Shown: one piece after another, positions 1-17,491 of the stretch
Position numbering within the stretch: the stretch's first letter is position 1
Layout of the letters: each line of letters begins with the position of its first letter
DNA from: a virus
Lineage: Duplodnaviria > Heunggongvirae > Uroviricota > Caudoviricetes
DNA length: 17,491 bases
Virus record (IMG/VR): IMGVR_UViG_3300029741_000087
Coordinates: 1 to 17,491 of that record
Reading direction: 5' to 3' (one strand)
Program-made: the position numbers and the translations under genes
The notes under the pieces: generated by a model
Seen by the model: the letters and a program-made list of their open reading frames with translations, nothing else
Databases searched by the model: none
What the model was told of the DNA's origin: nothing

Positions 1-603
1 GTACCGGCGAACGGTAAAAGTATTACTCCCGATGATGTGCGTCCGATGATTGAGCAGATGGTGAAGGAGGCGGTAAGCCATATTCCTGTTCCGCGTGATG
101 GTCGTGACTACGATCCGGAAGTACTGCAGAAGGCGGTTCTGGATGCGGTGAGTGCCCTGCCGGCTCCGCAGGACGGGCGTGATGCCACGGCACTGGAAAT
201 ACACCCCGCCATTGACGATCAAAAATCCTTTCCCCGGGGCACGTATGCCACACACCAGGGCGGACTCTGGCGGGCGTATGAAAAAACGCACGGGATGCGG
301 GGATGGGAATGCCTGGTTGACGGGGTGGCGGATATTGACGTCAGCATGACGGGTGAACGGTTGTTCTCTGTGGTGGTCCGGCAGAGCAGTGGCCAGCGTA
401 CGGAAAAAACATTTTCCCTGCCGGTGATGCTCTACCGCGGTGTGTTCAGAGCCGGTGAAACCTACCACCCCGGCGATACGGTGACATGGGGGGGCTCGCT
501 GTGGCACTGCAACAGTATGACCGGTGATAAACCCGGAGAAGCTCATTCATTAGCCTGGACCCTGGCTGCAAAACGTGGGCGGGATGCTGGAGGCGGAAAA
601 TGA
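1..603 (+). CDS. Phage structural protein of unknown function, C-terminal fragment; frame is open from position 1, so the 5' end lies outside the window
   Basis: Frame 1 has no stop from nt 1 to the TGA at 601-603; the stop overlaps the next start (ATGA). Contains two PxPxDGRD-like repeats (PVPRDGRD, PAPQDGRD). Sits directly upstream of the head-tail connector gene. No recognisable family. Confidence 0.55.
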   Translation, partial: VPANGKSITPDDVRPMIEQMVKEAVSHIPVPRDGRDYDPEVLQKAVLDAVSALPAPQDGRDATALEIHPAIDDQKSFPRGTYATHQGGLWRAYEKTHGMRGWECLVDGVADIDVSMTGERLFSVVVRQSSGQRTEKTFSLPVMLYRGVFRAGETYHPGDTVTWGGSLWHCNSMTGDKPGEAHSLAWTLAAKRGRDAGGGK

Positions 604-926
604 CGGCATTACTGACACTGGAAGAGATCAAGGCACATCTGCGTGTCGACCATGACGCGGATGATGACATGCTGATGGACAAGGTTCGTCAGGCTACCGC
701 CGTGCTGCTGGCCTACATTCAGGGCAGCCGGGATAAGGTGATTCGTGAGGACGGTGAACTGATCCCGGGCGAGGCATTAACCCGGATGAAGGGGGCTGCC
801 ATGCGACTGACCGGGATGCTGTACCGGAATCCGGATCTTGCGGAGCGGGAAGAACTGCTTCAGGGGGAGCTGCCGTTTTCTGTTTCCGTGCTGATTTACG
901 ATTTGCGTTGTCCGACGGTGTTATGA
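600..926 (+). CDS. Head-tail connector protein, gp6-like
   Basis: 108 aa; N-terminus LTLEEIKAHLRVDHDADDDML matches the pattern I recall for the HK97 gp6 connector family (recalled, not searched). Start overlaps the upstream stop (ATGA), suggesting translational coupling. Confidence 0.7.
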   Translation: MTALLTLEEIKAHLRVDHDADDDMLMDKVRQATAVLLAYIQGSRDKVIREDGELIPGEALTRMKGAAMRLTGMLYRNPDLAEREELLQGELPFSVSVLIYDLRCPTVL

Positions 927-935
927 GGAGGGGGA

Positions 936-1286
936 ATGGCAATATCTGCAGGTCGTCTGACACAGATGATAAGTGTTCTGAACCCGGTGTTAACCCGTAA
1001 TGCTGCCGGAGAAATGACGGAAGAATGGGTGTCATGCGGGAAAATTCATGCGGATATCCGTGGCAGGAGCAGCCGGGAGCGGATGCAGTCCGGTGCGGAA
1101 ATGGCGCAGGCGGAAATCCGCATCTGGGTGCGCGGTCAGTCCGGTCGGGAAATCACGGCAGCGTCACGACTTCATGTGCTGAGTGGTCCATGGCGTGACC
1201 GGATCCTGAACGTTGTCGGGCTGCCCGTGCCGGATGCGACCGGCGGACGTCTGGAAATTCTCTGTCGGCTGGGAGGGGAAAAATGA
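936..1286 (+). CDS. Head-tail adaptor / head closure protein
   Basis: 116 aa ORF with a GAGGAGGGGG Shine-Dalgarno 6-14 nt upstream of the ATG. Size and position between the gp6-like and gp10-like genes fit a head closure protein. Assignment is by position and size, not by a recognised motif. Confidence 0.55.
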   Translation: MAISAGRLTQMISVLNPVLTRNAAGEMTEEWVSCGKIHADIRGRSSRERMQSGAEMAQAEIRIWVRGQSGREITAASRLHVLSGPWRDRILNVVGLPVPDATGGRLEILCRLGGEK

Positions 1287-1729
1287 TCGAAACCCTGCTG
1301 GATTTTTCGGGGCTGGAGGACATCAGCCGCGATTTGCAGCTTCTGAGTGGTACGGAAAACAACCGGGTGCTGCGTGAGGCAACCCGTGCGGGTGCGAATG
1401 TGCTGAAAGAAGAAGTGGTGTCACGGGCACCGGTGCGCAGGGGAAAACTGCGCCGCAATGTGGTGGTCCTTTCCCGGCGCTCCCGCGATGGCGGGATGGA
1501 ATCCGGTGTCCATATCCGTGGTGTTAATCCGGACACCGGTAACAGCGATAACACCATGAAGGTGGATAACCCGCGCAATGCTTTCTACTGGCGGTTTGTG
1601 GAAATGGGGACCGTGAATATGCCACCGCACCCGTTTGTGCGCCCGGCGTTTGATGTGCGCAGTGAACAGGCAGCGCAGGTGGCGATTGCTCGGATGAACC
1701 GGGCCATTGATGAGGTACTGAGACGATGA
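1283..1729 (+). CDS. HK97 gp10-family phage protein (neck / tail attachment)
   Basis: 148 aa; C-terminal NAFYWRFVEMGT...HPFVRPAFD resembles the conserved gp10-family motif (FLEFGT...PFLRPA) as I recall it. ATGA overlap with the upstream stop. Confidence 0.7.
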   Translation: MIETLLDFSGLEDISRDLQLLSGTENNRVLREATRAGANVLKEEVVSRAPVRRGKLRRNVVVLSRRSRDGGMESGVHIRGVNPDTGNSDNTMKVDNPRNAFYWRFVEMGTVNMPPHPFVRPAFDVRSEQAAQVAIARMNRAIDEVLRR

Positions 1730-2070
1730 CGGAGGCGGATTTGTATCCTCATCTGGCGCATCTTGCCGGCGGGCAGGTGTACCCGTATGTGGTCCCCCTG
1801 CTGGATGGCAGGCCGTCGGTAGCGCTTCCGTGGGTGGTTTTCAGCCTGATTTCATCGGTGTCTGCGGACGTGATGGGCGGGCAGGCGGAGTCCTCAGTGG
1901 CGGTGCAGATAGACGTTTATGCCGGGACTGTGACGCAGGCGCGTCAGATACGTCAGGACGCCCGTGAAGCCATAATGCTGCTGGCCCCGGGATCCGTCAG
2001 TGAAATGCAGGACTATATTCCGGAAAACCGCTGTTACCGTGCAACCCTGGAGTTTCAGGTCACGGTGTGA
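1726..2070 (+). CDS. Tail completion / tail terminator-like protein
   Basis: 114 aa; ATGA overlap with the gp10-like gene; lies immediately upstream of the major tail protein gene. Assignment is positional. Confidence 0.5.
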   Translation: MTEADLYPHLAHLAGGQVYPYVVPLLDGRPSVALPWVVFSLISSVSADVMGGQAESSVAVQIDVYAGTVTQARQIRQDAREAIMLLAPGSVSEMQDYIPENRCYRATLEFQVTV

Positions 2071-2098
2071 CTTTTTCTTTTTTCTACAAAACCCATAC

Positions 2099-2119
2099 CC
2101 CGCCGCGTGCGGGTTTTTT
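2099..2119 (+). terminator. Short GC stem-loop followed by a T-run, upstream of the major tail protein gene (possible attenuator)
   Basis: cccgc (2099-2103) pairs with gcggg (2109-2113), 5-nt loop, then tttttt at 2114-2119. Stem is only 5 bp. Confidence 0.3.
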
Positions 2120-2136
2120 ATTATCAGGAGGCAGAA

Positions 2137-2852
2137 TGTCTGCTTTGTATGAACGCTCACAGCTGACGCAGGTGATGATTTCATCTGCCCCGGCGACTGC
2201 TGAAACTATGGATAAGGCGGAATATCTGCGCCTGGACTGCACCATCAAGGAAGTCCAGTTCACCGCCGGTCAGAAACAGGATATTGATGTGACCACGCTC
2301 TGCTCCACAGAGCAGGAGAATATCAACGGTCTGGGGGCGTCGTCTGAGATTTCCATGTCGGGTAATTTTTATCTGAATCAGGCCCAGAACGCCCTGCGTG
2401 ATGCCTATGACAATGACGCGTTGTATGCGTTTAAGGTGCTGTTTCCGTCCGGTAAGGGCTTTAAATTCCTGGCGGAAGTGCGCCAGCACACCTGGTCATC
2501 CGGTACCAACGGCGTGGTGGCTGCAACGTTCTCACTGCGTCTGAAAGGCAAACCGGTGTCCTTTGTGGTACCGCTGGCGTTTGTGAAAAATCTGGATAAG
2601 ACACTTACCGTGAATACCGGTGCGCTGCTGACAATGTCAGTCAGTGCCAACGGGGGAACGCCGCCGTATAAATACGCCTGGAAGAAGGATGGTCAGCCGG
2701 TTGACGGGCAGACGACAGACACCTTCAGTAAGCCAGGTGCGCAGTCCGCCGATGCGGGGAAATATACCTGCGTGGTGACCGATTCGGCAGAGAAAGCACA
2801 GAGTGTGACGTCTGTTGAATGCACCGTGACAGTGAGCGCAGCCGCCGGATAA
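2137..2852 (+). CDS. Major tail (tube) protein with C-terminal Ig-like domain
   Basis: ATG at 2137 is preceded by AGGAGG at 2125-2130; the track's 2067 GTG start has no Shine-Dalgarno and runs through the hairpin. The C-terminal ~80 aa (PPYKYAWKKDGQPVDG...GKYTCVVTD) is a classic Ig-like fold signature, as found on lambda V-type tail proteins. Position is upstream of the G/GT chaperones. Confidence 0.75.
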
Positions 2853-2866
2853 GGGGATGGGTCATC

Positions 2867-3241
2867 ATGAAAAAGGATCTGAAAACGCTGGCGCTGGCCA
2901 GACTGTCAGGGTTTCGTCATAAAACGGTGAAGGTGCCGGAATGGGGTAATGTCAGCGTGGTGCTGCGGGAGCCTTCGGCAGAGGCCTGGTATCTGTGGCA
3001 GGACGTGCTCAATGGTGATGGAGAGGATGACGATACTCTGTCGGTGGTGGCGAAAACCCGCCGTAACCTGGAAGCGGATGTGACGCTGTTCTGCGATGTC
3101 CTGTGTGATACGGATCTGCAACGGGTGTTCACTCCGGACGACCGTGAGCAGGTGCTGGCCGTCTATGGTCCGGTACATGCCCGCTTGCTGCGTCAGGCAC
3201 TGGAACTGATCGCTGATGCAGAGTCGGTCAGAAAAAAGTAG
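2867..3241 (+). CDS. Tail assembly chaperone (lambda G analogue)
   Basis: ATG at 2867 preceded by AAGGGGA at 2851-2857. About 124 aa, acidic. Sits between the major tail protein and the tape measure, and ends in a slippery heptamer. The track's 2819 start is an upstream extension. Confidence 0.65.
   Translation: MKKDLKTLALARLSGFRHKTVKVPEWGNVSVVLREPSAEAWYLWQDVLNGDGEDDDTLSVVAKTRRNLEADVTLFCDVLCDTDLQRVFTPDDREQVLAVYGPVHARLLRQALELIADAESVRKK
3232..3238 (+). promoter_or_regulatory. Programmed -1 ribosomal frameshift site (A AAA AAG) at the end of the G-like ORF
   Basis: In the G frame the last codons are AGA AAA AAG TAG, so X XXY YYZ is A AAA AAG (3232-3238). The -1 frame is open from 3232 through the ATG at 3265 to the stop at 3544-3546. 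Confidence 0.6.
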
Positions 3242-3546
3242 CCCGCCCGGAAATTCGCTTTCTGATGCGACTTGCGCTCCGTCTGGGGCGCACCTTATCC
3301 GAACTGCGGCACAGCCTGAGTGCGAGCGAGGCGATGATGTGGATGGAGTTCGACAGGATATCCCCGCTGGGTGATGAGCGCGGGGATATCCGTAATGCAC
3401 AGATCGTGAAAGCGGTTTTCGGGGCACAGGGGATGAATGTTGCACTGAAGGACGCCATGCTCTGCTGGGGCGAGGATGAGGATAAGCCGGAGGTGGATCC
3501 GTTTGCGGCGCTGGAAGACGCGCTGAGCCTTGCAGCACAGTCATGA
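3232..3546 (+). CDS. T-like extension of the tail assembly chaperone, expressed as a G-T fusion by -1 frameshift
   Basis: ORF 3265..3546 lies in the -1 frame relative to G and is open back to the slippery site. This G/GT arrangement upstream of the tape measure is conserved in long-tailed phages (established knowledge). Confidence 0.55.
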   Translation, partial: KKVARPEIRFLMRLALRLGRTLSELRHSLSASEAMMWMEFDRISPLGDERGDIRNAQIVKAVFGAQGMNVALKDAMLCWGEDEDKPEVDPFAALEDALSLAAQS

Positions 3547-3554
3547 ATGATGAG

Positions 3555-3575
3555 AACCGCTGAGGCGGTTTTTTT
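3555..3575 (+). terminator. Weak hairpin plus T-run between GT and the tape measure gene (possible attenuator)
   Basis: aaccgc (3555-3560), loop tgag, gcggtt (3565-3570), with T-run 3569-3575; 19 nt upstream of the H start. Confidence 0.3.
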
Positions 3576-3593
3576 ACGCCAGGAGAAAGGTGA

Positions 3594-6500
3594 ATGGCGA
3601 CGTTACGTGAACTGATTATCAAAATTTCGGCAAATTCACAGTCATTCCAGTCGGAGATCCAGCGGGCGTCCCGTATGGGCAGTGAATATTACCGGACCCT
3701 GCAGAATGGCGGACGTCAGGCTGCTGCGGCAGCCAGGGAGCAGTGCCGGGCTCTGGCTGAGCTGAACAGCCAGTTGACGGAAATCCGCGCTTCGGCTGTC
3801 GGAATGACCAGTGCGTTTGCCGGTGCCTTTGCCACCGGACACCTGATTTCGCTGGCAGATGAATGGAGCTCCGTGAATGCCCGTCTGAAACAGGCGTCGC
3901 AGTCATCGGATGAATTTGCGTTATCACAGAAAGTGCTGATGGACATCAGCCAGCGGACAGGCACCGCATTTTCGGATAATGCGACCCTGTTTGCCCGTTC
4001 GGCTGCCTCGATGCGTGAATATGGTTACAGTGCTGATGATGTGCTGAAGGTGACGGAGGCCATTTCGACAGGGCTGAAAATTTCCGGTGCCAGTGCGGCA
4101 GAGGCGGGTTCGGTGATCACCCAGTTCAGCCAGGCGCTGGCACAGGGGGTGTTGCGCGGCGAGGAATTTAATTCGGTCAATGAAAGTGGGGACCGGATCA
4201 TTCGCGCACTGGCTGCAGGCATGGGCGTGGCCCGTAAGGATCTGAAGGCGATGGCGGACGATGGTCAACTGACGGCGGATAAAGTCGTTCCCGCGTTAAT
4301 CAGCCAGCTGGGGATATTGCGTGATGAATATGCAGCCATGCCGGAAACGGTGTCTGACGGGATCACGAAGGTGGAAAACGCCTTTATGGCCTGGGTGGGC
4401 GGCGCGAATGAGGCCAGCGGAGCGACGAAAACGCTCTCCGGCGCACTGAACGGTGTGGCCGGAAATATTGATACCGTGGCAACAGCTGCGGGTGTGCTGG
4501 TTGCTGTCGGGGTGGCCCGGTACTTTGGTAATCTGGCTTCCGGAGCGATGTCTGCCACGGCAGGACTTGTGACCGCTGCACGTAATGAAGTGGCACTGGC
4601 TGAGGCCCAGTTAAGGGGAACGCAGATTGCCACGGCGCGGGCAAGGGCAGCCGTGTACCGGGCTCAGCAGGCTGTGGCGGCAGCCCGCGGGACTGAGATG
4701 CAGATTGCGGCAGAGGCCCGTCTGGCGGTCACACAGGAACGCCTGAACAGAAATATTGCTGCCAGAACCGCCGCCCAGAATGCGCTGAACAGTACAACGG
4801 CGGTGGGCTCACGTCTGATGAGCGGTGCGCTGGGACTGGTTGGAGGCGTACCCGGACTGGTGATGCTGGGAGCTGCCGCATGGTACACGCTGTACCAGAA
4901 TCAGGAGCAGGCCAGGGAGTCTGCGCGCCAGTATGCACTGACGATTGATGAAATCGCGCATAAAACGCCATCAATGTCTCTGCCTGAAGCCTCAGATAAT
5001 GAAGGGCGAACACGGGAGGCGCTGACAGAGCAGAACCGGCTGATTGATGAGCAGGCCAGCCGGGTGAAATCCCTGCAGGAAAAAATCGCCGGGTATCAGT
5101 ATGTGCTGGCTAATCCGGGCTGGACGACCGGTAACGGCTTCATGATAAACCATCTGACATCGGTGAAAACTGTAACGGAAGAGCTTGCTCAGGCAACAGA
5201 GCAGTTTGCTGTTGAGCAGTCCCGTCTGGCACAGATGCAGGAAAAAGCGCAGTCCATTCAGGATGTGCTTGCCGGACTGGAAGAGCGCCGTGTTGTGTTA
5301 ATTCGTCAGCAGGCAGCAGAGCAGAATAAAGCGTATCAGTCACTGCTGGTCATGAACGGTCAGCATACGGAATTCAACCGCCTGCTGGGGCTGGGTAATG
5401 AACTGCTGCAACAGCGTCAGGGACTGGCGAGTGTACCGCTGCGACTGCCACAGGCCACTCTGGATGATAAACAGCAGAGCGCCCTGAATAACACAGAGCG
5501 TCAACTGGCCCTGTCCCGGCTGAAAGGGGAAGAAAAAGAGCGTGCCCGGCTGGGGTATGCGGCGGATGACCTTGGTCTGGTGGGGGATACGTATCAGGAG
5601 GCGAGGCAGCGTTACATCCGTAATTCGATGGAAGCCTGGCGCAATAATGAGGCGAATAAACCCAAATCCCGGGCCGGAAAATCAGGGGCGGAAAAAGCGG
5701 AAGACAGTTTTTCCCGTCTGCTGAAGCAGCAGAAGGAACAACTGGCACTGGCCGGGAAGAATACAGAACTGGCAAAACTGAAATACCAGACCTCGCAGGG
5801 CGAGCTGAAAACCCTGACGGAGATACAGAAGCAGGAGCTGCTGCGCAATGCTGCCCTGATTGACCAGAAGAAAATCCGGGAGCAGTTACGGGCCCGGGAG
5901 GAGACCCTGAAAAATGATAATGCAGACGCAAGGGCATCAAATGACGCTGAGCTGCTGGGGTACGGGCAGGGTGAGCGGGTCCGTGAACGGATGCGGGAGC
6001 TGCAGCAGATTCGTGACGGCTACCGCCAGAAGGATGCGGACCTGCAGTCTCAGTATCAGACAGGGGATATCAGTGAGGATTTTTACAGACAGGCGCTGGC
6101 GCAGAATGCGCAGTATCTGAGTGAACGCCTTAAAGACCAGGAGGCTTTTTATGCCGAATCGGATGCGCAGCGTGCTGACTGGCAGAAAGGGCTGCAGGAA
6201 GGGCTAAGTAACTGGGTGGACAGCGCATCAGATTACGCTTCACAGGCAGCACAGCTTGCGACAGACGGTATCTCAGGGATGGTGAATAACATCACGGAGA
6301 TGCTGAACGGAAATAAAGTGGAATGGCGCAGCTGGGCTGCATCAATCCTGCAGGAAATATCAAAAGTTCTTATGAATGCGGCCATTGTCAACGGCATTAA
6401 GATGGCGGCAAACAGTATGTCCGGTGCAGGAGGATTTTTCGGCAGTATAGGCAACTGGCTGGGTGGCGCGGTGGCAAATGCAAAAGGCGGCGTTTATACC

Positions 6501-6836
6501 TCGGCAAACCTGAGTGCATACAGTAACAGTATTGTGGACACGCCCACGTACTTTGCCTTTGCAAAAGGGGCAGGGCTGATGGGGGAGGCCGGACCTGAAG
6601 CCATCATGCCCCTGACCCGGGCAGCGGATGGTTCACTCGGCGTGCGTGCGGTGGGCAGTATGAACGGCAGTGCGGGTCTGGTGTATTCCCCGGTGTACCA
6701 CATCGCCATTCAGAATGACGGCGCTAACGGGCAGATAGGGCCGGAAGCGGCGGGCACCCTTGTGCAACTGATTGACCAGCGGGTACAGGCGGTGATGTTA
6801 TCCATGCGTCGTGACGGAGGAATGCTGAGTGGATGA
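3594..6836 (+). CDS. H: Tail tape measure protein
   Basis: 1080 aa, Ala/Gln-rich, predicted coiled-coil-like, with a hydrophobic Gly-rich segment. C-terminus (QNDGANGQIGPEAAG...RRDGGMLSG) resembles the lambda H C-terminus as I recall it (NNDGTNGQIGPAAL...RDGGLFSG). Shine-Dalgarno AGGAGAAAGG upstream. Confidence 0.9.
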   Translation: MATLRELIIKISANSQSFQSEIQRASRMGSEYYRTLQNGGRQAAAAAREQCRALAELNSQLTEIRASAVGMTSAFAGAFATGHLISLADEWSSVNARLKQASQSSDEFALSQKVLMDISQRTGTAFSDNATLFARSAASMREYGYSADDVLKVTEAISTGLKISGASAAEAGSVITQFSQALAQGVLRGEEFNSVNESGDRIIRALAAGMGVARKDLKAMADDGQLTADKVVPALISQLGILRDEYAAMPETVSDGITKVENAFMAWVGGANEASGATKTLSGALNGVAGNIDTVATAAGVLVAVGVARYFGNLASGAMSATAGLVTAARNEVALAEAQLRGTQIATARARAAVYRAQQAVAAARGTEMQIAAEARLAVTQERLNRNIAARTAAQNALNSTTAVGSRLMSGALGLVGGVPGLVMLGAAAWYTLYQNQEQARESARQYALTIDEIAHKTPSMSLPEASDNEGRTREALTEQNRLIDEQASRVKSLQEKIAGYQYVLANPGWTTGNGFMINHLTSVKTVTEELAQATEQFAVEQSRLAQMQEKAQSIQDVLAGLEERRVVLIRQQAAEQNKAYQSLLVMNGQHTEFNRLLGLGNELLQQRQGLASVPLRLPQATLDDKQQSALNNTERQLALSRLKGEEKERARLGYAADDLGLVGDTYQEARQRYIRNSMEAWRNNEANKPKSRAGKSGAEKAEDSFSRLLKQQKEQLALAGKNTELAKLKYQTSQGELKTLTEIQKQELLRNAALIDQKKIREQLRAREETLKNDNADARASNDAELLGYGQGERVRERMRELQQIRDGYRQKDADLQSQYQTGDISEDFYRQALAQNAQYLSERLKDQEAFYAESDAQRADWQKGLQEGLSNWVDSASDYASQAAQLATDGISGMVNNITEMLNGNKVEWRSWAASILQEISKVLMNAAIVNGIKMAANSMSGAGGFFGSIGNWLGGAVANAKGGVYTSANLSAYSNSIVDTPTYFAFAKGAGLMGEAGPEAIMPLTRAADGSLGVRAVGSMNGSAGLVYSPVYHIAIQNDGANGQIGPEAAGTLVQLIDQRVQAVMLSMRRDGGMLSG

Positions 6837-7170
6837 GATTAAGACTCTTCACTGGTGTCCCCGGGAAGGGATGCAGGTGACGGAGAAACCGTCGGTGATG
6901 ACGGTGAAGTTTGGCGACGGTTATCAGCAGCGTCGTCCGGCAGGACTGAATGCGCAACTGAAGACCTTTCAGGTGGTTTTTCGGGTGACAACGGATGCTG
7001 AGCGGGAGGCACTGTCCGCGTTTCTGTCATGGCATGGTGGTTACCGGGCTTTTTTGTGGAAGCCCCCGAAACATAACCGGACGGTCAGGGTGGTGTGCCG
7101 GGAGTGGAGTATTACGGATAACGCCCGGTACAGTGATTTCAGTTGCACGATAGAGCAGGTAGTTAGATGA
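6829..7170 (+). CDS. M: Minor tail protein M
   Basis: 113 aa; KFGDGYQQRRPAGLNAQLKTF...HGGYRAFLWKPP...EQVV aligns closely with lambda M (RFGDGYSQRAPAGLNANLKTY...HGGWKSFLWTPP...EQVV) from memory. GTG start overlaps the H stop. Confidence 0.9.
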   Translation: MDEIKTLHWCPREGMQVTEKPSVMTVKFGDGYQQRRPAGLNAQLKTFQVVFRVTTDAEREALSAFLSWHGGYRAFLWKPPKHNRTVRVVCREWSITDNARYSDFSCTIEQVVR

Positions 7171-7255
7171 GAATTATCCTATAAATCATTCTTTAGTGTT
7201 TAGTTGTTAATTATTTTTAATCTGTCTTGTCAGAAAGTGCGAAATCGATCTTGCA

Positions 7256-7275
7256 TTTACATTTTGTTACATAAT
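7256..7275 (+). promoter_or_regulatory. OmpR-box-like sequence in the porin upstream region
   Basis: TTTACATTTTGTTACATAAT resembles the ompF F1 (TTTACTTTTGGTTACATATT) and ompC C1 (TTTACATTTTGAAACATCTA) OmpR sites as I recall them. Lies about 95-115 bp upstream of the porin ATG in a very AT-rich tract (7171-7368). Confidence 0.4.
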
Positions 7276-7368
7276 ATAAATTGAACTAAGAATTTGTATT
7301 AAAATATTTTAATTTTTGTTCATGACATCTGAATGCATGAATAGTTCAGTTTAAATAAGGATTAAATC

Positions 7369-8523
7369 ATGAAAAAAATGACAGTGGCACTTTCTGCTGT
7401 AGCAGTGGCAGTGATGTTTGCTGCGGGGGCGCAGGCAGCAGAAGTTTATAATAAAGATGGTAATAAACTGGATCTTTACGGGCGTGCAACCGCTCTGCAT
7501 TACTTCTCGGATGATAAAGGTAATGACGGAGACCAGACTTATGCTCGTCTCGGCTTTAAAGGCGAAACGCAGATTAATGATCAACTGACCGGATTTGGTC
7601 AGTGGGAATACCAGTTCTCTGGTAATAAAACGGAATCTGAAGGTTCCGCGGGAAATAAAACCCGTCTGGCATTTGCAGGTCTGAGATTTGCAGATGTTGG
7701 TACCATTGATTACGGACGTAACTATGGTATTGCTTACGATGTCGGATCATATACTGACGTACTGCCTGAGTTTGGTGGTGATGGCTGGACGCAGACCGAT
7801 AACTTTATGACGGCCCGAACTTCCGGTGTCCTGACTTACCGTAATACAGACTTCTTCGGACTGGTTGATGGTCTGAATTTTGCGGCGCAGTATCAGGGCA
7901 AAAATGAGCGTGATGACCTTCAGAAGGCTAATGGCGACGGGTATGGTTTCTCGGCCAGCTATGAGTTTGATGGTTTTGGTTTTGTCGCTGCGTATACCAA
8001 GTCAGATCGTACTGATAAGCAGGTTCAGGGGTTGAATGGTACTGCAGATGTTCTTGATCCTGCATCAGGTAAAAAGGTTGGAGAAAAAGCAGTTGACTCA
8101 GGTAGTGTGGCAAAAGGTAAACATGCTGAATTCTGGGGAACTGGTCTTAAATATGATGCCAATAACCTGTATCTGGCAGCAGTGTATTCTGAAACCCAGA
8201 ATATGACGACCTTTGGTGATCAAGGTGTTGCGGATAAAGCTCAGAATATCGAAGCCGTTGTTCAGTATCAGTTTGATTTTGGTCTGCGCCCGTCCCTTGC
8301 CTACCTTCAGTCCCGCGGACAGGATGTTATGGTTGGTGGTGTGAACCATGGCGATCAGGATCTGGTTAAATATATTGATGTCGGTGCGACTTATTACTTT
8401 AACAAGAATATGTCCACCTATGTTGATTATAAAATTAACCTGATTGATGAAAGTGAATTTACCCGGAAAGCCGGTGTTGCGACAGATAATATCGTTGCTG
8501 TGGGTATGACTTATCAGTTCTGA
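7369..8523 (+). CDS. General outer-membrane porin, OmpC/OmpF/PhoE family (phage moron)
   Basis: 384 aa. Cleavable signal peptide [23 protein letters not shown] followed by [15 protein letters not shown]; C-terminal ...VAVGMTYQF with terminal Phe, typical of beta-barrel porins. AAGGA Shine-Dalgarno before the ATG. The gene and its flanks are markedly AT-richer than neighbouring tail genes. Confidence 0.9.
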
Positions 8524-8545
8524 TTATTGCTGATAAGTTAATAAA

Positions 8546-8601
8546 TACGGGCCGTCTGCCCTTACAGGCGGCCTGTATCAATGAAAACACAGTTTTCATT
8601 G
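8546..8601 (+). repeat. Two adjacent stem-loops downstream of the porin stop
   Basis: Hairpin 1: 8546-8577 (tacgggccgtctg / caggcggcctgta, one G-U pair, 6-nt loop). Hairpin 2: perfect 10-bp inverted repeat caatgaaaac / gttttcattg at 8579-8601 with a 3-nt loop. Neither is followed by a U-tract. Confidence 0.4.
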
Positions 8602-8695
8602 GTCACTGCGATCAGCAATTGCCATCTGGCATGTGCTGATTTAACTTTCTGTTATTACCTTTATTGGTTTTATTTTAAATTGGACTTTTATTGTT

Positions 8696-8720
8696 CGGGG
8701 CGCGTCTGCGCCCCTTTTTT
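8696..8720 (+). terminator. Intrinsic terminator closing the porin moron, abutting the L start
   Basis: ggggcgc (8697-8703), loop gtct, gcgcccc (8708-8714), then tttttt at 8715-8720. Confidence 0.7.
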
Positions 8721-8732
8721 ATGGGCGGATAT

Positions 8733-9431
8733 ATGCAGGATATTCACGAAGAAAGCCTGAACGAGTCGGTTAAGTCAGAGCAGTCACCGCGGGTGGTGCT
8801 CTGGGAAATCGACCTGACGGTGCAGGGCGGTGAGCGGTATTTTTTCTGCAATGAGCTGAATGAAAAAGGGGAGCCGGTGACCTGGCAGGGGCGTGAATAT
8901 CAGGCGTACCCGATTGAGGGCAGCGGCTTTGAGATGAACGGAAAGGGCAGCAGTGCCCGCCCGTCGCTGACGGTGTCCAATCTTTTCGGCCTTGTCACCG
9001 GGATGGCGGAGGATTTGCAGAGCCTGGTGGGTGCCACGGTGGTCCGCCGCCGGGTGTATGCGCGTTTTCTTGATGCGGTGAACTTTGTGGCGGGGAATCC
9101 GGAGGCAGACCCGGAGCAGGAGCTGACGGACCGGTGGGTGGTGGAGCAGTTATCAGCGCTGACGGCCATGACGGCCTCGTTTGTGCTGGCGACACCGACG
9201 GAGACGGACGGGGCGCTGTTTCCCGGTCGCATCATGCTGGCGAACACCTGTATGTGGGATTACCGGGGCGATGAGTGCGGGTATAACGGTCCGGCAGTGG
9301 CGGATGAGTTCGACAACCCTACCACGGATATCCGGAAGGACAGATGCAGTAAATGCATGCGCGGGTGTGAGATGCGCGGCATGGCGGTCAATTTTGGCGG
9401 TTTCCTTTCCATCAATAAACTTTCGCAGTAA
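8733..9431 (+). CDS. L: Minor tail protein L
   Basis: Starting at ATG 8733 the protein MQDIHEESLNE...VVLWEIDL...GERYFFCNE...GEPVTWQGREYQ...FGGFLSINKLSQ is near-colinear with lambda L as I recall it (MQDIRQETLNE...FGGFLSINKLSQ). The track's 8691 start is an upstream extension through the terminator. Confidence 0.9.
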   Translation: MQDIHEESLNESVKSEQSPRVVLWEIDLTVQGGERYFFCNELNEKGEPVTWQGREYQAYPIEGSGFEMNGKGSSARPSLTVSNLFGLVTGMAEDLQSLVGATVVRRRVYARFLDAVNFVAGNPEADPEQELTDRWVVEQLSALTAMTASFVLATPTETDGALFPGRIMLANTCMWDYRGDECGYNGPAVADEFDNPTTDIRKDRCSKCMRGCEMRGMAVNFGGFLSINKLSQ

Positions 9432-9441
9432 ATCCCGGTTT

Positions 9442-10185
9442 ATGACACAGACTGAATCAGCGATTCTGGTGCATGCCCGGCGGTGTGCGCCAGCGGAGTC
9501 GTGCGGCTTCGTGATAAGCACCCCGGAGGGCGAACGGTACCAGCCCTGCGTGAATATCTCCGCAGAGCCGGAGGCGTATTTTCGTATTACACCGGAAGAC
9601 TGGCTGCAGGCACAGATGCAGGGGGAGATTGTGGCGCTGGTCCACAGTCATCCCGGTGGTCTGCCCTGGCTGAGCGAGGCGGACCGGCGGCTGCAGATAA
9701 AGAGTGCCCTGCCCTGGTGGCTGGTCTGCCGGGGTGAAATTCACCGGTTCCGCTGTGTGCCGCACCTGACCGGACGGCGCTTTGAACACGGTGTGACGGA
9801 CTGTTACACCCTGTTCCGGGATGCATACCATCTGGCGGGGATAACGCTGCCGGATTTTGTGCGTGAGGATGACTGGTGGCGCAACGGTCAGAACCTGTAC
9901 CTGGACAACCTGGCAGACAACGGCTTTTACCGGGTGTCTCCGTCCTGTGCACAGGCGGGCGATATCCTGCTGTGCTGCTTTGGTTCATCGGTGCCGAATC
10001 ATGCCGCCATTTACTGTGGCAACGGTGAACTGCTTCACCATATACCTGAACAACTGAGTAAACGGGAGAGGTATTCAGAGAAATGGCAACGACGAACGCA
10101 TTCTGTCTGGCGTCACCGCCACTGGTCCGCATCTGCCTTCACGGGGATTTACAACGATTTGGTCGCCGCATCAGCCTGTATGTGA
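9442..10185 (+). CDS. K: Tail assembly protein K (JAMM/MPN plus NlpC/P60 domains)
   Basis: Starts MTQTESAIL as in lambda K. JAMM motif HSHPGGLPWLSEAD (HxHx7Sx2D) and an NlpC/P60-like Cys/His pair (DCYTL, NHAAIY). The track's 9181 start overlaps L and is rejected. Confidence 0.9.
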   Translation: MTQTESAILVHARRCAPAESCGFVISTPEGERYQPCVNISAEPEAYFRITPEDWLQAQMQGEIVALVHSHPGGLPWLSEADRRLQIKSALPWWLVCRGEIHRFRCVPHLTGRRFEHGVTDCYTLFRDAYHLAGITLPDFVREDDWWRNGQNLYLDNLADNGFYRVSPSCAQAGDILLCCFGSSVPNHAAIYCGNGELLHHIPEQLSKRERYSEKWQRRTHSVWRHRHWSASAFTGIYNDLVAASACM

Positions 10186-10763
10186 ACACGGCAGCGGAGG
10201 CCATCCGTGCCCTGTCGCTGCAGGTGCCGGGATTCCGCGGTCAGATGAACGAAGGCTGGTATCAGATACGTATTGCCGGTGAGGATACCGCACCGGAGGC
10301 GGTGTACGCCCGTCTTCACGAACAACTGGGTGAGGGAGCGGTCATCCACATTGTGCCGCGACTGGCCGGAGCCGGGGGAAATGGTGTTTTTCAGGTGGTG
10401 CTGGGGGTTGCAGCGATTGTCGGGTCATTTTTCACTGGTGGTGCAACACTGGCGGCATGGGGCGCAGCCCTGAGTGCCGGAGGGCTGACTGCCACCACGA
10501 TGCTGTTCTCACTGGGTGCCAGCATGATACTGGGTGGTGTGGCTCAGATGCTGGCCCCGAAGGCAAAGACGCCGGAGTATAAAAGTACGGATAACGGTAA
10601 ACAGAACACGTATTTTTCGTCACTGGACAACATGATTGCCCAGGGTAACCCGATGCCGGTGCCTTACGGTGAAATGCTGGTTGGTTCACGACGGATATCC
10701 CAGGATATCAGCACCCGTGATGAGGGCGGAGACGGGAAAGTGGTGGTTATCGGACGGGGATAA
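10083..10763 (+). CDS. I: Tail assembly protein I
   Basis: MATTNAFCLASPPLVRICLHGDLQRFGRRI...NGKQNTYFSSLDNM...VVVIGRG aligns with lambda I (MAATHTLPLASPGMARICLYGDLQRFGRRI...VVVIGR) from memory. Overlaps the 3' end of K. Confidence 0.9.
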   Translation: MATTNAFCLASPPLVRICLHGDLQRFGRRISLYVNTAAEAIRALSLQVPGFRGQMNEGWYQIRIAGEDTAPEAVYARLHEQLGEGAVIHIVPRLAGAGGNGVFQVVLGVAAIVGSFFTGGATLAAWGAALSAGGLTATTMLFSLGASMILGGVAQMLAPKAKTPEYKSTDNGKQNTYFSSLDNMIAQGNPMPVPYGEMLVGSRRISQDISTRDEGGDGKVVVIGRG

Positions 10764-10866
10764 AAATAAAAAAATCCCGCAGAGTTAGCGGAGCTGCGGG
10801 AAGAGATACGAAGATTAACTGTAAGGAGTTATTATTATGTCACAGCAAAAAAAACGGTAACGCAGA
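10764..10866 (-). ncRNA. Candidate small RNA, cassette 1 (predicted from promoter and terminator; not a known family by sequence)
   Basis: Minus strand: TTCACA (10897-10892), 16-bp spacer, TATAAT (10875-10870), predicted start near 10864 at conserved GCGUUACC. Intrinsic terminator: hairpin 10800-10776 then U7 (10774-10768). No plausible ORF. Contains AACUCCUUACA. Confidence 0.5.
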
Positions 10867-10896
10867 GAAATTATAAGCGCCACTGGGATTTTGTGA

Positions 10897-10918
10897 AAAT
10901 GTGAAGAATTTCAGAAAT
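10897..10918. promoter_or_regulatory. CRP-like box (TGTGA-N6-TCAGA), cassette 1
   Basis: AAATGTGAagaattTCAGAaat; left half matches the CRP consensus AAATGTGA exactly, right half is TCAGA versus TCACA. Centre is about 43 bp upstream of the predicted minus-strand start. Confidence 0.45.
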
Positions 10919-10996
10919 TTTTTGCTGCAGAGGTGCAGGGAGCTTGCCGGGTATCTGTGGCAGAAGACAGAAAACATCATGCCGGGGTTAAGGGAT

Positions 10997-11096
10997 AAAA
11001 AAATCCCGCAGAGTCCGGAGACTGCGGGACAGAACCGATGAAGATTAACGTTCAAGGAGTTTTGTTTTTATTGACCCGAAAAAACTGTAACGCCCC
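10997..11096 (-). ncRNA. Candidate small RNA, cassette 2
   Basis: Minus strand: -10-like TATCAT (11105-11100), start near 11094 at conserved GCGUUACAG, terminator hairpin 11028-11005 then U7 (11003-10997). Contains AACUCCUUGAA. The -35 is poor. Confidence 0.4.
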
Positions 11097-11126
11097 GGAA
11101 TGATATCTGCCACGGGAACGTACAGA

Positions 11127-11148
11127 AAATGTGAAGAAATTCAGACTT
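11127..11148. promoter_or_regulatory. CRP-like box, cassette 2
   Basis: AAATGTGAagaaatTCAGActt; same spacing to the -10 hexamer and conserved GCGTTAC as in cassette 1. Confidence 0.4.
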
Positions 11149-11230
11149 TTTCTGTCGCAGGTTTACAGAACGGATGACCGCCAGGGTACCAGTGGCGTAA
11201 ATGAGCAGGATGTTGTGGTGTGGCTGAAGC

Positions 11231-11336
11231 AAAAAAATCTCCCGTAATATCGCCGGATACTGACGGGAGACGAATAGTCACCTTAAGGAGGTCTGATAAT
11301 TATTGCTTTTATTGAGCAAAAAAACTGTAACGCTGC
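11231..11336 (-). ncRNA. Candidate small RNA, cassette 3
   Basis: Minus strand: TATAAT (11345-11340), start near 11334 at conserved GCGUUACAG, terminator with perfect 8-bp stem (11271-11264 / 11245-11238) then U7 (11237-11231). Contains GACCUCCUUAAGG. Confidence 0.5.
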
Positions 11337-11366
11337 GTCATTATAGTGGCTACAGGCAATTGCCGG

Positions 11367-11388
11367 AAATGTGAAGAATTTCAGAAAT
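11367..11388. promoter_or_regulatory. CRP-like box, cassette 3
   Basis: AAATGTGAagaattTCAGAaat; same spacing to the TATAAT at 11345-11340 as in cassette 1. Confidence 0.45.
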
Positions 11389-11404
11389 TTTATTCCGTCA
11401 TGAC

Positions 11405-11436
11405 ACAGGCACCCTCCGGGGTGCCTGTCGTTTTCT
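11405..11436 (+). terminator. Plus-strand intrinsic terminator about 40 nt upstream of the J start
   Basis: Perfect 10-bp stem acaggcaccc (11405-11414) / gggtgcctgt (11419-11428), loop tccg, followed by cgttttct. Confidence 0.5.
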
Positions 11437-11478
11437 GGCATAAACAGATTCAGACATCAGACAGGAGAGGGGGACAGA

Positions 11479-14400
11479 GTGGGTAAAGGGGGCGGCAAGG
11501 GGCACACACCGCGTGAGGCGAAGGACAATCTCAAATCCACGCAGATGATGAGCGTGATTGATGCCATTGGTGAGGGACCGGTGGAAGGTCCGGTGAAGGG
11601 ACTGCAGAGTATTCTGGTGAACAAAACCCCGCTGACGGACACGGACGGTAATCCCGTGATACACGGTGTGACCGCCGTCTGGCGTGCCGGGGAGCAGGAG
11701 CAGACACCGCCGGAAGGCTTTGAGTCCTCCGGGGCAGAAACCGCACTGGGCGTGGAGGTGACGAAGGCAAAGCCGGTGACGCGCACCATCACGTCAGCGA
11801 ACATTGACCGTCTGCGGGTCACCTTCGGGGTACAGTCACTGGTGGAGACCACCTCAAAGGGTGACCGTAATCCCTCTTCTGTCCGCCTGCTGATTCAGCT
11901 TGAGCGTAACGGGCACTGGGTGACGGAGAAGGATGTCACCATTAACGGCAAGACCACCTCGCAGTACCTGACGTCGGTGATTCTGAATAATCTCCCTGAG
12001 CGCCCCTTTAACATCCGGATGGTCAGGGTGACGGCGGACAGCACCACGGACCAGCTGCAGAACAGAACGCTGTGGTCGTCATACACCGAAATCATCGATG
12101 TGAAACAGTGCTACCCGAACACGGCGATTGTGGGGCTGCAGGTGGATGCGGAGCAGTTTGGTGGCCAGCAGCTGACGGTGAACTACCATATCCGTGGTCG
12201 CATCATTCAGGTGCCGTCAAACTATGACCCGGAAAAACGCACCTACAGCGGTATCTGGGACGGGAGTCTGAAACCGGCATACAGCAATAACCCGGCCTGG
12301 TGCCTGTGGGACATGCTGACCCACCCGCGCTACGGCATGGGAAAACGCCTGGGGGCCCCGGACGTGGACAAGTGGGCACTGTATGCCATCGGGCAGTACT
12401 GTGACCAGACGGTCCCGGATGGTTTCGGGGGAACAGAGCCGCGGATGACTTTCAATGCGTACCTGTCACAGCAGCGTAAGGTGTGGGATGTCCTGGGGGA
12501 TTTCTGCTCGGCGATGCGCTGTATGCCGGTATGGAACGGCCAGACGCTGACGTTCGTTCAGGACCGTCCGTCGGATGTGGTGTGGCCGTACACCAACAGC
12601 GATGTGGTGGTGGATGATAACGGCGTGGGGTTCCGCTACAGCTTCAGTGCCCTGAAGGACCGGCACACGGCGGTGGAGGTGAATTACACCGACCCGCAGA
12701 ACGGCTGGCAGACCTCCACGGAACTGGTGGAAGACCCGGACGCCATCCTGCGCTACGGGCGCAATCTGCTGAAGATGGATGCGTTCGGCTGTACCAGCCG
12801 CGGTCAGGCCCACCGTGCCGGACTGTGGGTGATAAAGACAGAACTGCTGGAAACGCAGACGGTGGATTTCACGCTCGGGTCACAGGGGCTGCGGCACACG
12901 CCCGGTGACATCATTGAAATCTGTGATAACGACTACGCCGGGACCCTGACCGGTGGACGCATCCTGTCCATCGATGCCGCCAGCCGTACCCTGACGCTGG
13001 ACCGTGAGGTGATACTGCCGGAAGCAGGGACATCGACGGTGAACCTGATTAACGGCAGCGGTAAGCCGGTGCGCGTGGACATCACTGCACACCCCGCCCC
13101 TGACCGGATACAGGTCAGCGTCCTGCCTGATGGCGTGGAGACATACGGTGTGTGGGGACTCTCCCTGCCGTCACTGCGTCGTCGCCTGTTCCGCTGTGTT
13201 TCCATCCGGGAAAACACGGACGGCACCTTTGCCATCACGGCAGTGCAGCACGTACCGGAAAAAGAAGCCATCGTGGATAACGGGGCCACCTTTGAGCCGC
13301 TGTCCGGTTCACTGAACAGCGTCATCCCGCCGGCAGTGCAGCACCTCACGGTGGAGGTGAGTGCCTCAGACGGCCAGTATCTGGCGCTGGCGAAATGGGA
13401 CACGCCGCGGGTGGTGAAGGGCGTGCGCTTCAGTCTGCGCCTGACCAGTGGCAGTGGTGAAAACAGCCGCCTGGTGACCAGCGCTATCACTGCCGACACG
13501 GAGCACCGTTTCAGTGGCCTGCCGCCCGGGGAATACACCCTGACGGTCAGGGCGATAAACAGCTACGGCCAGCAGGGCGAACCTGCCACCACCACGTTCC
13601 GGATTAACGCACCGGCAGCACCGGCCAGCATTGAACTGACGCCGGGGTATTATCAGATAACGGCGGTCCCGCATCTTACGGTGTATGACCCGACGGTACA
13701 ATTTGAGTTCTGGTTTTCGGAGGCAAAAATCGCAGACACATCTCAGGTGGAAACCTCTGCCCGTTATCTGGGGACAGGCAGCCAGTGGAGTGTCTCCGGC
13801 CCGCACATTAAGCCGGGGAAGGATTTCTGGTTTTATGTGCGCAGCGTCAACCTGGTGGGGAAATCTGCGTTTGTGGAAGCCAGTGGCCGGGCCAGCAATG
13901 ATGCGGAAGGGTATCTGGGGCTGTTTCGGGAAAAGATAGGAAAACTGCATCTGGCACAGGGGATGTGGGAGCTGATTGATAACAGCCAGCTTGATGATGA
14001 GATGGCGGAGATGAAGACCACCATCACAGAAACCCGCAATGAAATCACGCAGACGGTCAGTAAAACCCTGGAAGACCAGAGCGCCACCATACAGCAGATA
14101 CAGCGGGTGCAGACAGACACAAATAACGACCTGGCTGCGCTGTACATGCTGAAGGTGCAGAAAACAAAAAACGGCATTCCGTATGTTGCCGGTATTGGTG
14201 CGGGGATTGAGGATGCTGATGGCCAGCCCCTGAGCAATATACTGCTGCAGGCGGACCGTATCGCGATGATTAACCCGGAGAACGGCAACACCACGCCGCT
14301 GTTTGTGGCGCAGGGGAATCAGCTGTTCATGAACGATGTGTTCCTGAAGCGACTGTTTGCGGTGAGCATCACCTCGTCCGGCAATCCCCCGACGTTCTCC

Positions 14401-14946
14401 CTGACGCCGGAGGGCAGGCTGACGGCCCGCAATGCGGACATCAGCGGACATATCAGTGCGAACTCGGGCACGCTGAATAATGTCGTGATAGCGGAGAACT
14501 GTACGATAAATGGCACGCTGAAAGCGGAGAACATTATTGGTGATCTTGTGAAATGTGCAGGGGTGGCTTTTCCGGTGGATGGTAGTTACCTTGCGAACGG
14601 TACACGAACGCTGACGGTGTATGACGATCACAGCTTTGACCGGCAGATTATAATCCCGCCGATAATCTATGTCGGGTCAAAACAGGAATCCCGCACCAGT
14701 AATGACATCTGGACAGAGTGCTTCCTGCATGTTGATCAGAACGGACGCCGGATTTATTCAGGCAGGTCAGTGACAGAGCCGGGAATTTTCAGCGGGATCA
14801 TCGATATGCCAGCCGGTCATGGTCATATCACCCTGAGTTTTACCGTAAGTTCACGACGTCAGAACGGGAGTTTTGGCAGTTCACGTATCAGTAACCTTCA
14901 GGCGATAGTGGTGAAGAAAAACAGCGCGGGGATCAGTATCCGCTGA
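11479..14946 (+). CDS. J: Host specificity / central tail fibre protein J
   Basis: 1155 aa from a GTG start. N-terminus [22 protein letters not shown] and long internal stretches (for example [35 protein letters not shown]) are near-identical to lambda J as I recall it. The C-terminal ~150 aa are more divergent. Confidence 0.95.
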
Positions 14947-15144
14947 ACATCGCGCCCCGGGATTGCCGGAAGGAGACAAAAACCGTACAGTATGCGCGGG
15001 TGCCTTTGGCTGATGGCCGGAGGGAACACCTGAAGGCCGGATGTGAAAAGGCCCCGGACAAACATTCATGTTTAACCCGAGGCCTGACCATTCATCCTAA
15101 GCAAGTGAAAGGTTAGCGCCTCTCCGTAAAAGGAGCAAGCGTTT

Positions 15145-15285
15145 ATGTCGCAAAAACCGTTAAAAACCACCGTGATTTGTATCACGGTAGTGCTCATTAT
15201 CTGGATCACCCACACTTCACTGTGCGAGTTCCGGTTCCGGATAGCGGGCGCGGAGATTGCGGCGTTCTTACAGTGTAAGCAGTAA
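15145..15285 (+). CDS. Hok/Gef-family type I toxin (small membrane peptide); not in the ORF track because it is shorter than 60 aa
   Basis: 46 aa: MSQKPLKTTVICITVVLIIWITHTSLCEFRFRIAGAEIAAFLQCKQ. One transmembrane stretch followed by SLCEFRFR...EIAAF, matching the Hok signature (Hok of plasmid R1: ...[23 protein letters not shown]) from memory. AGGAG at 15131-15135, 9 nt before the ATG. Confidence 0.7.
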   Translation: MSQKPLKTTVICITVVLIIWITHTSLCEFRFRIAGAEIAAFLQCKQ

Positions 15286-15293
15286 GAAACCGT

Positions 15294-15316
15294 GGCGGGG
15301 GAGAATATCCCCCGCC
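15294..15316 (+). other. Perfect 8-bp GC stem-loop immediately after the hok-like stop
   Basis: ggcggggg (15294-15301) / cccccgcc (15309-15316) with a 7-nt loop and no U-tract; could be an mRNA 3' structural element. Confidence 0.4.
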
Positions 15317-15380
15317 GACCGGTTGCTGAGGGTGGTCAGCCGGATGGCACCGTTTTAACACCAACAAACCACAAATATTA

Positions 15381-15416
15381 CCGCAGGCCGGGAAACCGGT
15401 CCTGCGGTTTTTTTAT
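15381..15416 (+). terminator. Intrinsic terminator between the hok-like gene and stf
   Basis: ccgcaggccgg / ccggtcctgcgg stem with one mismatch, GAAA tetraloop, then T-run 15408-15416. Confidence 0.7.
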
Positions 15417-15427
15417 GGGGGAAATCC

Positions 15428-17065
15428 ATGACAGTCAGAATATCGGGTGTGCTGAAGGATGGTACGGGAAAAGCGGTACCGGGATGCACGATAGAGCTGA
15501 AAGCGCGCCGCACAACGGAGACGGTGATTGTCACCACGGTGGCGTATGGTCAGCCGGGGGAAACCGGCAGTTACAGTATGGATGTTGAGCCGGGGTTGTA
15601 CCGGGTGACGCTGAACACGGAAGGGTACGCGCCGTCATATGTGGGTGACATTCTGGTGAAGGCGGATTCTGCACCGGGAACGCTGAATAAATATCTGATG
15701 GACCTGGAAGACGCACAGTATTACCCGAAAGCCCTTGCAGAGCTGGAAGCGGTGGCAGCGGAAATCCTGAAACGTGCGGAAGCGTCAGCGGCGAGTGCGG
15801 AGGAGGCAAAAAAACGGGCAGAGAATGCGCGGGGACCGAAGGGGGATAAGGGGGACACCGGGCCGCAGGGTATTCCCGGGCCAAAAGGCGATACCGGCGA
15901 GCGGGGGCCAAAGGGTGAGCGTGGTGAGACAGGACCACAGGGGCTTCAGGGTGTGAAAGGTGAACGGGGAGAGAAGGGCGAAAAAGGCGAGCCGGGAGGA
16001 CCGGATGCGACGACGGCACAGAAGGGAATTGTGCAGTTAAGCAGCGCAACGGACAGTGATGATGAAACGAAGGCAGCCACCCCGAAAGCGGTGAAAGCGG
16101 CAATGGACAAAGCGGACGGATGCCTGGAGAAAGCGAAAAACGGTGACGATATCCCGGATAAGGTGAAGTTTCTGAACACCGTGGGAGCAGCCAGAGTATA
16201 CGGGCGGGACATTCATACGGAGACCGGTGAATGGACCACGAGTGAGTTTGTGGCCTGGCTGAAAGAAAAGGGGGCATTTGACCAGCCTTACTGGATGATG
16301 AAGGCATCACTGCCTGCGGCAATGAATAAAGTCATCACAGATGTCGGACCGGGAAAACTCAATCTGGGTGGCTGTGTCATTGAGGTGATGGGAACGTATG
16401 AGGCTGCCATAGTCCGGGTCACCATTGGCGAATACGGTGCAACGGGGTTTATTAATGGCACGGTCTGTACCTGTACGGTTTACGGCGACACACGGTATTT
16501 CCACTGGCGGGTGGATTACAGCACAAAAAACAAACCGGATACGGTCAGCCAGCGGGATGCCAGCACGACGCAGAAAGGTGTGGTGCAGTTAAGCAGTGAT
16601 ACTGGCAGTAATGACGAAACAAAGGCAGCCACGCCGAAGGCCGTGAAGGCGGCAATGGATGTGGCAAATGAAGCGAAAACAAAGGCAGAAGAGGCTGCAG
16701 CAGGAGGTGGTGTTCCCGGTCCGAAAGGGGAGAAAGGCGACCCCGGTCCCAGAGGTGAGCGTGGAGAAACCGGGCCGATGGGGCCGCCCGGGGCATCAGA
16801 CGGGAAGAGCCGGGTTGTGGGTATCAGGCTGGGTAATAAACAGACTTATGCGCCGCAAACAGACAGCACTACATGGGCAGTGGATTTGGATATTGGTGCG
16901 ATGATTACGGGGATTGGCGGTTACAACGACGGAAACAAAACCCTTATTGACAGGGTATCTTACAGGCCGCTTCAGGTGACATTTGATGGTTCTCAGTGGC
17001 GTACAGTCAGCGTGGGTGAGTATGTGTCGTCAGGAGCTTCGGGGTTTGAGTATTTTCCATTATAA
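15428..17065 (+). CDS. stf: Side tail fibre protein (Stf-like) with collagen-like Gly-X-Y tracts
   Basis: 545 aa. N-terminus MTVRISGVLKDGTGKAVPGCTIELKARR matches lambda Stf (MAVKISGVLKDGTGKPVQNCTIQLKARR) from memory. Two copies of the fibre repeat QKG(I/V)VQLSS...ETKAATPKAVKAAMD. Gly-X-Y runs at aa 136-191 and 427-455. Confidence 0.9.
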   Translation: MTVRISGVLKDGTGKAVPGCTIELKARRTTETVIVTTVAYGQPGETGSYSMDVEPGLYRVTLNTEGYAPSYVGDILVKADSAPGTLNKYLMDLEDAQYYPKALAELEAVAAEILKRAEASAASAEEAKKRAENARGPKGDKGDTGPQGIPGPKGDTGERGPKGERGETGPQGLQGVKGERGEKGEKGEPGGPDATTAQKGIVQLSSATDSDDETKAATPKAVKAAMDKADGCLEKAKNGDDIPDKVKFLNTVGAARVYGRDIHTETGEWTTSEFVAWLKEKGAFDQPYWMMKASLPAAMNKVITDVGPGKLNLGGCVIEVMGTYEAAIVRVTIGEYGATGFINGTVCTCTVYGDTRYFHWRVDYSTKNKPDTVSQRDASTTQKGVVQLSSDTGSNDETKAATPKAVKAAMDVANEAKTKAEEAAAGGGVPGPKGEKGDPGPRGERGETGPMGPPGASDGKSRVVGIRLGNKQTYAPQTDSTTWAVDLDIGAMITGIGGYNDGNKTLIDRVSYRPLQVTFDGSQWRTVSVGEYVSSGASGFEYFPL

Positions 17066-17106
17066 AGCGCATCATCTTTCAGACATGTAACCGGGAGGAC
17101 TTACAG

Positions 17107-17491
17107 ATGCACATAAAGAATTTCAGACAATACACGCCGGAAAATCCGGATGTGCCGGGTGCGATGTACCTGAAATCAGAGGATGGTCAGGACTGGTATG
17201 AGTGTCAGTCGTTATTTTCAGCAGAGACGCTGAAGGTGGTTTATAATAGTGCCAGGGTCATTACCGGCATCAGCAGGGTGGCATCAGTTCTGTGGCCAGT
17301 GGGCCAGAGTGTGGTGGAGGTGGCGGATACGGAAGAAAACCGCAAAGCTGACATCTCGGGGCGCTGGGGTTTTGACGGGGAGAAAATCACGGACCTGCTG
17401 ACCGCGGAGAAAGCGCGCGTGATGAAGGGAGATGAAATCAACGCCTGGCGTAATGCGATGGAAGCGGCGAACTACACGTTTGAGCACAATG
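17107..17491 (+). CDS. tfa: Tail fibre assembly protein (Tfa family), 3' end outside the window
   Basis: GGGAGGA Shine-Dalgarno then ATG at 17107. Motifs DWYE...VVEVAD...RKADISGRWGFDGEKI resemble Tfa-family chaperones (NWYE...VVEVPD...RRADDSGKWMF) as I recall them. Open to the end of the window. Confidence 0.7.
   Translation, partial: MHIKNFRQYTPENPDVPGAMYLKSEDGQDWYECQSLFSAETLKVVYNSARVITGISRVASVLWPVGQSVVEVADTEENRKADISGRWGFDGEKITDLLTAEKARVMKGDEINAWRNAMEAANYTFEHN

Follow-up and report, generated by a model that had tools for sequence, protein, structure and literature searches.

Lc of phage PA-2 and NmpC of the cryptic prophage DLP12 are general porins carried by lambdoid prophages, and 51 of 51 NmpC-type loci were located in antisense orientation between Q and the holin gene. 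IpeX reportedly derives from the porin transcript and represses both OmpC and OmpF. MicF and MicC, which are chromosomal antisense RNAs, are encoded beside one porin gene and repress a different one. In HK97, gp15 is a small exclusion protein of the inner membrane. Its gene is located between T and H and belongs to the morons of the lambdoid tail operon, which have a lower GC content, a terminator of their own and an apparent regulatory region (Juhala/Hendrix); a definition of the term moron is quoted in PMC8065619.

Here we describe a porin module of a lambda-like E. coli prophage, located between the tail genes M and L in a 17,491-nucleotide stretch of a Caudoviricetes genome (IMG/VR record IMGVR_UViG_3300029741_000087, positions 1 to 17,491), the full length of which is referred to as the window. 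The insert is best read as a module related to Lc/NmpC-IpeX whose site and orientation are both new, since it lies within the tail operon and in sense orientation. The M-L porin was only about 69% to 74% identical to Lc and NmpC, its surface loop L5 is much longer and varies in a cassette-like manner, its upstream region is unrelated save for an OmpR-like box, and its 3'UTR has diverged too far from that of nmpC for blastn. The likeness to these lysogenic-conversion porins had been pointed out in the initial annotation, and it holds for the nearest group by identity and for an IpeX-like 3'UTR, whereas the site and the orientation differ.

The M-L module would share with MicF and MicC the logic of expressing one porin and silencing others, but its putative RNA is the 3'UTR of the porin mRNA rather than a separate divergent gene, and has another hairpin architecture. 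Like the other tail-operon morons it lies within late genes and would be read through in lytic growth; it differs from HK97 gene 15 in its M-L site and in its cargo, a porin and a putative regulatory RNA. Chromosomal OmpC belongs to the same superfamily; the two proteins have the same mature N-terminus and the same L3 motif, and their genes have part of the OmpR C1 box in common. However, the M-L porin is an extra prophage gene in genomes whose own ompC leader is retained, and its 3'UTR is predicted to repress ompC itself. No publication describing a porin at the M-L site came up in our literature searches.

An insert between adjacent tail genes

The tail genes M and L were split by a 1,562-bp insert of lower GC content (positions 7171-8732), flanked as follows:

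6829-7170, + strand: tail gene M, minor tail protein, left flank (Pfam Phage_min_tail, E=3.2e-33)
8723-8729, + strand: new Shine-Dalgarno-like sequence GGGCGGA, read directly, putatively serving L
8733-9431, + strand: tail gene L, right flank (Pfam Phage_tail_L, E=1e-92)

M and L were contiguous in 151 of 151 related phage records, and the insert was absent from all of these deposited genomes (0 of 151); across the M-L region, 637 bp of the record corresponded to 2,200 bp of the query. The initial annotation had stated that the two genes are adjacent in lambda, and had described about 1.56 kb of lower-GC DNA between them as a moron. The adjacency and the coordinates are both borne out, and the extra DNA, its distinct composition and a terminator were all found.

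The right boundary of the insert was placed exactly at the L ATG (8733) by alignment with BP-4795, and the left one within the final codons of M (about 7160-7170), which end in VVN-stop in porin-less relatives and in VVR-stop here. The ancestral TGATG, in which the M stop and the L start overlap, was replaced in the insert carrier, and the right end of the insert supplied the GGGCGGA in its place. The sequence GG(C/T)GGA before L was kept in most of the 3'UTR variants that were aligned.

A GC profile, which had been proposed initially, separated the insert (0.23 to 0.45) from the flanking phage genes (0.55 to 0.59 for M, L, and H). Within the insert the values were 0.23 for the 198-bp upstream region, 0.453 for the porin coding sequence and 0.41 for the 3' region. 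The value for the coding sequence is typical of porin genes in enterobacteria (ompC 0.506, ompF 0.478, ompN 0.466, nmpC 0.440), which rules out an exotic origin based on low GC content; the AT-richness shows that the insert is foreign to the tail operon, but does not point to an exotic source. Because the insert is oriented on the late strand, late transcription must read through it.

A complete porin under purifying selection

The protein-coding part of the insert comprised the following features:

7369-8523, + strand: porin gene, 384 amino acids, OmpC/OmpF/PhoE superfamily (Pfam, structures, and alignments)
8008-8124, + strand: surface loop L5, residues 214-252 (alignment gap against 3UPG, protein alignment, and strand order in a low-confidence AF2 model)

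The only stop codon in the reading frame was the terminal one, and the protein matched Pfam Porin_1 (PF00267) over its full length (E=5.9e-144; residues 29-384 against positions 1-337 of 337 in the profile). Codons 1-23 (7369-7437) encode a signal peptide that ends in AQA and is followed by the mature start AEVYNK, with residue 24 aligning to residue 1 of solved mature OmpC chains. The L3 constriction-loop motif PEFGGD was identified at residues 133-138, and the C-terminus (...TYQF) has the aromatic last residue of a β-signal. The complete OmpC/OmpF/PhoE-type porin with a signal peptide that had been annotated initially was thereby confirmed. The protein was strongly homologous to solved 16-strand porins and would have the role of a trimeric outer-membrane channel. 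The AF2 model also had 16 strands, with a mean pLDDT of only 58 (shallow alignment), and was used solely for strand order and in no fold search.

Identities to the NmpC/Lc/OmpD group were 68% to 70% in BLAST (about 69% to NmpC in tblastn), and global alignments over aligned positions gave 74% to NmpC, 65% to OmpC, and 62% to OmpF. By these alignments, the porin is closest to the NmpC/Lc/OmpD group, which provides the placement of the 384-amino acid protein for which BLASTP had been suggested, and the M-L porins formed a separate clade at 80% identity or more. The RefSeq name of the gene is "porin OmpC", and the protein passed the NCBIfam subfamily model of that name (507.7 bits against a cut-off of 484). 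An orthologue of OmpC was nevertheless ruled out, since the gene is located in a prophage tail operon, rather than at the chromosomal ompC locus beside micF and rcsD, and its product is closer to NmpC than to K-12 OmpC.

The porin was intact in 37 of 37 copies, with no premature stops, and dN/dS outside L5 was 0.03 to 0.08, at dS values of up to 1 to 2, which are saturating. Purifying selection on the porin is strong. The L5 loop exceeded that of S. Typhi OmpC by about 16 residues, as judged from the gap against 3UPG, and in the protein alignment L5 and L6 were the chief site of indels and substitutions among alleles. For L5, dN/dS was 0.3 to 0.7 in most allele comparisons and 0.08 to 0.17 in a few. 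In one allele, dS was 0.90 in L5 versus 0.115 elsewhere in the gene; judged by this difference, the loop is a recombined cassette, L5 having been swapped between alleles.

These data bear on whether the insert is a neutral or decaying passenger, that is, a host porin captured by illegitimate recombination and hitchhiking with the phage. In favor of such a capture, host porin genes are abundant and the RefSeq label is a plain one, but the selection analysis contradicts it, and the refuting condition named in the initial annotation, a recent host-derived fragment without function and with premature stops in other copies, was not upheld. Furthermore, no relative of more than 68% identity was found in 185,579 species-representative genomes, which rules out a chromosomal donor among them, the non-coding elements are conserved with covariation (see below), and the same site is occupied in tail modules with M proteins that are only 47% identical. 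We therefore consider a passenger origin to be very improbable.

An upstream region with an OmpR-box-like element

Upstream of the porin gene, 4 features were recognized:

7171-7368, + strand: moron upstream region of 198 bp, presumably regulatory (composition and conserved blocks)
7250-7275, + strand: OmpR-box-like element (comparison with the K-12 ompC and ompF promoters, and conservation)
7316-7345, + strand: candidate weak promoter (sequence inspection and likeness to the layout of ompC)
7357-7361, + strand: Shine-Dalgarno sequence AAGGA of the porin (read directly; conserved across variants)

The AT-rich upstream region of its own that had been ascribed to the moron was recovered, with blocks that were conserved across 17 unique upstream variants, and the OmpR-box-like element can be added to it. 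The 17-mer CTTGCATTTACATTTTG (7250-7266) was identical to the C1 region of K-12 ompC, and the 20-mer TTTACATTTTGTTACATAAT (7256-7275) matched ompF F1 at 17 and ompC C1 at 15 of 20 positions; these K-12 promoter sites are known as the OmpR boxes C1 and F1. The element was kept in 17 of 17 variants, and its pattern was unique in the window and matched by none of 200 shuffles.

The candidate promoter begins 60 bp (three 20-bp units) past the start of the box, much like in ompC, and the spacing from the box to the -10-like sequence is 4 bp off from that of ompC. It has TTGTTC (7316-7321) or ATGACA (7322-7327) as candidate -35 and AATAGT (7340-7345) as candidate -10 sequence, while a scan with the sigma-70 consensus gave no + strand promoter with at least 9 of 12 matches. 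Transcription from here would imply a porin 5'UTR of about 20 nt or less, compared to about 81 nt for ompC. Kinship with the region upstream of nmpC was rejected, as direct alignment gave no convincing similarity.

A conserved structured RNA in the 3'UTR

The region between the porin stop codon and the L start codon contained the following features:

8524-8732, + strand: conserved 3'UTR RNA element of 209 nt, IpeX-like (alignment of 15 unique variants, consensus fold, and covariance model)
8547-8576, + strand: hairpin 1, 12 bp (5 of 12 pairs compensatory; 99.4% of cells paired)
8577-8603, + strand: hairpin 2, 12 bp, abutting hairpin 1 (5 of 12 pairs compensatory)
8610-8641, + strand: hairpin 3, 7 bp (2 pairs compensatory)
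8640-8671, + strand: single-stranded seed UUUAACUUUCUGUUAUUACCUUUAUUGGUUUU (duplex energies, background, conservation, and likeness to MicF and MicC)
8697-8720, + strand: intrinsic terminator with a 7-bp all-GC stem, a 4-nt loop and T6 (invariant among the 15 variants)

The consensus fold consisted of 38 pairs, which were 98.9% paired and of which 12 had compensatory changes. None of 500 shuffles reached this fold, and controls in which the alignment was slid were about 40% paired. Hairpin 1 begins 23 nt past the stop codon and is not an intrinsic terminator, because no U-tract follows it, and the loop of hairpin 3 differs in length among alleles by an indel of 10 to 13 nt. The terminator noted initially at the start of L corresponds to the stem at 8697-8714 and the T6 at 8715-8720, 12 nt ahead of the L ATG. 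On the evidence of covariation, the 3'UTR is a conserved structured RNA and more than a terminator.

The IpeX 3'UTR has the same layout, in which three hairpins are combined with a single-stranded seed and a terminator of the form GGGGCG...CGCCCC. The motif CUUCUGUUAU...UACC(C)UUUAUU occurs in both. A covariance model of the M-L 3'UTRs found the nmpC 3'UTR in 5 of 5 loci at 30 to 32 bits, with all four helices in register; the E-values, which are rough, were about 1e-4 over 113 to 172 kb and 6e-6 in the 7-kb locus alone. The model reached micF only at an E-value of about 1, and an Rfam scan of 7171-8732 gave no family at E<=1, MicC (RF00121) and MicF included. A put-like antiterminator RNA such as that of HK022 is a less likely reading of the abutting hairpins; in a lysogen it would override the terminator, and the parallel with IpeX fits better.

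The 3'UTR element was identified in 111 of 5,426 complete E. coli genomes (about 2%), where it is unannotated in RefSeq. It was absent from the chromosomal OmpD/NmpC-like genes of Enterobacter, Citrobacter, and Salmonella.

A seed complementary to the ompC leader

The core of the seed, UUAUUACCUU (8652-8661), was invariant. The predicted sites of the seed are located in the ompC leader from -35 to -4 and in the Shine-Dalgarno region of ompF from -23 to -3. Folding of the full-length UTR with the mRNAs gave meaningless long-range structures and was replaced by duplexes restricted to the seed and the start region, the energies of which leave accessibility and Hfq out. The values were -26.7 kcal/mol for ompC, -20.3 for ompF, -11.5 for the translation initiation region of the M-L porin itself and -10.7 for ompN, and the ompC duplex was stronger than that of the first 37 nt of MicC with ompC (-22.5 kcal/mol). 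This energy was reached by 10 of 36,638 genomic windows (the moron's own antisense included) and by 2 of 5,000 shuffles, and it surpassed all 46 annotated K-12 start regions, for which the minimum was -18.7. The pairing with ompF was moderately unusual for the seed in the window, with 0.7% of genomic windows matching it, while for the type B seed it fell inside the range of ordinary start regions. The evidence for ompC as a target, as predicted from these duplexes, is strong, whereas for ompF it is moderate.

Pairing with the targets was conserved across alleles, and the seed of a copy in Citrobacter differed by one base. The ompC leader was at least 99% identical in 5,359 of 5,426 genomes. 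The seed of DLP12 IpeX is predicted to bind the same ompC leader site, also at -26.7 kcal/mol, an energy that 0 of 36,638 windows reached. The M-L seed was furthermore similar to the 5' end of MicC, GUUAUAUGCCUUUAUUG, and its ompC site overlaps the region complementary to that end. It matched MicF at 21 of 25 positions for type A (nt 11-35) and at 26 of 32 for type B (nt 11-40), and the likeness score was reached by 1 of 1,000 shuffles. The combination of a terminator with a U tail and a conserved complementary seed would suit an Hfq-type base-pairing sRNA, putatively a discrete RNA, and repression of OmpC and OmpF by the 3'UTR RNA is predicted.

It could be argued instead that the porin is the sole functional cargo and that the 3' region is a stabilizing and terminating UTR that shields the tail genes, with incidental complementarity to ompC and ompF. 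A porin would then be added by lysogenic conversion with no repression of host porins. Hairpins just past stop codons commonly stabilize mRNAs, and within the 3' region the terminator varies least; the unremarkable pairing with ompF and the lack of an Rfam match also point this way. However, a stabilizing role leaves unexplained that the single-stranded stretch with its invariant 10-mer is conserved while the stems vary with compensation, that the ompC duplex lies far beyond the genomic and shuffle backgrounds, and that the seed resembles the target-binding part of MicF. The IpeX seed has the same predicted ompC site, and IpeX is a reported repressor of OmpC and OmpF. We regard a porin without an active RNA as unlikely.

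Distribution and relation to the tail genes

The arrangement M-porin-L on one strand, that of the late operon, was found in every tail-operon copy examined, which included 29 IMG/VR loci (with porins of at least 84% identity), 4 more divergent alleles, 4 RefSeq prophages and 1 Citrobacter. The M proteins flanking the porins were 47% to 100% identical. The insert has thus stayed between M and L, in the orientation of the late operon, while the porin and the tail genes alike underwent long divergence. The porin was intact even in prophages with an internal stop or frameshifts in the tail genes.

The C-terminal 193 amino acids of the J protein were 98% identical to those of Stx phage 1720a-02 and only about 51% identical to lambda J. 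Inference of the receptor from J was rejected, as no phage with a known receptor was close. Among 5 carriers, the receptor-binding domains of J were 33% to 98% identical and the porins 85% to 97%. A strict link between the porin and the phage's own receptor was ruled out by such diverse J domains with similar porins, so that the logic of PA-2, in which the phage removes its own receptor, is not general here.

The same observations are relevant to a role in the lytic cycle, where late read-through would be the main source of expression and would alter the envelope. Receptor porins might, for instance, be removed, which would keep progeny from being lost on debris or block superinfection during the latent period. 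The insert is co-oriented with the tail genes in every copy, in contrast to the antisense modules of the Lc/NmpC type, and Q-modified polymerase is established for lambda to ignore terminators. On the other hand, a conserved OmpR-type box of its own and a strong terminator are expected for expression in the prophage state, and neither the intact porins beside broken tail genes nor the diversity of the J domains fits a lytic function. Outer-membrane turnover is also slow relative to the latent period. A primarily lytic role appears quite improbable to us.

A model for porin replacement

The reading that we favor, and hold to be reasonably probable, is that of a self-contained porin-replacement moron in a lambdoid tail operon, with expression and repression both inferred from the sequence. 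The virus probably swaps the surface pore of the cell for its own. In the lysogen, the weak promoter downstream of the OmpR-type box would produce a porin mRNA with a very short leader, and the terminator would keep this transcript out of L-K-I-J. The 3'UTR would act either as a whole or once processed, in the way reported for IpeX, and its seed of the MicF/MicC type would pair with the ribosome-binding region of the ompC mRNA, and probably also that of ompF, to block translation. The start region of the M-L porin has no such complementarity and would be spared. The outer membrane would gain a phage porin with a long and variable L5 and lose OmpC and possibly OmpF. Such a swap would change the susceptibility to agents for which OmpC or OmpF is the docking site, among them other phages, colicins and contact-dependent inhibition systems, and permeability may change as well. 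During lytic growth, Q-modified transcription would pass the terminator, and the porin and the RNA would also be made late.

More tentatively, the module may be a portable "porin-swap" cassette, in which a porin is combined with an anti-porin RNA that acts as a phage-borne mimic of MicF and MicC, run by OmpR, with L5 engaged in an arms race and with firing in lytic growth. If so, OmpR control would subject the cassette to the same signals as the host porins. Since the target leader is invariant, OmpC, and partly OmpF, would be silenced across nearly all E. coli, and the exchanged L5 would fit an arms race with phages, colicins or CDI systems for which porin loops are the docking sites. Such a cassette would also fire in lytic growth, because it lies in sense orientation within the tail operon.

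Significance

On this more tentative reading, IpeX itself would act at the MicC site of the ompC leader, through extensive pairing of 15 + 9 bp, and the clear predicted base-pairing site of the seed makes the mechanism of IpeX directly testable. If true, the M-L module would be a second, independent case of a phage porin paired with an anti-porin RNA.

OmpC and OmpF serve as major routes by which antibiotics enter the cell, and many phages, colicins and contact-dependent toxins dock on them. Many of the cassette-bearing genomes are those of Shiga-toxin-producing strains from humans and cattle. If the host porins are replaced in such strains, the core genome alone would mispredict the outer-membrane protein profile and the susceptibility to phages and colicins, of importance for phage therapy and typing, and possibly also drug permeability and surface antigenicity.

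The porin gene and its insertion site

The window spans late genes of a lambdoid prophage, starting with head-tail joining genes that are followed by V and G/T. A portion of the window shows 100% identity to a prophage that E. coli N51 carries at ompW. The features surrounding the insert are as follows:

3594-6836, tape measure gene H
6829-7170, tail gene M
7171-8732, insert
7369-8523, porin ORF (384 amino acids)
8640-8671, predicted seed in the 3'UTR of the porin gene
8697-8714, GC-rich stem of a terminator, followed by T6 and ending 12 nt before L
8733-9431, tail gene L, followed by K and I
11479-14946, tail gene J, with the side tail fibre gene beyond

The initial annotation described an AT-rich moron with a porin gene between M and L, and both its coordinates and its description proved correct. 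The GC content was 0.55 to 0.59 in M, L, and H; in the insert, it was 0.23 upstream of the porin ORF, 0.453 for the ORF itself, and 0.41 on its 3' side. M and L, neighbors in lambda, were contiguous in 151 related phage records, none of which contained the insert. An alignment with BP-4795 placed the left edge in the last codons of M and the right edge at the ATG of L, and showed that the ancestral overlap between the M stop and the L start is gone in the insert carrier. The insert has the properties of a moron, its promoter activity being predicted. In this context, "AT-rich" denotes DNA that is foreign to the tail operon rather than exotic, since the GC content of the porin gene resembles that of ompF, ompN, and nmpC.

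The ORF matched the Pfam family Porin_1 from end to end (E = 5.9e-144), in agreement with the claim of a complete porin with a signal peptide. Its features are those of general porins: a signal peptide ending in AQA, the expected mature N-terminal end, PEFGGD in loop L3, and a C-terminal YQF. Within the family, identities were 65% to K-12 OmpC, 62% to OmpF, and 65% to OmpN, and NmpC was identical at 74% of aligned positions. The RefSeq name "porin OmpC" reflects a match to a subfamily model (507.7 bits, cut-off 484) and is no sign of orthology. Variation among alleles was concentrated in loops L5 (residues ~214 to 252) and L6, and L5 of the window allele exceeded that of S. Typhi OmpC by about 16 residues; the AF2 model was poor (pLDDT 58) and served for strand order only.

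Distribution and selection

Among 5,426 complete E. coli genomes, 109 carried the full insert by megablast; its 3' non-coding part was present in 111 of the genomes, at 120 places, in none of which it was annotated. All 29 IMG/VR loci encoding a porin of at least 84% identity contained M, porin, and L on one strand, whereas the 51 loci at 69% identity were all of the NmpC/Lc type, with the gene in antisense orientation between Q and the holin gene. More divergent alleles, at 81% to 91% identity, were likewise located between M and L, and resided in tail modules with other tape-measure families and M proteins 47% to 49% identical to that of the window. The same arrangement was observed in Citrobacter farmeri. 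No relative above 68% identity was found in 185,579 species-representative genomes. The porin lineage is phage-borne, and no recent donor on a chromosome is evident.

The gene was intact in all 37 copies between M and L (24 unique), and the initial annotation therefore withstood the refuting condition that it named, premature stops in other copies as the mark of a non-functional host fragment. Outside L5, dN/dS ranged from 0.03 to 0.08, with dS values up to 1 to 2, which indicates purifying selection. Within L5, dN/dS was 0.3 to 0.7 in most allele comparisons, and in one allele dS was 0.90 versus 0.115 over the rest of the gene, so the loop has been exchanged by recombination.

The porin was also intact in prophages with an internal stop or frameshifts in tail genes, some of the frameshifts being possible assembly errors. 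In 2 such loci, L186 (2579-5821) and L187 (1-5787), the tape measure and other tail genes are annotated as interrupted, possibly because the cassette has been domesticated or, in L187, because of errors in the assembly.

A porin relative of 79% identity, adjoining IS66 or in plasmid-like DNA, retained the same 3'UTR, and one of its loci holds a remnant of L, which fits with descent from the M-L site. The 3'UTR RNA element was detected (E = 1e-37 to 7e-10) at porin relatives outside tail operons, in loci L012/L013 (P0018), L014 (P0027), and L017 (P0025), whose neighbors are IS66 or plasmid-like genes, a CdiI immunity gene, and an upstream alkaline phosphatase gene. Since the element is kept in these relatives, the porin and the RNA move as one unit.

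A conserved structured RNA in the 3'UTR

The initial annotation recognized the terminator at the start of L; the 3'UTR is in addition a conserved structured RNA, which was absent from that account. The fold common to 15 unique variants has three hairpins, followed by about 55 nt of unpaired sequence and then the terminator. Across the 38 pairs tested, 98.9% of cells were paired, and 12 pairs showed compensatory changes; none of 500 shuffles attained the observed values, and pairing fell to about 40% in a slid-partner control.

A covariance model built from the M-L porin 3'UTRs matched all 5 nmpC loci, in each case exactly 3' of the gene (30 to 32 bits, E ~1e-4 over 113 to 172 kb), with all four helices at equivalent places; this region is ipeX. 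The model also matched the 3'UTRs of 2 other orphan relatives (E = 2e-16 and 7e-10), and gave no match 3' of chromosomal OmpD/NmpC-like genes in Enterobacter, Citrobacter, and Salmonella. The half of the model comprising the seed and terminator weakly matched micF in E. coli K-12 (L099, 2096-2168) and a probable micF in Lelliottia (L126, 1101-1174), at 13 to 15 bits and E values of 0.3 to 1.4, neither being significant alone; both are in agreement with the MicF-like seed.

The nearest known system is Lc of phage PA-2 and NmpC of prophage DLP12 with the RNA IpeX, which is alike in concept and 3'UTR architecture, whereas the M-L moron differs in porin lineage, insertion site, strand, loop L5, and upstream region. 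In a literature survey of incomplete coverage we found no paper on a porin between M and L, and a prior description is possible.

Predicted targets of the seed

The unpaired stretch has the invariant core UUAUUACCUU. Two seed types were distinguished, type A in the window and type B in other alleles.

Predicted duplexes (kcal/mol)
Window seed (8640-8671) with ompC leader, -35 to -4: -26.7
Window seed with ompF, -23 to -3: -20.3
Window seed with the porin's own start region: -11.5
Window seed with ompN start region: -10.7
Type B seed with ompC: -23.8
Type B seed with ompF: -18.9
DLP12 IpeX seed with ompC, same site as window seed: -26.7
MicC nt 1-37 with ompC: -22.5

The complementarity of the window seed to ompC comprises 15 bp over AUAACAGAGGGUUAA, including the Shine-Dalgarno (SD) sequence, and 8 to 9 bp over AAAUAAAGG. 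An ompC leader with 99% identity or more was present in 5,359 of the 5,426 genomes. The value of -26.7 was attained by 10 of 36,638 genomic 55-nt windows, a set that includes the antisense of the moron itself, and by 2 of 5,000 seed shuffles; the strongest value among 46 annotated K-12 start regions was -18.7. For ompF, 0.7% of genomic windows equaled the value of the window seed, and this predicted pairing is suggestive only. Type B is predicted to pair with the SD, AUG, and codons 2 to 4 of ompC and with the SD of ompF. Both types are similar to the stretch of MicF that binds its targets (21 of 25 positions in type A, 26 of 32 in type B; 1 of 1,000 shuffles equaled the score), as well as the 5' end of MicC.

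The seed of DLP12 ipeX (L002, 2358-2534, minus strand), CUUCUGUUAUAUAUUACCCUUUAUUU, is complementary to the K-12 ompC leader (L099) over 15 + 9 bp, at the site to which the 5' end of MicC is also complementary, and its value was attained by none of the 36,638 background windows. According to a review, IpeX does not act through complementarity alone.

The upstream region

An alignment of 17 unique variants revealed conserved blocks upstream of the porin gene, the strongest being TTTACATTTTG(TT/AA)ACA. The sequence CTTGCATTTACATTTTG (7250-7266) exactly matches the K-12 ompC sequence containing the C1 site, and an overlapping 20-mer is identical to the F1 site of ompF at 17 of 20 positions; we take C1 and F1 to be OmpR boxes, as in the established regulation of ompC and ompF. 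The box pattern occurred once in the window and in zero shuffles. Weak -35/-10 candidates are located 60 bp after the box start, in an ompC-like layout with a 4-bp difference, and a scan for consensus promoters returned none on the plus strand. From this resemblance we infer that the moron may be OmpR-dependent. Whichever start is used, the predicted mRNA leader is about 20 nt or less.

Other features of the tail region

Between I and J, roughly 715 bp (10764-11478; GC 0.39 to 0.49) have no annotation and contain three tandem copies of a 230- to 240-bp unit, 63% to 70% identical, each with a AAAAAATCCCGCAG...CTGCGGGA hairpin (a would-be minus-strand terminator), AAGGAG, and a conserved GAAAATGTGAAGAATTTCAGAAATTTT. 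These repeats had no Rfam match and may represent small genes or encode sRNAs.

A sok-like antisense RNA (14998-15156; RF01794, 55 bits with a gathering score of 59, E = 4.6e-10) and a hok-family toxin gene occupy the interval that separates J from the side tail fibre gene, and the pair would make a second moron-like insert; in locus L001, a Hok/Gef gene is annotated directly after J (28049-28189). Between the tail assembly gene T and H, a weak isrK-like match (3508-3575; 23.7 bits, E = 0.17) has a strong terminator hairpin at its end, AACCGC..GCGGTTTTTTT; in HK97 this is the site of the gene 15 moron.

Proposed mechanism and benefit

Most likely, transcription of the moron in the lysogen would start at an OmpR-type promoter within the insert and halt at the terminator of the moron. 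Either intact or after processing, the 3'UTR would base-pair with the ribosome-binding sites of the ompC mRNA, and perhaps the ompF mRNA, and the porin mRNA, with its short leader, would have no sites for the seed. Repression of OmpC and OmpF would lead to replacement of the host porins by the phage porin. During lytic growth, terminator-resistant late transcription must cross the moron to reach L to J, and the porin and the RNA would therefore also be made late.

For PA-2, the logic is removal of the phage's own receptor. As a general benefit this was excluded, because the J receptor domains of five carriers are 33% to 98% identical while their porins are 85% to 97% identical. A benefit to the host fits better as the selective explanation, and could consist of resistance to other phages, to colicins, or to contact-dependent toxins for which OmpC or OmpF is required, or of altered permeability.

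Follow-up and report, generated by a model that had tools for sequence, protein, structure and literature searches.

A porin gene lies among the tail genes of the prophage studied here, which raises the question of whether its expression is commanded by the phage or by the host. The window (the whole 17,491-nucleotide stretch of DNA analysed) carries the tail-gene module of a lambdoid prophage of E. coli, in which the porin gene separates gpM from gpL and is read in the direction of the late genes (Table 1). A preliminary description of this DNA had drawn attention to a sequence upstream of the gene that closely resembled the OmpR-binding sites of ompF and ompC, and had proposed that, if this site is real, the phage porin is wired into the EnvZ/OmpR osmoregulation of the host rather than constitutively expressed.

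Table 1. Coordinates of the porin locus and of the surrounding tail genes in the window.
Feature	Position	Strand	Remarks
Tape measure gene	3594-6836		Pfam
gpM	6829-7170		Pfam; stop codon 7168-7170
AAAGTG block	7234-7239	+	Invariant in 19 alleles; upstream of the box
OmpR-type response-regulator box TTTACATTTTGTTACATAAT	7256-7275	+	Exact position checked
Candidate -35, TTGAAC	7281-7286	+	Predicted; 5 bp downstream of the box
Candidate -10, TATTTT	7305-7310	+	Predicted; inside the 8-mer AATATTTT (7303-7310)
(A/G)TGACA block	7322-7327	+	Conserved; TGACA (7323-7327) invariant; 5' UTR under the favoured promoter model
CATGAATAGTTCA block	7336-7348	+	Conserved; AGTTC (7343-7347) invariant; 5' UTR under the favoured promoter model
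Shine-Dalgarno sequence AAGGA	7357-7361	+	AAGG invariant in alleles; 7 nt before the ATG
Porin gene	7369-8523	+	384 aa; signal peptide; PEFGG L3 motif
Structured 3' UTR	8524-8696	+	Conserved; upstream of the terminator
Intrinsic terminator	8697-8724	+	GGGGCGC-GTCT-GCGCCCC, then a T run; terminator scan
gpL, gpK, gpI			Pfam; gpL ATG at 8733
gpJ	11479-14946		Pfam
Tail fibre gene	In the window		Pfam

The porin gene is genuine (Pfam Porin_1, E 5.9e-144) and phage-borne. Its product is a member of the Lc/NmpC/OmpD clade; the nearest chromosomal relatives are OmpD/NmpC-type genes (66-70% identity; 251/368 positions identical to K-12 NmpC), with 58% identity to K-12 OmpC and 55% to OmpF. The RefSeq entry, WP_000738905.1, is labelled 'ompC', a name that gives no hint that this is an additional porin, borne by a phage and equipped with a control region of its own. 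Among deposited phages, a protein search returned only Lc/NmpC-type porins, at no more than 69% identity, and a megablast search gave a match limited to gpM. The chromosome of strain N51 (NZ_CM165887) has positions 6800-8700 at 100% identity. At a coverage of at least 80%, this stretch is found in 92 of 5,426 complete E. coli genomes, with many STEC among them. About 200 of these 5,426 genomes, including many Shiga-toxin producers, carry a tail-located phage porin of the same family, and the order gpM-porin-gpL recurs in prophages with different tape-measure types. In the searchable literature we came upon no account of this tail-located porin or of its promoter, and no allele in a reference EHEC strain with transcription start site (TSS) data was seen among the matches listed. 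Elsewhere in the module, the C-terminus of gpJ is most similar to that of phage 1720a-02 (98.8%), a phage without receptor information, and Tandem Repeats Finder was negative on the gpI-gpJ gap.

The porin unit is a moron as defined in PMC8065619: it is an extra gene of deviant base composition, with its own promoter region and terminator. From the gpM stop codon to the porin ATG (7369) runs a 198-bp spacer of 23% GC; along the window, GC content is 55-65% in the tail genes, 25-32% in the 198-bp spacer and 39-49% in the porin gene. The terminator that ends the moron lies 8 nt before the gpL ATG and is kept in the tail alleles.

The box lies 94 nt upstream of the porin gene and consists of two tandem 10-bp half-sites, TTTACATTTT (7256-7265) and GTTACATAAT (7266-7275), fitting the 20-bp GTTACANNNN-type repeat. 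We scored it with a log-odds matrix built from the seven classical sites C1-C3 and F1-F4, each verified in the K-12 sequence. The box reached 21.1 bits, compared with 5.5-20.2 for the seven training sites scored with themselves included, and was the top score among some 35,000 positions on both strands of the 17.5-kb window, the next unrelated match having 13.2 bits. When the 23% GC spacer was shuffled 5,000 times with its dinucleotides preserved, the score of the box was never attained (mean 11.9, sd 1.9, maximum 20.5). Of its 20 positions, the box shares 17 with F1 and 15 with C1, in line with the resemblance named in the preliminary description; the weight-matrix scan it had called for, which included 7171-7368, bears out a near-consensus OmpR-type site upstream of the porin gene. 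The box also matches the repeat GTTACATTTTGTTACAT derived from OmpR ChIP-exo at 16/17 positions (PMC5438342), has one mismatch to the consensus GTTACANNNNGTTACA, and contains, at 7265-7272, the TGTWACAW motif found by OmpR ChIP-seq in Salmonella and required for binding at tviA (PMC3586657). It should be borne in mind that OmpR site prediction is unreliable, many ChIP targets being without the motif (PMC3586657).

As a control, the matrix was applied to 80 enterobacterial porin loci. For OmpC orthologues it recovered sites of the C1 type, at -170/-180 from the ATG; for OmpF orthologues the recovered sites were of the F1/F2 type, at -199/-179. Chromosomal genes of the OmpD/NmpC clade in the same set had no upstream match above about 11 bits. 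Together with the low identity of the porin to OmpC and OmpF, this indicates that the box did not arrive with a recent copy of host ompC or ompF. The window and ompC do have 17 consecutive bases in common, five of them outside the box (local score 36, shuffle maximum 35). Common descent with the C1 region of ompC was considered and dropped, since the CTTGCA flank that this window's allele shares with C1 varies among the other alleles, and the extended identity is probably a coincidence.

We collected diverged alleles of the porin (79-100% protein identity) from assemblies and viral contigs, giving 19 unique tail-located sequences. All alleles with at least 81% identity sit at the gpM-gpL junction, although the tape-measure families differ; one allele of 79% is relocated to an IS66/Rop context with a gpM remnant. 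The upstream regions are homologous but patchy, and in 19/19 unique tail alleles the box is the best matrix match at the identical aligned position (14-21 bits), lying between -110 and -123 from the ATG in all tail alleles. TTTACAT (7256-7262) is invariant in the 19 unique sequences, and 8/10 columns of the first half-site are invariant, compared with 30% of the flank columns. In lineages whose flanks have diverged by 32-45%, the box still scores 14-21 bits, where simulated neutral drift leaves 2.5-8 bits (P 0.001-0.03 for each). The second half-site reads GTTACA, the F1b form, in some alleles and GAAACA, the form of C1b, C2b and F2b, in others; both are established for OmpR half-sites. By these comparisons the box is conserved beyond neutral expectation and appears to be under purifying selection, with the proviso that the alleles are related and the tests not fully independent.

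This lack of independence could be turned into an argument that the box is no regulator site at all, but UP-element-like or curved DNA, a nucleation point for H-NS or IHF, or a product of simple co-inheritance, the porin being constitutive or transcribed with the late genes. The spacer does have a GC content of only 23% and other invariant islands (AAAGTG, TGACA and AGTTC), and -60 to -41 is the stretch occupied by UP elements. We consider this the least probable of the alternatives: composition-matched shuffles failed to attain the box score in all 5,000 cases, substitutions in the second half-site remain within known OmpR forms, the homologous position in nmpC is occupied by OmpR in vivo, and the presence of a terminator and a separate promoter region argues against a dependence of the porin on phage late transcription. 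Given how AT-rich the region is, its control may nevertheless be dominated by H-NS or other nucleoid proteins.

The pattern of substitutions also bears on which regulator is involved. The bases TACATTTTGTTACA at 7258-7271 are a perfect match (14/14) to the RstA box TACATNTNGTTACA defined by genomic SELEX (PMC4117788), the sole match in the window at one mismatch or fewer, with 0.05 expected, and RstA and OmpR share targets such as csgD and ompF through overlapping sites (PMC7315122; PMC4117788). Input from the PhoQP-RstBA cascade, which would link the porin to low Mg2+ and acid, is thus a real alternative or addition, with RstA acting alone or in competition with OmpR. Across alleles, however, the RstA box is kept less well than the OmpR score. 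In the commonest divergent lineage (11 loci), GAAACA breaks the second TACA, leaving two mismatches to the RstA box and an OmpR score of 21.0 bits; other alleles carry TACG or TGCA. Four of the eight box variants, including the commonest, have an RstA box with 1-2 mismatches. Other members of the regulator family are, moreover, reported to bind with higher affinity than RstA (PMC4117788). Allele variation thus appears to favour OmpR over RstA, and we regard RstA as an improbable candidate for the relevant regulator. In sum, 7256-7275 is very probably a functional site for an OmpR-family protein, and OmpR itself is the probable regulator of the porin gene.

What OmpR would do from this position depends on the promoter. 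The best plus-strand candidate in the window and in most alleles is TTGAAC-N18-TATTTT. It is weak, with 8/12 consensus positions and about 5.6 bits, and a strict sigma-70 consensus scan accordingly returned no plus-strand promoter, its matches not exceeding the shuffle expectation; the strict scan misses the candidate because its hexamers are weak, as is typical of activator-dependent promoters. TTGAA (7281-7285) is invariant or nearly so in the 19 alleles, the next base being C or T, and AATATTTT, including TATTTT, is invariant in all alleles. The two hexamers are 18 bp apart in the window; a 2-nt deletion brings this to 16 bp in two lineages. The predicted TSS, at about 7316-7318, would give a 5' UTR of about 52 nt. 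With a TSS at about 7317, the box would span -61 to -42, with its centre at about -51.5 (-50.5 to -52.5).

Other layouts were tried and rejected. If the box were to act as C1 in an ompC-like arrangement, with a TSS at about 7356, there would be no C2- or C3-like sites and the TSS would hit the Shine-Dalgarno sequence. A promoter of the form (A/G)TGACA-N17-TTCA(G/A)T would have a -10 element without the essential A at position 2 and a TSS about 11 nt from the ATG, again inside the Shine-Dalgarno sequence. For an nmpC-like upstream promoter, there is no conserved -10 element upstream of the box in the alleles. A search for CRP sites (TGTGA-N6-TCACA, up to three mismatches) found nothing in 7171-7367, with a total count at chance level.

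The box is a single isolated site, without the array seen in ompF and ompC. The phased 20-mers starting at 7216, 7236, 7276 and 7296 score 0.2, -17.6, 0.0 and -1.0 bits, respectively, although the real C2 site also fares poorly with this matrix. The second of these 20-mers (7236-7255) overlaps the invariant AAAGTG block, in which we saw no convincing CRP site or second OmpR site. Promoters of the ompF/ompC type can have a distal repressing site of the F4 type some 260-380 bp upstream; no matrix match above 9 bits was found for such a site in 6800-7170, which is gpM coding sequence.

The closest precedent for host control of a phage porin is nmpC, which is carried by the cryptic prophage DLP12 and cited in PMC5438342 as a previously characterised OmpR target (Coll et al. 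1994). The nmpC gene and lc of phage PA-2 are porin genes under the control of OmpR, CRP and IHF, with the sRNA IpeX encoded downstream. By ChIP-exo, nmpC was detected again as a gene repressed by OmpR, its expression rising 2.4-fold in an ompR deletion strain under NaCl stress (PMC5438342), with a peak 43 nt downstream of the TSS (PMC5438342 supplement). The nmpC promoter is activated by CRP and repressed by OmpR, IHF and MprA, and its TSS has been confirmed by 5' RACE (PMC11677980). After calibration of the ChIP-exo coordinates of PMC5438342 on ompF (a shift of +777), the nmpC peak falls 58-118 nt upstream of the ATG, an interval that takes in CTTACATCTTGAAATAATCA at -90 to -71, a weak box of 10.5 bits homologous to the box at 7256-7275. 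A weak box is likewise present at -90/-91 in Lc-type viral alleles (69%). That the OmpR of the host can govern a phage porin gene was therefore already established through nmpC, and the present advance is incremental.

The two loci are alike in that their porins are of the same clade and carried as morons by lambdoid phages, and their 5' regions are homologous: nmpC has an OmpR-type box at the equivalent place, occupied in vivo in K-12, and its leader contains the conserved blocks at 7322-7327 and 7336-7348 in the forms GTGACATC and AATAGTTCA. They differ in position: nmpC and lc are placed between Q and the lysis genes and are transcribed against the late genes, the window porin between gpM and gpL and in the same direction as them. 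They differ also in the strength of the box (10.5 bits in nmpC vs. 21.1 bits in the window). Relative to the window, nmpC is moreover 3 nt shorter from the box to TTGA and about 11 nt shorter from TTGATT to ATATTT. These indels would make the promoter proposed for the window unusable in nmpC, which fires from an upstream one. With this upstream promoter, which is CRP-dependent, the nmpC box lies downstream of the TSS and OmpR represses; in the window spacer, in contrast, no CRP-like site was found.

The homology of the two regulatory regions does allow a reading in which OmpR~P binds the window box and represses the porin, by occluding or roadblocking an upstream or overlapping promoter, such that high osmolarity or low pH would reduce expression of the porin, as they do for ompF. 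The repression of nmpC by OmpR, and its 2.4-fold derepression in the ompR deletion strain under NaCl stress (PMC5438342; PMC11677980), are the main points in its favour, and several alleles have a -35-like TTGTCA or TTGACA at 7226-7231. We nevertheless think this unlikely. The tail alleles have no conserved -10 element upstream of or overlapping the box, just 85 bp separate the gpM stop codon from the box, and the nmpC indels that preclude the proposed promoter there mean that nmpC uses a different, upstream one. The tail alleles, for their part, retain the 5-bp and 16-18-bp spacings that would fit activation. Set against nmpC, the window locus stands out by its place in the tail region, by a box of consensus strength and by spacings that predict regulation of the opposite sign.

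Our preferred reading, to which we give a probability of about one half, is that OmpR~P activates the porin promoter from about -51; OmpR occupancy, the promoter, the TSS and the sign of regulation are all predictions in this model. The box would bind one dimer of host OmpR~P with high affinity and form part of the autonomous promoter of a moron made up of promoter, porin gene, structured 3' UTR and terminator. A weak sigma-70 promoter would adjoin it (TSS at about 7317), to which OmpR~P, bound at about -51, would recruit RNA polymerase via the alpha subunit. Because the porin would have its own promoter abutting the box, a lysogen would transcribe it without the phage late genes, and only if OmpR~P is present. 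A lone near-consensus site, with no graded three-site array, predicts expression that is OmpR-dependent but weakly graded: it would already be on at low levels of OmpR~P and would not follow the reciprocal low/high-osmolarity pattern of ompF and ompC. The EnvZ/OmpR wiring proposed in the preliminary description is partly supported. In favour of the link to OmpR are the conservation of the site and the weaker homologous site of nmpC, over which ChIP-exo placed an OmpR peak in K-12. Osmoregulation of the kind known from ompF and ompC finds no such support, with one isolated site, phased neighbours of no more than 0.2 bits and no F4-like distal site; graded control of this kind is not predicted for the porin.

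The 3' end of the moron has features of its own. Column identity across alleles is 73% in the 3' UTR, compared to 60% in the 5' region. RNAalifold predicts 46 pairs, 11 of them with compensatory changes, in three helices (8545-8558/8565-8578, 8579-8588/8592-8601 and 8610-8616/8635-8641) plus the terminator. An invariant, single-stranded stretch, TTATTACCTT, at 8652-8661 is complementary to AAGGTAATAA; the ribosome-binding region of ompF reads GAGGGTAATAAATAATG. The 3' UTR aligns in part with the 3' region of K-12 nmpC, which is also structured and has a similar terminator at its end. Rfam searches, at gathering and permissive thresholds, returned nothing meaningful.

According to PMC8065619, the sRNA IpeX is located in the nmpC 3' region and represses OmpC and OmpF. 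By analogy, the 3' UTR in the window probably encodes an IpeX-like 3'-UTR sRNA, which suggests that the cassette might both supply a porin and silence those of the host. An extended form of this idea, a 'porin swap' in which the lone OmpR site turns on the phage porin whenever OmpR~P is present and the sRNA, carried on the same transcript, silences the host porins through TTATTACCTT and its complementarity to the ompF ribosome-binding site (AGGGTAATAA), is speculative and we find it doubtful. If true, the lysogen would replace OmpF and OmpC with the phage porin under the very conditions in which the host makes them, with altered phage-receptor display (superinfection exclusion), antibiotic permeability and surface antigenicity. 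Under the same reading, a few indels relative to nmpC would have inverted OmpR control from repression to activation.

How permeable the outer membrane is to antibiotics and nutrients depends on porins, which many phages and colicins also use as receptors. Should the box work as predicted, lysogens would make an extra porin on the command of the host EnvZ/OmpR system, which would bear on porin-loss antibiotic resistance, on phage host range and on studies of the OmpR regulon in such strains. The locus would also be a clear natural case of a moron acquiring a consensus site for a host regulator and, by comparison with nmpC, would illustrate how small indels can shift one operator from a repressing to an activating position.

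How does the predicted promoter compare with other OmpR-activated ones? It has the recognition sequence of ompC and ompF, with 17/20 identities to F1 and 15/20 to C1, and also their proximal geometry. The 5-bp gap between the box and the -35 element is the same as that between C3 and TTGGAT in ompC (TCGTG) and between F3 and TAGCGA in ompF (CACGG), and the C3 and F3 sites are centred at about -50.5, close to the -51.5 of the window box if the TSS is at about 7317. Weak -35 and -10 hexamers, typical of activator-dependent promoters, are common to all three. The differences lie in the architecture. ompC and ompF have three contiguous phased sites, with the distal repressing F4 in addition in ompF, whereas the window has one; the strongest site of the window is proximal, while the proximal C3 and F3 are the weakest of their arrays (leave-one-out scores of 3.6 and 1.4, respectively). 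The 5' UTR would also be shorter (about 52 nt, vs. about 80 nt in ompC and 110 nt in ompF), and the porin coding sequence is only 55-58% identical to ompC and ompF.

In having a single site for one OmpR dimer some 46-52 bp upstream of a (predicted) TSS, the window resembles csgD and dtpA more closely. The single OmpR site of csgD is centred at -49.5. That of dtpA (tppB) has its ChIP-exo centre at -46.5 (PMC5438342 supplement). The csgD site overlaps an RstA site (PMC4117788), as the window box does in sequence. These two promoters are chromosomal, with mapped start sites and demonstrated binding, whereas that of the window is predicted from sequence.

A parallel for the regulatory outcome comes from ompF itself. 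In 1991, Slauch and Silhavy reportedly described cis-acting ompF mutations leading to constitutive expression that was still OmpR-dependent. As predicted for the window, stronger OmpR sites in these mutants are reported to uncouple expression from osmolarity but preserve its dependence on OmpR. The mutants were laboratory changes in a three-site array; the window would be a natural promoter with a single site.

The region downstream of the porin stop codon is better conserved between alleles than the 5′ region (73 vs. 60% column identity, respectively, for the 3′ UTR at 8524-8724 in the allele alignment). Its predicted fold consists of three helices and a terminator, with compensatory changes supporting 11 of the 46 predicted pairs, and its invariant TTATTACCTT element shows complementarity to the ribosome-binding region of ompF. 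An Rfam search of the 3′ UTR found no matching family. The 3′ UTR is partly homologous to the 3′ region of K-12 nmpC that holds the IpeX sRNA, and is therefore probably an IpeX-like 3′-UTR sRNA.

Coordinates of features in the window and in the prophage of strain N51 (L003, its chromosome)
Feature	Position	Location	Basis
Invariant single-stranded TTATTACCTT	8652-8661	porin 3′ UTR	allele conservation and predicted fold
Strong intrinsic terminator (7 G-C pairs and T run)	8697-8724	within tail operon	
Three overlapping, clustered matches to GTTACANNNNGTTACA, 2 mismatches each	9792-9818	inside gpK coding region	
TGTGAAGAA(T/A)TTCAGA, three copies	10900-10915, 11130-11145, 11370-11385	gpI-gpJ gap	
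Hok/Gef-family toxin gene	about 15148-15288 (L003 28349-28489)	between gpJ and tail-fibre gene	RefSeq annotation; window coordinates approximate
YadA C-terminal domain protein	within L003 31343-37511	after tail fibres, downstream of window	
S6-family (SPATE-type) peptidase, 1,330 aa	within L003 31343-37511	after tail fibres, downstream of window	

The terminator lies 8 nt upstream of the gpL ATG (8733). Late transcription of gpL to gpJ must read through it, presumably by means of Q-type antitermination.

Two further groups of motifs were seen in the tail region. The GTTACANNNNGTTACA cluster within gpK is partly palindromic (GTGACGGACTGTTACA) and scored low with the full OmpR matrix, built from the ompC and ompF sites; these matches are probably due to chance. 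The gap of about 700 nt between gpI (end 10763) and gpJ (start 11479) has no annotated gene, and each of the three TGTGAAGAA(T/A)TTCAGA copies within it, spaced 230-240 bp apart, is a CRP-like palindrome with 1 mismatch. Since Tandem Repeats Finder detected no array in this gap, any longer repeat unit has diverged.

Judging from its gene neighbourhoods, the porin moron has been mobilised as one unit: a 79% allele (L092 and L093) adjoins IS66 or Rop genes rather than tail genes, and retains both a gpM 3′-end remnant and its OmpR-type box, which scores 15.6 bits. A sequence search also gave 99 matching places on plasmids; among the matches listed, plasmids of ~75-160 kb hold more distant copies (72-74% DNA identity). 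In strain N51, the YadA-domain protein and the S6-family peptidase represent additional prophage cargo besides the porin, and the integration site adjoins an ompW remnant near trpA. Rfam identified no hok/sok RNA at the annotated Hok/Gef-family gene, and translating the window at the mapped coordinates yielded no clean ORF, so its position there is provisional.

Upstream of the K-12 porin gene nmpC, in the cryptic prophage DLP12 (L094), the leader block CATGAATAG...GTTCAG.T.AAAATAG occurs a second time, at -165 to -123 from the ATG. This extra copy coincides with the mapped nmpC promoter/TSS region, an arrangement suggesting that the nmpC promoter arose through duplication of leader sequence. 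In the window, the corresponding block sits directly before the porin ATG.

What the first reader, a model, noticed from the sequence alone, without database searches (positions are those of the whole stretch)
10764..11400. Three tandem cassettes between I and J, each built like a self-contained minus-strand small-RNA gene
Lambda has no comparable spacer between I and J as I recall it; here about 715 bp are inserted, made of three diverged ~235-bp units. On the minus strand each unit has a -10 hexamer (TATAAT, TATCAT, TATAAT) 6-7 nt upstream of a conserved GCGTTAC(A/C)GTTTTTT block, then about 100 nt, then a canonical intrinsic terminator (GC stem plus U7). The three terminator stems differ in sequence (cccgcag.../...ctgcggg in units 1 and 2, tctcccgt/acgggaga in unit 3) but keep the stem-loop-U7 structure, the pattern expected for a selected RNA structure. 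Nothing else on the minus strand here would need three terminators. No ORF is conserved across units on either strand. This reads as a tandem array of three ~100-nt sRNA genes transcribed antisense to the tail operon.
Basis: partly seen in the sequence, partly recalled or inferred. Interest (0 to 1): 0.85.

Follow-up and report, generated by a model that had tools for sequence, protein, structure and literature searches.

The report
Three tandem PasB-type prophage sRNA genes
The 715-bp gap between tail genes I and J of this E. coli lambdoid prophage holds three diverged copies of an already known, experimentally validated Hfq-dependent small-RNA gene (PasB / EcOnc22-24); the family is ordinary, but the tandem array and an invariant CRP-like box in front of each copy have not been described.

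Summary
The I-J spacer (10764-11478) consists of three units of about 230-240 bp that are 66-75% identical to each other. On the minus strand each unit has a -10 hexamer, a GCGTTAC block six bases downstream, an RNA body of about 80-100 nt, and a hairpin followed by U7.

The unit is the homologue of PasB, an 83-nt sRNA of EPEC E2348/69 that was confirmed by Northern blot and is lost in a Δhfq mutant. It is very probably also the homologue of EcOnc22/23/24 of EHEC Sakai, which is about 85 nt and bound by Hfq. Both lie in the same I-J spacer, antisense to the tail genes.

- **Conservation:** 204 units were collected from about 180 prophage loci. All keep the hairpin plus U-run, an (ARN)n run, CUCCUU (an anti-Shine-Dalgarno sequence) and UUAAUCUUC. 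No ORF is conserved.
- **What looks new:**
  - Arrays of 2-4 diverged cassettes occur in at least 43 of 5426 complete E. coli genomes. The published survey reports no tandem copies.
  - A TCTGA-N6-TCACA box is present in 203 of 204 units and resembles a CRP site.
- **Open points:** the true 5' end is unresolved (96-103 nt versus 80-87 nt), CRP dependence is untested, and the targets are unknown.

Interest is moderate.

The parts
10083..10763 (+). Tail assembly gene I (left border of the spacer)
   Evidence: ORF list. Pfam Lambda_tail_I, E = 3e-16.
10768..10863 (-). sRNA 1 (PasB-type). It is 96 nt if transcription starts at 10863, or about 80 nt if it starts at about 10846.
   Evidence: Covariance model hit 10768-10863, 99.3 bits. 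BLASTN to the published 83-nt PasB gives 80.6% over 72 nt, E = 7e-12. Fold.
10775..10801 (-). Terminator hairpin 1 (UCCCGCAG / CUGCGGGA), followed by U7 at 10774-10768
   Evidence: Sequence, fold and terminator scan.
10870..10897 (-). Promoter 1: -35 TTCACA (10897-10892), 16-nt spacer, -10 TATAAT (10875-10870)
   Evidence: Promoter scan, 11 of 12 matches.
10900..10915 (.). Box 1: TGTGA-AGAATT-TCAGA (CRP-like dyad), centred 44.5 bp upstream of 10863
   Evidence: Sequence. The half-sites are present in 203 of 204 homologous units.
10997..11093 (-). sRNA 2 (PasB-type). It is 97 nt from 11093, or about 81 nt from about 11077.
   Evidence: Covariance model hit, 87.1 bits. BLASTN to PasB gives 81% over 79 nt, E = 3e-10. 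Fold.
11004..11029 (-). Terminator hairpin 2 (UCCCGCAG / CUGCGGGA), followed by U7 at 11003-10997
   Evidence: Sequence, fold and inverted repeat I3.
11100..11105 (-). -10 hexamer of unit 2 (TATCAT); no good -35 element
   Evidence: Sequence and alignment. The same hexamer occurs in the d07 allele group, which is the only unit in many prophages.
11130..11145 (.). Box 2: TGTGA-AGAAAT-TCAGA
   Evidence: Sequence and conservation.
11231..11333 (-). sRNA 3, a diverged paralogue. It is 103 nt from 11333, or about 87 nt from about 11317.
   Evidence: Covariance model hit 11233-11333, 61.7 bits, E = 4e-9. Whole-unit nhmmer with the E2348/69 unit gives E = 7.5e-15. Fold z-score -3.0.
11238..11270 (-). 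Terminator hairpin 3 (UCUCCCGU...ACGGGAGA, 15 bp with one bulge), followed by U7 at 11237-11231
   Evidence: Sequence and fold.
11340..11345 (-). -10 hexamer of unit 3 (TATAAT); no good -35 element
   Evidence: Sequence and alignment.
11370..11385 (.). Box 3: TGTGA-AGAATT-TCAGA
   Evidence: Sequence and conservation.
11405..11428 (+). Plus-strand hairpin followed by CGTTTTCTGG, between the last cassette and J. Degenerate remnants of it sit upstream of boxes 1 and 2.
   Evidence: Terminator scan, alignment of the units and junction alignment, z = 3.3-3.8.
11479..14946 (+). Tail tip gene J (right border of the spacer)
   Evidence: ORF list. Pfam Ig_J, FNIII-A_GpJ, Phage-tail_3 and Ig_GpJ_C.

Best explanation
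The I-J spacer carries three independent promoter-to-terminator cassettes ("sRNA morons") on the strand opposite to the tail operon. Each cassette makes an 80-100-nt Hfq-dependent sRNA of the PasB / EcOnc22-24 family.

**Shown by sequence and homology.**
- Each cassette has a -10 hexamer and an intrinsic terminator with U7, which is the Hfq proximal-face module.
- Each has a run of 3-5 ARN triplets, then CUCCUU (anti-Shine-Dalgarno), then UUAAUCUUC just upstream of the terminator.
- Validated homologues occupy the same position in EPEC and EHEC.

**Inferred.**
- In the lysogen the late operon is silent, so the cassettes are transcribed on their own.
- The RNAs bind Hfq and pair in trans with host and prophage mRNAs through the single-stranded CUCCUU...UUAAUCUUC region, typically at ribosome-binding sites.
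- The three bodies are only 65-81% identical, so the array should supply three different specificities rather than extra dose.
- Each unit is closer to an allele in another phage (about 85% for units 1 and 2) than to its neighbours. The array was therefore probably built by duplication of the whole spacer or by unequal recombination between phages, not by recent duplication.

**Hypothesis (about 0.4).** The invariant TCTGA-N6-TCACATTT box upstream of each promoter is a cAMP-CRP site that ties expression to carbon status.

**Secondary possibility.** During lytic growth the RNAs are perfectly complementary to the I-J part of the late mRNA, so they could also act in cis.
For: **Homology and position.**
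- PasB is placed in L001 between the I and gpJ genes.
- The EcOnc22/23/24 peaks lie in the Sakai I-J spacers, with the offset control.
- BLASTN and nhmmer link PasB to the window units. The covariance model scores the window units, PasB and the Sakai loci alike.

**Hfq dependence of the homologues.** See PMC8550237 Table S2 and PMC4104026 Table S2.

**Anatomy.**

**Conservation.**
- All 49 distinct RNA bodies keep a hairpin plus a U-run.
- One allele has a compensatory change in the stem, CCCACAG/CUGUGGG.
- A run of at least 3 ARN triplets occurs in 86% of bodies against 4% of shuffles.
- The box is exact in 72 of 73 units from loci that were retrieved without using the box, and its N6 spacer takes seven different forms.

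**Autonomy.** Lambda has only 60 bp at this position.

**Relatedness of alleles.**

**Support for the CRP idea.**
- The box has TGTGA 5/5 and TCAGA 4/5, plus the TTT flank.
- PasB is higher in overnight LB culture than in exponential DMEM culture, the opposite of the CRP-repressed Spf.
- Units 2 and 3 lack a -35 element.
Against: - There are no transcript data for this window or for the unit 2 and unit 3 alleles.
- Only unit 1 has a full sigma-70 consensus.
- Stem covariation is weak: 2 of 8 pairs show double changes, and the slid controls score similarly on covariation.
- The 5' end is ambiguous.
  - The TATAAT-based start gives 98 nt in E2348/69 against the reported 83 nt, and 90 nt in Sakai against a band of about 85 nt.
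  - A second TAnnnT inside GCGTTAC(A/C)GT predicts 83 nt in E2348/69 and 74 nt in Sakai.
- The box sits at -44.5 from the first start, which is not a canonical CRP position. It sits at about -60.5 from the second start, close to the class I position of -61.5.
- The growth-condition contrast also fits RpoS or oxygen limitation.
- Unit 3 alleles were seen only inside arrays.
Confidence: 0.8

Rival explanations
1. Only one cassette is a working gene, probably unit 1 next to I. Units 2 and 3 would be decaying leftovers of spacer duplication or recombination.
For: Units 2 and 3 have no recognisable -35 element, and unit 2 has the weaker hexamer TATCAT. Unit 3 alleles were found only in arrays, and they score lowest against the family model, 62 bits. 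No expression data exist for these alleles.
Against: Every unit keeps the box, the -10, GCGTTA, the ARN run, CUCCUU and a strong terminator. The unit 2 allele group, with TATCAT, is the sole unit in many prophages. The same 3-unit array is kept at 94-96% identity in about 14 complete genomes, and the 4-unit array is kept in about 28.
Confidence: 0.1
2. The cassettes act mainly in cis. The antisense RNAs would pair with the I-J stretch of the late tail mRNA, or their transcription would collide with late transcription. Either effect would tune J expression or mRNA processing rather than regulate host genes.
For: The RNAs are perfectly complementary to the late transcript by position. The location between I and J is strictly conserved in all loci.
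Against: PasB has 37 Hfq-mediated partners in RIL-seq, 30 of them CDS or 5'UTR regions elsewhere in the genome (Table S5). The RNAs do not overlap the J ribosome-binding site or any coding sequence. In lysogens the late mRNA is absent while the sRNA is abundant. The two modes are not mutually exclusive.
Confidence: 0.07
3. The functional feature lies on the tail strand: either a small protein (MKINV...ENVKIFRNFIPS, 39-50 aa) or hairpins that stabilise the mRNA. On this reading the minus-strand signals are incidental.
For: A tail-strand ORF in one frame is open in some homologues, for example the Sakai type at 39 aa. An AAGGAG motif is present on the plus strand of each unit.
Against: - The ORF is absent or truncated in the most frequent alleles and in all three window units.
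- Its start codon alternates between ATG, ACG and ACA. A single base next to the -10 hexamer switches it between 22 and 41 aa.
- Changes within the box spacer are non-synonymous and show no codon-position bias.
- The minus-strand RNA has been seen directly in homologues.
Confidence: 0.03

Closest known systems
PasB sRNA of EPEC O127:H6 E2348/69 (Pearl Mizrahi et al. 2021, PMC8550237; survey by Zhu, Shabalina and Storz 2026, bioRxiv 10.64898/2026.05.13.724894)
   Same: It occupies the same slot (the I-J spacer) on the same strand (opposite to the tail genes). It has the same box, -10, GCGTTA, U-run, ARN run, CUCCUU and UUAAUCUUC, and the same CCCGCAG/CUGCGGG terminator with U7. Units 1 and 2 are 81% identical to the 83-nt RNA.
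   Different: - E2348/69 has one unit in a 240-bp spacer, whereas the window has three diverged units in 715 bp.
- Unit 3 has a different terminator and is not found by BLASTN with the 83-nt query.
- The survey reports a minimum distance of 28 kb between pasB copies and contrasts the Pas sRNAs with tandem duplicates. It does not analyse promoters.
- PasB is not in Rfam 15.
EcOnc22 / EcOnc23 / EcOnc24 of EHEC O157:H7 Sakai prophages Sp15, Sp14 and Sp11 (Tree et al. 2014, PMC4104026 Table S2)
   Same: These are Hfq-crosslinked RNAs in the I-J spacers, on the strand antisense to I and J. They give a Northern band of about 85 nt that is destabilised in Δhfq. The Sakai unit scores 86.8 bits with the family model.
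   Different: Each Sakai prophage has a single unit. The link to PasB is not noted in either paper. My assignment relies on a coordinate offset of about 140 bp between genome versions. That offset was measured at AgvB (1.94 Mb) and is assumed to hold at 2.2-2.9 Mb.
Tandem paralogous sRNA genes (OmrA/OmrB in E. coli, PrrF1/PrrF2 in Pseudomonas, LhrC1-4 in Listeria); from established knowledge
   Same: They are adjacent, independently terminated paralogues that share a regulator-binding promoter and a conserved core but have diverged 5' parts.
   Different: Those genes are chromosomal and belong to host regulons. The genes here sit inside a phage late operon, vary from 1 to 4 copies between prophages, and each copy is closer to an allele in another phage than to its neighbours.
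Prophage anti-sRNAs AgvB and AsxR (Tree et al. 2014)
   Same: They are short Hfq-dependent sRNAs encoded as autonomous units at conserved moron sites of lambdoid prophages of pathogenic E. coli.
   Different: They sit at a different site, downstream of PR'. There is no sequence or Rfam match in the window, although the AgvB model does find its own locus. PasB partners are mostly mRNAs, not sRNAs.
Phage morons (Juhala et al. 2000 concept, as cited in PMC4104026)
   Same: This is extra DNA between two genes that are adjacent in relatives (60 bp in lambda), and it has its own promoter and terminator.
   Different: The cargo is non-coding RNA. It is oriented against the operon and is present in multiple copies.

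Membership tests
PasB / EcOnc22-24 sRNA family | Located in the spacer between tail genes I and J of a lambdoid prophage, on the strand opposite to them | tested here: met
   Window: I ends at 10763, J starts at 11479, and the signals are on the minus strand. The reference loci have the same layout.
PasB / EcOnc22-24 sRNA family | Sequence homology to the published 83-nt PasB RNA | tested here: met
   BLASTN gives unit 1 at 80.6% over 72 nt (E = 7e-12) and unit 2 at 81% over 79 nt (E = 3e-10). Unit 3 matches only through the whole-unit profile (nhmmer E = 7.5e-15; covariance model 61.7 bits, E = 4e-9), so it is a diverged paralogue.
PasB / EcOnc22-24 sRNA family | Rho-independent terminator with a long U tail at the 3' end | tested here: met
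   All three units have a hairpin followed by U7. All 49 distinct homologous bodies keep it.
PasB / EcOnc22-24 sRNA family | Conserved single-stranded core upstream of the terminator (the proposed seed) | tested here: met
   CUCCUU is present in all three units. UUAAUCUUC is present in units 1 and 2 and is GUGACUAUUC in unit 3. The region is unpaired or weakly paired in the folds. Zhu et al. place the PasB seed in this region.
PasB / EcOnc22-24 sRNA family | Transcript of about 83-85 nt that depends on Hfq for stability | not testable with these tools
   This is known only for the E2348/69 and Sakai alleles. The predicted lengths here are 96/97/103 nt or 80/81/87 nt, depending on the start site.
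Phage moron (autonomous insert in an operon) | Extra DNA between genes that are adjacent in related phages, with its own promoter and terminator | tested here: met
   The spacer is 715 bp against 60 bp in lambda. Each unit has a -10 hexamer and a terminator.
cAMP-CRP-dependent promoter | 22-bp site matching TGTGA-N6-TCACA | tested here: met
   The site is TGTGA-N6-TCAGA, with AAA and TTT flanks, in all three units. The half-sites are exact in 203 of 204 units while the N6 spacer takes seven forms. Comparison with the consensus is from memory; no position-weight matrix was run.
cAMP-CRP-dependent promoter | Site centred at a canonical position (-41.5, -61.5, -71.5...) | tested here: inconclusive
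   The centre is at -44.5 from the TATAAT-predicted start. It is at -60.5/-61 from the start predicted by the second TAnnnT, which coincides with the annotated PasB 5' end in E2348/69.
cAMP-CRP-dependent promoter | Expression depends on crp/cya and is repressed by glucose | not testable with these tools
   The only support is indirect. PasB is higher in overnight LB than in exponential DMEM, the opposite of Spf.
AgvB / AsxR anti-sRNAs | Match to Rfam RF02702 or RF02703 | tested here: not met
   There is no Rfam hit in the window at gathering threshold and none among sub-threshold hits. The AgvB model does detect the Sakai AgvB locus.

The most novel reading that the evidence does not exclude
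The I-J spacer of lambdoid prophages is an expandable cassette site. It accumulates one to four diverged PasB-type sRNA genes, each behind the same invariant CRP-type box. Cassettes would be exchanged between phages by recombination at the conserved box, terminator or spacer ends. A prophage could in this way couple a battery of Hfq sRNAs with different seeds to the carbon and energy state of its host.
Probability: 0.3. Interest if true: 0.6.

Novelty: new member of a known kind. Interest (0 to 1): 0.4.

Why it matters
Prophage-encoded Hfq sRNAs rewire the regulation of core and virulence genes in EPEC and EHEC. PasB is among the most connected accessory sRNAs in EPEC, yet its function, promoter and regulator are unknown.

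This work adds the following:
- **Family link.** PasB and EcOnc22-24 are one family that sits at a fixed slot in the tail operon.
- **Arrays.** Some STEC prophages carry 2-4 diverged copies in tandem. These copies are invisible to default BLAST with the 83-nt query and are not annotated in RefSeq.
- **Candidate regulator site.** Every copy is preceded by an invariant CRP-like box, which gives a directly testable regulatory hypothesis.
- **Natural seed variants.** The diverged copies form a natural series of seed variants that could be used to map targets.

None of this changes the general picture of phage sRNA morons, so the value is incremental.

Tried and rejected
- **Rfam.** There were no matches at gathering threshold, and only chance-level matches at E ≤ 10. 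PasB has no Rfam family, so this says nothing against the RNA.
- **Tandem Repeats Finder.** It did not see the array because the units are too diverged.
- **RNAalifold on the MAFFT alignment.** It returned no structure, because the unit 3 type terminators were misaligned. I replaced it with per-sequence folds and a covariance-model-fitted alignment. Those showed that the stem is mostly invariant and that covariation is weak.
- **AgvB or AsxR identity.** Rejected.
- **Tail-strand mini-ORF.** Rejected.
- **EcOnc22 coordinates.** At first they seemed to fall upstream of the unit. This was resolved by measuring an offset of about 137-146 bp between the paper's coordinates and NC_002695.2 at AgvB. 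The remaining assumption is that the same offset holds at 2.2-2.9 Mb.
- **Other readings of the box.**
  - Cra (TGAA-N4-TTCA) fits less well, because the fourth base of TGAA varies while the C of TCTGA and the CACATTT stretch are invariant.
  - FNR matches only 3 of 5 positions in each half-site.
  - Treating TTCACA as a -35 element fails because it lies 24 nt from the -10.
  - These readings rest on consensus sequences recalled from memory.
- **Junction homology.** Internal junctions compared with the pre-J region plus the I 3' end give only a modest signal (z = 3.3-3.8). Origin by duplication of the whole spacer is therefore plausible but not shown.
- **Range outside Escherichia.** The scan of species representatives found true units only in E. 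albertii and in two probable contaminant contigs.
Full report
**1. What is in the sequence**

The window is the tail region of a lambdoid prophage.
- **Gene order.** Minor tail protein M is at 6829-7170. A porin gene follows, then L, K and I (10083-10763), then J (11479-14946) and a tail-fibre gene.
- **Spacer length.** I and J are 715 bp apart, against 60 bp in phage lambda.
- **Repeat units.** The spacer is three head-to-tail units spaced 230 and 240 bp apart. They are 66-75% identical overall, which is too diverged for Tandem Repeats Finder.

On the minus strand each unit contains, in this order:
- a 16-bp dyad, TCTGA-N6-TCACA (plus-strand coordinates 10900-10915, 11130-11145 and 11370-11385);
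- exactly 24 nt later, a -10 hexamer (TATAAT, TATCAT, TATAAT);
- 6 nt later, GCGTTAC(C/A)G followed by a run of 6-8 T;
- an A-rich stretch, then CUCCUU;
- UUAAUCUUC (GUGACUAUUC in unit 3);
- a GC-rich hairpin followed by U7.

Only unit 1 has a good -35 element, giving TTCACA-16-TATAAT at 11 of 12 matches.

**2. What it is**

*PasB.* The literature search led to PasB, one of five "pathogenicity-associated" sRNAs found by Hfq RIL-seq in EPEC E2348/69.
- Table S6 of PMC8550237 places it at NC_011601.1 1466343-1466261 on the minus strand. It is 83 nt long, and its Northern probe is AATCCCGCAGTGATCGCGGAGCT.
- That stretch lies in a 240-bp spacer between the tail assembly protein and gpJ, both on the plus strand.
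- The sequence there is a single copy of the window's unit, and the probe is the terminator.
- PasB drops by log2 6.8 and 2.4 in Δhfq. It has 37 RIL-seq partners, mostly CDS or 5'UTR regions.

*EcOnc22-24.* Tree et al. 2014 listed Hfq-CRAC peaks EcOnc22, EcOnc23 and EcOnc24 in Sakai prophages Sp15, Sp14 and Sp11. They give a band of about 85 nt that is destabilised in Δhfq.
- In NC_002695.2 all three coordinates fall inside I-J spacers, on the strand opposite to I and J, each 22-24 nt from the J start.
- The paper's coordinates run about 137-146 bp lower than NC_002695.2. I measured this with the Rfam AgvB hit against EcOnc01a.
- With that offset the peaks fall within the unit's RNA, at 2902854-2902914 inside 2902837-2902926.
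- I therefore regard EcOnc22-24 and PasB as one family. This step is an inference that depends on the offset.

*Match to the window.*
- The published 83-nt PasB hits unit 1 (80.6%, E = 7e-12) and unit 2 (81%, E = 3e-10) by BLASTN.
- Unit 3 is reached only with the whole-unit profile (E = 7.5e-15) or the covariance model (61.7 bits).
- Rfam 15 has no family for this RNA.

**3. Comparative evidence**

*Data set.* Two pattern scans of IMG/VR, one anchored on the box and one on the seed plus terminator, were combined with fetched reference loci. An nhmmer profile over these gave 204 full units in about 180 loci.

*Conservation of the RNA features.*
- All 49 distinct RNA bodies from the first set fold into a terminal hairpin followed by a U-run.
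- The stem is nearly invariant, so formal covariation is weak: 2 of 8 pairs show double changes, and 7 cells.
- One allele shows a clean compensatory change, CCCACAG/CUGUGGG. The unit 3 type replaces the inner and outer stem but keeps CCCG/CGGG.
- A run of at least 3 ARN triplets lies directly 5' of CUCCUU in 86% of bodies, against 4% of shuffles. ARN repeats are the known motif for the distal face of Hfq, as cited in PMC4104026.

*The tail-strand ORF.* A tail-strand ORF (MKINV...ENVKIFRNFIPS) is open in some alleles. It is absent or truncated in the commonest alleles and in all three window units. Its start codon and length are unstable.

*Host range.* Among 100,044 species-representative genomes, true units occur only in Escherichia albertii and on two probable contaminant contigs. 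This agrees with the published restriction of the Pas sRNAs to Escherichia and Shigella.

**4. The array**

Most loci have one unit, but arrays of two, three and four units exist.

In 5426 complete E. coli genomes:
- 785 genomes have at least one match;
- 43 genomes have a place that covers at least 80% of the 715-bp spacer;
- about 14 of these carry the same 3-unit array at 94-96% identity over about 712 bp, and none is identical to the window;
- about 28 carry a span of about 913 bp, which is the 4-unit array, mostly in non-O157 STEC;
- spans of about 484 and 423 bp correspond to 2-unit arrays;
- nothing is annotated under any of these matches.

The window's units 1 and 2 are about 85% identical to alleles that occur alone in other prophages, but only 66-75% identical to their neighbours. 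Unit 3 relatives were seen only in arrays. The internal junctions keep faint similarity to the pre-J hairpin region. This points to duplication of the whole spacer, or unequal recombination between phages carrying different alleles, and not to recent duplication.

The 2026 survey of Pas sRNAs reports a minimum distance of 28 kb between pasB copies. It explicitly contrasts the Pas sRNAs with tandem duplicates such as OmrA/B and PrrF1/2. Its default BLAST settings and the 83-nt query would not detect neighbours at 80% identity. Within the literature I could search, the arrays are therefore undescribed.

**5. The box**

*Conservation.* TCTGA-N6-TCACA is exact in 203 of 204 units. This includes 72 of 73 units from loci retrieved without reference to the box. 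The N6 spacer takes seven different forms, and the flanking AAAA and TTT are also fixed. The box is the most conserved part of the unit, more so than the -10 hexamer. Its pattern of variation is that of a protein-binding dyad and not of a codon series.

*Resemblance to a CRP site.* It matches the CRP consensus (from memory, AAATGTGA-N6-TCACATTT) with one perfect half-site plus flank and one half-site at 4 of 5.

*Position relative to the two candidate starts.*
- Its centre is at -44.5 relative to the start predicted from TATAAT, which is not a canonical position.
- A second TAnnnT hexamer lies inside the conserved GCGTTAC(A/C)GT block.
  - It predicts starts just after the T-run, at about 10846, 11077 and 11317.
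  - That puts the box at -60.5/-61, near the class I position.
  - It gives RNAs of 80, 81 and 87 nt.
  - In E2348/69 it reproduces the annotated 83-nt 5' end.
- In Sakai the same model gives 74 nt, and the TATAAT model gives 90 nt, against a band of about 85 nt.
- The 5' end is therefore unresolved. The possibilities are two promoters, 5' processing, or imprecise size estimates.

*Indirect support.* PasB is more abundant in overnight LB culture than in exponential DMEM culture, the opposite of the CRP-repressed Spf. This fits CRP activation but equally fits stationary-phase or low-oxygen control. I rate the CRP reading at about 0.4.

**6. Mechanism**

*Shown.* There are three autonomous units, each running from promoter to terminator, on the strand opposite to the tail operon. 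They are homologous to RNAs that are made in lysogens, bind Hfq and need it for stability.

*Inferred.*
- Each unit yields an Hfq-bound sRNA. The U7 tail would bind the proximal face and the ARN run the distal face.
- The RNA pairs with the ribosome-binding regions of mRNAs through CUCCUU...UUAAUCUUC.
- The three bodies differ enough to have different target sets.
- The RNAs could also pair with the late I-J transcript during lytic growth. This is a secondary possibility and was not tested.

**7. Verdict**

The kind of element is already known (PasB / EcOnc22-24). The window adds new, diverged members in an arrangement that has not been described, plus a testable regulatory box. Interest is moderate.

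Noticed in passing
window 7369-8523 (+), with a hairpin at 8697-8714: A complete 384-aa Gram-negative porin gene (Pfam Porin_1, E = 6e-144) sits between tail genes M and L. A strong plus-strand terminator-like hairpin (GGGGCGCGTCTGCGCCCC followed by T6) lies just after it. No deposited phage record carries this insert at megablast level. It looks like a second moron in the tail operon, a prophage porin in the manner of Lc/NmpC.
   Followed up: partly
window 11405-11428 (+): There is a 10-bp plus-strand hairpin followed by CGTTTTCTGG immediately upstream of the J ribosome-binding site. It is conserved next to the J-proximal unit in most loci; in E2348/69 it is followed by TTGTTTTTGT. In other loci it is replaced by an unrelated TTAAAACCGGTAATGGC flank. 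It may act as a plus-strand terminator or stabiliser that shields J from non-antiterminated transcription. Its function is unknown.
   Followed up: partly
window 10854-10859, 11084-11089, 11324-11329 (-): A second possible -10 hexamer (TACCGT, TACAGT, TACAGT; TAnnnT in all alleles) lies inside the conserved GCGTTAC block, 16 nt downstream of the TATAAT-type hexamer. It predicts RNAs of 80-87 nt, matches the annotated 5' end of PasB in E2348/69, and places the CRP-like box at about -60.5. If the upstream start is used instead, the 5' U-run can pair with the ARN stretch (folds), which would mask the ARN stretch.
   Followed up: partly
L002 365-1280 (E. coli O91 RM7190); also L072, L122, L123, L131, L134, L148: These I-J spacers, about 913 bp long, hold four cassettes. 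One of them (unit 2 of that array) has a degraded -10 (GTGCAT) and an altered core (CGCCAA...UUAGUCAAC). It may be a decaying copy.
   Followed up: partly
L199 (Parendozoicomonas haliclonae, 460-bp contig) and L200 (Collinsella sp. MAG, 8.7-kb contig): Genuine PasB-type units (90.5 and 79.2 bits) occur in genome records of organisms that are unlikely to host lambdoid coliphages. The likely cause is contamination or mis-binning of E. coli prophage DNA in those assemblies.
   Followed up: no
NC_002695.2 against the coordinates in PMC4104026 Table S2: The EcOnc coordinates published for Sakai are about 137-146 bp lower than the current RefSeq version at 1.94 Mb. Anyone mapping those sRNAs onto NC_002695.2 will misplace them unless this is corrected.
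   Followed up: partly

What the first reader, a model, noticed from the sequence alone, without database searches (positions are those of the whole stretch)
10820..11295. Predicted sRNAs carry an anti-Shine-Dalgarno core (CCUCCUUA), an architecture reminiscent of CyaR
The most conserved internal block of the minus-strand transcripts is AACUCCUUACA (unit 1), AACUCCUUGAA (unit 2) and GACCUCCUUAAGG (unit 3). The unit 3 version ACCUCCUUA equals the 3' end of 16S rRNA, so these RNAs could pair with ribosome-binding sites of target mRNAs. The core sRNA CyaR combines a class II CRP promoter with a CCUCC-containing seed and represses ompX and other mRNAs (established; CyaR sequence recalled, not aligned). 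The same region read on the plus strand is a strong AAGGAG(G) followed by non-conserved tiny ORFs, so the alternative that the Shine-Dalgarno side is the functional one cannot be excluded from sequence alone. A prophage that also carries its own porin gene plus putative envelope-targeting sRNAs would be a coherent lysogenic-conversion module, but that link is speculative.
Basis: inference. Interest (0 to 1): 0.75.

Follow-up and report, generated by a model that had tools for sequence, protein, structure and literature searches.

The report
Three tandem PasB-type prophage small RNAs
The gap between two phage tail genes holds three tandem genes for a known, Hfq-bound but functionally uncharacterised prophage small RNA (PasB/EcOnc22); they look real, but the idea that they act as CyaR-like mimics of the ribosome's anti-Shine-Dalgarno sequence is only partly borne out.

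Summary
The 715-nt gap between tail genes I and J holds three tandem minus-strand units. Each has a conserved TCTGA-N6-TCACA box, a -10 element, a ~96-103 nt transcript and an intrinsic terminator with a U7 tail. These are not a new RNA class. They are paralogues of PasB (EPEC E2348/69; Northern-verified, Hfq-dependent, 37 RIL-seq partners) and of EcOnc22/23/24 (EHEC Sakai; ~85 nt, destabilised without Hfq), which occupy the same I-J slot.

A covariance model built from other family members hits exactly the three predicted transcripts. No Rfam family matches, CyaR included.

The C/U-rich block is accessible and preceded by (ARN)n repeats, but it varies across the family. A second block (UUAAUCUUC) is at least as conserved.

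I re-analysed published PasB RIL-seq data. In 12 of 16 partners the reads straddle a start codon. The enriched target motif is UGAAG (complement of CUUCA), not AGGAG.

The CRP-like box sits 3 bp further from the -10 than in CyaR.

Possibly new here: the tandem array with diverged seeds, and the swap of unit 1's seed-bearing part. Targets of these three RNAs remain unknown.

The parts
10768..10863 (-). sRNA gene 1 (96 nt predicted; PasB/EcOnc22 family). Starts at the conserved GCGUUA, 7 nt after the -10, and ends in U7.
   Evidence: CM R1 hit 10863-10768, 99 bits, E 7.5e-17; nhmmer; alignment with PasB; fold.
10997..11093 (-). sRNA gene 2 (97 nt predicted).
   Evidence: CM R1 hit 11093-10997, 74 bits, E 3.3e-12.
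11231..11333 (-). sRNA gene 3 (103 nt predicted). The most divergent paralogue, with a different terminator sequence.
   Evidence: CM R1 hit 11333-11231, 32.9 bits, E 1.7e-4; 66-69% identity to the other units and to PasB; relatives in other arrays.
10823..10828 (-). Block A of unit 1: CUCCUU (in AACUCCUUACA), the anti-SD-like motif of the finding.
   Evidence: It forms the 5' arm and loop of a weak 5-bp hairpin; mean P(unpaired) 0.70.
11054..11059 (-). Block A of unit 2: CUCCUU (in AACUCCUUGAA).
   Evidence: mean P(unpaired) 0.61.
11285..11291 (-). Block A of unit 3: CCUCCUU (in GACCUCCUUAAGG). ACCUCCUUA is identical to the 16S rRNA 3' end.
   Evidence: ACCU/AGGU form a 4-bp stem with CCUUA in the loop.
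10810..10818 (-). Block B of unit 1: UUAAUCUUC, the second conserved single-stranded block. It corresponds to the main predicted pairing region of PasB.
   Evidence: Family conservation; PasB duplex predictions. The seed proposed in bioRxiv 10.64898/2026.05.13.724894 is 'just upstream of the terminator'.
11040..11048 (-). Block B of unit 2: UUAAUCUUC, followed by AU (it contains CUUCA).
11270..11284 (-). Unit 3's counterpart of the linker plus block B: AAGGUGACUAUUCGU.
   Evidence: It recurs in three unit-3 subtypes, but these were collected with this very pattern, so its conservation is by construction.
10775..10801 (-). Intrinsic terminator hairpin of unit 1; the U7 tail follows at 10774-10768.
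11003..11030 (-). Intrinsic terminator hairpin of unit 2; the U-tail runs to 10997.
11237..11271 (-). Intrinsic terminator hairpin of unit 3, with a different sequence but the same architecture; the U-tail runs to 11231.
10870..10915 (-). Promoter 1: box TCTGAAATTCTTCACA (10915-10900), -35-like TTCACA (10897-10892), -10 TATAAT (10875-10870).
11100..11145 (-). Promoter 2: box TCTGAATTTCTTCACA (11145-11130), -10 TATCAT (11105-11100), poor -35.
11340..11385 (-). Promoter 3: box TCTGAAATTCTTCACA (11385-11370), -10 TATAAT (11345-11340), poor -35.
10829..10840 (-). A-rich (ARN)n stretch just 5' of block A in unit 1 (AAU AAU AAC). Units 2 and 3 have 4 and 5 in-frame ARN triplets at the equivalent place.
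   Evidence: Read from the sequences; the interpretation as an Hfq distal-face site is inference.

Best explanation
The I-J intergenic region carries a tandem array of three independently transcribed genes on the strand opposite the tail operon. They encode Hfq-dependent, trans-acting small RNAs of the PasB/EcOnc22 family.

Each gene is a self-contained 'moron'. It has a promoter (a conserved TCTGA-N6-TCACA box plus a -10), a ~100-nt RNA and an intrinsic terminator with a U7 tail.

Each RNA has, in order: a conserved 5' GCGUUA plus U-run; an A-rich (ARN)n stretch; a ~30-nt weakly structured C/U-rich seed region made of block A (CUCCUU) and block B (UUAAUCUUC or a variant); and the terminator.

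The RNAs are made in the lysogen. Hfq binds them through the U-tail and probably the ARN repeats. The C/U-rich stretch pairs with purine-rich sequences at or near start codons of host and horizontally acquired mRNAs, which would block translation initiation.

The three seeds differ, so the three RNAs should have different, partly overlapping target sets.

Shown, for homologues only: expression, size, Hfq dependence and RNA partners. Shown here: homology, gene anatomy and accessibility. Inferred: TSS positions, the direction of regulation, the regulator of the box, and the targets of these three RNAs.
For: - Context: lambda-like tail module H-M-(porin)-L-K-I | array | J.
- Anatomy: three ~230-240 nt repeats, each with box, -10, conserved +1 GCGUUA and terminator.
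- Same slot as PasB: PasB (NC_011601.1 1466343-1466261, minus strand, 83 nt) lies in the I-J gap of E2348/69 prophage PP6. It aligns with all three units (69-78% identity).
- Homology test: CM R1, built without window-like sequences, hits exactly the three predicted transcripts and nothing else significant.
- PasB experiments: Northern-verified; log2 fold change in the hfq deletion is -6.8 and -2.4; 37 RIL-seq interactions; it is almost always the second RNA in chimeras.
- EcOnc22/23/24 (~85 nt, destabilised without Hfq) map to the I-J gaps of Sakai Sp15, Sp14 and Sp11 once the coordinate shift is calibrated on AgvB1.
- PasB complementarity to its partners exceeds shuffles: Fisher p 7e-5 and 2e-4.
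- In 12 of 16 partners the reads straddle a start codon.
- UGAAG occurs in 12 of 16 partner windows against 3.2 expected.
- Seed accessibility.
Against: - No expression data exist for this particular prophage.
- TSSs are predicted only. The published PasB 5' end, taken from read coverage, is ~15 nt downstream of my predicted +1.
- Unit 3 scores weakly (E 1.7e-4).
- Individual duplex predictions are mostly not significant on their own.
- The UGAAG motif was chosen after looking at the duplexes, so its p-value is optimistic.
- I examined 16 selected partners, not all 37.
- The original authors found no common target motif for PasB.
- The window's seeds differ from PasB's and pair less well with PasB's partners, so nothing is known about their targets.
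- No significant trans target was found among the window's own start regions.
Confidence: 0.75

Rival explanations
1. The RNAs are CyaR-like: a class II CRP promoter drives an RNA whose CCUCCUU core mimics the 16S anti-SD and occludes canonical Shine-Dalgarno sequences, for example of envelope protein mRNAs.
For: - Unit 3 carries ACCUCCUUA and CyaR carries CACCUCCUUA.
- The box matches TGTGA-N6-TCACA at 9 of 10 core positions. These are the only three such matches in the window.
- In a 4-unit array elsewhere the half-sites are kept while the spacer varies.
- PasB is higher in LB than in glucose-containing DMEM.
- Several PasB duplexes cover SD-like GAAGGA or GGAGG, as in yijD, gshA and ydbJ.
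Against: - No Rfam CyaR match.
- The box-to-(-10) gap is 24 nt against 21 nt in cyaR, so the centre is about -44.5 rather than -41.5/-42.5.
- AGGAG and AAGGAG are not enriched in PasB partner windows.
- Block A is variable, and absent in one paralogue.
- Unit 1 has a near-consensus -35/-10 (11 of 12) and need not depend on an activator.
- No complementarity to the prophage porin start region beyond chance.
Confidence: 0.25
2. Cis-antisense role. The RNAs, or their convergent transcription, act on the late tail-operon mRNA that reads through the I-J gap. This would trigger processing or interference that tunes expression of J. It does not exclude a trans role.
For: - The genes are perfectly complementary to the I-J part of the late transcript and always occupy this slot.
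- A conserved plus-strand hairpin sits between the array and the J ribosome-binding site.
Against: - PasB and EcOnc22 were detected in uninduced lysogens, and PasB has many trans partners there.
- The RNAs do not overlap the J ribosome-binding site.
- Copy number varies from 1 to 4, and seeds are swapped between otherwise identical arrays. Neither is expected for a fixed cis task.
Confidence: 0.12
3. The plus strand is the functional one. AAGGAG(G) is a Shine-Dalgarno for tiny ORFs within the late operon, and the minus-strand features are incidental.
For: AAGGAG followed by ATG after 8 nt gives MSQQKKR in unit 1.
Against: - Across 55 variants many lack an SD-like block or a start codon.
- The peptides differ in sequence and length because the A/U-run length varies.
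- The minus-strand RNA is detected experimentally in homologues.
Confidence: 0.03
4. The RNAs are sponges ('anti-sRNAs') like AgvB and AsxR, sequestering a host sRNA rather than regulating mRNAs.
For: - Prophage-encoded anti-sRNAs exist in the same strains.
- One PasB chimera partner is an RNA from the pasA region.
Against: - No Rfam AgvB or AsxR match, whereas AgvB is readily found in Sakai.
- The RNAs are longer (~96-103 nt against 51-60 nt) and sit at a different phage site.
- The PasB partners seen in the non-activating RIL-seq sheet are mRNA segments.
Confidence: 0.06

Closest known systems
PasB (EPEC E2348/69, prophage PP6; Pearl Mizrahi et al. 2021, PMC8550237; Zhu, Shabalina & Storz 2026, bioRxiv 10.64898/2026.05.13.724894)
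   Same: Same slot (I-J gap, antisense to the tail operon). Same promoter box, -10, 5' GCGUUA plus U-run, A-rich stretch, C/U-rich seed region, terminator and U7 tail. 69-78% identity.
   Different: - Here there are three tandem, diverged copies. The 2026 census reports a minimum distance of 28 kb between pasB copies. A blastn search with the 83-nt PasB finds only unit 1.
- The seeds differ: PasB has CUCCUUCACAUUGAUCUUCAUUUG with two CUUCA. Units 1 and 3 have none and unit 2 has one.
EcOnc22/EcOnc23/EcOnc24 (EHEC O157:H7 Sakai prophages Sp15, Sp14, Sp11; Tree et al. 2014, PMC4104026 Table S2)
   Same: Same family and same slot. ~85 nt on Northern, Hfq-crosslinked, destabilised in the hfq deletion.
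   Different: One copy per prophage. Block A reads CUCCAU, not CUCCUU. The Sakai-type seed occupies the unit 1 position in the arrays closest to this window.
CyaR (RyeE, Rfam RF00112)
   Same: Hfq-dependent size class. A C/U-rich seed containing CCUCCUU (unit 3). A-rich 5' part. A CRP-like box upstream. Action at ribosome-binding sites (established for CyaR; inferred here).
   Different: No sequence or structure homology. CyaR is a core-genome gene next to yegQ. Its anti-SD sits in a larger loop. Its CRP site is 3 bp closer to the -10.
AgvB/AsxR anti-sRNAs of lambdoid prophages
   Same: Prophage 'moron' sRNAs convergent to phage operons. The 3' part is conserved and the 5' seed part is variable and exchangeable.
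   Different: They sit at a different phage site (downstream of PR'), are 51-60 nt long and act as sponges. No Rfam match here.

Membership tests
PasB/EcOnc22 prophage sRNA family | Located in the intergenic region between tail genes I and J of a lambdoid prophage, on the strand opposite the tail operon | tested here: met
   Pfam identifies I (10083-10763) and J (11479-14946). PasB and EcOnc22-24 occupy the same slot.
PasB/EcOnc22 prophage sRNA family | Sequence and structure homology to known members | tested here: met
   A CM built from 13 other members gives E 7.5e-17, 3.3e-12 and 1.7e-4 at exactly the predicted transcripts. Alignment A1. Unit 3 is the weakest.
PasB/EcOnc22 prophage sRNA family | Own promoter and intrinsic terminator with a U-tail of at least 6 (Hfq-binding module) | tested here: met
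PasB/EcOnc22 prophage sRNA family | Expressed as an ~85-nt RNA whose stability depends on Hfq | not testable with these tools
   Shown only for PasB and EcOnc22.
CyaR (RF00112) | Match to the Rfam covariance model | tested here: not met
   No match at the gathering score or at E<=10 in 10600-11600.
CyaR (RF00112) | Class II CRP-dependent promoter (site centred near -41.5) | tested here: not met
   The box matches the CRP core at 9 of 10 positions. Its gap to the -10 is 24 nt against 21 nt in cyaR, giving a centre near -44.5. CRP binding itself was not tested.
CyaR (RF00112) | Exposed CCUCCUU anti-SD seed that pairs with ribosome-binding sites | tested here: inconclusive
   The motif is present and accessible. 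In the homologue PasB, partner windows are enriched for UGAAG, not AGGAG.
AgvB/AsxR anti-sRNAs | Rfam RF02702/RF02703 match; 51-60 nt; located downstream of PR' | tested here: not met
   The same search finds AgvB in Sakai.
Class II Hfq-binding sRNAs (ARN motif plus U-tail; ChiX, MgrR, CyaR type) | Repeated A-R-N triplets in the sRNA body in addition to the 3' U-tail | tested here: met
   3, 4 and 5 in-frame ARN triplets just 5' of block A in units 1, 2 and 3, and 4 in PasB (sequences). Binding to the distal face of Hfq was not tested.

The most novel reading that the evidence does not exclude
The I-J junction of lambdoid prophages is a cassette site where sRNA genes are duplicated and where their seed-bearing 5' parts are exchanged by recombination. 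A lysogen would thereby acquire a battery of one to four related regulators with different C/U-rich seeds under one common, possibly carbon-responsive, promoter box. The unit 3 type, whose ACCUCCUUA equals the 16S 3' end, could then act as a broad competitor for strong Shine-Dalgarno sites rather than as a gene-specific regulator.
Probability: 0.15. Interest if true: 0.6.

Novelty: new member of a known kind. Interest (0 to 1): 0.38.

Why it matters
PasB/EcOnc22 RNAs are among the more abundant Hfq-bound prophage RNAs in EPEC and EHEC, and their function is still unknown. This locus shows three things.

- The family can occur as tandem arrays of diverged paralogues, which a BLAST search with the 83-nt PasB query does not detect (it finds only unit 1).
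- Seed regions are swapped between otherwise identical arrays.
- Published interactome data point to pairing at start codons through CUUCA-type motifs.

Together these give concrete seeds, promoters and reporter targets to test. They also suggest that prophages can retune host post-transcriptional control by shuffling sRNA cassettes. It does not reveal a new kind of RNA.

Tried and rejected
- **Rfam.** Searches at the gathering score and at E<=10 gave only chance-level hits and no CyaR, AgvB, AsxR or Esr41 match.
- **Plus-strand tiny ORFs.** Not conserved.
- **Trans targets inside the window.** I tested the start regions of H, M, porin, L, K, I, J and the tail fibre gene against the three seeds. 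Nothing survives correction for 24 tests; the best was unit 2 against J, p 0.025.
- **Scan of one genome per species with the promoter box.** It returned 82 hits, about the number expected by chance for 17 fixed bases (my estimate ~70). By nhmmer only Escherichia albertii and two contigs that are probably contaminants (labelled Streptomyces and Parendozoicomonas) carry the RNA.
- **EcOnc22-24 peak coordinates.** At first they appeared to fall upstream of the predicted promoter. The cause was a coordinate shift between genome versions, measured as +137 to +146 at AgvB1.
- **Other regulators for the box.** I considered LexA, OmpR and LacI-type sites by inspection only. None fitted better than CRP, and none was tested.
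- **duplexfold on whole regions.** It produced long loop-ridden duplexes, so I replaced it with ungapped and windowed scans.

Full report
**What is in the window.** The window is the tail module of a lambdoid prophage. Pfam identifies the tape-measure protein (3594-6836), M (6829-7170), an OmpC-type porin (7369-8523), L, K, I (10083-10763), J (11479-14946) and a tail fibre gene (15428-17065). The finding lies in the 715-nt gap between I and J. This gap contains three direct repeats spaced 230 and 240 nt apart.

**Anatomy of one unit.** Read on the minus strand, each unit has the following parts.
- A box TCTGAAnnTCTTCACATTT. It occurs three times in the window and never in 200 shuffles.
- A -10 element (TATAAT, TATCAT, TATAAT) exactly 24 nt after the box.
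- A conserved GCGUUA starting at the seventh base after the -10.
- A U-run, then an A-rich stretch, then a C/U-rich stretch.
- A G+C-rich hairpin followed by seven U.

The predicted RNAs are 10863-10768 (96 nt), 11093-10997 (97 nt) and 11333-11231 (103 nt).

**Check of the observation.** The quoted blocks are present at the stated places: AACUCCUUACA, AACUCCUUGAA and GACCUCCUUAAGG. Unit 3's ACCUCCUUA equals the 16S rRNA 3' end (established knowledge). The three blocks are homologous positions of one repeated unit, so they count as one event.

**Identity: a known family.** Rfam has no match at the gathering score or at E<=10. The literature does.
- Pearl Mizrahi et al. 2021 (PMC8550237) describe PasB in EPEC E2348/69. 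It is an 83-nt RNA on the minus strand at NC_011601.1 1466343-1466261 in prophage PP6. It was verified by Northern blot. Its level falls in an hfq deletion (log2 fold change -6.8 and -2.4). It has 37 RIL-seq interactions and is almost always the second RNA in chimeras. It is more abundant in LB than in DMEM.
- The Northern probe for PasB is nearly identical to window 10771-10793.
- In E2348/69 this RNA lies between the genes annotated 'tail assembly protein' and 'tail tip protein J'. This is the same slot and the same orientation as here.
- The alignment shows all parts conserved between PasB, the Sakai phage and the three units. Identity is 69-78%.

**Independent homology test.** I built a covariance model from 13 other family members, leaving out window-like sequences. 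It hits exactly the three predicted transcripts (E 7.5e-17, 3.3e-12 and 1.7e-4). Nothing else in the window scores below E 1.5.

**The family was seen even earlier.** Tree et al. 2014 (PMC4104026, Table S2) list EcOnc22, EcOnc23 and EcOnc24 in Sakai prophages Sp15, Sp14 and Sp11. EcOnc22 is ~85 nt on Northern and destabilised without Hfq. All three peaks fall in I-J gaps, on the strand opposite the tail genes. In current coordinates the peaks sit about 120-150 nt upstream of the RNA. The same shift (+137 to +146) is measured at AgvB1, located by Rfam. With that shift the peaks fall inside the predicted RNA.

**Is the C/U-rich block an exposed seed?** Block A is partly in the loop and 5' arm of weak 4-5 bp hairpins. 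Mean P(unpaired) is 0.61-0.71. The probability that all six bases are free is 0.05-0.09, an opening cost below 2 kcal/mol. This is higher than the 0.01 computed for CyaR's validated seed.

Immediately 5' of the block are 3-5 in-frame A-R-N triplets, the sequence type that binds the distal face of Hfq. That interpretation is inference from established knowledge of class II sRNAs.

**Family-wide view.** A scan of viral contigs with the box found 120 loci and 65 distinct units.
- Block A varies: UUCCUU is the commonest form, followed by CUCCUU, CUCCCU, CUCCAU (Sakai), CCCCCU, CUCUCU, CUUCUU and UAUCUA.
- Block B (UUAAUCUUC) is at least as conserved, and the 4-6 nt linker is variable.
- In a four-unit array from another E. 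coli, one unit has neither block (CGCCAACAGGUUAGUCAAC).
- The 2026 preprint proposes the PasB seed 'just upstream of the terminator', which corresponds to block B.

**Test against published interactome data.** I took 16 PasB partners from the non-activating RIL-seq sheet. I chose those with many chimeras or narrow read windows and fetched their sequences.
- In 12 of 16 the read window straddles or abuts a start codon: E2348C_2649, napF, yijD, caiF, gshA, rpoS, trmJ, tolC, raiA, ydbJ, yrdD and yidF.
- PasB's single-stranded body is more complementary to these windows than to shuffled versions. Fisher combined p is 7e-5 for the ungapped scan of 12 targets and 2e-4 for the windowed duplexfold scan of 16.
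- Predicted duplexes use nt 36-62, CUCCUUCACAUUGAUCUUCAUUUGUCU. Coverage peaks on GAUCUUC and UUUGUC (11-14 of 16) and is lower on CUCCUU.
- Clean examples are napF (16 contiguous pairs at -10 to +5), yijD (UCCUUCACAUU with AAUGUGAAGGA at -17 to -7), tolC (UCUUCAUUUGU across the start codon) and gshA (block B on GGAGGUCAAU).
- UGAAG, the complement of CUUCA, which occurs twice in PasB, is present in 12 of 16 windows against 3.2 expected. AGGAG is present in 2 of 16 against 2.9 expected.

Two caveats apply. I chose the UGAAG motif after seeing the duplexes, and the targets are a selected subset.

The conclusion is that the RNAs probably act at translation start regions through a C/U-rich seed. 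In the one member with data, the recognised element is GAAG-type and is not the canonical Shine-Dalgarno.

**Promoter.** The box matches TGTGA-N6-TCACA at 9 of 10 core positions. These are the only three such matches in the window, but because they are copies of one another the chance argument is weak. In the four-unit array the half-sites are kept while the spacer varies, as expected for the site of a dimeric factor. Higher PasB levels in LB than in DMEM fit CRP control.

The spacing does not fit a class II promoter. The gap to the -10 is 24 nt, against 21 nt in cyaR, which puts the centre near -44.5. Unit 1 also has a near-consensus -35/-10 (11 of 12). CRP control is therefore possible but unproven, and the class II architecture is not confirmed.

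**Alternatives.** Plus-strand tiny ORFs are not conserved. A cis-antisense effect on the late I-J transcript cannot be excluded. It does not explain the trans partners, the variable copy number or the seed swapping. Sponge function is unlikely given the mRNA partners. No link to the porin gene was found.

**What may be new.**
- The 2026 census reports a minimum distance of 28 kb between pasB copies. Here three copies lie within 600 nt. A blastn search with the 83-nt PasB detects only unit 1, which explains why such a census would miss the array.
- Arrays covering at least 80% of this region occur in 46 of 5,426 complete E. coli genomes. Three- and four-unit arrays occur in several viral contigs.
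- Compared with the closest array (E. coli N51), 26 of 28 differences across the 801 nt compared fall in unit 1: 21 in the RNA, all 5' of the terminator hairpin, and 5 in the promoter. Units 2 and 3 are identical. That array carries the Sakai-type seed at the unit 1 position. This looks like cassette exchange of the seed-bearing part.

**Verdict.** This is a real feature and a member of a known but functionally uncharacterised family. It is partly unsupported (CyaR kinship, class II CRP promoter, canonical anti-SD recognition, porin link).

Noticed in passing
window 7369-8523 (+), terminator-like hairpin 8697-8720: An OmpC-type porin gene (Pfam Porin_1, E 6e-144) is inserted as a moron between tail genes M and L. 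A G+C-rich hairpin plus T6 lies just before the L start at 8733. The closest E. coli relative annotates the gene as ompC.
   Followed up: partly
window 14998-15285 (+): A hok/sok-type toxin-antitoxin module lies just after J. It comprises a 46-aa Hok-like ORF (15145-15285) and an Rfam sok match of 55 bits, just under the gathering score of 59 (E 1.5e-11). The relative N51 annotates a Hok/Gef protein at the same place.
   Followed up: partly
window 11405-11428 (+): A 10-bp G+C-rich hairpin followed by CGTTTTCTGG sits between the sRNA array and the J ribosome-binding site. It is conserved in E2348/69 and Sakai. Units 1 and 2 have only degenerate counterparts at the equivalent position. Its role (plus-strand terminator, attenuator or mRNA stabiliser) is unknown.
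   Followed up: no
window 10803-10909 versus L137 9001-9798 and L047: Almost all differences from the closest three-unit arrays lie in unit 1: its promoter and the RNA 5' of the terminator hairpin. Units 2 and 3 are identical to those of N51. This suggests recombinational replacement of one sRNA cassette.
   Followed up: partly
L136 465-1420 (E. coli OkiPb01681), also L229-L238: Four-unit arrays exist in the same I-J slot. One unit has a seed region without either C/U-rich block (AAAACGCCAACAGGUUAGUCAACAUCG).
   Followed up: partly
L177 (labelled Streptomyces flavalbus, 3.4-kb contig) and L161 (labelled Parendozoicomonas haliclonae, 460-bp contig): Short contigs in non-enterobacterial assemblies carry a full-scoring PasB-family RNA (E about 1e-18 to 1e-20). 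They are probably E. coli prophage contamination in those assemblies.
   Followed up: no
Sakai NC_002695.2 versus coordinates in Tree et al. 2014: EcOnc coordinates from 2014 are offset by about +137 to +146 nt relative to the current RefSeq version at 1.94 Mb, and apparently also at 2.17-2.90 Mb. Anyone mapping those peaks onto the current record will misplace them.
   Followed up: yes

What the first reader, a model, noticed from the sequence alone, without database searches (positions are those of the whole stretch)
10897..11388. CRP-like box at class II distance in every cassette
Each unit carries AAATGTGA-N6-TCAGA (left half identical to the CRP consensus, right half 4/5). In all three units its centre lies about 43 bp upstream of the predicted minus-strand start, which I placed 7 nt past the -10 hexamer; allowing a couple of nt uncertainty, that is the class II activation position (-41.5). 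The spacing is preserved even though the surrounding -35 region differs; only unit 1 has a good -35, TTCACA. This predicts cAMP-CRP-dependent, catabolite-controlled expression from the prophage.
Basis: partly seen in the sequence, partly recalled or inferred. Interest (0 to 1): 0.7.

Follow-up and report, generated by a model that had tools for sequence, protein, structure and literature searches.

The report
Conserved CRP-like box before prophage sRNAs
Three tandem copies of a known prophage small-RNA gene (PasB/EcOnc22 family) share a strongly conserved promoter box that looks like a weak CRP site, but it is not at the class II distance and sugar-dependent control is untested.

Summary
The motif is real. 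AAATGTGA-N6-TCAGA occurs exactly three times in the window, once per cassette. The cassettes are three diverged tandem copies of a known Hfq-dependent prophage sRNA gene: PasB in EPEC, EcOnc22-24 in EHEC. They lie antisense between tail genes I and J.

Across 49 distinct box-bearing promoter variants fetched without reference to the box, A-tract plus box (AATAAAA-nTT-CTGA-N6-TCACATTT) is the most conserved 28 bp of the unit. Mean pairwise identity is 0.89, against 0.61 overall. The half-sites are fixed and part of the N6 varies, as expected for a dimer-binding site.

As a CRP site it is weak:
- It scores 6 bits on a matrix built from 107 ChIP-seq CRP sites, the 7th percentile of those sites.
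- Random sequence reaches that score about 0.8 times per kb.

The class II geometry fails. The published PasB 5' end puts it near -59.5 to -60.5, close to class I.

PasB rises in overnight LB and falls in DMEM, opposite to CRP-repressed Spot 42. That fits CRP control but does not prove it.

Verdict: a genuine regulatory element. CRP is the best candidate, at about 0.4.

The parts
10083..10763 (+). Tail assembly gene I (left flank of the insert)
   Evidence: Pfam Lambda_tail_I, E=3e-16. RefSeq annotation of a 96.6% identical locus gives 'tail assembly protein'.
10768..10863 (-). Unit 1 sRNA body (96 nt from the G seven nt after TATAAT to the end of the U-run). PasB/EcOnc22-family member, with terminator hairpin CCCGCAG...CTGCGGG plus T7.
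   Evidence: The alignment with PasB and relatives shows shared GCGTTA..T-run, AACTCCTT..TTAATCTTC and terminator.
10854..10859 (-). Unit 1 alternative -10-like hexamer TACCGT (TAnnnT). It would start transcription at about 10847/10846 and put the box at -60.5/-61.5.
   Evidence: T+5, A+6 and T+10 are invariant across all promoter clusters. Geometry.
10870..10875 (-). Unit 1 -10 hexamer TATAAT
   Evidence: Promoter scan, 11/12 match with TTCACA and a 16-nt spacer.
10892..10897 (-). Unit 1 -35 hexamer TTCACA. Present only in this unit of the three.
   Evidence: Units 2 and 3 have TTCTGT and TCCGGC-type sequence at this position.
10897..10918 (.). Unit 1 CRP-like 22-mer AAATGTGAAGAATTTCAGAAAT (minus view ATT-TCTGA-AATTCT-TCACA-TTT), centre 10907.5
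   Evidence: PWM score 6.1 bits.
10918..10924 (-). Unit 1 A-tract just upstream of the box (CAAAAAA; family consensus AATAAAA, positions -61..-55)
   Evidence: A at -60 and AAAA at -58..-55 are invariant in the family.
10997..11093 (-). Unit 2 sRNA body (97 nt) with terminator
11100..11105 (-). Unit 2 -10 hexamer TATCAT. The -35 region is poor.
11127..11148 (.). Unit 2 CRP-like 22-mer AAATGTGAAGAAATTCAGACTT, centre 11137.5
   Evidence: PWM score 6.0 bits.
11231..11333 (-). Unit 3 sRNA body (103 nt). Its terminator stem differs from the CCCGCAG/CTGCGGG stem of units 1 and 2 (CCCGTCAGTA...TATTACGGG).
11340..11345 (-). Unit 3 -10 hexamer TATAAT. The -35 region is poor.
11367..11388 (.). Unit 3 CRP-like 22-mer AAATGTGAAGAATTTCAGAAAT, centre 11377.5, followed upstream by AATAAAA (11388-11394)
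11405..11428 (+). GC-rich hairpin with a T-rich tail pointing toward J, upstream of the unit 3 promoter. It is also present in the single-unit loci of EPEC and EHEC Sakai.
   Evidence: Terminator scan. The same element is seen in L001 and L120.
11479..14946 (+). Tail tip gene J (right flank)
   Evidence: Pfam Ig_J, FNIII-A_GpJ, Phage-tail_3 and Ig_GpJ_C.

Best explanation
The three boxes are the upstream control element of three tandem, independently transcribed PasB/EcOnc22-family sRNA genes. These genes form a 'moron' inserted antisense between tail genes I and J of a lambdoid prophage.

The element is an A-tract followed by the dyad (T/C)CTGA-N6-TCACATTT. It is kept by selection at a fixed distance from the promoter. 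The best candidate reader is cAMP-CRP, binding weakly: one half-site with its flank is a perfect consensus, and the other carries a strongly disfavoured C.

It does not work as a class II site. Relative to the strong TATAAT hexamer it is centred at -44.5. Relative to the 5' end actually reported for PasB, which coincides with a second conserved -10-like element (c)GnTAnnnT, it is at about -60. That is the class I arrangement, in which CRP recruits the alpha C-terminal domain of RNA polymerase.

The predicted outcome is higher sRNA output when glucose is exhausted.

Shown: family identity, anatomy, conservation, geometry.
Inferred: that a protein binds, that it is CRP, and which start site it serves.

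Confidence split: regulatory protein-binding element about 0.8, CRP about 0.4, class II <0.1.
For: Family identity:
- The I-J gap of EPEC E2348/69 holds PasB, with the same box, -10, GCGTTA start and terminator.
- The I-J gap of Sakai Sp15, where the EcOnc22 Hfq-CRAC peak maps, matches the window at 89% identity.
- PasB and EcOnc22 are Hfq-dependent and about 83-85 nt long (PMC8550237, PMC4104026).

Conservation:
- Loci were collected through the J protein or through a pattern that excludes the box. 49 of 52 distinct promoter regions keep [TC]CTGA-N6-TCACA in register.
- Invariant positions are A-60, AAAA -58..-55, CTGA, T-44 and TCACATTT. Spacer positions -47..-45 and the stretch -33..-21 vary.
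- A-tract plus box is the most conserved block of the unit.
- The TCACA-to--10 gap is 24 nt in 46 of 49 variants, although its sequence diverges.

CRP-likeness:
- 9 of 10 core bases match, the N6 spacing is right, and the proximal half TCACATTT is 8/8.
- The score equals that of galP1, a genuine CRP-dependent promoter, on the same matrix (6.1 against 6.2 bits).

Geometry at about -60:
- The annotated PasB 5' end is 1466343. The RIL-seq fragment boundary is 1466344, and no coordinate reaches the TATAAT-predicted start at 1466358 in the stored part of the table.
- T+5, A+6 and T+10 are invariant.
- One unit type lost TATAAT (it has AACCTT) but carries TAGATT exactly at the alternative -10 position, 40 nt after TCACA.

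Expression:
- PasB is higher in overnight static LB than in DMEM. CRP-repressed Spot 42 is about 5-fold higher in DMEM.
Against: - The matrix score is at the 7th percentile of 107 in vivo CRP sites and is reached about 0.8 times per kb in random sequence.
- The three anti-consensus positions are themselves invariant or nearly so: the C of TCTGA (-5.2 bits) and the two outer spacer bases (-1.8 bits each). This hints at a protein with a different preference, or at selection for weak binding.
- Unit 1 and PasB have a near-consensus -35/-10 pair that should fire without an activator.
- Neither -44.5 nor -59.5 is a canonical CRP position.
- The PasB 5' end comes from coverage, not from a primary-end method, so it could be a processing site.
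- PasB is still expressed in DMEM. The LB condition also differs in growth phase and oxygen, since SdsR and FnrS rise too.
- No box-like 16-mer appears among the published ETEC or EAEC CRP ChIP sites. I could not establish whether those strains carry the locus.
Confidence: 0.4

Rival explanations
1. The dyad and A-tract are the operator or activator site of a different DNA-binding protein, either a host factor or one common to these prophages. That protein would prefer TCTGA-N6-TCACATTT as such, and the resemblance to CRP would be partial and coincidental.
For: - The bases that make the site poor for CRP are invariant or nearly so across all promoter clusters: C at -51 (8/8), T at -42 (7/8), A at -47 (6/8).
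- T-44 and C-43 inside the 'spacer' are also conserved, giving an asymmetry not expected for CRP.
- A further conserved GT.G at -20..-17 is unexplained.
- The position fits no canonical CRP class relative to the strong -10.
Against: - No other E. coli regulator consensus I could recall fits better. These comparisons rest on memory, not on a matrix library.
- Cra shares CTGAA..TTCA but needs a central CG, which is absent and variable here.
- FNR matches 6 of 10.
- ArgR, MetR, TyrR and DeoR have the wrong spacing.
- OmpR-type direct repeats fit poorly.
- The element is conserved across prophages in many E. coli lineages (1103 of 5426 genomes), which favours a ubiquitous host factor such as CRP.
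Confidence: 0.3
2. No dedicated regulator binds. The block is core-promoter architecture: an UP-element-like A-tract, AT-rich curved DNA and -35-proximal sequence for RNA polymerase alpha and sigma. Its uniformity is reinforced by recombination between cassettes, which use it as a shared junction.
For: - AAA(T/A)TT at -57..-52 matches the start of the distal UP subsite consensus (recalled from Estrem et al.).
- 22 of 28 bases of the conserved block are A or T.
- Upstream segments, spacer types and sRNA bodies occur in shuffled combinations among loci. This implies exchange within or near the block.
Against: - The invariant CTGA and TCACA are G/C-containing and are not part of any UP consensus.
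- The variable bases lie between two fixed pentamers, which is the signature of a dimeric protein site.
- Recombination needs identity but does not create it.
Confidence: 0.15
3. One reading: a class II CRP-dependent promoter, with CRP overlapping the -35 at about -41.5 and contacting RNA polymerase directly.
For: - CRP-like dyad.
- Poor -35 in units 2 and 3.
- Fixed spacing to the -10.
Against: - The centre is 32 bp upstream of the -10, against about 29 for -41.5, in 46 of 49 variants. That gives -44.5, or -42.5 at the very best with an unusually short 5-nt start distance.
- The reported PasB 5' end puts the box at about -60.
- Genome-wide, CRP sites cluster at -41.5, -61.5 and -93.5 (PMC5957442).
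- Even a 1-bp shift at class II gives erratic regulation (PMC6301791).
Confidence: 0.07
4. The similarity is a chance resemblance in sequence that is conserved only because the copies are young. The box has no function.
For: The PWM score is within the random range. The three window copies are duplicates.
Against: The rest of the unit has diverged to 0.32-0.69 mean pairwise identity, while the block stays at 0.89. It is more conserved than the sRNA itself.
Confidence: 0.05

Closest known systems
PasB (EPEC E2348/69) and EcOnc22/23/24 (EHEC Sakai prophages Sp15/Sp14/Sp11)
   Same: - Same place (the gap between tail genes I and J) and same antisense orientation.
- Same box, same -10 and same GCGTTA..T-run start.
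- Same AACUCCUU..UUAAUCUUC core and the same type of terminator.
- Hfq-dependent, about 83-85 nt.
   Different: - Here three diverged copies stand in tandem, and related loci have up to four.
- The 2026 survey describes PasB as typically one variant per genome and reports no tandem duplication of pasA or pasD copies.
- The 5' variable regions of the three copies differ.
- Neither paper links PasB to EcOnc22-24 or discusses its promoter.
lac P1, the class I CRP promoter (site at -61.5)
   Same: If the PasB 5' end is a primary start, the box is at -59.5 to -61.5. It then lies upstream of a weak -35 (TGG...) and a TAnnnT -10, an arrangement like that of lac.
   Different: The lac site scores 14.4 bits on the same matrix, against 6 bits here. 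The start site here is not mapped as primary.
galP1, the class II CRP promoter (site at -41.5)
   Same: An equally weak CRP site on the same matrix (6.2 bits), with the site close to the -35.
   Different: The centre is 3 bp further upstream (-44.5), on a different face of the helix.
CRP-controlled Hfq sRNAs CyaR and McaS (activated) and Spot 42 (repressed)
   Same: A stand-alone sRNA gene whose output would follow cAMP levels. PasB varies inversely to Spot 42 between DMEM and LB.
   Different: For those sRNAs CRP control is experimentally established (my own knowledge, not checked here). For this family nothing has been tested.
Sibling sRNA sets such as OmrA/OmrB, Qrr1-4 and PrrF1/2
   Same: Adjacent homologous sRNA genes with a common promoter control element, a common core and divergent parts.
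   Different: These are prophage-borne and lie inside a late operon. Copy number varies from 1 to 4 between prophages.

Membership tests
CRP binding site | 22-bp dyad with TGTGA-N6-TCACA core | tested here: inconclusive
   - 9 of 10 core bases match with exact N6. The proximal half plus flank, TCACATTT, is 8/8.
- The matrix from 107 ETEC ChIP-seq sites (PMC4287617) gives 6.0-6.1 bits. That is the 7th percentile of real sites and equal to galP1, but it is reached about 0.8 times per kb at random.
CRP binding site | Evolutionary constraint on the two pentamers, with a freer spacer | tested here: met
   CTGA and TCACA are invariant in 8 clusters and 49 variants. Seven different N6 sequences occur. 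However, three anti-consensus bases are also invariant or nearly so.
CRP binding site | Occupancy by CRP in vitro or in vivo | not testable with these tools
   No box-like 16-mer is in the published ETEC H10407 or EAEC 042 CRP ChIP tables. Whether those strains carry the locus could not be established. The one 042 I-J gap examined holds a different insert.
CRP binding site | Expression dependent on crp/cya and relieved of glucose repression | not testable with these tools
   Only indirect evidence. PasB is higher in overnight LB than in DMEM, opposite to Spot 42. This comparison is confounded by growth phase and oxygen.
Class II CRP-dependent promoter | Site centred at about -41.5, overlapping the -35 | tested here: not met
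   The centre is 32 nt upstream of the -10, giving -44.5 with the start 7 nt after the hexamer. The spacing is fixed in 46 of 49 variants.
Class II CRP-dependent promoter | Weak or absent -35 hexamer | tested here: inconclusive
   The -35 is poor in units 2 and 3. Unit 1 and PasB have TTCACA (5/6) with a 16-nt spacer.
Class I CRP-dependent promoter | Site centred near -61.5 (or one or more helical turns further upstream) from a primary start | tested here: inconclusive
   The box is at -60.5/-61.5 from starts predicted by the conserved TAnnnT element. It is at -59.5/-60.5 from the PasB 5' end given by coverage and RIL-seq. It is not known whether that end is primary or processed.
PasB/EcOnc22-24 prophage sRNA family | Located in the I-J intergenic gap of a lambdoid prophage, antisense to the tail genes | tested here: met
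PasB/EcOnc22-24 prophage sRNA family | Sequence homology to the described members | tested here: met
   Megablast of the window's I-J region hits the VT1-Sakai (Sp15) I-J gap at 89% identity. The alignment with PasB shows a shared promoter, 5' end, core and terminator.
PasB/EcOnc22-24 prophage sRNA family | Own promoter, intrinsic terminator with U-tail, Hfq binding | tested here: inconclusive
   Promoter and terminator are present in all three units. Hfq binding is known only for the homologues, from the literature.
Cra (FruR) operator | TGAAWC-GNTTCA-type palindrome with a central CG | tested here: not met
   The central bases are TT, AT or CT and are variable. Variants break TGAA or TTCA but keep the CRP-type pentamers. 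The Cra consensus is recalled from memory.
FNR site | TTGAT-N4-ATCAA | tested here: not met
   6 of 10 bases match. The discriminating T/A positions are wrong in both halves (read from the sequence; the consensus is recalled from memory).
Rfam-described RNA families (AgvB, AsxR, Esr41, STnc100 and others) | Covariance-model match at the gathering score | tested here: not met
   No hit at gathering threshold in the whole window. Only chance-level hits appear at E up to 10.

The most novel reading that the evidence does not exclude
The box is the common switch of a variable-copy 'sibling sRNA array' carried in lambdoid tail operons, with one to four diverged PasB-like genes. It is read either by CRP from a class I-like position or by an as yet unidentified regulator. 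Nutrient state would then set the dose of several anti-Shine-Dalgarno sRNAs (conserved AACUCCUUAAC core) with different 5' ends, retuning host and prophage translation in about one fifth of E. coli strains.
Probability: 0.25. Interest if true: 0.5.

Novelty: new member of a known kind. Interest (0 to 1): 0.33.

Why it matters
PasB-type genes occur in about 20% of complete E. coli genomes (1103 of 5426). In EPEC, PasB ranks among the sRNAs with the most Hfq-mediated interactions, yet its function and regulation are undescribed.

A defined, testable control element would say when these prophage sRNAs are made. It would also link them, if CRP is confirmed, to carbon availability in the gut.

The tandem arrays show that this family does expand by local duplication, which the current survey of Pas sRNAs did not report.

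The result is incremental: one more candidate regulator site for a known sRNA family, not a new mechanism.

Tried and rejected
**Other RNA families**
- Rfam at gathering and at permissive thresholds found nothing meaningful.
- Other prophage sRNAs were checked and excluded as the same family:
  - AgvB and AsxR have Rfam models and gave no hit.
  - HnrS/EcOnc10-12 lies near the terminase and lysis genes, not in the I-J gap.
  - svsR lies at the cI gene.

**Start-site mapping**
- I tried to use the Hfq-CRAC peak coordinates of EcOnc22 to decide between the two candidate starts.
- The peak is given in an older Sakai genome version. Calibrating the shift through HnrS leaves an uncertainty of about 126-132 nt.
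- That puts the peak start between the two candidates, so the test is inconclusive.
- No dRNA-seq table was available.

**CRP ChIP data**
- The ETEC H10407 and EAEC 042 CRP ChIP tables contain no box-like site. I could not show that these strains carry the locus.
- The EAEC 042 prophage peak near a tail-fibre gene lies between lom and stf. The I-J gap of that prophage holds a different insert.

**RNA structure**
- The consensus fold supports only the terminator. There is no conserved 5' stem that would prove the first 16 nt are in the RNA.

**Other regulators**
- From recalled consensus sequences I compared Cra, FNR, ArgR, MetR, TyrR, DeoR, RcsB, the OmpR/PhoB type, MarA/SoxS, IHF, Fis, Ogr and EvgA.
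- None fits as well as CRP. No matrix library was available.

**Protein-coding reading**
- Minus-strand ORFs of 52-71 aa span the units. I rejected them as genes because they run across promoter and terminator.
- The family alignment also has indels that are not multiples of three.
Full report
**Context**

The window is the tail module of a lambdoid prophage. It contains a tape-measure gene (3594-6836), tail assembly gene I (10083-10763), tip gene J (11479-14946) and a side tail fibre gene (15428-17065), all on the + strand. The finding lies in the 715-bp gap between I and J. That gap consists of three direct repeats spaced 230 and 240 bp apart and 63-70% identical to each other.

Read on the minus strand, each repeat has this order:
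- an A-tract;
- the box TCTGA-N6-TCACA;
- 24 nt;
- a -10 hexamer (TATAAT, TATCAT, TATAAT);
- 6 nt;
- a conserved GCGTTAC.G followed by a T-run;
- a variable stretch;
- a conserved AACTCCTT..TTAATCTTC core;
- a GC-rich hairpin followed by a T-run.

Each repeat is therefore a stand-alone small-RNA gene of 96, 97 or 103 nt.

**Checking the observation**

The exact string AAATGTGA-N6-TCAGA occurs at 10897, 11127 and 11367 and nowhere else. No other TGTGA-N6-TCA.A exists on either strand. The spacing to the -10 is the same in all three units, and only unit 1 has a good -35 (TTCACA, 16-nt spacer), as reported.

The distance is not as reported. The centre of the dyad lies 32 nt upstream of the first base of the -10.

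**What the cassettes are**

Rfam has no model for them, but the literature does.
- In EPEC E2348/69 the sRNA PasB is annotated at NC_011601.1 1466343-1466261 on the minus strand. It is 83 nt, Hfq-dependent, and lies between tail gene I and J (PMC8550237 table S6). The fetched locus shows the same box (TCTGAATATCTTCACA), the same 24-nt gap, TATAAT, GCGTTAG.G plus T-run, core and terminator.
- In EHEC Sakai the Hfq-CRAC peak EcOnc22 falls in the I-J gap of prophage Sp15, antisense to the tail genes. It gives a band of about 85 nt on northern blots, is destabilised without hfq, and has homologues EcOnc23 and EcOnc24. That gap matches the window at 89% identity.
- Neither the EPEC paper nor the 2026 survey of Pas sRNAs links PasB to EcOnc22-24. 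Neither mentions a promoter, CRP, cAMP or glucose.
- A PasB-type unit is present in 1103 of 5426 complete E. coli genomes. The three-unit region of this window is covered to at least 80% in 46 genomes.

**Is the box more than chance?**

The three copies in the window are duplicates, so they do not count as three trials. On a position weight matrix it is also not exceptional.
- I built a symmetrised matrix from the 107 16-mers of the ETEC H10407 CRP ChIP-seq table (PMC4287617).
- The boxes score 6.0-6.1 bits, the 7th percentile of those real sites.
- For comparison, galP1 scores 6.2, lac P1 14.4 and the consensus 21.9 bits.
- 26 positions in the window score at least as high, and random sequence of the same composition gives about 0.8 such positions per kb.
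- The penalties come from the G of TCAGA (-5.2 bits) and the two outer spacer bases (-1.8 bits each).

The case for function rests on conservation.
- I collected related loci through the N-terminus of J (genome and viral collections) and through a DNA pattern that excludes the box.
- I located units with an HMM of the sRNA body only.
- Of 52 distinct promoter regions, 49 keep [TC]CTGA-N6-TCACA in register. The other three belong to one class in which everything upstream of the RNA has been replaced.
- After down-weighting close relatives (8 clusters), the invariant positions are A-60, AAAA at -58..-55, CTGA at -51..-48, T-44 and TCACATTT at -41..-34. Spacer positions -47..-45 and the stretch -33..-21 vary.
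- Seven different N6 sequences occur. The gap to the -10 is 24 nt in 46 of 49 variants although its sequence has diverged.
- Among 21 representatives below 90% identity, A-tract plus box has mean pairwise identity 0.89. The whole unit has 0.61, the first 16 nt of the RNA 0.69 and the RNA core 0.61. It is the best 28-column window, and none of 100,000 column permutations reached it.

Two fixed pentamers, a fixed spacer length with partly free sequence and a fixed distance to the promoter are what a dimeric regulator site looks like.

**Is it CRP?**

In favour:
- 9 of 10 core bases match.
- The spacing is right.
- The proximal half with its flank is a perfect consensus.
- Variation avoids the pentamers.

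Against:
- The positions that make it a poor CRP site are themselves invariant or nearly so.
- Part of the spacer (T-44, C-43) is also conserved, which CRP does not require.

Other regulators compared from recalled consensus sequences fit worse.
- Cra shares CTGAA..TTCA but needs a central CG. Here that position is absent and variable, and natural variants break TGAA/TTCA while keeping the CRP-type pentamers.
- FNR matches 6 of 10.

Expression data are compatible but weak. PasB is higher in overnight static LB than in exponential DMEM, while Spot 42, which cAMP-CRP represses, is about 5-fold higher in DMEM. However, the RpoS-dependent SdsR and the FNR-dependent FnrS rise in the same condition.

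The published CRP ChIP tables for ETEC H10407 and EAEC 042 contain no box-like site. I could not determine whether those strains carry a PasB locus. The one 042 prophage I examined has a different insert in its I-J gap.

**Geometry and mechanism**

Genome-wide, CRP sites cluster at -41.5, -61.5 and -93.5 (PMC5957442). Activation is steeply phase-dependent: cooperativity is 763 at -61.5, 30 at -60.5, 51 at -62.5, 4-6 at -63.5/-64.5 and 1 at -66.5. At class II even a shift to -40.5 gives erratic regulation (PMC6301791). A centre at -44.5 is therefore not a class II arrangement.

There is a second possibility.
- The bases T+5, A+6 and T+10 of the 'transcript' are invariant and G+3 nearly so. Together they form (c)GnTAnnnT, a -10-like element 16 bp downstream of TATAAT.
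- Starts predicted from that element put the box at -60.5/-61.5 in all three units.
- The annotated PasB 5' end (1466343) and the 5'-most RIL-seq boundary in the stored part of the table (1466344) lie within 1-2 nt of that predicted start. They are 14-15 nt downstream of the TATAAT-predicted start (1466358). No coordinate in that table reaches further upstream.
- One unit type (L039/L051) has lost TATAAT (it has AACCTT). It keeps the box and carries TAGATT exactly at the downstream position, 40 nt after TCACA.

Against this:
- TATAAT is near-consensus and well conserved.
- In unit 1 and PasB it is paired with a 5/6 -35.
- The short 5' end could be an RNase E product.

An attempt to settle this with the EcOnc22 CRAC peak failed because of coordinate-version uncertainty. 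The consensus RNA fold supports only the terminator.

**Conclusion**

- The object is a known sRNA family, present here as a three-copy array.
- The box is a genuine, selected promoter element not described in the papers I could search.
- CRP is the best available candidate (about 0.4), but as a weak site.
- The class II model is not supported (<0.1).
- If CRP acts, a class I-like arrangement relative to the mapped PasB 5' end is the more coherent reading.
- A different regulator (about 0.3) or a polymerase-only promoter element (about 0.15) remain open.

Noticed in passing
window 7369-8523 (+): A full-length OmpC-type porin gene (Pfam Porin_1, E=5.9e-144) sits inside the tail operon upstream of the minor tail gene L. 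In the 96.6% identical N51 locus it lies between a small phage tail protein gene and L and is annotated 'porin OmpC'. It is a second moron in the same prophage.
   Followed up: partly
window 15145-15285 (+); 15171-15186: A 46-aa Hok/Gef-type toxin ORF follows J. The best CRP-matrix match of the whole window (CGTGATTTGTATCACG, 15.0 bits) lies inside this ORF (codons V-I-C-I-T), so it is probably coincidental.
   Followed up: partly
window 11405-11428 (+); also L001 about 1130-1153 and L120 about 943-966: A GC-rich hairpin followed by a T-rich tail points toward J, just upstream of the J-proximal sRNA promoter. It is conserved in single-unit loci of EPEC and EHEC. Its role is unknown; it might stop + strand transcription from entering J in lysogens.
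   Followed up: no
L044 and L045 (four boxes spaced 218-232 bp); L173 and L241 (three); L039, L042 and L051 (two, 179 bp apart): The number of PasB-like units in the I-J gap varies from one to four between prophages. This shows tandem expansion, whereas the 2026 survey describes PasB as typically a single variant per genome.
   Followed up: partly
L056, L059, L002, L003 (for example L056 around 1748): In one class of loci, including E. albertii, the sRNA body (GAGTTAATG...) is preceded by unrelated sequence with a GC hairpin. It has neither the box nor TATAAT, so this copy lacks the family's promoter or is driven from elsewhere.
   Followed up: no
L039 and L051, J-proximal unit: This unit keeps the box but has AACCTT in place of TATAAT. 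It has TAGATT exactly 40 nt after TCACA, the position of the conserved TAnnnT element of the other units.
   Followed up: partly
L264, just after the box: Homology to the family promoter breaks 17 nt after TCACA. The sequence that follows resembles an IS3-family insertion-sequence end (recognised from memory, not checked), cutting the box off from its -10 and sRNA.
   Followed up: no
L240 (E. coli 042, NC_017626.1 1440127-1440603 and about 1444796): The I-J gap of this EAEC prophage holds a different insert, a 339-bp hypothetical ORF, and no box. A published CRP ChIP-seq peak (score 173) lies between lom and the side tail fibre gene of the same prophage.
   Followed up: partly
window about 10822-10860 (+): On the + strand of unit 1 a perfect Shine-Dalgarno sequence (AAGGAG) precedes an ATG and a 7-codon ORF (MSQQKKR). 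It is the complement of the sRNA's conserved CUCCUU. Units 2 and 3 have the AAGGAG but no ATG.
   Followed up: no
Literature: PMC8550237 table S6, PMC4104026 table S2: PasB (EPEC) and EcOnc22/23/24 (EHEC) are the same family by position and sequence. The EPEC paper lists EHEC homologues only for PasA and PasD, and the 2026 survey does not mention EcOnc22-24.
   Followed up: yes
family promoter positions -20..-17 (window 10880-10883, 11110-11113, 11350-11353): A conserved GT(G/A)G lies between the box and the -10 (G-20, T-19 and G-17 invariant or nearly so). It could be the -35 of the downstream promoter candidate or a further protein contact. It is unexplained.
   Followed up: partly

Follow-up and report, generated by a model that had tools for sequence, protein, structure and literature searches.

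A rare receptor-binding allele of the tail-tip protein J and a candidate porin-replacing cassette share a lambdoid tail operon

Phage PA-2 uses OmpC as its receptor, and PA-2 lysogens lose OmpC. Lc of PA-2 and NmpC of the prophage DLP12 are encoded in lambdoid prophages and belong to the OmpD/NmpC group of general porins, and the 3′ untranslated regions (3′UTRs) of their genes follow a common layout, with a hairpin after the stop codon, two blocks complementary to the ribosome-binding sites (RBSs) of ompC and ompF, and a GGGGCG...CGCCCC terminator; the DLP12 nmpC 3′UTR region is, we take it, the one known as IpeX. A receptor-neutralising gene can also sit in the adsorption module itself, as do llp of T5 and cor of phi80 and N15, which are exclusion genes beside the gene for the receptor-binding protein. 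The accessory protein of Rtp has likewise been described as the product of an exclusion gene adjacent to the receptor-binding protein gene (bioRxiv 10.64898/2026.04.02.716166). All these genes encode small lipoproteins or accessory proteins; each product binds the receptor of its own phage, and each gene is inherited together with that of the corresponding receptor-binding protein. IpeX, for its part, has been reported to lower OmpC and OmpF (PMC8065619).

The J tips of lambdoid phages, Shiga-toxin (Stx) phages included, decide which E. coli these phages can enter. All documented receptors that we found for the receptor-binding domain (RBD) fold of gpJ are trimeric porins, namely LamB (8xcj) and OmpC (9wcb; phage 434; PMC11338833), joined by OmpF after point mutations in gpJ (PMC11101478), and small changes in the RBD shift receptor use (PMC11101478; PMC11338833). 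The one phage record with an RBD close to the allele described here is 1720a-02 (KF030445), the Stx2d phage of the C. rodentium EHEC mouse model, which is infectious in that it lysogenises K-12 and C. rodentium, although it forms no plaques; the receptor of 1720a-02 is not reported in the literature using the phage.

Here we analyzed a stretch of 17,491 nucleotides from a Caudoviricetes virus (record IMGVR_UViG_3300029741_000087; the window), for which an initial annotation had proposed that a J protein with a C terminus unlike that of lambda lies next to a phage-borne porin, and that the two may constitute a receptor switch paired with exclusion. Gene J (11479..14946, + strand), encoding the central tail fibre or tip attachment protein, is an intact open reading frame of 1155 aa that matches the NCBIfam model lambda_TipJ (NF049904) across residues 1-1155 with 2261.9 bits (cut-off 1950). 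Its Pfam domains (FNIII-A_GpJ, Phage-tail_3, Ig_J, Ig_J_second, Phage_Tail_Tip and Ig_GpJ_C) come in the order expected for TipJ, from the hub through FNIII/Ig domains and fibre to a C-terminal Ig-like RBD, and window J thereby shares family, domain order, length class and C-terminal Ig-like RBD fold with the gpJ of the lambda gpJ/LamB system (8iyk, 8xck, 8xcj). Overall identity to lambda J (NC_001416) was 65% by BLASTP, unevenly distributed along the protein: aa 1-820 were 73.2% identical, aa 821-900 only 13.8% with 28 extra residues, aa 901-1020 again 70.0%, and the last 135 aa (1021-1155) 41.5%. The divergent C terminus was hence confirmed, and BLASTP reproduced exactly the strings that the annotation had quoted, lambda FPRQRESSVDWPSGTRT against a different 14-residue string in window J. 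Near-colinearity of the N-terminal ~85%, also proposed, holds for aa 1-820 but overlooked the highly divergent block at aa 821-900 (13939..14178, + strand), an identity dip between flanks of 70-73% that is essentially unrelated to lambda and 28 aa longer, and which takes the position of the alpha-helical shaft in lambda gpJ (domain naming: PMC11101478). The interval delimited in the annotation, 14400-14946 (J aa 975-1155; 50.3% identity to lambda J), takes in the divergent C terminus, yet the module boundary in related prophages lies further downstream, at window positions ~14480-14547 (J aa ~1001-1023). Moreover, the "substantially different" C terminus is diverged but not unrelated, since it is still a lambda-type RBD by PF12421 and by the match of its model to gpJ RBD structures.

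This RBD, an allele that we call type i, spans aa 1021-1155 (14539..14946, + strand), with the PF12421 (Ig_GpJ_C) match at aa 1038-1154. The predicted structure of aa 974-1155 matched the lambda gpJ RBD (8xck/8xcj; E ~1e-16 to 1e-17, TM 0.65) in a model of moderate confidence built from a 6-sequence alignment (mean pLDDT 63; 70-89 in the RBD part), and it also matched 9wcb, a gpJ RBD with OmpC. The OmpC-binding gpJ proteins, those of 434 and of the natural-variant chimera A8 (PDB 9wca/9wcb with EDL933 OmpC; PMC11338833), thus have the same RBD fold as type i, while differing from it in sequence (41% and 44% identity, respectively). Divergence from lambda is spread across the domain, with strands 43.6% and loops 38.6% identical, and we rejected the idea that it is concentrated in the loops. 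The first variable segment of type i is three residues shorter than that of lambda and has the SY.A.GT pattern found in A8. Type i is 41-47% identical to the RBDs of lambda, 434, OmpC-binding A8 and the further types that accompany the porin cassette described below; among phage records, it reaches 98% identity with 1720a-02 only and stays below 50% with all 242 others. In E. coli, it was found at 181 places in 101 of 5426 genomes, i.e., in about 2% of complete genomes, mostly STEC, with up to four copies per genome. A word-indexed protein search with the 135-aa RBD as query returned seven short fragments, all from E. coli, and therefore says little on spread to other genera. The type-i RBD is swapped in as a module at a conserved 11-residue junction of J, and in sequence the new J allele is an uncommon form of the tail-tip domain by which the receptor is chosen. 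J of 1720a-02 has the same length as window J and is 97-100% identical by segment (98% in the RBD), and both phages have an stf-type gene downstream of J; 1720a-02 differs in its I-J gap of only 133 bp and in having M directly abutting L, where the window carries the porin cassette.

The porin gene (7369..8523, + strand) is intact, encodes 384 aa and matches PF00267 with 480 bits. It lies in a 1.56-kb moron of low G+C (7171-8732) placed exactly between the tail genes M (6829..7170, + strand; PF05939) and L (8733..9431, + strand; PF05100, 309.8 bits), which abut directly in lambda as they do in 1720a-02. With the porin ~3 kb upstream of the start of J and ~6 kb from the RBD, the two share a tail operon without being adjacent, so that of the annotated "J next to a phage-borne porin" the real, intact porin in the same operon stands and the adjacency does not. 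The ends of the protein, as read from the sequence, comprise a signal peptide ending in ...AQA, a mature start AEVYNKDG and a C-terminal YQF, and together with the family model this signal peptide and C-terminal aromatic residue mark an enterobacterial general porin. Assignment to a subfamily is less sharp, as the NCBIfam OmpC model (NF007841) gave 507.7 bits, only just above its cut-off of 484, and the OmpF and PhoE equivalog models scored under theirs. The porin is 58% identical to K-12 OmpC and 67-69% identical to the phage porins Lc/NmpC/OmpD, with a low G+C of 0.40-0.47. Cassette porins form a cluster of their own at ≥78% identity, with the OmpD/Lc tier next at 62-71%, and are hence a clade distinct from Lc and NmpC. 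They further differ from these two in a long hypervariable surface loop (aa ~216-249; 8014..8115, + strand), recognized by allele alignment: nearly all differences between cassette alleles (84-99% aa identity) fall within it, and its length change relative to OmpC ranges from 0 to ~26 residues. From the alignment, we presume that it corresponds to loop L5 of OmpC.

The location of the cassette also sets it apart. Genes of the Lc/NmpC type are flanked by Q and the lysis genes (by quuD and essD in DLP12) and, in phage records oriented as lambda, are encoded on the opposite strand, whereas the cassette lies between M and L on the + strand of the late operon. This position was the same in 6/6 other loci compared, and was kept in cassette alleles with 80-100% nt identity and with either of two head-module types. 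Cassette carriers make up about 2% of complete E. coli genomes, and STEC isolates from cattle and humans often carry the cassette. Genome pipelines label the cassette porin merely "OmpC".

The AT-rich region upstream of the porin gene (7171..7368, + strand) contains an OmpR-box-like element at 7250-7272 (CTTGCATTTACATTTTGTTACAT). A 17-nt run, CTTGCATTTACATTTTG, and the ACAT that follows it recur unchanged upstream of K-12 ompC, in a block that we take to be the OmpR C1 site, and the TTTACATT core as well as the ATTGAA, AATATTTT and ATGACA blocks are kept in 7 cassette alleles. The distance from the OmpR-like box to the ATG is ~110 nt in the cassette versus ~190 nt in ompC, indicating that the two upstream arrangements are not colinear. 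In a simple promoter scan, the + strand upstream of the porin showed no promoter of sigma-70 consensus. The PA-2 lc record (J02580) annotates CRP sites upstream of the gene, in contrast to the OmpR-like box of the cassette.

Downstream, the conserved and structured 3′UTR (8524..8725, + strand) is a candidate IpeX-like regulatory RNA on the grounds of conservation, covariation and shared blocks. Its mean identity over 7 alleles was 88%, with conservation above that of parts of the coding sequence, and three hairpins contain 8 pairs that changed on both sides with pairing retained. The layout is IpeX-like, with a prophage porin 3′ end closed by an intrinsic terminator (8697-8714 followed by a T-run, + strand), and CTTCTGTTAT and TTACC.TT.AT blocks as well as the GGGGCG...CGCCCC T-run terminator are common to the cassette and the DLP12/PA-2 3′UTRs. 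A candidate seed at 8641-8664 (+ strand) is complementary to the ompC and ompF RBSs. In a contiguous-helix test, the unpaired block UUAACUUUCUGUUAUUACCUUUAU was complementary to the ompC RBS over 15 nt (p ~0.002) and to that of ompF over 13 nt (p ~0.02), but had no complement to the RBS of the cassette porin itself; these p-values come from shuffles of a segment chosen after inspection in an AT-rich region. As a positive control, complementarity to both RBSs was also present in the PA-2 lc and DLP12 nmpC 3′UTRs. Divergent cassette alleles keep it in altered form, except for the most divergent ones (L009 and L010), which lack the complement to the ompC RBS and have another, weaker match in its place. 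Full-length duplex calculations of the 3′UTR against porin leaders put ompC and ompF near 0.05 and the start region of the porin itself best (0.009), and hence gave no support for target specificity; we dropped these energies on account of unrealistic giant duplexes and the top rank of the porin's own leader. Rfam gave no match in the whole window at the gathering threshold and a chance-level match only in the I-J gap at E up to 1. We also considered svsR, the receptor-repressing small RNA of a lambdoid prophage, and set it aside as unrelated to the window; it sits at the 3′ end of cI.

On balance, we lean towards a reading in which the J tip allele and the porin-replacing cassette are joined by descent and position and do not form a matched pair. 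The trimeric type-i tip would dock onto a trimeric outer-membrane porin, by analogy with other members of the fold. The cassette, whose product is a general porin of the OmpD/NmpC/Lc kind with a hypervariable loop at the surface, would be expressed in the lysogen from an OmpR-responsive promoter of its own, and its 3′UTR would act like PA-2/DLP12 IpeX by pairing with the ompC and ompF RBSs, such that the host major porins would be turned down with the phage porin in their place. The cell surface would consequently be remodelled against any OmpC- or OmpF-dependent phage or colicin, whatever the RBD of the resident J. The cassette has the appearance of a general tool for substituting the main porins of the host and, in this putative function, is apparently an undescribed variant of the Lc/NmpC porin-conversion module. 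The OmpR-box-like element and the IpeX-like 3′UTR lend indirect support to the class of mechanism in the annotated exclusion idea, in contrast to its specific link with this J. As a receptor-neutralising gene in an adsorption module, the candidate embodies the same idea as llp, cor and the Rtp gene, but consists of a full porin plus an RNA, without co-inheritance with one RBD type. If the reading is true, the tail-operon porin with its 3′UTR would be a second, independently placed version of the PA-2 Lc/IpeX porin switch, and susceptibility to OmpC- and OmpF-dependent phages, colicins and antibiotics would be altered in about 2% of complete E. coli genomes.

The specific pairing was not supported by the distribution of the two elements, in cross-tabulations that rest on the best 60 cassette loci and on 60 listed type-i genomes and that give lower bounds only. 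At least four RBD types, including one of unrelated sequence, adjoin the cassette, and 25 of the best 60 loci carry type i and 35 another RBD. Conversely, at least 103 of the 181 places with a type-i J (at least 57%) are without the cassette, as is phage 1720a-02. The same loop allele occurs with different RBDs and the same RBD with different loop alleles, and we found no co-inheritance of the cassette with one cognate receptor-binding type, as would be expected of an exclusion pair. Further type-i J genes are often present in other prophages of cassette-bearing genomes, with up to four copies per genome, and at least 17 genomes whose cassette prophage has a different RBD hold type-i J genes elsewhere, which is at odds with an effective barrier to type-i phages, although which element was acquired first may matter. 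With these data, it is unlikely that type-i J uses OmpC or OmpF and that the cassette is its cognate self-exclusion partner against type-i phages, as in PA-2. Some functional link is nevertheless possible given the strong enrichment of type i at cassette loci (25 of the best 60, compared to roughly 1% of all J-bearing places), and the cassette is present in at least 39 of the 60 type-i genomes listed, compared with a chance expectation of ~2.3 in 101. The IpeX-like 3′UTR, the short SY.A.GT segment resembling OmpC-binding A8 rather than the longer loop of lambda, and what we take to be the precedent of PA-2 (lc record J02580) also speak for a cognate partner, whereas the co-occurrence is confounded by common STEC lineages and by recombination between co-resident prophages. 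OmpC use is better placed elsewhere: RBD type iii, which accompanies the cassette in other prophages, shares 69-76% identity with A8, whose RBD binds OmpC (PMC11338833), and hence at least some cassette carriers, judged by this similarity, probably use OmpC, which agrees with a logic like that of PA-2 but does not link it to type i. A 434-type RBD beside the cassette was rejected, 434 being yet another type. The cassette porin might instead be a receptor and not a shield, with type-i tips recognising the porin or a surface state and cassette lysogens serving as preferred hosts. This would explain the pile-up of type-i J genes in cassette genomes, even in those with another RBD in the cassette prophage, as well as the poor infection of cassette-free K-12 by 1720a-02 and the hypervariable exposed loop. 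We consider it highly improbable, as 1720a-02 can lysogenise both K-12 and C. rodentium in the absence of the cassette, at least 21 of the 60 type-i genomes in an incomplete list show no cassette, and common lineage with recombination among co-resident prophages is a simpler account of the co-occurrence.

Under our favoured reading, the two elements can be considered separately, and for J the matter is the receptor of type i, the identification of which would help explain Stx phage host range. Alignment with J proteins of known receptor specificity, a check proposed with the annotation, places type i in a distinct class without a close characterised match. Its 41.5% identity to the LamB-specific lambda RBD comes with an indel in the first variable segment, and type i is no closer to A8 or 434 than to lambda, which precludes an inference of OmpC use. 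From these comparisons, a changed receptor is plausible, and type i probably uses a receptor, or a receptor allele, other than that of lambda. That the divergent RBD still recognises LamB, perhaps in other alleles, with no receptor switch and a porin irrelevant to adsorption, is left room by the want of a close relative with a documented receptor; fold and framework residues are as in lambda, type i scores marginally higher against the lambda RBD (127 bits) than against that of A8 (124 bits), and several different coliphages, including phage 21, are reported to use LamB (PMC12803456). We nonetheless hold continued LamB use to be quite improbable for a domain that diverges from lambda in strands and loops alike, within a family where small RBD changes suffice to shift receptor use (PMC11101478; PMC11338833). 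The failure of 1720a-02 to form plaques on LE392 and other K-12 strains on which lambda plates points the same way, albeit as weak evidence, because many Stx phages plate poorly. For the porin, it is possible, if rather doubtful, that it is host-fitness cargo with no selected exclusion role, acting through permeability (to bile, antibiotics or osmolarity) or through antigenic variation, in the gut, of a major surface protein. A hypervariable exposed loop would be expected from immune, colicin or phage pressure alike, the cassette is retained regardless of J type and is common in the STEC isolates mentioned above, and the OmpR-like box suggests host-style osmoregulation. By contrast, a conserved 3′UTR complementary to the ompC and ompF start regions suggests active replacement and not mere addition, and the cassette sits inside the tail and adsorption module, though neither point is decisive. 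Carriage of the porin as fitness cargo partly overlaps with the porin-replacement reading.

The window, a 17.5-kb lambdoid E. coli prophage tail region with every gene on the + strand and with its nearest DNA matches in prophages of E. coli strains that make Shiga toxin (STEC), encodes an intact J of 1155 aa (11479-14946, + strand) that is 65% identical overall to lambda J (BLASTP). Upon comparing the two proteins by segment, we obtained identities of 73.2% for aa 1-820, 13.8% with 28 extra residues for aa 821-900 (13939-14178), 70.0% for aa 901-1020, and 41.5% for aa 1021-1155, the receptor-binding domain (RBD) allele that we call type i. Hence, the C-terminus is far more diverged than the body of J, as the initial annotation had stated, and the J and lambda strings quoted there were recovered exactly by BLASTP against lambda J. 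Its description of the N-terminal ~85% as near-colinear with lambda held for aa 1-820 but overlooked the most divergent stretch, aa 821-900, which by position in lambda gpJ is the alpha-helical shaft. This stretch is shared at 99% with the Stx2d phage 1720a-02 and essentially unrelated to the lambda segment. As binding of the receptor makes the lambda shaft flip and refold (PMC11101478), the transmission of the signal from tip to hub may differ from lambda in the window's J.

Despite the divergence, the J C-terminus is the same domain as in lambda. Pfam assigns aa 1038-1154 to PF12421 (Tip attachment protein J, C-terminal receptor binding domain), and a structure model of aa 974-1155, of moderate confidence (mean pLDDT 63, 70-89 in the RBD), matches the lambda gpJ RBD structures 8xck and 8xcj as well as the OmpC-bound gpJ variant 9wcb (E about 1e-16 to 1e-17, TM 0.65), the solved J structures being those of lambda-derived proteins only. 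The differences from lambda are not confined to loops, with predicted strands 43.6% and non-strand positions 38.6% identical. Among 50,697 phage records, only 1720a-02 shares the type-i RBD (98% across its final 152 aa); the 242 other matching records lie below 60%, and among the matches listed at most at about 50% (lambda 45.6%, 434 40.5%). In complete E. coli genomes it occurs at 181 places, spread over 101 of the 5426, with up to 4 copies per genome. Nucleotide similarity to related Stx phages and prophages ends at window positions ~14480-14547, inside or just past a conserved motif, and, judged by this shared boundary, the type-i RBD is an exchangeable module. The documented receptors of the RBD fold are trimeric porins, namely LamB, OmpC and, once point mutations are introduced, OmpF (PMC11101478; PMC11338833), so that a porin receptor for type i can fairly be inferred. 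The EHEC siphophage phi330 is likewise OmpC-dependent (PMC12502783). According to publications on 1720a-02, this phage lysogenises C. rodentium and K-12 and forms no plaques on K-12 strains; these publications give no receptor for it.

A cassette of low G+C (7171-8732) is set precisely between M (6829-7170), which follows the tape-measure gene H (3594-6836), and L (8733-9431), which precedes K; M and L abut in lambda and 1720a-02. Its porin gene (7369-8523, + strand) encodes an intact general porin of 384 aa (PF00267, 480 bits), which scores just above the NCBIfam cut-off for the OmpC subfamily and below those for the OmpF and PhoE equivalogs. Its identity is 58% to K-12 OmpC and 67-69% to the known phage porins Lc (of phage PA-2), NmpC (of DLP12) and OmpD. 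A broad protein search placed it within a tight cluster (at least 78% identity) found almost exclusively in E. coli, next to a tier of OmpD/NmpC/Lc-type porins at 62-71% from Citrobacter, Salmonella and E. coli phages. Whereas known phage porins lie on the opposite strand, with DLP12 NmpC flanked by quuD, a homologue of Q, and the lysis gene essD, the window's porin sits between M and L on the late-operon strand. RefSeq names it simply OmpC, and a literature search returned no publication describing an M/L porin cassette. At a coverage of at least 80%, 109 of 5426 genomes carry the gene, and the cassette occupied the identical M/L junction in all six other loci fetched, which comprise two head-module types. 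Its porin alleles share 84-99% protein identity, and their variation, including large length changes, is nearly all concentrated in a single exposed loop (aa ~216-249); an adjacent loop lacks 15 residues relative to its OmpC equivalent. Four of the six fetched prophages have a portal gene annotated as frameshifted (L005, L006, L009, L010), that of L008 is interrupted by IS600, and in some J, tape-measure or further tail genes are pseudogenes; many carriers of the cassette may be defective prophages in which the porin cassette persists.

Upstream of the porin gene, CTTGCATTTACATTTTG followed by ACAT (7250-7272) recurs without a difference upstream of K-12 ompC, in a block that we take to be the OmpR C1 site, and the core of this element is kept in 7/7 cassette alleles. 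The porin 3'UTR of ~200 nt (8524-8725), 88% conserved across alleles, forms three hairpins, in which eight pairs show compensatory changes of both partners, and is closed by a canonical terminator. The block UUAACUUUCUGUUAUUACCUUUAU (8641-8664), which is unpaired, is complementary over 15 nt to the ribosome-binding site of ompC (p about 0.002, shuffles), over 13 nt to that of ompF (p about 0.02, shuffles) and not to the porin's own; because the statistics were computed post hoc on an AT-rich region, the complementarity is a lead rather than a demonstration. The most divergent alleles have a longer ompF complement (14 nt) and, in place of the match to the ompC ribosome-binding site, a weaker one of 12 nt over the ompC start codon. 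The 3'UTRs of PA-2 lc and DLP12 nmpC, presumably the location of the RNA IpeX, have two blocks and the terminator in common with the cassette and show comparable complementarity (15 nt to ompC, 10 nt to ompF). According to a review, IpeX lowers OmpC and OmpF (PMC8065619). Taken together, the OmpR-box-like element and the IpeX-like 3'UTR suggest that the cassette probably acts as an Lc/IpeX-like porin switch.

The initial annotation had proposed that the porin is paired specifically with the window's J, a notion that the distribution of the cassette does not support. The cassette stands beside type i in the window and strain 89-3156, beside two other RBDs, type ii (strains 48 and PS2C) and type iii (strains 317 and STEC17-183), and beside a C-terminus of unrelated sequence in strain G1/2. 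Porin loops and RBDs are mismatched: strain 48 differs from the window in its RBD and hardly in its loops, strain 89-3156 in its loops and not in its RBD. Among the best 60 cassette-bearing loci, similarity takes in the type-i RBD in 25 and stops where the RBD begins in 35. Of the 181 type-i places, no more than 78 can lie beside a cassette, leaving at least 57% without one next to them, as in 1720a-02. The association as such is strong, though. Type i makes up ~42% of cassette-linked J (best 60 loci) versus roughly 1% of all J-bearing places, and the cassette occurs in at least 39 of the 60 listed type-i genomes, against a chance expectation of about 2.3 in 101, counts that are not independent because the genomes belong to related STEC lineages with recombining lambdoid prophages. 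Cassette-linked tail modules are closely related (94-99% identical), and we read the association as shared ancestry of these modules combined with frequent RBD swapping.

We slightly favor a joint explanation, in which J carries a rare allele of the lambda-type RBD, modular in nature and with a porin as its probable receptor, and the M/L cassette would be a general porin-replacement module (porin plus IpeX-like RNA) that would travel with the tail lineage whichever RBD is present. In PA-2, an OmpC-using phage switches OmpC off and provides a replacement porin. Type iii is 69-76% identical to A8, a natural-variant gpJ chimera that binds OmpC (PMC11338833), so at least some cassette carriers probably adsorb to OmpC, which fits this logic. 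That the porin is host-fitness or antigenic-variation cargo, as its hypervariable exposed loop might suggest, is a possible but less probable reading that overlaps with the joint explanation. A self-exclusion pair of J and porin would fit the enrichment of type i beside the cassette, and we consider it unlikely given the mismatched loops and RBDs; in at least 17 genomes, moreover, a cassette prophage with another RBD coexists with type i in a separate prophage, and this co-residence, with several type-i prophages, counts weakly against efficient exclusion of type-i phages. Retention of LamB by type i appears more doubtful still. The last 135 aa of type i are 41-47% identical to lambda J, which binds LamB, to 434 and A8 J, which bind OmpC, and to types ii and iii. 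Least probable by far is the cassette porin itself as the receptor for type-i tips. Modular J RBD diversity and phage-borne porins with anti-porin RNA are already known; the type-i allele class, the distinct porin clade with its hypervariable loop, inserted into the tail operon on the strand of the late operon, and the IpeX-like 3'UTR of that porin appear to be new, while receptor switch and exclusion are hypotheses.

Between I (10083-10763) and J lies an ORF-poor gap of 715 bp (10764-11478) with three tandem units of ~230-240 bp each (e.g., 10848-10958, 11078-11188, 11318-11428). Every unit has a TATAAT-like minus-strand promoter (10897-10870 matches 11/12 positions), GCGTTAC.GTTTTTT and CTCCTT motifs that are conserved, and an intrinsic terminator on the minus strand (10792-10766, 11021-10995, about 11270-11222). 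The units resemble three sRNA genes of ~95 nt in a row, running antisense to the tail operon. They had no match in Rfam, and related Stx phages carry one unit, partial or complete and unannotated, with 22-45% of the stretch matched. Beyond J, 199 nt past its stop, a Hok/Gef-type ORF (15145-15285, + strand; 46 aa, MSQKPLKTTVICITVVLIIWITHTSLCEF...) occupies the lom/Ail position of lambda, 434 and some cassette prophages; a Hok/Gef family toxin is annotated at the matching offset in related prophages, and an Rfam search of the window gave no Sok or hok RNA family. The side-tail-fibre gene (15428-17065, + strand) encodes the N-terminal domain of lambda Stf, together with phage fibre repeats and two Gly-X-Y stretches of collagen-like type; it thus places a second adsorption determinant just downstream of J that could also shape host range.

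Follow-up and report, generated by a model that had tools for sequence, protein, structure and literature searches.

A Hok/Gef toxin gene between J and stf

The window, that is, the entire stretch of 17,491 nt (IMGVR_UViG_3300029741_000087) to which all coordinates refer, contains an interval bounded upstream by the gene of the tip attachment protein J (11479–14946, plus strand, stop codon 14944–14946), recognized by six J-specific Pfam domains, and downstream by the tail-fibre ORF stf (15428–17065), in which a prophage tail-fibre N-terminal domain is accompanied by fibre and collagen repeats. Morons classically occupy the J–stf slot, where lambda carries lom. Here the slot hosts a plus-strand ORF (15145–15285) of 46 codons, from ATG to a TAA stop codon, with a Shine-Dalgarno sequence AAGGAG (15130–15135) located 9 nt 5′ of the ATG. 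The initial annotation had described a 46-codon ORF with a good Shine-Dalgarno, placed between J and stf, and both the ORF and its placement are recovered here, the latter through the Pfam domains of the two neighbours.

The 46-residue product, MSQKPLKTTVICITVVLIIWITHTSLCEFRFRIAGAEIAAFLQCKQ, belongs to the Hok/Gef toxin family, as had been proposed. The Pfam profile HOK_GEF (PF01848) matches residues 10–44 with 42.2 bits (E 6.1e-11), and since the cut-off is 22 bits and the E value about 6e-11, the match of the Hok signature is not due to chance. The same assignment follows from PHROG 251 (E 4e-21) and from a BLASTP alignment with R1 Hok (39% identity over the conserved core). The conserved positions of the family, defined by a logo of 1264 peptides (bioRxiv 10.1101/2025.08.07.668861), are C16, T18, L30, C31, E32 and E41 in R1 numbering; they align with C12, T14, L26, C27, E28 and E37 of the window peptide, which thus displays both the N-terminal hydrophobic helix and the Cys/Thr/Leu-Cys-Glu/Glu positions that characterize Hok proteins. 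Scores against two narrower NCBIfam models lie under their cut-offs (37.9 bits versus 89 for the HokA equivalog NF007290; 37.1 bits versus 73 for the Hok subfamily NF007279), and the peptide is a generic Hok/Gef member, neither HokA nor another named K-12 type. The PGAP label of the gene is likewise the generic 'Hok/Gef family protein' only.

The ORF is under purifying selection: over 24 distinct homologous coding sequences the median dN/dS is 0.27, and in the C-terminal half it drops to 0.19. The exact peptide is UniRef A0A152KU77, "Hok/Gef family protein [Escherichia coli]", found on at least 1000 public contigs, and RefSeq WP_000078852.1 is a one-residue variant encoded in an equivalent J–hok–tail-fibre order. 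The description of the gene as unannotated holds for the ORF track of the initial annotation only, the gene being annotated in RefSeq and UniRef. Of 5426 complete E. coli genomes, about 270 contain the entire 481-nt region, and one STEC genome can have as many as seven matching copies; in phage 1720a-02, the region is 98.5% identical and labelled hypothetical.

This Hok type corresponds to cluster 79 of a 2025–26 Hok catalogue, in which the peptide 79_1563, identical to the window peptide at 44 of 46 residues, was cloned (bioRxiv 10.1101/2025.08.07.668861). The only members of the 45 catalogue constructs reported as non-toxic are 19_179, 60_1482 and 69_1540, so that 79_1563 is not among them, a preprint result obtained with a two-residue variant and an artificial Shine-Dalgarno (bioRxiv 10.1101/2025.08.07.668861). 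By analogy, the exact window peptide would be toxic as well. The same work finds hok genes about four-fold enriched in prophages (bioRxiv 10.1101/2025.08.07.668861). The cassette is therefore already known, being named in RefSeq and UniRef, included in PHROG 251 and placed in a catalogue cluster with a toxicity-assayed representative. The latest survey of Hok diversity states that Mok, Sok and mRNA structure across homologues were outside its analysis.

RNA elements and the Sok antisense gene

To describe the RNA elements, 85 related loci were collected from IMG/VR and GTDB genomes, and 47 distinct hok mRNAs were aligned. The scan of genome contigs yielded six loci only; the assemblies of three carry the names of non-enterobacterial taxa, probably owing to contamination.

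A putative hok promoter (14963–14991, plus strand) begins 17 nt past the J stop codon and combines a −35 element TTGCCG (14963–14968), a 17-nt spacer and a −10 element TACAGT (14986–14991), with a predicted +1 near 14998. All relatives show a TAnAnT hexamer at an equal distance from GGGTGCC. A generic sigma-70 scan of 14850–15500 called neither this promoter nor that of Sok, and the assignment of both therefore rests on homology and conservation; the hok promoter was missed because it fits only 8 of 12 consensus positions.

From this start, the alignment and folds predict that the hok mRNA runs for about 355 nt (14998 to about 15355) and folds back on itself, its 5′ end (tac) being paired with the 3′ end (fbi). 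Homology to the hok mRNAs of R1, hokC and hokB extends over the 360-nt transcript region as a whole, and alignment with these known loci and with the 933W copy reveals the conserved mRNA pairing elements that had been anticipated. Rfam model RF01794 (sok / hok leader) matches the leader at 14998–15156 on the sense strand over its full length (1–157; E 3.7e-11), with 55 bits against a gathering threshold of 59. The tac element (14998–15013, plus strand; GGGUGCCUUUGGCUGA), of the form GGGUGCC..GGCUGA, coincides with the start of this match and pairs with the fbi (fold-back inhibition) element (15336–15351, plus strand), of the form UCAGCC..GGCACC. In the minimum-energy fold of 14998–15357, the 5′ end is closed on the 3′ end, with 14999–15018 paired to 15334–15351. 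Across the 47 aligned sequences, the distal tac/fbi helix consists of 6 invariant bp that are 100% paired, and the proximal helix shows three compensatory pairs and is 96.6% paired. Pairing of the closed form holds in 89% of alignment cells over the 47 distinct loci, compared with 34–51% when the 3′ partners are slid.

Between the ORF and fbi lies a GC-rich hairpin (15294–15316, plus strand), GGCGGGGGA-GAAUA-UCCCCCGCC. It is the 'perfect 8-bp GC stem-loop' of the initial annotation, whose 8 G–C pairs are present, together with one further A–U pair. Compensatory changes affect five of the nine pairs, and 99.5% of cells remain paired. The hairpin aligns with the R1 hairpin GGCGGGC/GCCCGCC, and by homology would form the stable 3′ terminus of the hok mRNA once this is processed into its active form; in R1, mutations in the 3′ stem abolish toxicity by exposing the RNA to exonuclease (PMC9841398). 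The strong terminator noted previously, of the intrinsic type, is also found, just before stf (15381–15414, plus strand; CCGCAGGCCGG-GAAA-CCGGUCCUGCGG followed by T7). It lies outside the conserved hok module, because homology between cassette types stops a few bases past fbi, just after 15351: comparison across these types shows it to be kept only in window-type loci, other types having unrelated terminators and 933W-type loci none.

An antisense gene within the 200-nt leader, where Sok had been expected, is indicated by homology. The annotations of K-12 sokC and sokB both project to the minus strand, with the 5′ end at 15102 and the 3′ end at 15041, and predict a Sok RNA of about 62–66 nt (about 15103 to 15041). 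This RNA would comprise a variable free 5′ recognition tail, a long GC-rich terminator hairpin and a U-rich tail; its predicted fold (−28.3 kcal/mol, z −4.3) has a shape like those of R1 Sok and SokC. The predicted Sok promoter (15110–15138, minus strand) consists of a −35 element TTGCTC (15138 to 15133), a 17-nt spacer and a −10 element TAACCT (15115 to 15110), a layout that matches R1 (TTGCGC, 17 nt, TATCCT). Its −35 element overlaps the hok Shine-Dalgarno, and its −10 element, read on the sense strand as AGGTTA or, in few loci, as AGGATA, is kept in 47 of 47 aligned loci. These features describe a Sok gene convergent with hok, lying inside its leader and endowed with a conserved promoter that would drive its expression.

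The segment complementary to Sok can adopt two predicted structures. Alignment with R1, hokC and hokB and the folds place a ucb-like box, AAAAGGCCCC, in a 'closed' hairpin (15046–15085, plus strand) that sequesters GAGG (15079–15082), which corresponds to the mok Shine-Dalgarno of R1; on the opposite strand, the hairpin sequence provides the terminator stem of Sok. Folding with the open form enforced makes tac pair with the ucb-like box. The Rfam consensus structure then defines the Sok-target (sokT) hairpin of the open form (15079–15122, plus strand), in which an outer stem pairs GAGGC with GCCUC (dcb) and an apical stem pairs ACCAUUCAU with GUGAAAGGU. The loop, CCUAAGCAA, holds CUAA, an instance of the YUNR motif required by the U-turn loop literature. 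Five of the nine apical pairs show compensatory changes.

The target stem is also the most variable part of the locus. Among 20 window-type loci with hok coding sequences at least 95% identical, pairwise diversity reaches 0.30 at 15088–15102, against about 0–0.05 across most of the locus; it amounts to 0.17 at 15043–15057 and to about 0.12 at 15103–15117, the 3′ arm of the stem, and in the loop of the GC hairpin. The window-type loci comprise five stem haplotypes, each of which preserves pairing, and the 85 fetched loci contain 25 variants. Tandem copies within one contig all differ from each other (three in L045, two in L047), and co-resident copies in one genome mostly, not always, differ in the target stem. 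The two variable segments are mutually complementary, and each of the two commonest stem haplotypes occurs with a particular form of the second segment (in 9 of 10 and 5 of 5 loci). This pattern fits selection on the specificity of the Sok–hok interaction; recombination between paralogues would be an alternative source of the variation. Considered together, the conserved elements and their covariation indicate that the cassette is an intact module under selection and not debris.

Translation of hok and the absence of mok

The mok frame, which the initial annotation had also expected in the leader, is absent. No ORF starting with ATG, GTG or TTG leads from the mRNA start to the hok Shine-Dalgarno in the window, and no such frame is conserved among 29 relatives; the identical scan recovers a through-reading mok frame in R1, hokC and hokB. 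At the alignment column of the mok ATG of these three loci, which falls in the 5′ arm of the Sok-target stem, the window has CATTCATCC and 933W has ACTTCGTACC. Several candidate frames were rejected for want of conservation or of a credible ribosome-binding site. GTG15000–TAG15116 (38 codons) begins at +3 of the mRNA with no Shine-Dalgarno and ends 29 nt short of the hok ATG; indels interrupt it in close relatives and in 933W. TGA directly follows ATG15041, and GTG15043 and ATG15068 each open 10 codons that end far upstream. GTG15105–TAG15116 (3 codons) is missing from 933W-type and other variants, and the near-cognate ATT15090 is not conserved.

R1 makes Hok only if mok is translated at least as far as the hok Shine-Dalgarno (PMC9841398). 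Since the window has no mok frame, Hok must be translated from its own Shine-Dalgarno, which is itself masked. The sequestering hairpin (15115–15143, plus strand) pairs the anti-Shine-Dalgarno CUCC with GGAG, and AGCGC with GCGUU. Its local fold has a free energy of −12.8 kcal/mol, with a probability of 0.00 that the Shine-Dalgarno is unpaired, versus 0.3–0.5 in R1, hokC and hokB; pairing is kept in 83–89% of cells, with no compensatory changes. The hok Shine-Dalgarno is accordingly predicted to be at least as masked as that of R1, and such full sequestration, if the folds are correct, counts against translation of Hok from the native RNA.

Apart from mok, the cassette closely follows R1 hok/sok (parB), hokC/mokC/sokC and hokB/mokB/sokB of K-12. 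The toxin family is the same (39% identity with the R1 Hok core), and so is the order of elements: promoter, tac, ucb, GAGG, Sok-target hairpin, dcb, masked Shine-Dalgarno, hok, GC hairpin and fbi. The convergent Sok gene is equally placed, with its −35 element over the hok Shine-Dalgarno. In contrast to these three loci, the window has neither a mok start codon nor a mok frame. Its leader is shorter, being devoid of the 18-nt insertion of R1 and of the small hairpin before the Shine-Dalgarno, and its Hok has 46 residues with a shorter N terminus, compared with 50–52 residues in R1, hokC and hokB. The genomic setting differs as well, since the window cassette lies in a prophage tail operon, whereas the three known loci are on a plasmid or the core chromosome.

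By analogy with the R1 paradigm (PMC9841398, PMC4147584), the full-length hok RNA would be stable and inert as long as tac is paired with fbi. Slow 3′ trimming to the GC hairpin would free tac, allowing it to pair with the ucb box and thereby exposing the Sok-target hairpin. While the prophage is transcribed, the unstable Sok RNA would pair with this target and the duplex would be destroyed or silenced; should the supply of Sok end, through prophage loss, shut-off of host transcription by an infecting phage or prophage induction, Hok would be made, enter the inner membrane and kill or permeabilize the cell. For the step that R1 entrusts to mok, the preferred candidate is a refolding switch, in which GAGGC:GCCUC pairing in the open form would strip the anti-Shine-Dalgarno strand (GCGCCUCUCC) from the Shine-Dalgarno hairpin. 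Sok, by sequestering GAGGC, would free this strand and let the hairpin re-form. In the folds, the enforced open form lies 0.6 kcal/mol above the minimum, and the tac/ucb pairing arises spontaneously. Constrained folding gives ensemble accessibilities of the Shine-Dalgarno of 0.38 for the unbound RNA, 0.48 with the open form enforced and 0.33 with Sok bound. The switch is thus permitted by the folds, which are compatible with it rather than a demonstration of it, and the computation argues for it weakly because accessibility barely differs between the unbound (0.38) and Sok-bound (0.33) states.

Sok could control a mok-less RNA by displacing GAGGC from the dcb strand, by blocking a standby site or solely by way of cleavage by RNase III. 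A precedent is offered by tisB/istR-1, an SOS-induced type I toxin system of E. coli, in which the toxin Shine-Dalgarno is masked by structure and the antitoxin binds at a distant upstream site, with no leader peptide involved (PMC4147584). Its toxin and RNA are unrelated to those described here, and the analogy for mok-less hok control is mechanistic only.

The 46-residue prophage Hok clade with the 'MSQK' start (clusters 72 and 79 of the catalogue) might, although this is less likely than not, form a mok-independent hok/sok subclass in which Sok exerts control uncoupled from a leader peptide. In this reading, the apical target stem would act as a fast-evolving specificity cassette, preventing cross-silencing among co-resident or tandem prophage copies. 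Literature searches, with older subscription literature outside their range, returned no description of mok-less hok loci. What goes beyond the databases is the clade-wide absence of mok and the hypervariable Sok-target stem, both of them observations at the level of sequence.

Possible roles and related prophage loci

The reading that we favour, with a probability of about 0.8, is that an intact hok/sok cassette of toxin and antisense RNA, ordinary apart from the absent mok, occupies the J–stf gap of this lambdoid E. coli prophage. Such a cassette would in all likelihood be a moron, that is, an independently transcribed insert in the tail operon. The opposite view is that of a translationally silent relic of hok/sok descent, in which loss of mok has left an RNA unable to yield Hok, kept by hitch-hiking in the tail region. 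That no leader ORF reaches the hok Shine-Dalgarno, unlike in R1, hokC and hokB under the identical scan, that this Shine-Dalgarno is locked in the −12.8 kcal/mol hairpin, and that mutations of the mok start codon abolish R1 toxicity (PMC9841398) would all agree with such a relic. Silencing is nevertheless difficult to reconcile with an ORF that is intact and has a dN/dS of 0.27 across diverged copies, with the retention of all RNA elements, compensatory changes included, and with the toxicity reported for near-identical peptides. The absence of mok extends over the clade (29 representatives) and is no private lesion, and a target stem that varies (25 variants) yet stays paired is not easily accounted for unless Sok and hok still interact. 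A relic therefore seems very unlikely.

An intact cassette could serve in prophage addiction, abort infections by superinfecting phages or assist lysis on induction, and these candidate roles are not mutually exclusive. A function in lysis or phage release supposes that, on induction, late read-through from J overrides the convergent Sok promoter, and that Hok then permeabilizes the membrane and advances lysis. Such an induction route, as reported for the hokW-sokW locus of Sp5, is made plausible by the layout: the cassette is read in the same direction as the late tail operon, J and hok have no terminator between them, and late transcription would run head-on into the Sok promoter. In Sp5, sokW RNA is lost on induction, HokW precedes endolysin and deletion halves phage release (PMC8621323); this is, however, a hok locus of a different clade, encoding a 51-residue HokW that starts with MKQQKAM. 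Moreover, the possession of its own promoter and of a full fold-back apparatus fits delayed activation after transcriptional shut-off, although the two roles do not exclude each other, and help with lysis is on balance an unlikely principal role. A comparably low probability attaches to an abortive-infection or exclusion module guarding lysogens, in which a superinfecting lytic phage, by shutting off host transcription, would exhaust Sok and thereby release Hok. As summarized elsewhere, R1 hok/sok on a high-copy plasmid lowers T4 plating and plaque size (PMC8621323), and the roughly four-fold enrichment of hok in prophages (bioRxiv 10.1101/2025.08.07.668861) points in the same direction. The location is suggestive too, the J–stf interval being the classical moron slot in which lambda carries lom. 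Against this, no PADLOC defence model matches the cassette, and the catalogue reports no enrichment of hok near defence systems (bioRxiv 10.1101/2025.08.07.668861).

The interest of the favoured reading, that of an intact cassette, lies in a whole prophage clade in which all RNA elements of the R1 paradigm are retained and only the reading frame on which toxin translation depends in R1 is missing, and in which the antisense recognition stem turns over rapidly with its structure preserved. If true, experiments could address directly how translation and silencing of a hok toxin proceed in the absence of mok and what prevents cross-talk among up to seven copies in one STEC genome; the stability of prophages and the lysis of Shiga-toxigenic E. 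coli would also be concerned.

Among prophage hok/sok loci, functional data are available only for hokW-sokW of Sakai prophage 5 (PMC8621323): toxicity, antagonism by Sok, partial dependence on RNase III and Hfq and an aid to phage release have been described (Takada et al. 2021, PMC8621323). It represents another locus and another clade than the 46-residue type found beside lom or between J and stf, and its results are therefore not simply transferable to the window cassette. The hokW-sokW paper (PMC8621323) was considered as a description of the 933W-type relative and rejected, as its primers YO-357/YO-560 delimit the different, 51-residue Hok with the MKQQKAM start. Repeats between I and J were considered as Pas, AgvB or AsxR sRNAs and likewise rejected: Pas genes sit in the Q/lysis region, and the repeats have no Rfam match.

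The closest relatives compared are the 46-residue Hok copies of 933W, Sp5 and other Stx phages (cluster 72; PHROG 251 'MokW-like host killing'), whose cassette DNA is 78% and whose peptide is 65% identical to those of the window. The 933W-type copy shares the MSQK N terminus, the AAFLQCKQ C terminus, the RNA elements, the absence of mok and the moron slot in the tail region. It is found just downstream of lom in these short-tailed Stx phages, whereas the window cassette is located in place of lom, between J and stf. It further differs by having no downstream terminator and other Sok-target sequences, and it is unannotated in the 933W record. In some records, the 933W-type copy carries the label "MokW-like host killing".

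Complementary hypervariable segments in the hok leader

The leader of the hok mRNA contains two hypervariable segments, at window positions 15043-15049 and 15088-15102, the latter lying within the hairpin predicted to be the target of the antisense Sok RNA. The two segments are mutually complementary, reading GGAUG and CAUCC in the window, and GAAAG and CUUUC in the related locus L020. Among the 20 loci whose hok coding sequence is at least 95% identical to that of the window type, each of the two commonest stem haplotypes co-occurs with a particular form of its partner segment (9/10 and 5/5 loci, respectively). Taken together, this complementarity and the association of haplotypes with one partner form suggest, at the level of sequence, that the two segments make up a co-evolving helix of the closed form, the full-length fold in which the mRNA ends are paired.

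Related cassettes and their annotation

On some viral contigs, two or three hok/sok cassettes are arranged in direct tandem (L045, 1862-3211; L047, ~2854-3700), and the Sok-target stem differs in every copy. The lom-side hok of phage 933W (L007 1537-1895, corresponding to AF125520 45511-45869) carries an ORF that lacks annotation in the reference record, AF125520. The label 'MokW-like', given to the Hok ORF in other records and in PHROG 251, is a misnomer. The Rfam family RF01794 is named 'sok', and its match lies on the sense strand of the hok leader. Among the genome contigs, the enterobacterial prophage hok described here also occurs in three assemblies that bear the names Planococcaceae, Vagococcus and Xanthomonas pisi (L008, L009 and L011), likely because these assemblies are contaminated.

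A porin gene and the I–J intergenic repeats

Between M (6829-7170) and L (8691-9431), both of them tail genes, a plus-strand gene at 7369-8523 encodes a 384-residue porin of the Gram-negative type (Pfam Porin_1, 480 bits) and is a second cargo gene of the prophage tail operon. The I–J intergenic region (10764-11478) harbours three diverged direct repeats of ~230-240 nt each, in which no ORF and no Rfam match was found. All three share the box GAAAATGTGAAGAATTTCAGAAATTTT, and each opens with a sequence complementary to an intrinsic terminator of the minus strand (CCCGCAG..CTGCGGG followed by T7). The repeats are candidates for tandem sRNA genes on the minus strand. Their genomic setting differs from the one reported for the Pas sRNAs. 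The repeat region is present in 785 E. coli genomes, and RefSeq gives no annotation there.

Follow-up and report, generated by a model that had tools for sequence, protein, structure and literature searches.

A probable EPcl-type collagen-like side tail fibre in a lambda-like Escherichia coli prophage, with a short second collagen tract and a Mu S'-like knob between two fibre repeats

Introduction

The closest described relatives of the gene analysed here are the EPcl proteins (EHEC prophage collagen-like proteins A-D), above all EPclC and EPclB, a class of collagen-like proteins encoded at the side-fibre locus of prophages and built from a PfN head and two Col domains with Pf2 between them. 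The class, its domain vocabulary (PfN, Col, Pf2 and PfC) and the finding that Col domains differ in length by multiples of three residues were all published in 2012 (Ghosh 2012, PMC3368898). EPclA was found to be a trimer containing a true collagen triple helix, with a Tm of 42 °C by CD, and its PfC domain to be a trimerisation module that renucleates the helix (PMC3368898). For EPclB, immuno-EM has located the homologue ECs1228 of Sp5 at the tail end, and this protein is needed for plaques to form (PMC5155283).

Three further systems resemble the locus in part. Stf of phage lambda (Ur-lambda; PDB 9e7m/9mgh) has a collar domain and Pf2 repeats, and its gene lies after J with tfa next; cryo-EM of Ur-lambda has shown that the Stf collars wrap the tail tip, and adsorption is faster with the fibres (PMC12617516). 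In the S and S' fibres of phage Mu (PDB 8ju3, 5yvq) Pf2 is followed by a globular domain. The phi24B lateral fibre gp61 (bioRxiv 10.64898/2026.04.10.717836) has a collagen-like shaft, with collagen extending over residues 243-567; its N-terminal anchor is that of a podovirus, and it includes a long coiled coil. The EPclB protein L0121 of phage 933W (645 aa, nearly the same length) is taken to be a close relative of phi24B gp61.

Here we describe a fibre gene that shares features with each of these systems. It has the head, the paired Col domains and the intervening Pf2 of the EPcl proteins, but adds a second Pf2 and a 150-aa knob resembling a domain of Mu S' between its collagen tracts, an architecture that is not described in the text of Ghosh 2012 (PMC3368898); its tip, moreover, appears to be PfC-like only distantly. 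Its collar, Pf2 repeats and position are those of lambda Stf, whereas its shaft is made of collagen and knob rather than coiled coil, and its tip is unrelated to the T4 gp37-like, OmpC-binding tip of lambda; the account of the lambda fibre in PMC12617516 mentions no collagen tract. Mu differs from it in being a myovirus whose N-terminal baseplate anchor is of another kind, and the alignments to 8ju3 and 5yvq include neither a collagen tract nor a second Pf2 after the globular domain. Compared with phi24B gp61, the collagen of the new fibre is much shorter.

Results

A side tail fibre gene in a lambda-like tail module

The DNA analysed, hereafter the window, is a stretch of 17,491 nucleotides of viral origin (IMGVR_UViG_3300029741_000087:1-17491). 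An intact ORF of 545 aa occupies positions 15428..17065 of the plus strand, and with a probability of roughly 85 % we regard it as encoding an Stf homologue of a lambda-like E. coli prophage that belongs to the EPcl group of collagen-like fibres. The original prediction had called the product an Stf-like side tail fibre, and the Pfam, phrog and PDB matches all agree with that identity, including a match of the whole protein to phrog_366 (tail fiber protein) at 4e-111.

Judged by its gene content, the window is the tail module of a lambda-like prophage. It carries genes for the tape measure (3594-6836), M (6829-7170), a porin (7369-8523), L (8691-9431), a K-like protein (9181-10185, the span of the ORF call, with an approximate start), I (10083-10763) and J (11479-14946, with GpJ Pfam domains), as well as a Hok/Gef toxin ORF (15145-15285). 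The fibre gene thus lies downstream of J, in the order J - hok - stf - tfa. The next gene on the plus strand (17107..17491), cut by the window end, encodes a tail fibre assembly protein (chaperone); it matches phrog_136 (6.8e-33), and its product is 98 % identical to a DUF4376 protein of STEC1590 that itself has a weak Caudo_TAP match. The nearest full-length fibre genes are annotated as prophage tail fibres in STEC chromosomes (98.9 % identity), and that of phage 1720a-02 is 97.5 % identical; in both the chromosomes and the phage the gene order is the same as in the window. Together with the lambda-like tail genes, these neighbours place the gene in an E. coli/Shigella lambdoid prophage, the origin typical of EPcl proteins. 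At least 80 % of the fibre gene is covered in 70 of 5426 complete genomes.

Across positions 14900-17491, a scan against Rfam gave no match and a search for sigma-70-like promoters found none. On the minus strand, opposite the collagen codons, a 263-aa ORF with 22 % Pro spans 15531..16322. It had been predicted to be spurious, and this holds because it lies wholly inside a well-supported sense gene and is a by-product of GGN codons; antisense ORFs were rejected as genes.

Head, stalk and first collagen tract

The first 91 aa (15428..15700, plus strand) form an N-terminal collar domain (PDB 9e7m_Ta, the lambda Stf collar, 1.9e-27) that is predicted to anchor the fibre at the tail tip. This domain, which lies within a match to Pfam Phage_tail_N (PF08400) over aa 1-134 at 1.4e-39, bears out the lambda-type N-terminus that had been proposed and provides the head expected of an Stf protein. 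It is followed by an Ala/Glu-rich segment (15701..15832, plus strand; aa 92-135; AQYYPKALAELEAVAAEILKRAEASAASAEEAKKRAENAR) that presumably forms a short, helical trimeric stalk; in EPcl proteins, coiled coil was predicted for the last ~30 residues of PfN (Ghosh 2012, PMC3368898). As the first collagen tract directly follows this segment, beginning at aa 136 against a PfN match of 134 aa, the fibre is without a long PCoil domain, which in EPclA and EPclB occupies ~88-116 aa between PfN and Col. In this it is like EPclC, where PCoil is often missing (PMC3368898).

The first collagen tract, Col1, comprises 19 uninterrupted Gly-X-Y triplets ending in GEPGGP (15833..16003, plus strand; aa 136-192, 57 aa), of which 35 % of residues are charged and 14 % are Pro. 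In 2000 shuffles of the residues the longest Gly-X-Y run was 6 triplets, versus the 19 observed. Its length is almost invariant, with 19 triplets in 119 of 120 homologues, the exception (P0005) having a 40-aa deletion. If each residue adds the standard 0.286 nm, a Col1 triple helix would span about 16 nm.

Pf2 repeats and a Mu S'-like knob

Col1 leads into the first of two copies of the Pf2 fibre repeat, which as a DNA repeat unit occupy 16003..16107 and 16555..16659 of the plus strand. The Pfam profile Phage_fiber_2 (PF03406) finds two stretches (E = 2.4e-35), that of copy 1 being aa 195-235 (nt 16010-16132), which assigns both to the Pf2 family; copy 1 additionally aligns to Mu S residues 111-173. 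Without gaps the two units are identical at 84 of 105 positions (80 %) at a spacing of 552 nt, compared with a best 105-nt identity of 56/105 in 100 codon shuffles. The predicted identity of about 80 % in DNA was therefore correct, and so was the site of the repeats, but the spacing that had been implied was 555 nt; the correct figure is 552 nt, the difference being an additional codon close to the beginning of copy 1. Over 104 nt, 83 positions agree and 21 differ, and since many of these 21 differences are synonymous the copies appear to be old.

Between the repeats lies a central globular domain, the knob (16097..16546, plus strand; aa 224-373), which is homologous to the G(-) tail fibre S' of Mu (residues 174-325). 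Its match to PDB 8ju3 (domain E = 7e-31) has 62 of 150 residues identical (41 %), so that, as in Mu, Pf2 is followed by the same globular domain; further matches are to phrog_21834, phrog_26292 and phrog_6722. In a word-indexed homologue search the knob alone retrieved 12 proteins, and in other fibres (P0151 and P0152) it immediately precedes a different tip domain. An AF2 monomer model of aa 190-428, made from a 9-sequence alignment, had a mean pLDDT of 38 and was unusable. The knob and Pf2 copy 2 together make up a 552-nt cassette (16108..16659, plus strand) bounded by a common 11-mer, GCGGCAATGGA, at 16097 and 16649. As read from the sequence, the Pf2 copies are old members of a widespread repeat family that bracket an acquired Mu S'-like knob, and not a recent duplication.

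Linker, second collagen tract and tip

Pf2 copy 2 is joined to the second collagen tract by a 16-aa linker, VANEAKTKAEEAAAGG (16661..16708, plus strand), which is presumably helical; the equivalent region of phi24B is a short coiled-coil interruption of the collagen shaft (bioRxiv 10.64898/2026.04.10.717836). The second tract, Col2, consists of 10 Gly-X-Y triplets (16709..16798, plus strand; aa 428-457) with 27 % charged residues and 23 % Pro. Its 30 aa contrast with the 75-135 aa tabulated for second Col domains of EPcl proteins (PMC3368898). By the same rise per residue a Col2 triple helix would span about 8.6 nm, and a helix of 10 triplets is short, its stability probably depending on the flanking trimerisers.

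Both tracts thus have Gly at every third residue and are rich in Pro and charged residues, and they form the uninterrupted (Gly-X-Y)n domains, 19 and 10 triplets long and flanked by phage fibre domains, that characterise EPcl proteins. Two such tracts had been predicted, at 15833-16000 and 16706-16792, and these limits proved to be off by a few bases. The domain search that had been proposed as a check returned collagen in two stretches (PF01391, E = 3.7e-13) alongside the fibre repeat profile.

The remaining 88 aa (16799..17062, plus strand) form a C-terminal tip domain that appears distantly PfC-like, and that is presumed to trimerise and to bind the receptor. In BLASTP it matched PfC of 933W at 3e-5, with 32 % identity over 59 aa, and its score against PfC PF06820 was 15.3 bits (E = 0.026), under the gathering score of 25. 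A profile comparison gave a match at 0.0023 to the C-terminal part of a solved 'Short tail fiber' (PDB 9cuy), a PDB search with the single tip sequence gave nothing significant, and its resemblance to the tip of Mu S/S' was weak and non-significant. Searched exhaustively with HMMER, a set of 1.84 billion proteins yielded no more than 9 representative clusters for the tip, too few to build an informative profile, and the word-indexed search with the tip alone found 5 proteins.

Variation in the length of Col2

In order to compare alleles, the 120 closest homologues of the fibre protein were used. Every homologue that covers the region has two Pf2 copies, including P0005 and P0010, which were missed by the Pf2 regular expression owing to a P->L change and were counted as two-copy. 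Col2 ranges from 10 to 72 triplets across these alleles, with lengths of 10, 20, 24, 26, 31 and 36...60 and 72 triplets, many of the classes occurring in complete chromosomes. Alleles that share the tip of the window (...FEYFPL) have 20 triplets, and those of one further tip type have 26; within the ...LFQRIS tip type the number lies between 24 and 72, and its peaks are at 36 (19 proteins), 48 (32) and 60 (19). These peaks correspond to a 12-triplet unit (GPK GDT GAP GAK GEK GAT GAT GPQ GAK GDK GDP GPQ) present in 1 to 5 copies, which in the FORC_069 allele is a 108-nt tandem repeat of 2.4 copies with 96 % matches (TRF); in the window gene and the STEC1590 allele TRF found no tandem repeat. 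From this pattern we infer that unequal recombination or slippage between repeats internal to Col2 changes the number of triplets, in keeping with the earlier report of Col lengths differing by multiples of three residues (Ghosh 2012, PMC3368898). The original prediction that recombination would vary the length of the fibre therefore stands for Col2 and, at greater distance, for the knob cassette described below, but it fails for the number of Pf2 copies, which is fixed among the 120 closest homologues.

Origin of the short allele

With its 10 triplets, the Col2 of the window is the shortest allele, having exactly 30 aa fewer than those of STEC1590 and 1720a-02. The missing 30 aa fall between GPKGEKGDPG repeats, and the missing 90 nt sit between two 29-nt imperfect direct repeats, GGnCCGAAAGGnGAGAAAGGCGACCCCGG. 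The closest alleles have two copies of this repeat 90 nt apart (in L001 they start at 5291 and 5381), whereas the window has a single copy at the deletion junction (16718..16746, plus strand). This copy is a hybrid, with a T from the upstream copy and a G from the downstream copy. On this comparison, the window allele has lost 90 nt in frame, between imperfect repeats of 29 nt.

The hybrid copy could also have been produced if assembly had jumped from one 29-nt copy to the other, in which case the true gene would have 20 triplets. The exact fibre protein is on record once only, from the window's own contig, and a look-up of contigs with that protein gave no further occurrence; a 44-nt junction pattern was absent from the IMG/VR and JGI metagenome contigs, and the full-length E. 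coli matches listed all span 1728 nt, bar one frameshifted allele of 1727 nt. The gene is also a frequent breakpoint of short-read contigs, and most of the 2580 members of its cluster are partial proteins. However, exact words common to the copies of the 29-nt repeat in the closest allele reach 17 nt at most, which is less than the usual assembly k-mers, the deletion keeps the frame exactly, at 10 triplets, and true Col length polymorphism is abundant in complete genomes and was reported earlier. A mis-join is therefore possible, but given the 17-nt limit it is not favoured, and we consider it distinctly unlikely that the short Col2 is an assembly artefact.

Presence and absence of the knob cassette

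L0121 of 933W (EPclB) and orf-401 of P-EibA (EPclC) each have a single Pf2 and are without the knob, whilst two podovirus fibres, P13771 ORF65 and phiSTEC1589-Stx1c gp54, have two Pf2 copies and the knob. EPclB is represented by 933W L0121, Z1483 and Sp5 ECs1228; between the 933W gene and the window gene, the DNA is nearly identical in Pf2 copy 1, in the helix that comes after Pf2 and where Col2 begins. At informative sites, the one Pf2 of 933W agrees with copy 1 at 20 of 20 consecutive positions and then with copy 2 and the downstream linker at 14 of 14, the identity to the window being 102/104 before the switch (copy 1) and 70/71 nt after it (linker and Col2 start). The switch falls within the common 11-mer noted above. 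Because the 933W Pf2 is a hybrid of copy 1 and copy 2, the 933W-type gene and the window gene differ by exactly 552 nt (16108-16659).

The junction with a single Pf2 is the commoner form: over 150 phage records have it, as do most of the 487 E. coli genomes that matched, and the cassette is carried by 3 phage records only. The difference between the two forms may have arisen by deletion between the repeats, or by insertion via crossovers within them. Similarity among the E. coli alleles breaks at query positions 444, 524, 577 and 1314/1329, at or inside the collagen and Pf2 segments, and the first 444 nt of the window gene are 89 % identical in DNA to EPclC (P-EibA ORF-401). The head is nearest to that of EPclC, whereas in the junction of Pf2, linker and Col2 the gene is nearest to EPclB. 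By these alignments, the fibre gene is a mosaic with repeats at its seams.

The same data bear on a proposal of the original prediction, namely that collagen and Pf2 had been duplicated as one module whose copy number varies by recombination between the copies. The 80 % identity of the Pf2 copies, a 76-nt stretch common to Col1 and Col2 at 72 % identity and the existence of relatives with one and with two Pf2 copies would all suit such an event. The order, however, is mirrored and not tandem (Col1 and Pf2 copy 1, then Pf2 copy 2, helix and Col2), the Pf2 spacing of 552 nt disagrees with the 840-nt spacing of the best Col1/Col2 match, no tandem array was found in the gene by TRF and a foreign Mu S'-like domain lies between the copies. 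When relatives were compared for module copy number, none of the 120 closest varied, all having two Pf2 copies and 119 of them a Col1 of unchanged length. One versus two Pf2 copies did appear farther out, solely at greater distance than these homologues, but this difference takes out the knob and one Pf2 and no collagen. As neither order nor register is that of a repeated unit, duplication of a Col-Pf2 module was rejected as very unlikely, leaving the acquired knob bracketed by old repeats as the preferred account.

Discussion

Sequence comparison establishes which domains this fibre has, its series of alleles and its hybrid junctions, and with these an assembly can be proposed. Three fibre chains would trimerise, with their N-terminal collar domains clamping the fibre onto the tail tip and a short helical stalk leading into the 16-nm collagen triple helix of Col1. 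Beyond it the first Pf2 repeat, the Mu S'-like knob, the second Pf2 and a short helix would follow in turn, and then the 8.6-nm triple helix of Col2. The small PfC-like tip would trimerise, nucleate the triple helix and bind the host surface, helped to fold by the Tfa-type chaperone encoded downstream. Recombination or slippage among the repeats within Col2 would alter the triplet number and so the reach of the tip, the window allele being one such 90-nt deletion, whilst recombination in the conserved Pf2 repeats would add or remove the 552-nt knob cassette and join fibre segments of siphovirus, podovirus and myovirus lineages. In this scheme, formation of the trimer and of the triple helices, binding of a receptor by the tip and a functional effect of length are what we infer. 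That the fibre protein is instead a surface adhesin or virulence factor of the lysogen and no part of the virion, like streptococcal Scl, is extremely unlikely: collagen-like proteins of Gram-positive pathogens are adhesins, and virulence-type cargo genes (hok, a porin) lie nearby, but the lambda Stf collar domain, the position after J with the tfa chaperone next, an N-terminus (MTVRISGVLKDG...) that by eye has no apparent secretion signal and the location of an EPclB homologue on the tail by immuno-EM led us to reject that role.

A more far-reaching version of the side-fibre scheme can be imagined, in which Col2 acts as a repeat-driven 'molecular ruler' that, by unequal recombination in its repeats (the 108-nt VNTR included), sets the distance between tip and knob, from about 9 to 62 nm, to match hosts that differ in the depth of O-antigen or capsule, and in which the Pf2 repeats serve as dedicated splice points for cassettes common to siphoviruses, podoviruses and myoviruses. 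The computed reach of Col2 in sister alleles is 17 to 62 nm, and if the ruler were real the window would hold an extreme short-reach allele; we nevertheless hold this idea to be speculative and rather unlikely.

What is new here is a length allele of the known EPcl kind. Because both the class of protein and its variation in length have been in print since 2012, current understanding is unchanged. The repeats of this gene do, however, break short-read assemblies and may mis-join them, so fibre length alleles taken from draft or metagenome data need checks at the level of reads. Side fibres make adsorption faster and contribute to the host range of the temperate phages by which Shiga toxin and other virulence genes are moved. 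The locus separates fixed parts of the fibre (collar, Col1 and knob) from plastic ones (Col2 length, tip type and the presence of the knob), a distinction that is of use both in reading prophage diversity and in engineering fibres.

Variant alleles of the side tail fibre gene

Of the 120 closest homologues of the window protein, only one, P0005 (encoded on a 5.2-Mb E. coli contig), differs in the length of the first Gly-X-Y tract of the fibre (Col1). Here, a deletion of 40 aa shortens the tract from 19 to ∼5 triplets, leaving the junction GIPGP|DATT; as 40 residues do not make up a whole number of triplets, the tract also ends differently. Additionally, the allele of E. coli strain 2018-166 (NZ_CP075632.1) measures 1727 nt, compared with 1728 nt in others. 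Its annotation divides it into two CDSs, and it probably represents a frameshifted version of this fibre gene. The collagen and Phage_fiber_2 repeats of this gene routinely break short-read assemblies, and the majority of proteins in the window fibre cluster (n = 2580) are partial, originating from short contigs that terminate within the gene.

Genes and hairpins flanking the fibre module

Between J and the side tail fibre gene (stf) we identified an ORF of 46 aa (15145–15285, + strand) belonging to the Hok/Gef toxin family (PF01848, 6e-11). This position is occupied by lom in the lambda-like relatives P-EibA and FORC_069, whilst the hok arrangement of the window is shared with STEC1590, the closest prophage, and phage 1720a-02. 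An Rfam search of the hok–stf stretch (14900–17491) returned no match at the gathering threshold. Directly 3' of the hok stop codon lies a GC-rich hairpin (15294–15316), followed at 15380–15414 (+ strand) by a strong hairpin with a T7 run after it (ACCGCAGGCCGGGAAACCGGTCCTGCGG TTTTTTT), which ends 13 nt upstream of the stf start codon. Expression of stf would require read-through, for example by late-gene antitermination. Beyond the tail fibre assembly gene, tfa, STEC1590 carries a gene for a YadA C-terminal domain protein (L001 6847–8091), with an S6 peptidase gene farther downstream; in P-EibA the slot of the former is instead taken by eibA (L006 3918 onward), which specifies an immunoglobulin-binding protein. 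The window stops upstream of the matching position.

A porin gene within the tail module

The tail genes M and L flank a gene for an OmpC-like porin of 384 aa (7369–8523, + strand; Porin_1, 5.9e-144), for which no near match was found among phage records. The M–porin–L order recurs in 92 of 5426 complete E. coli genomes, where the porin is annotated as 'porin OmpC'. Given that OmpC is the target bound by lambda Stf (PMC12617516), an OmpC variant carried on a prophage, next to its side-fibre module, may influence receptor use or superinfection.
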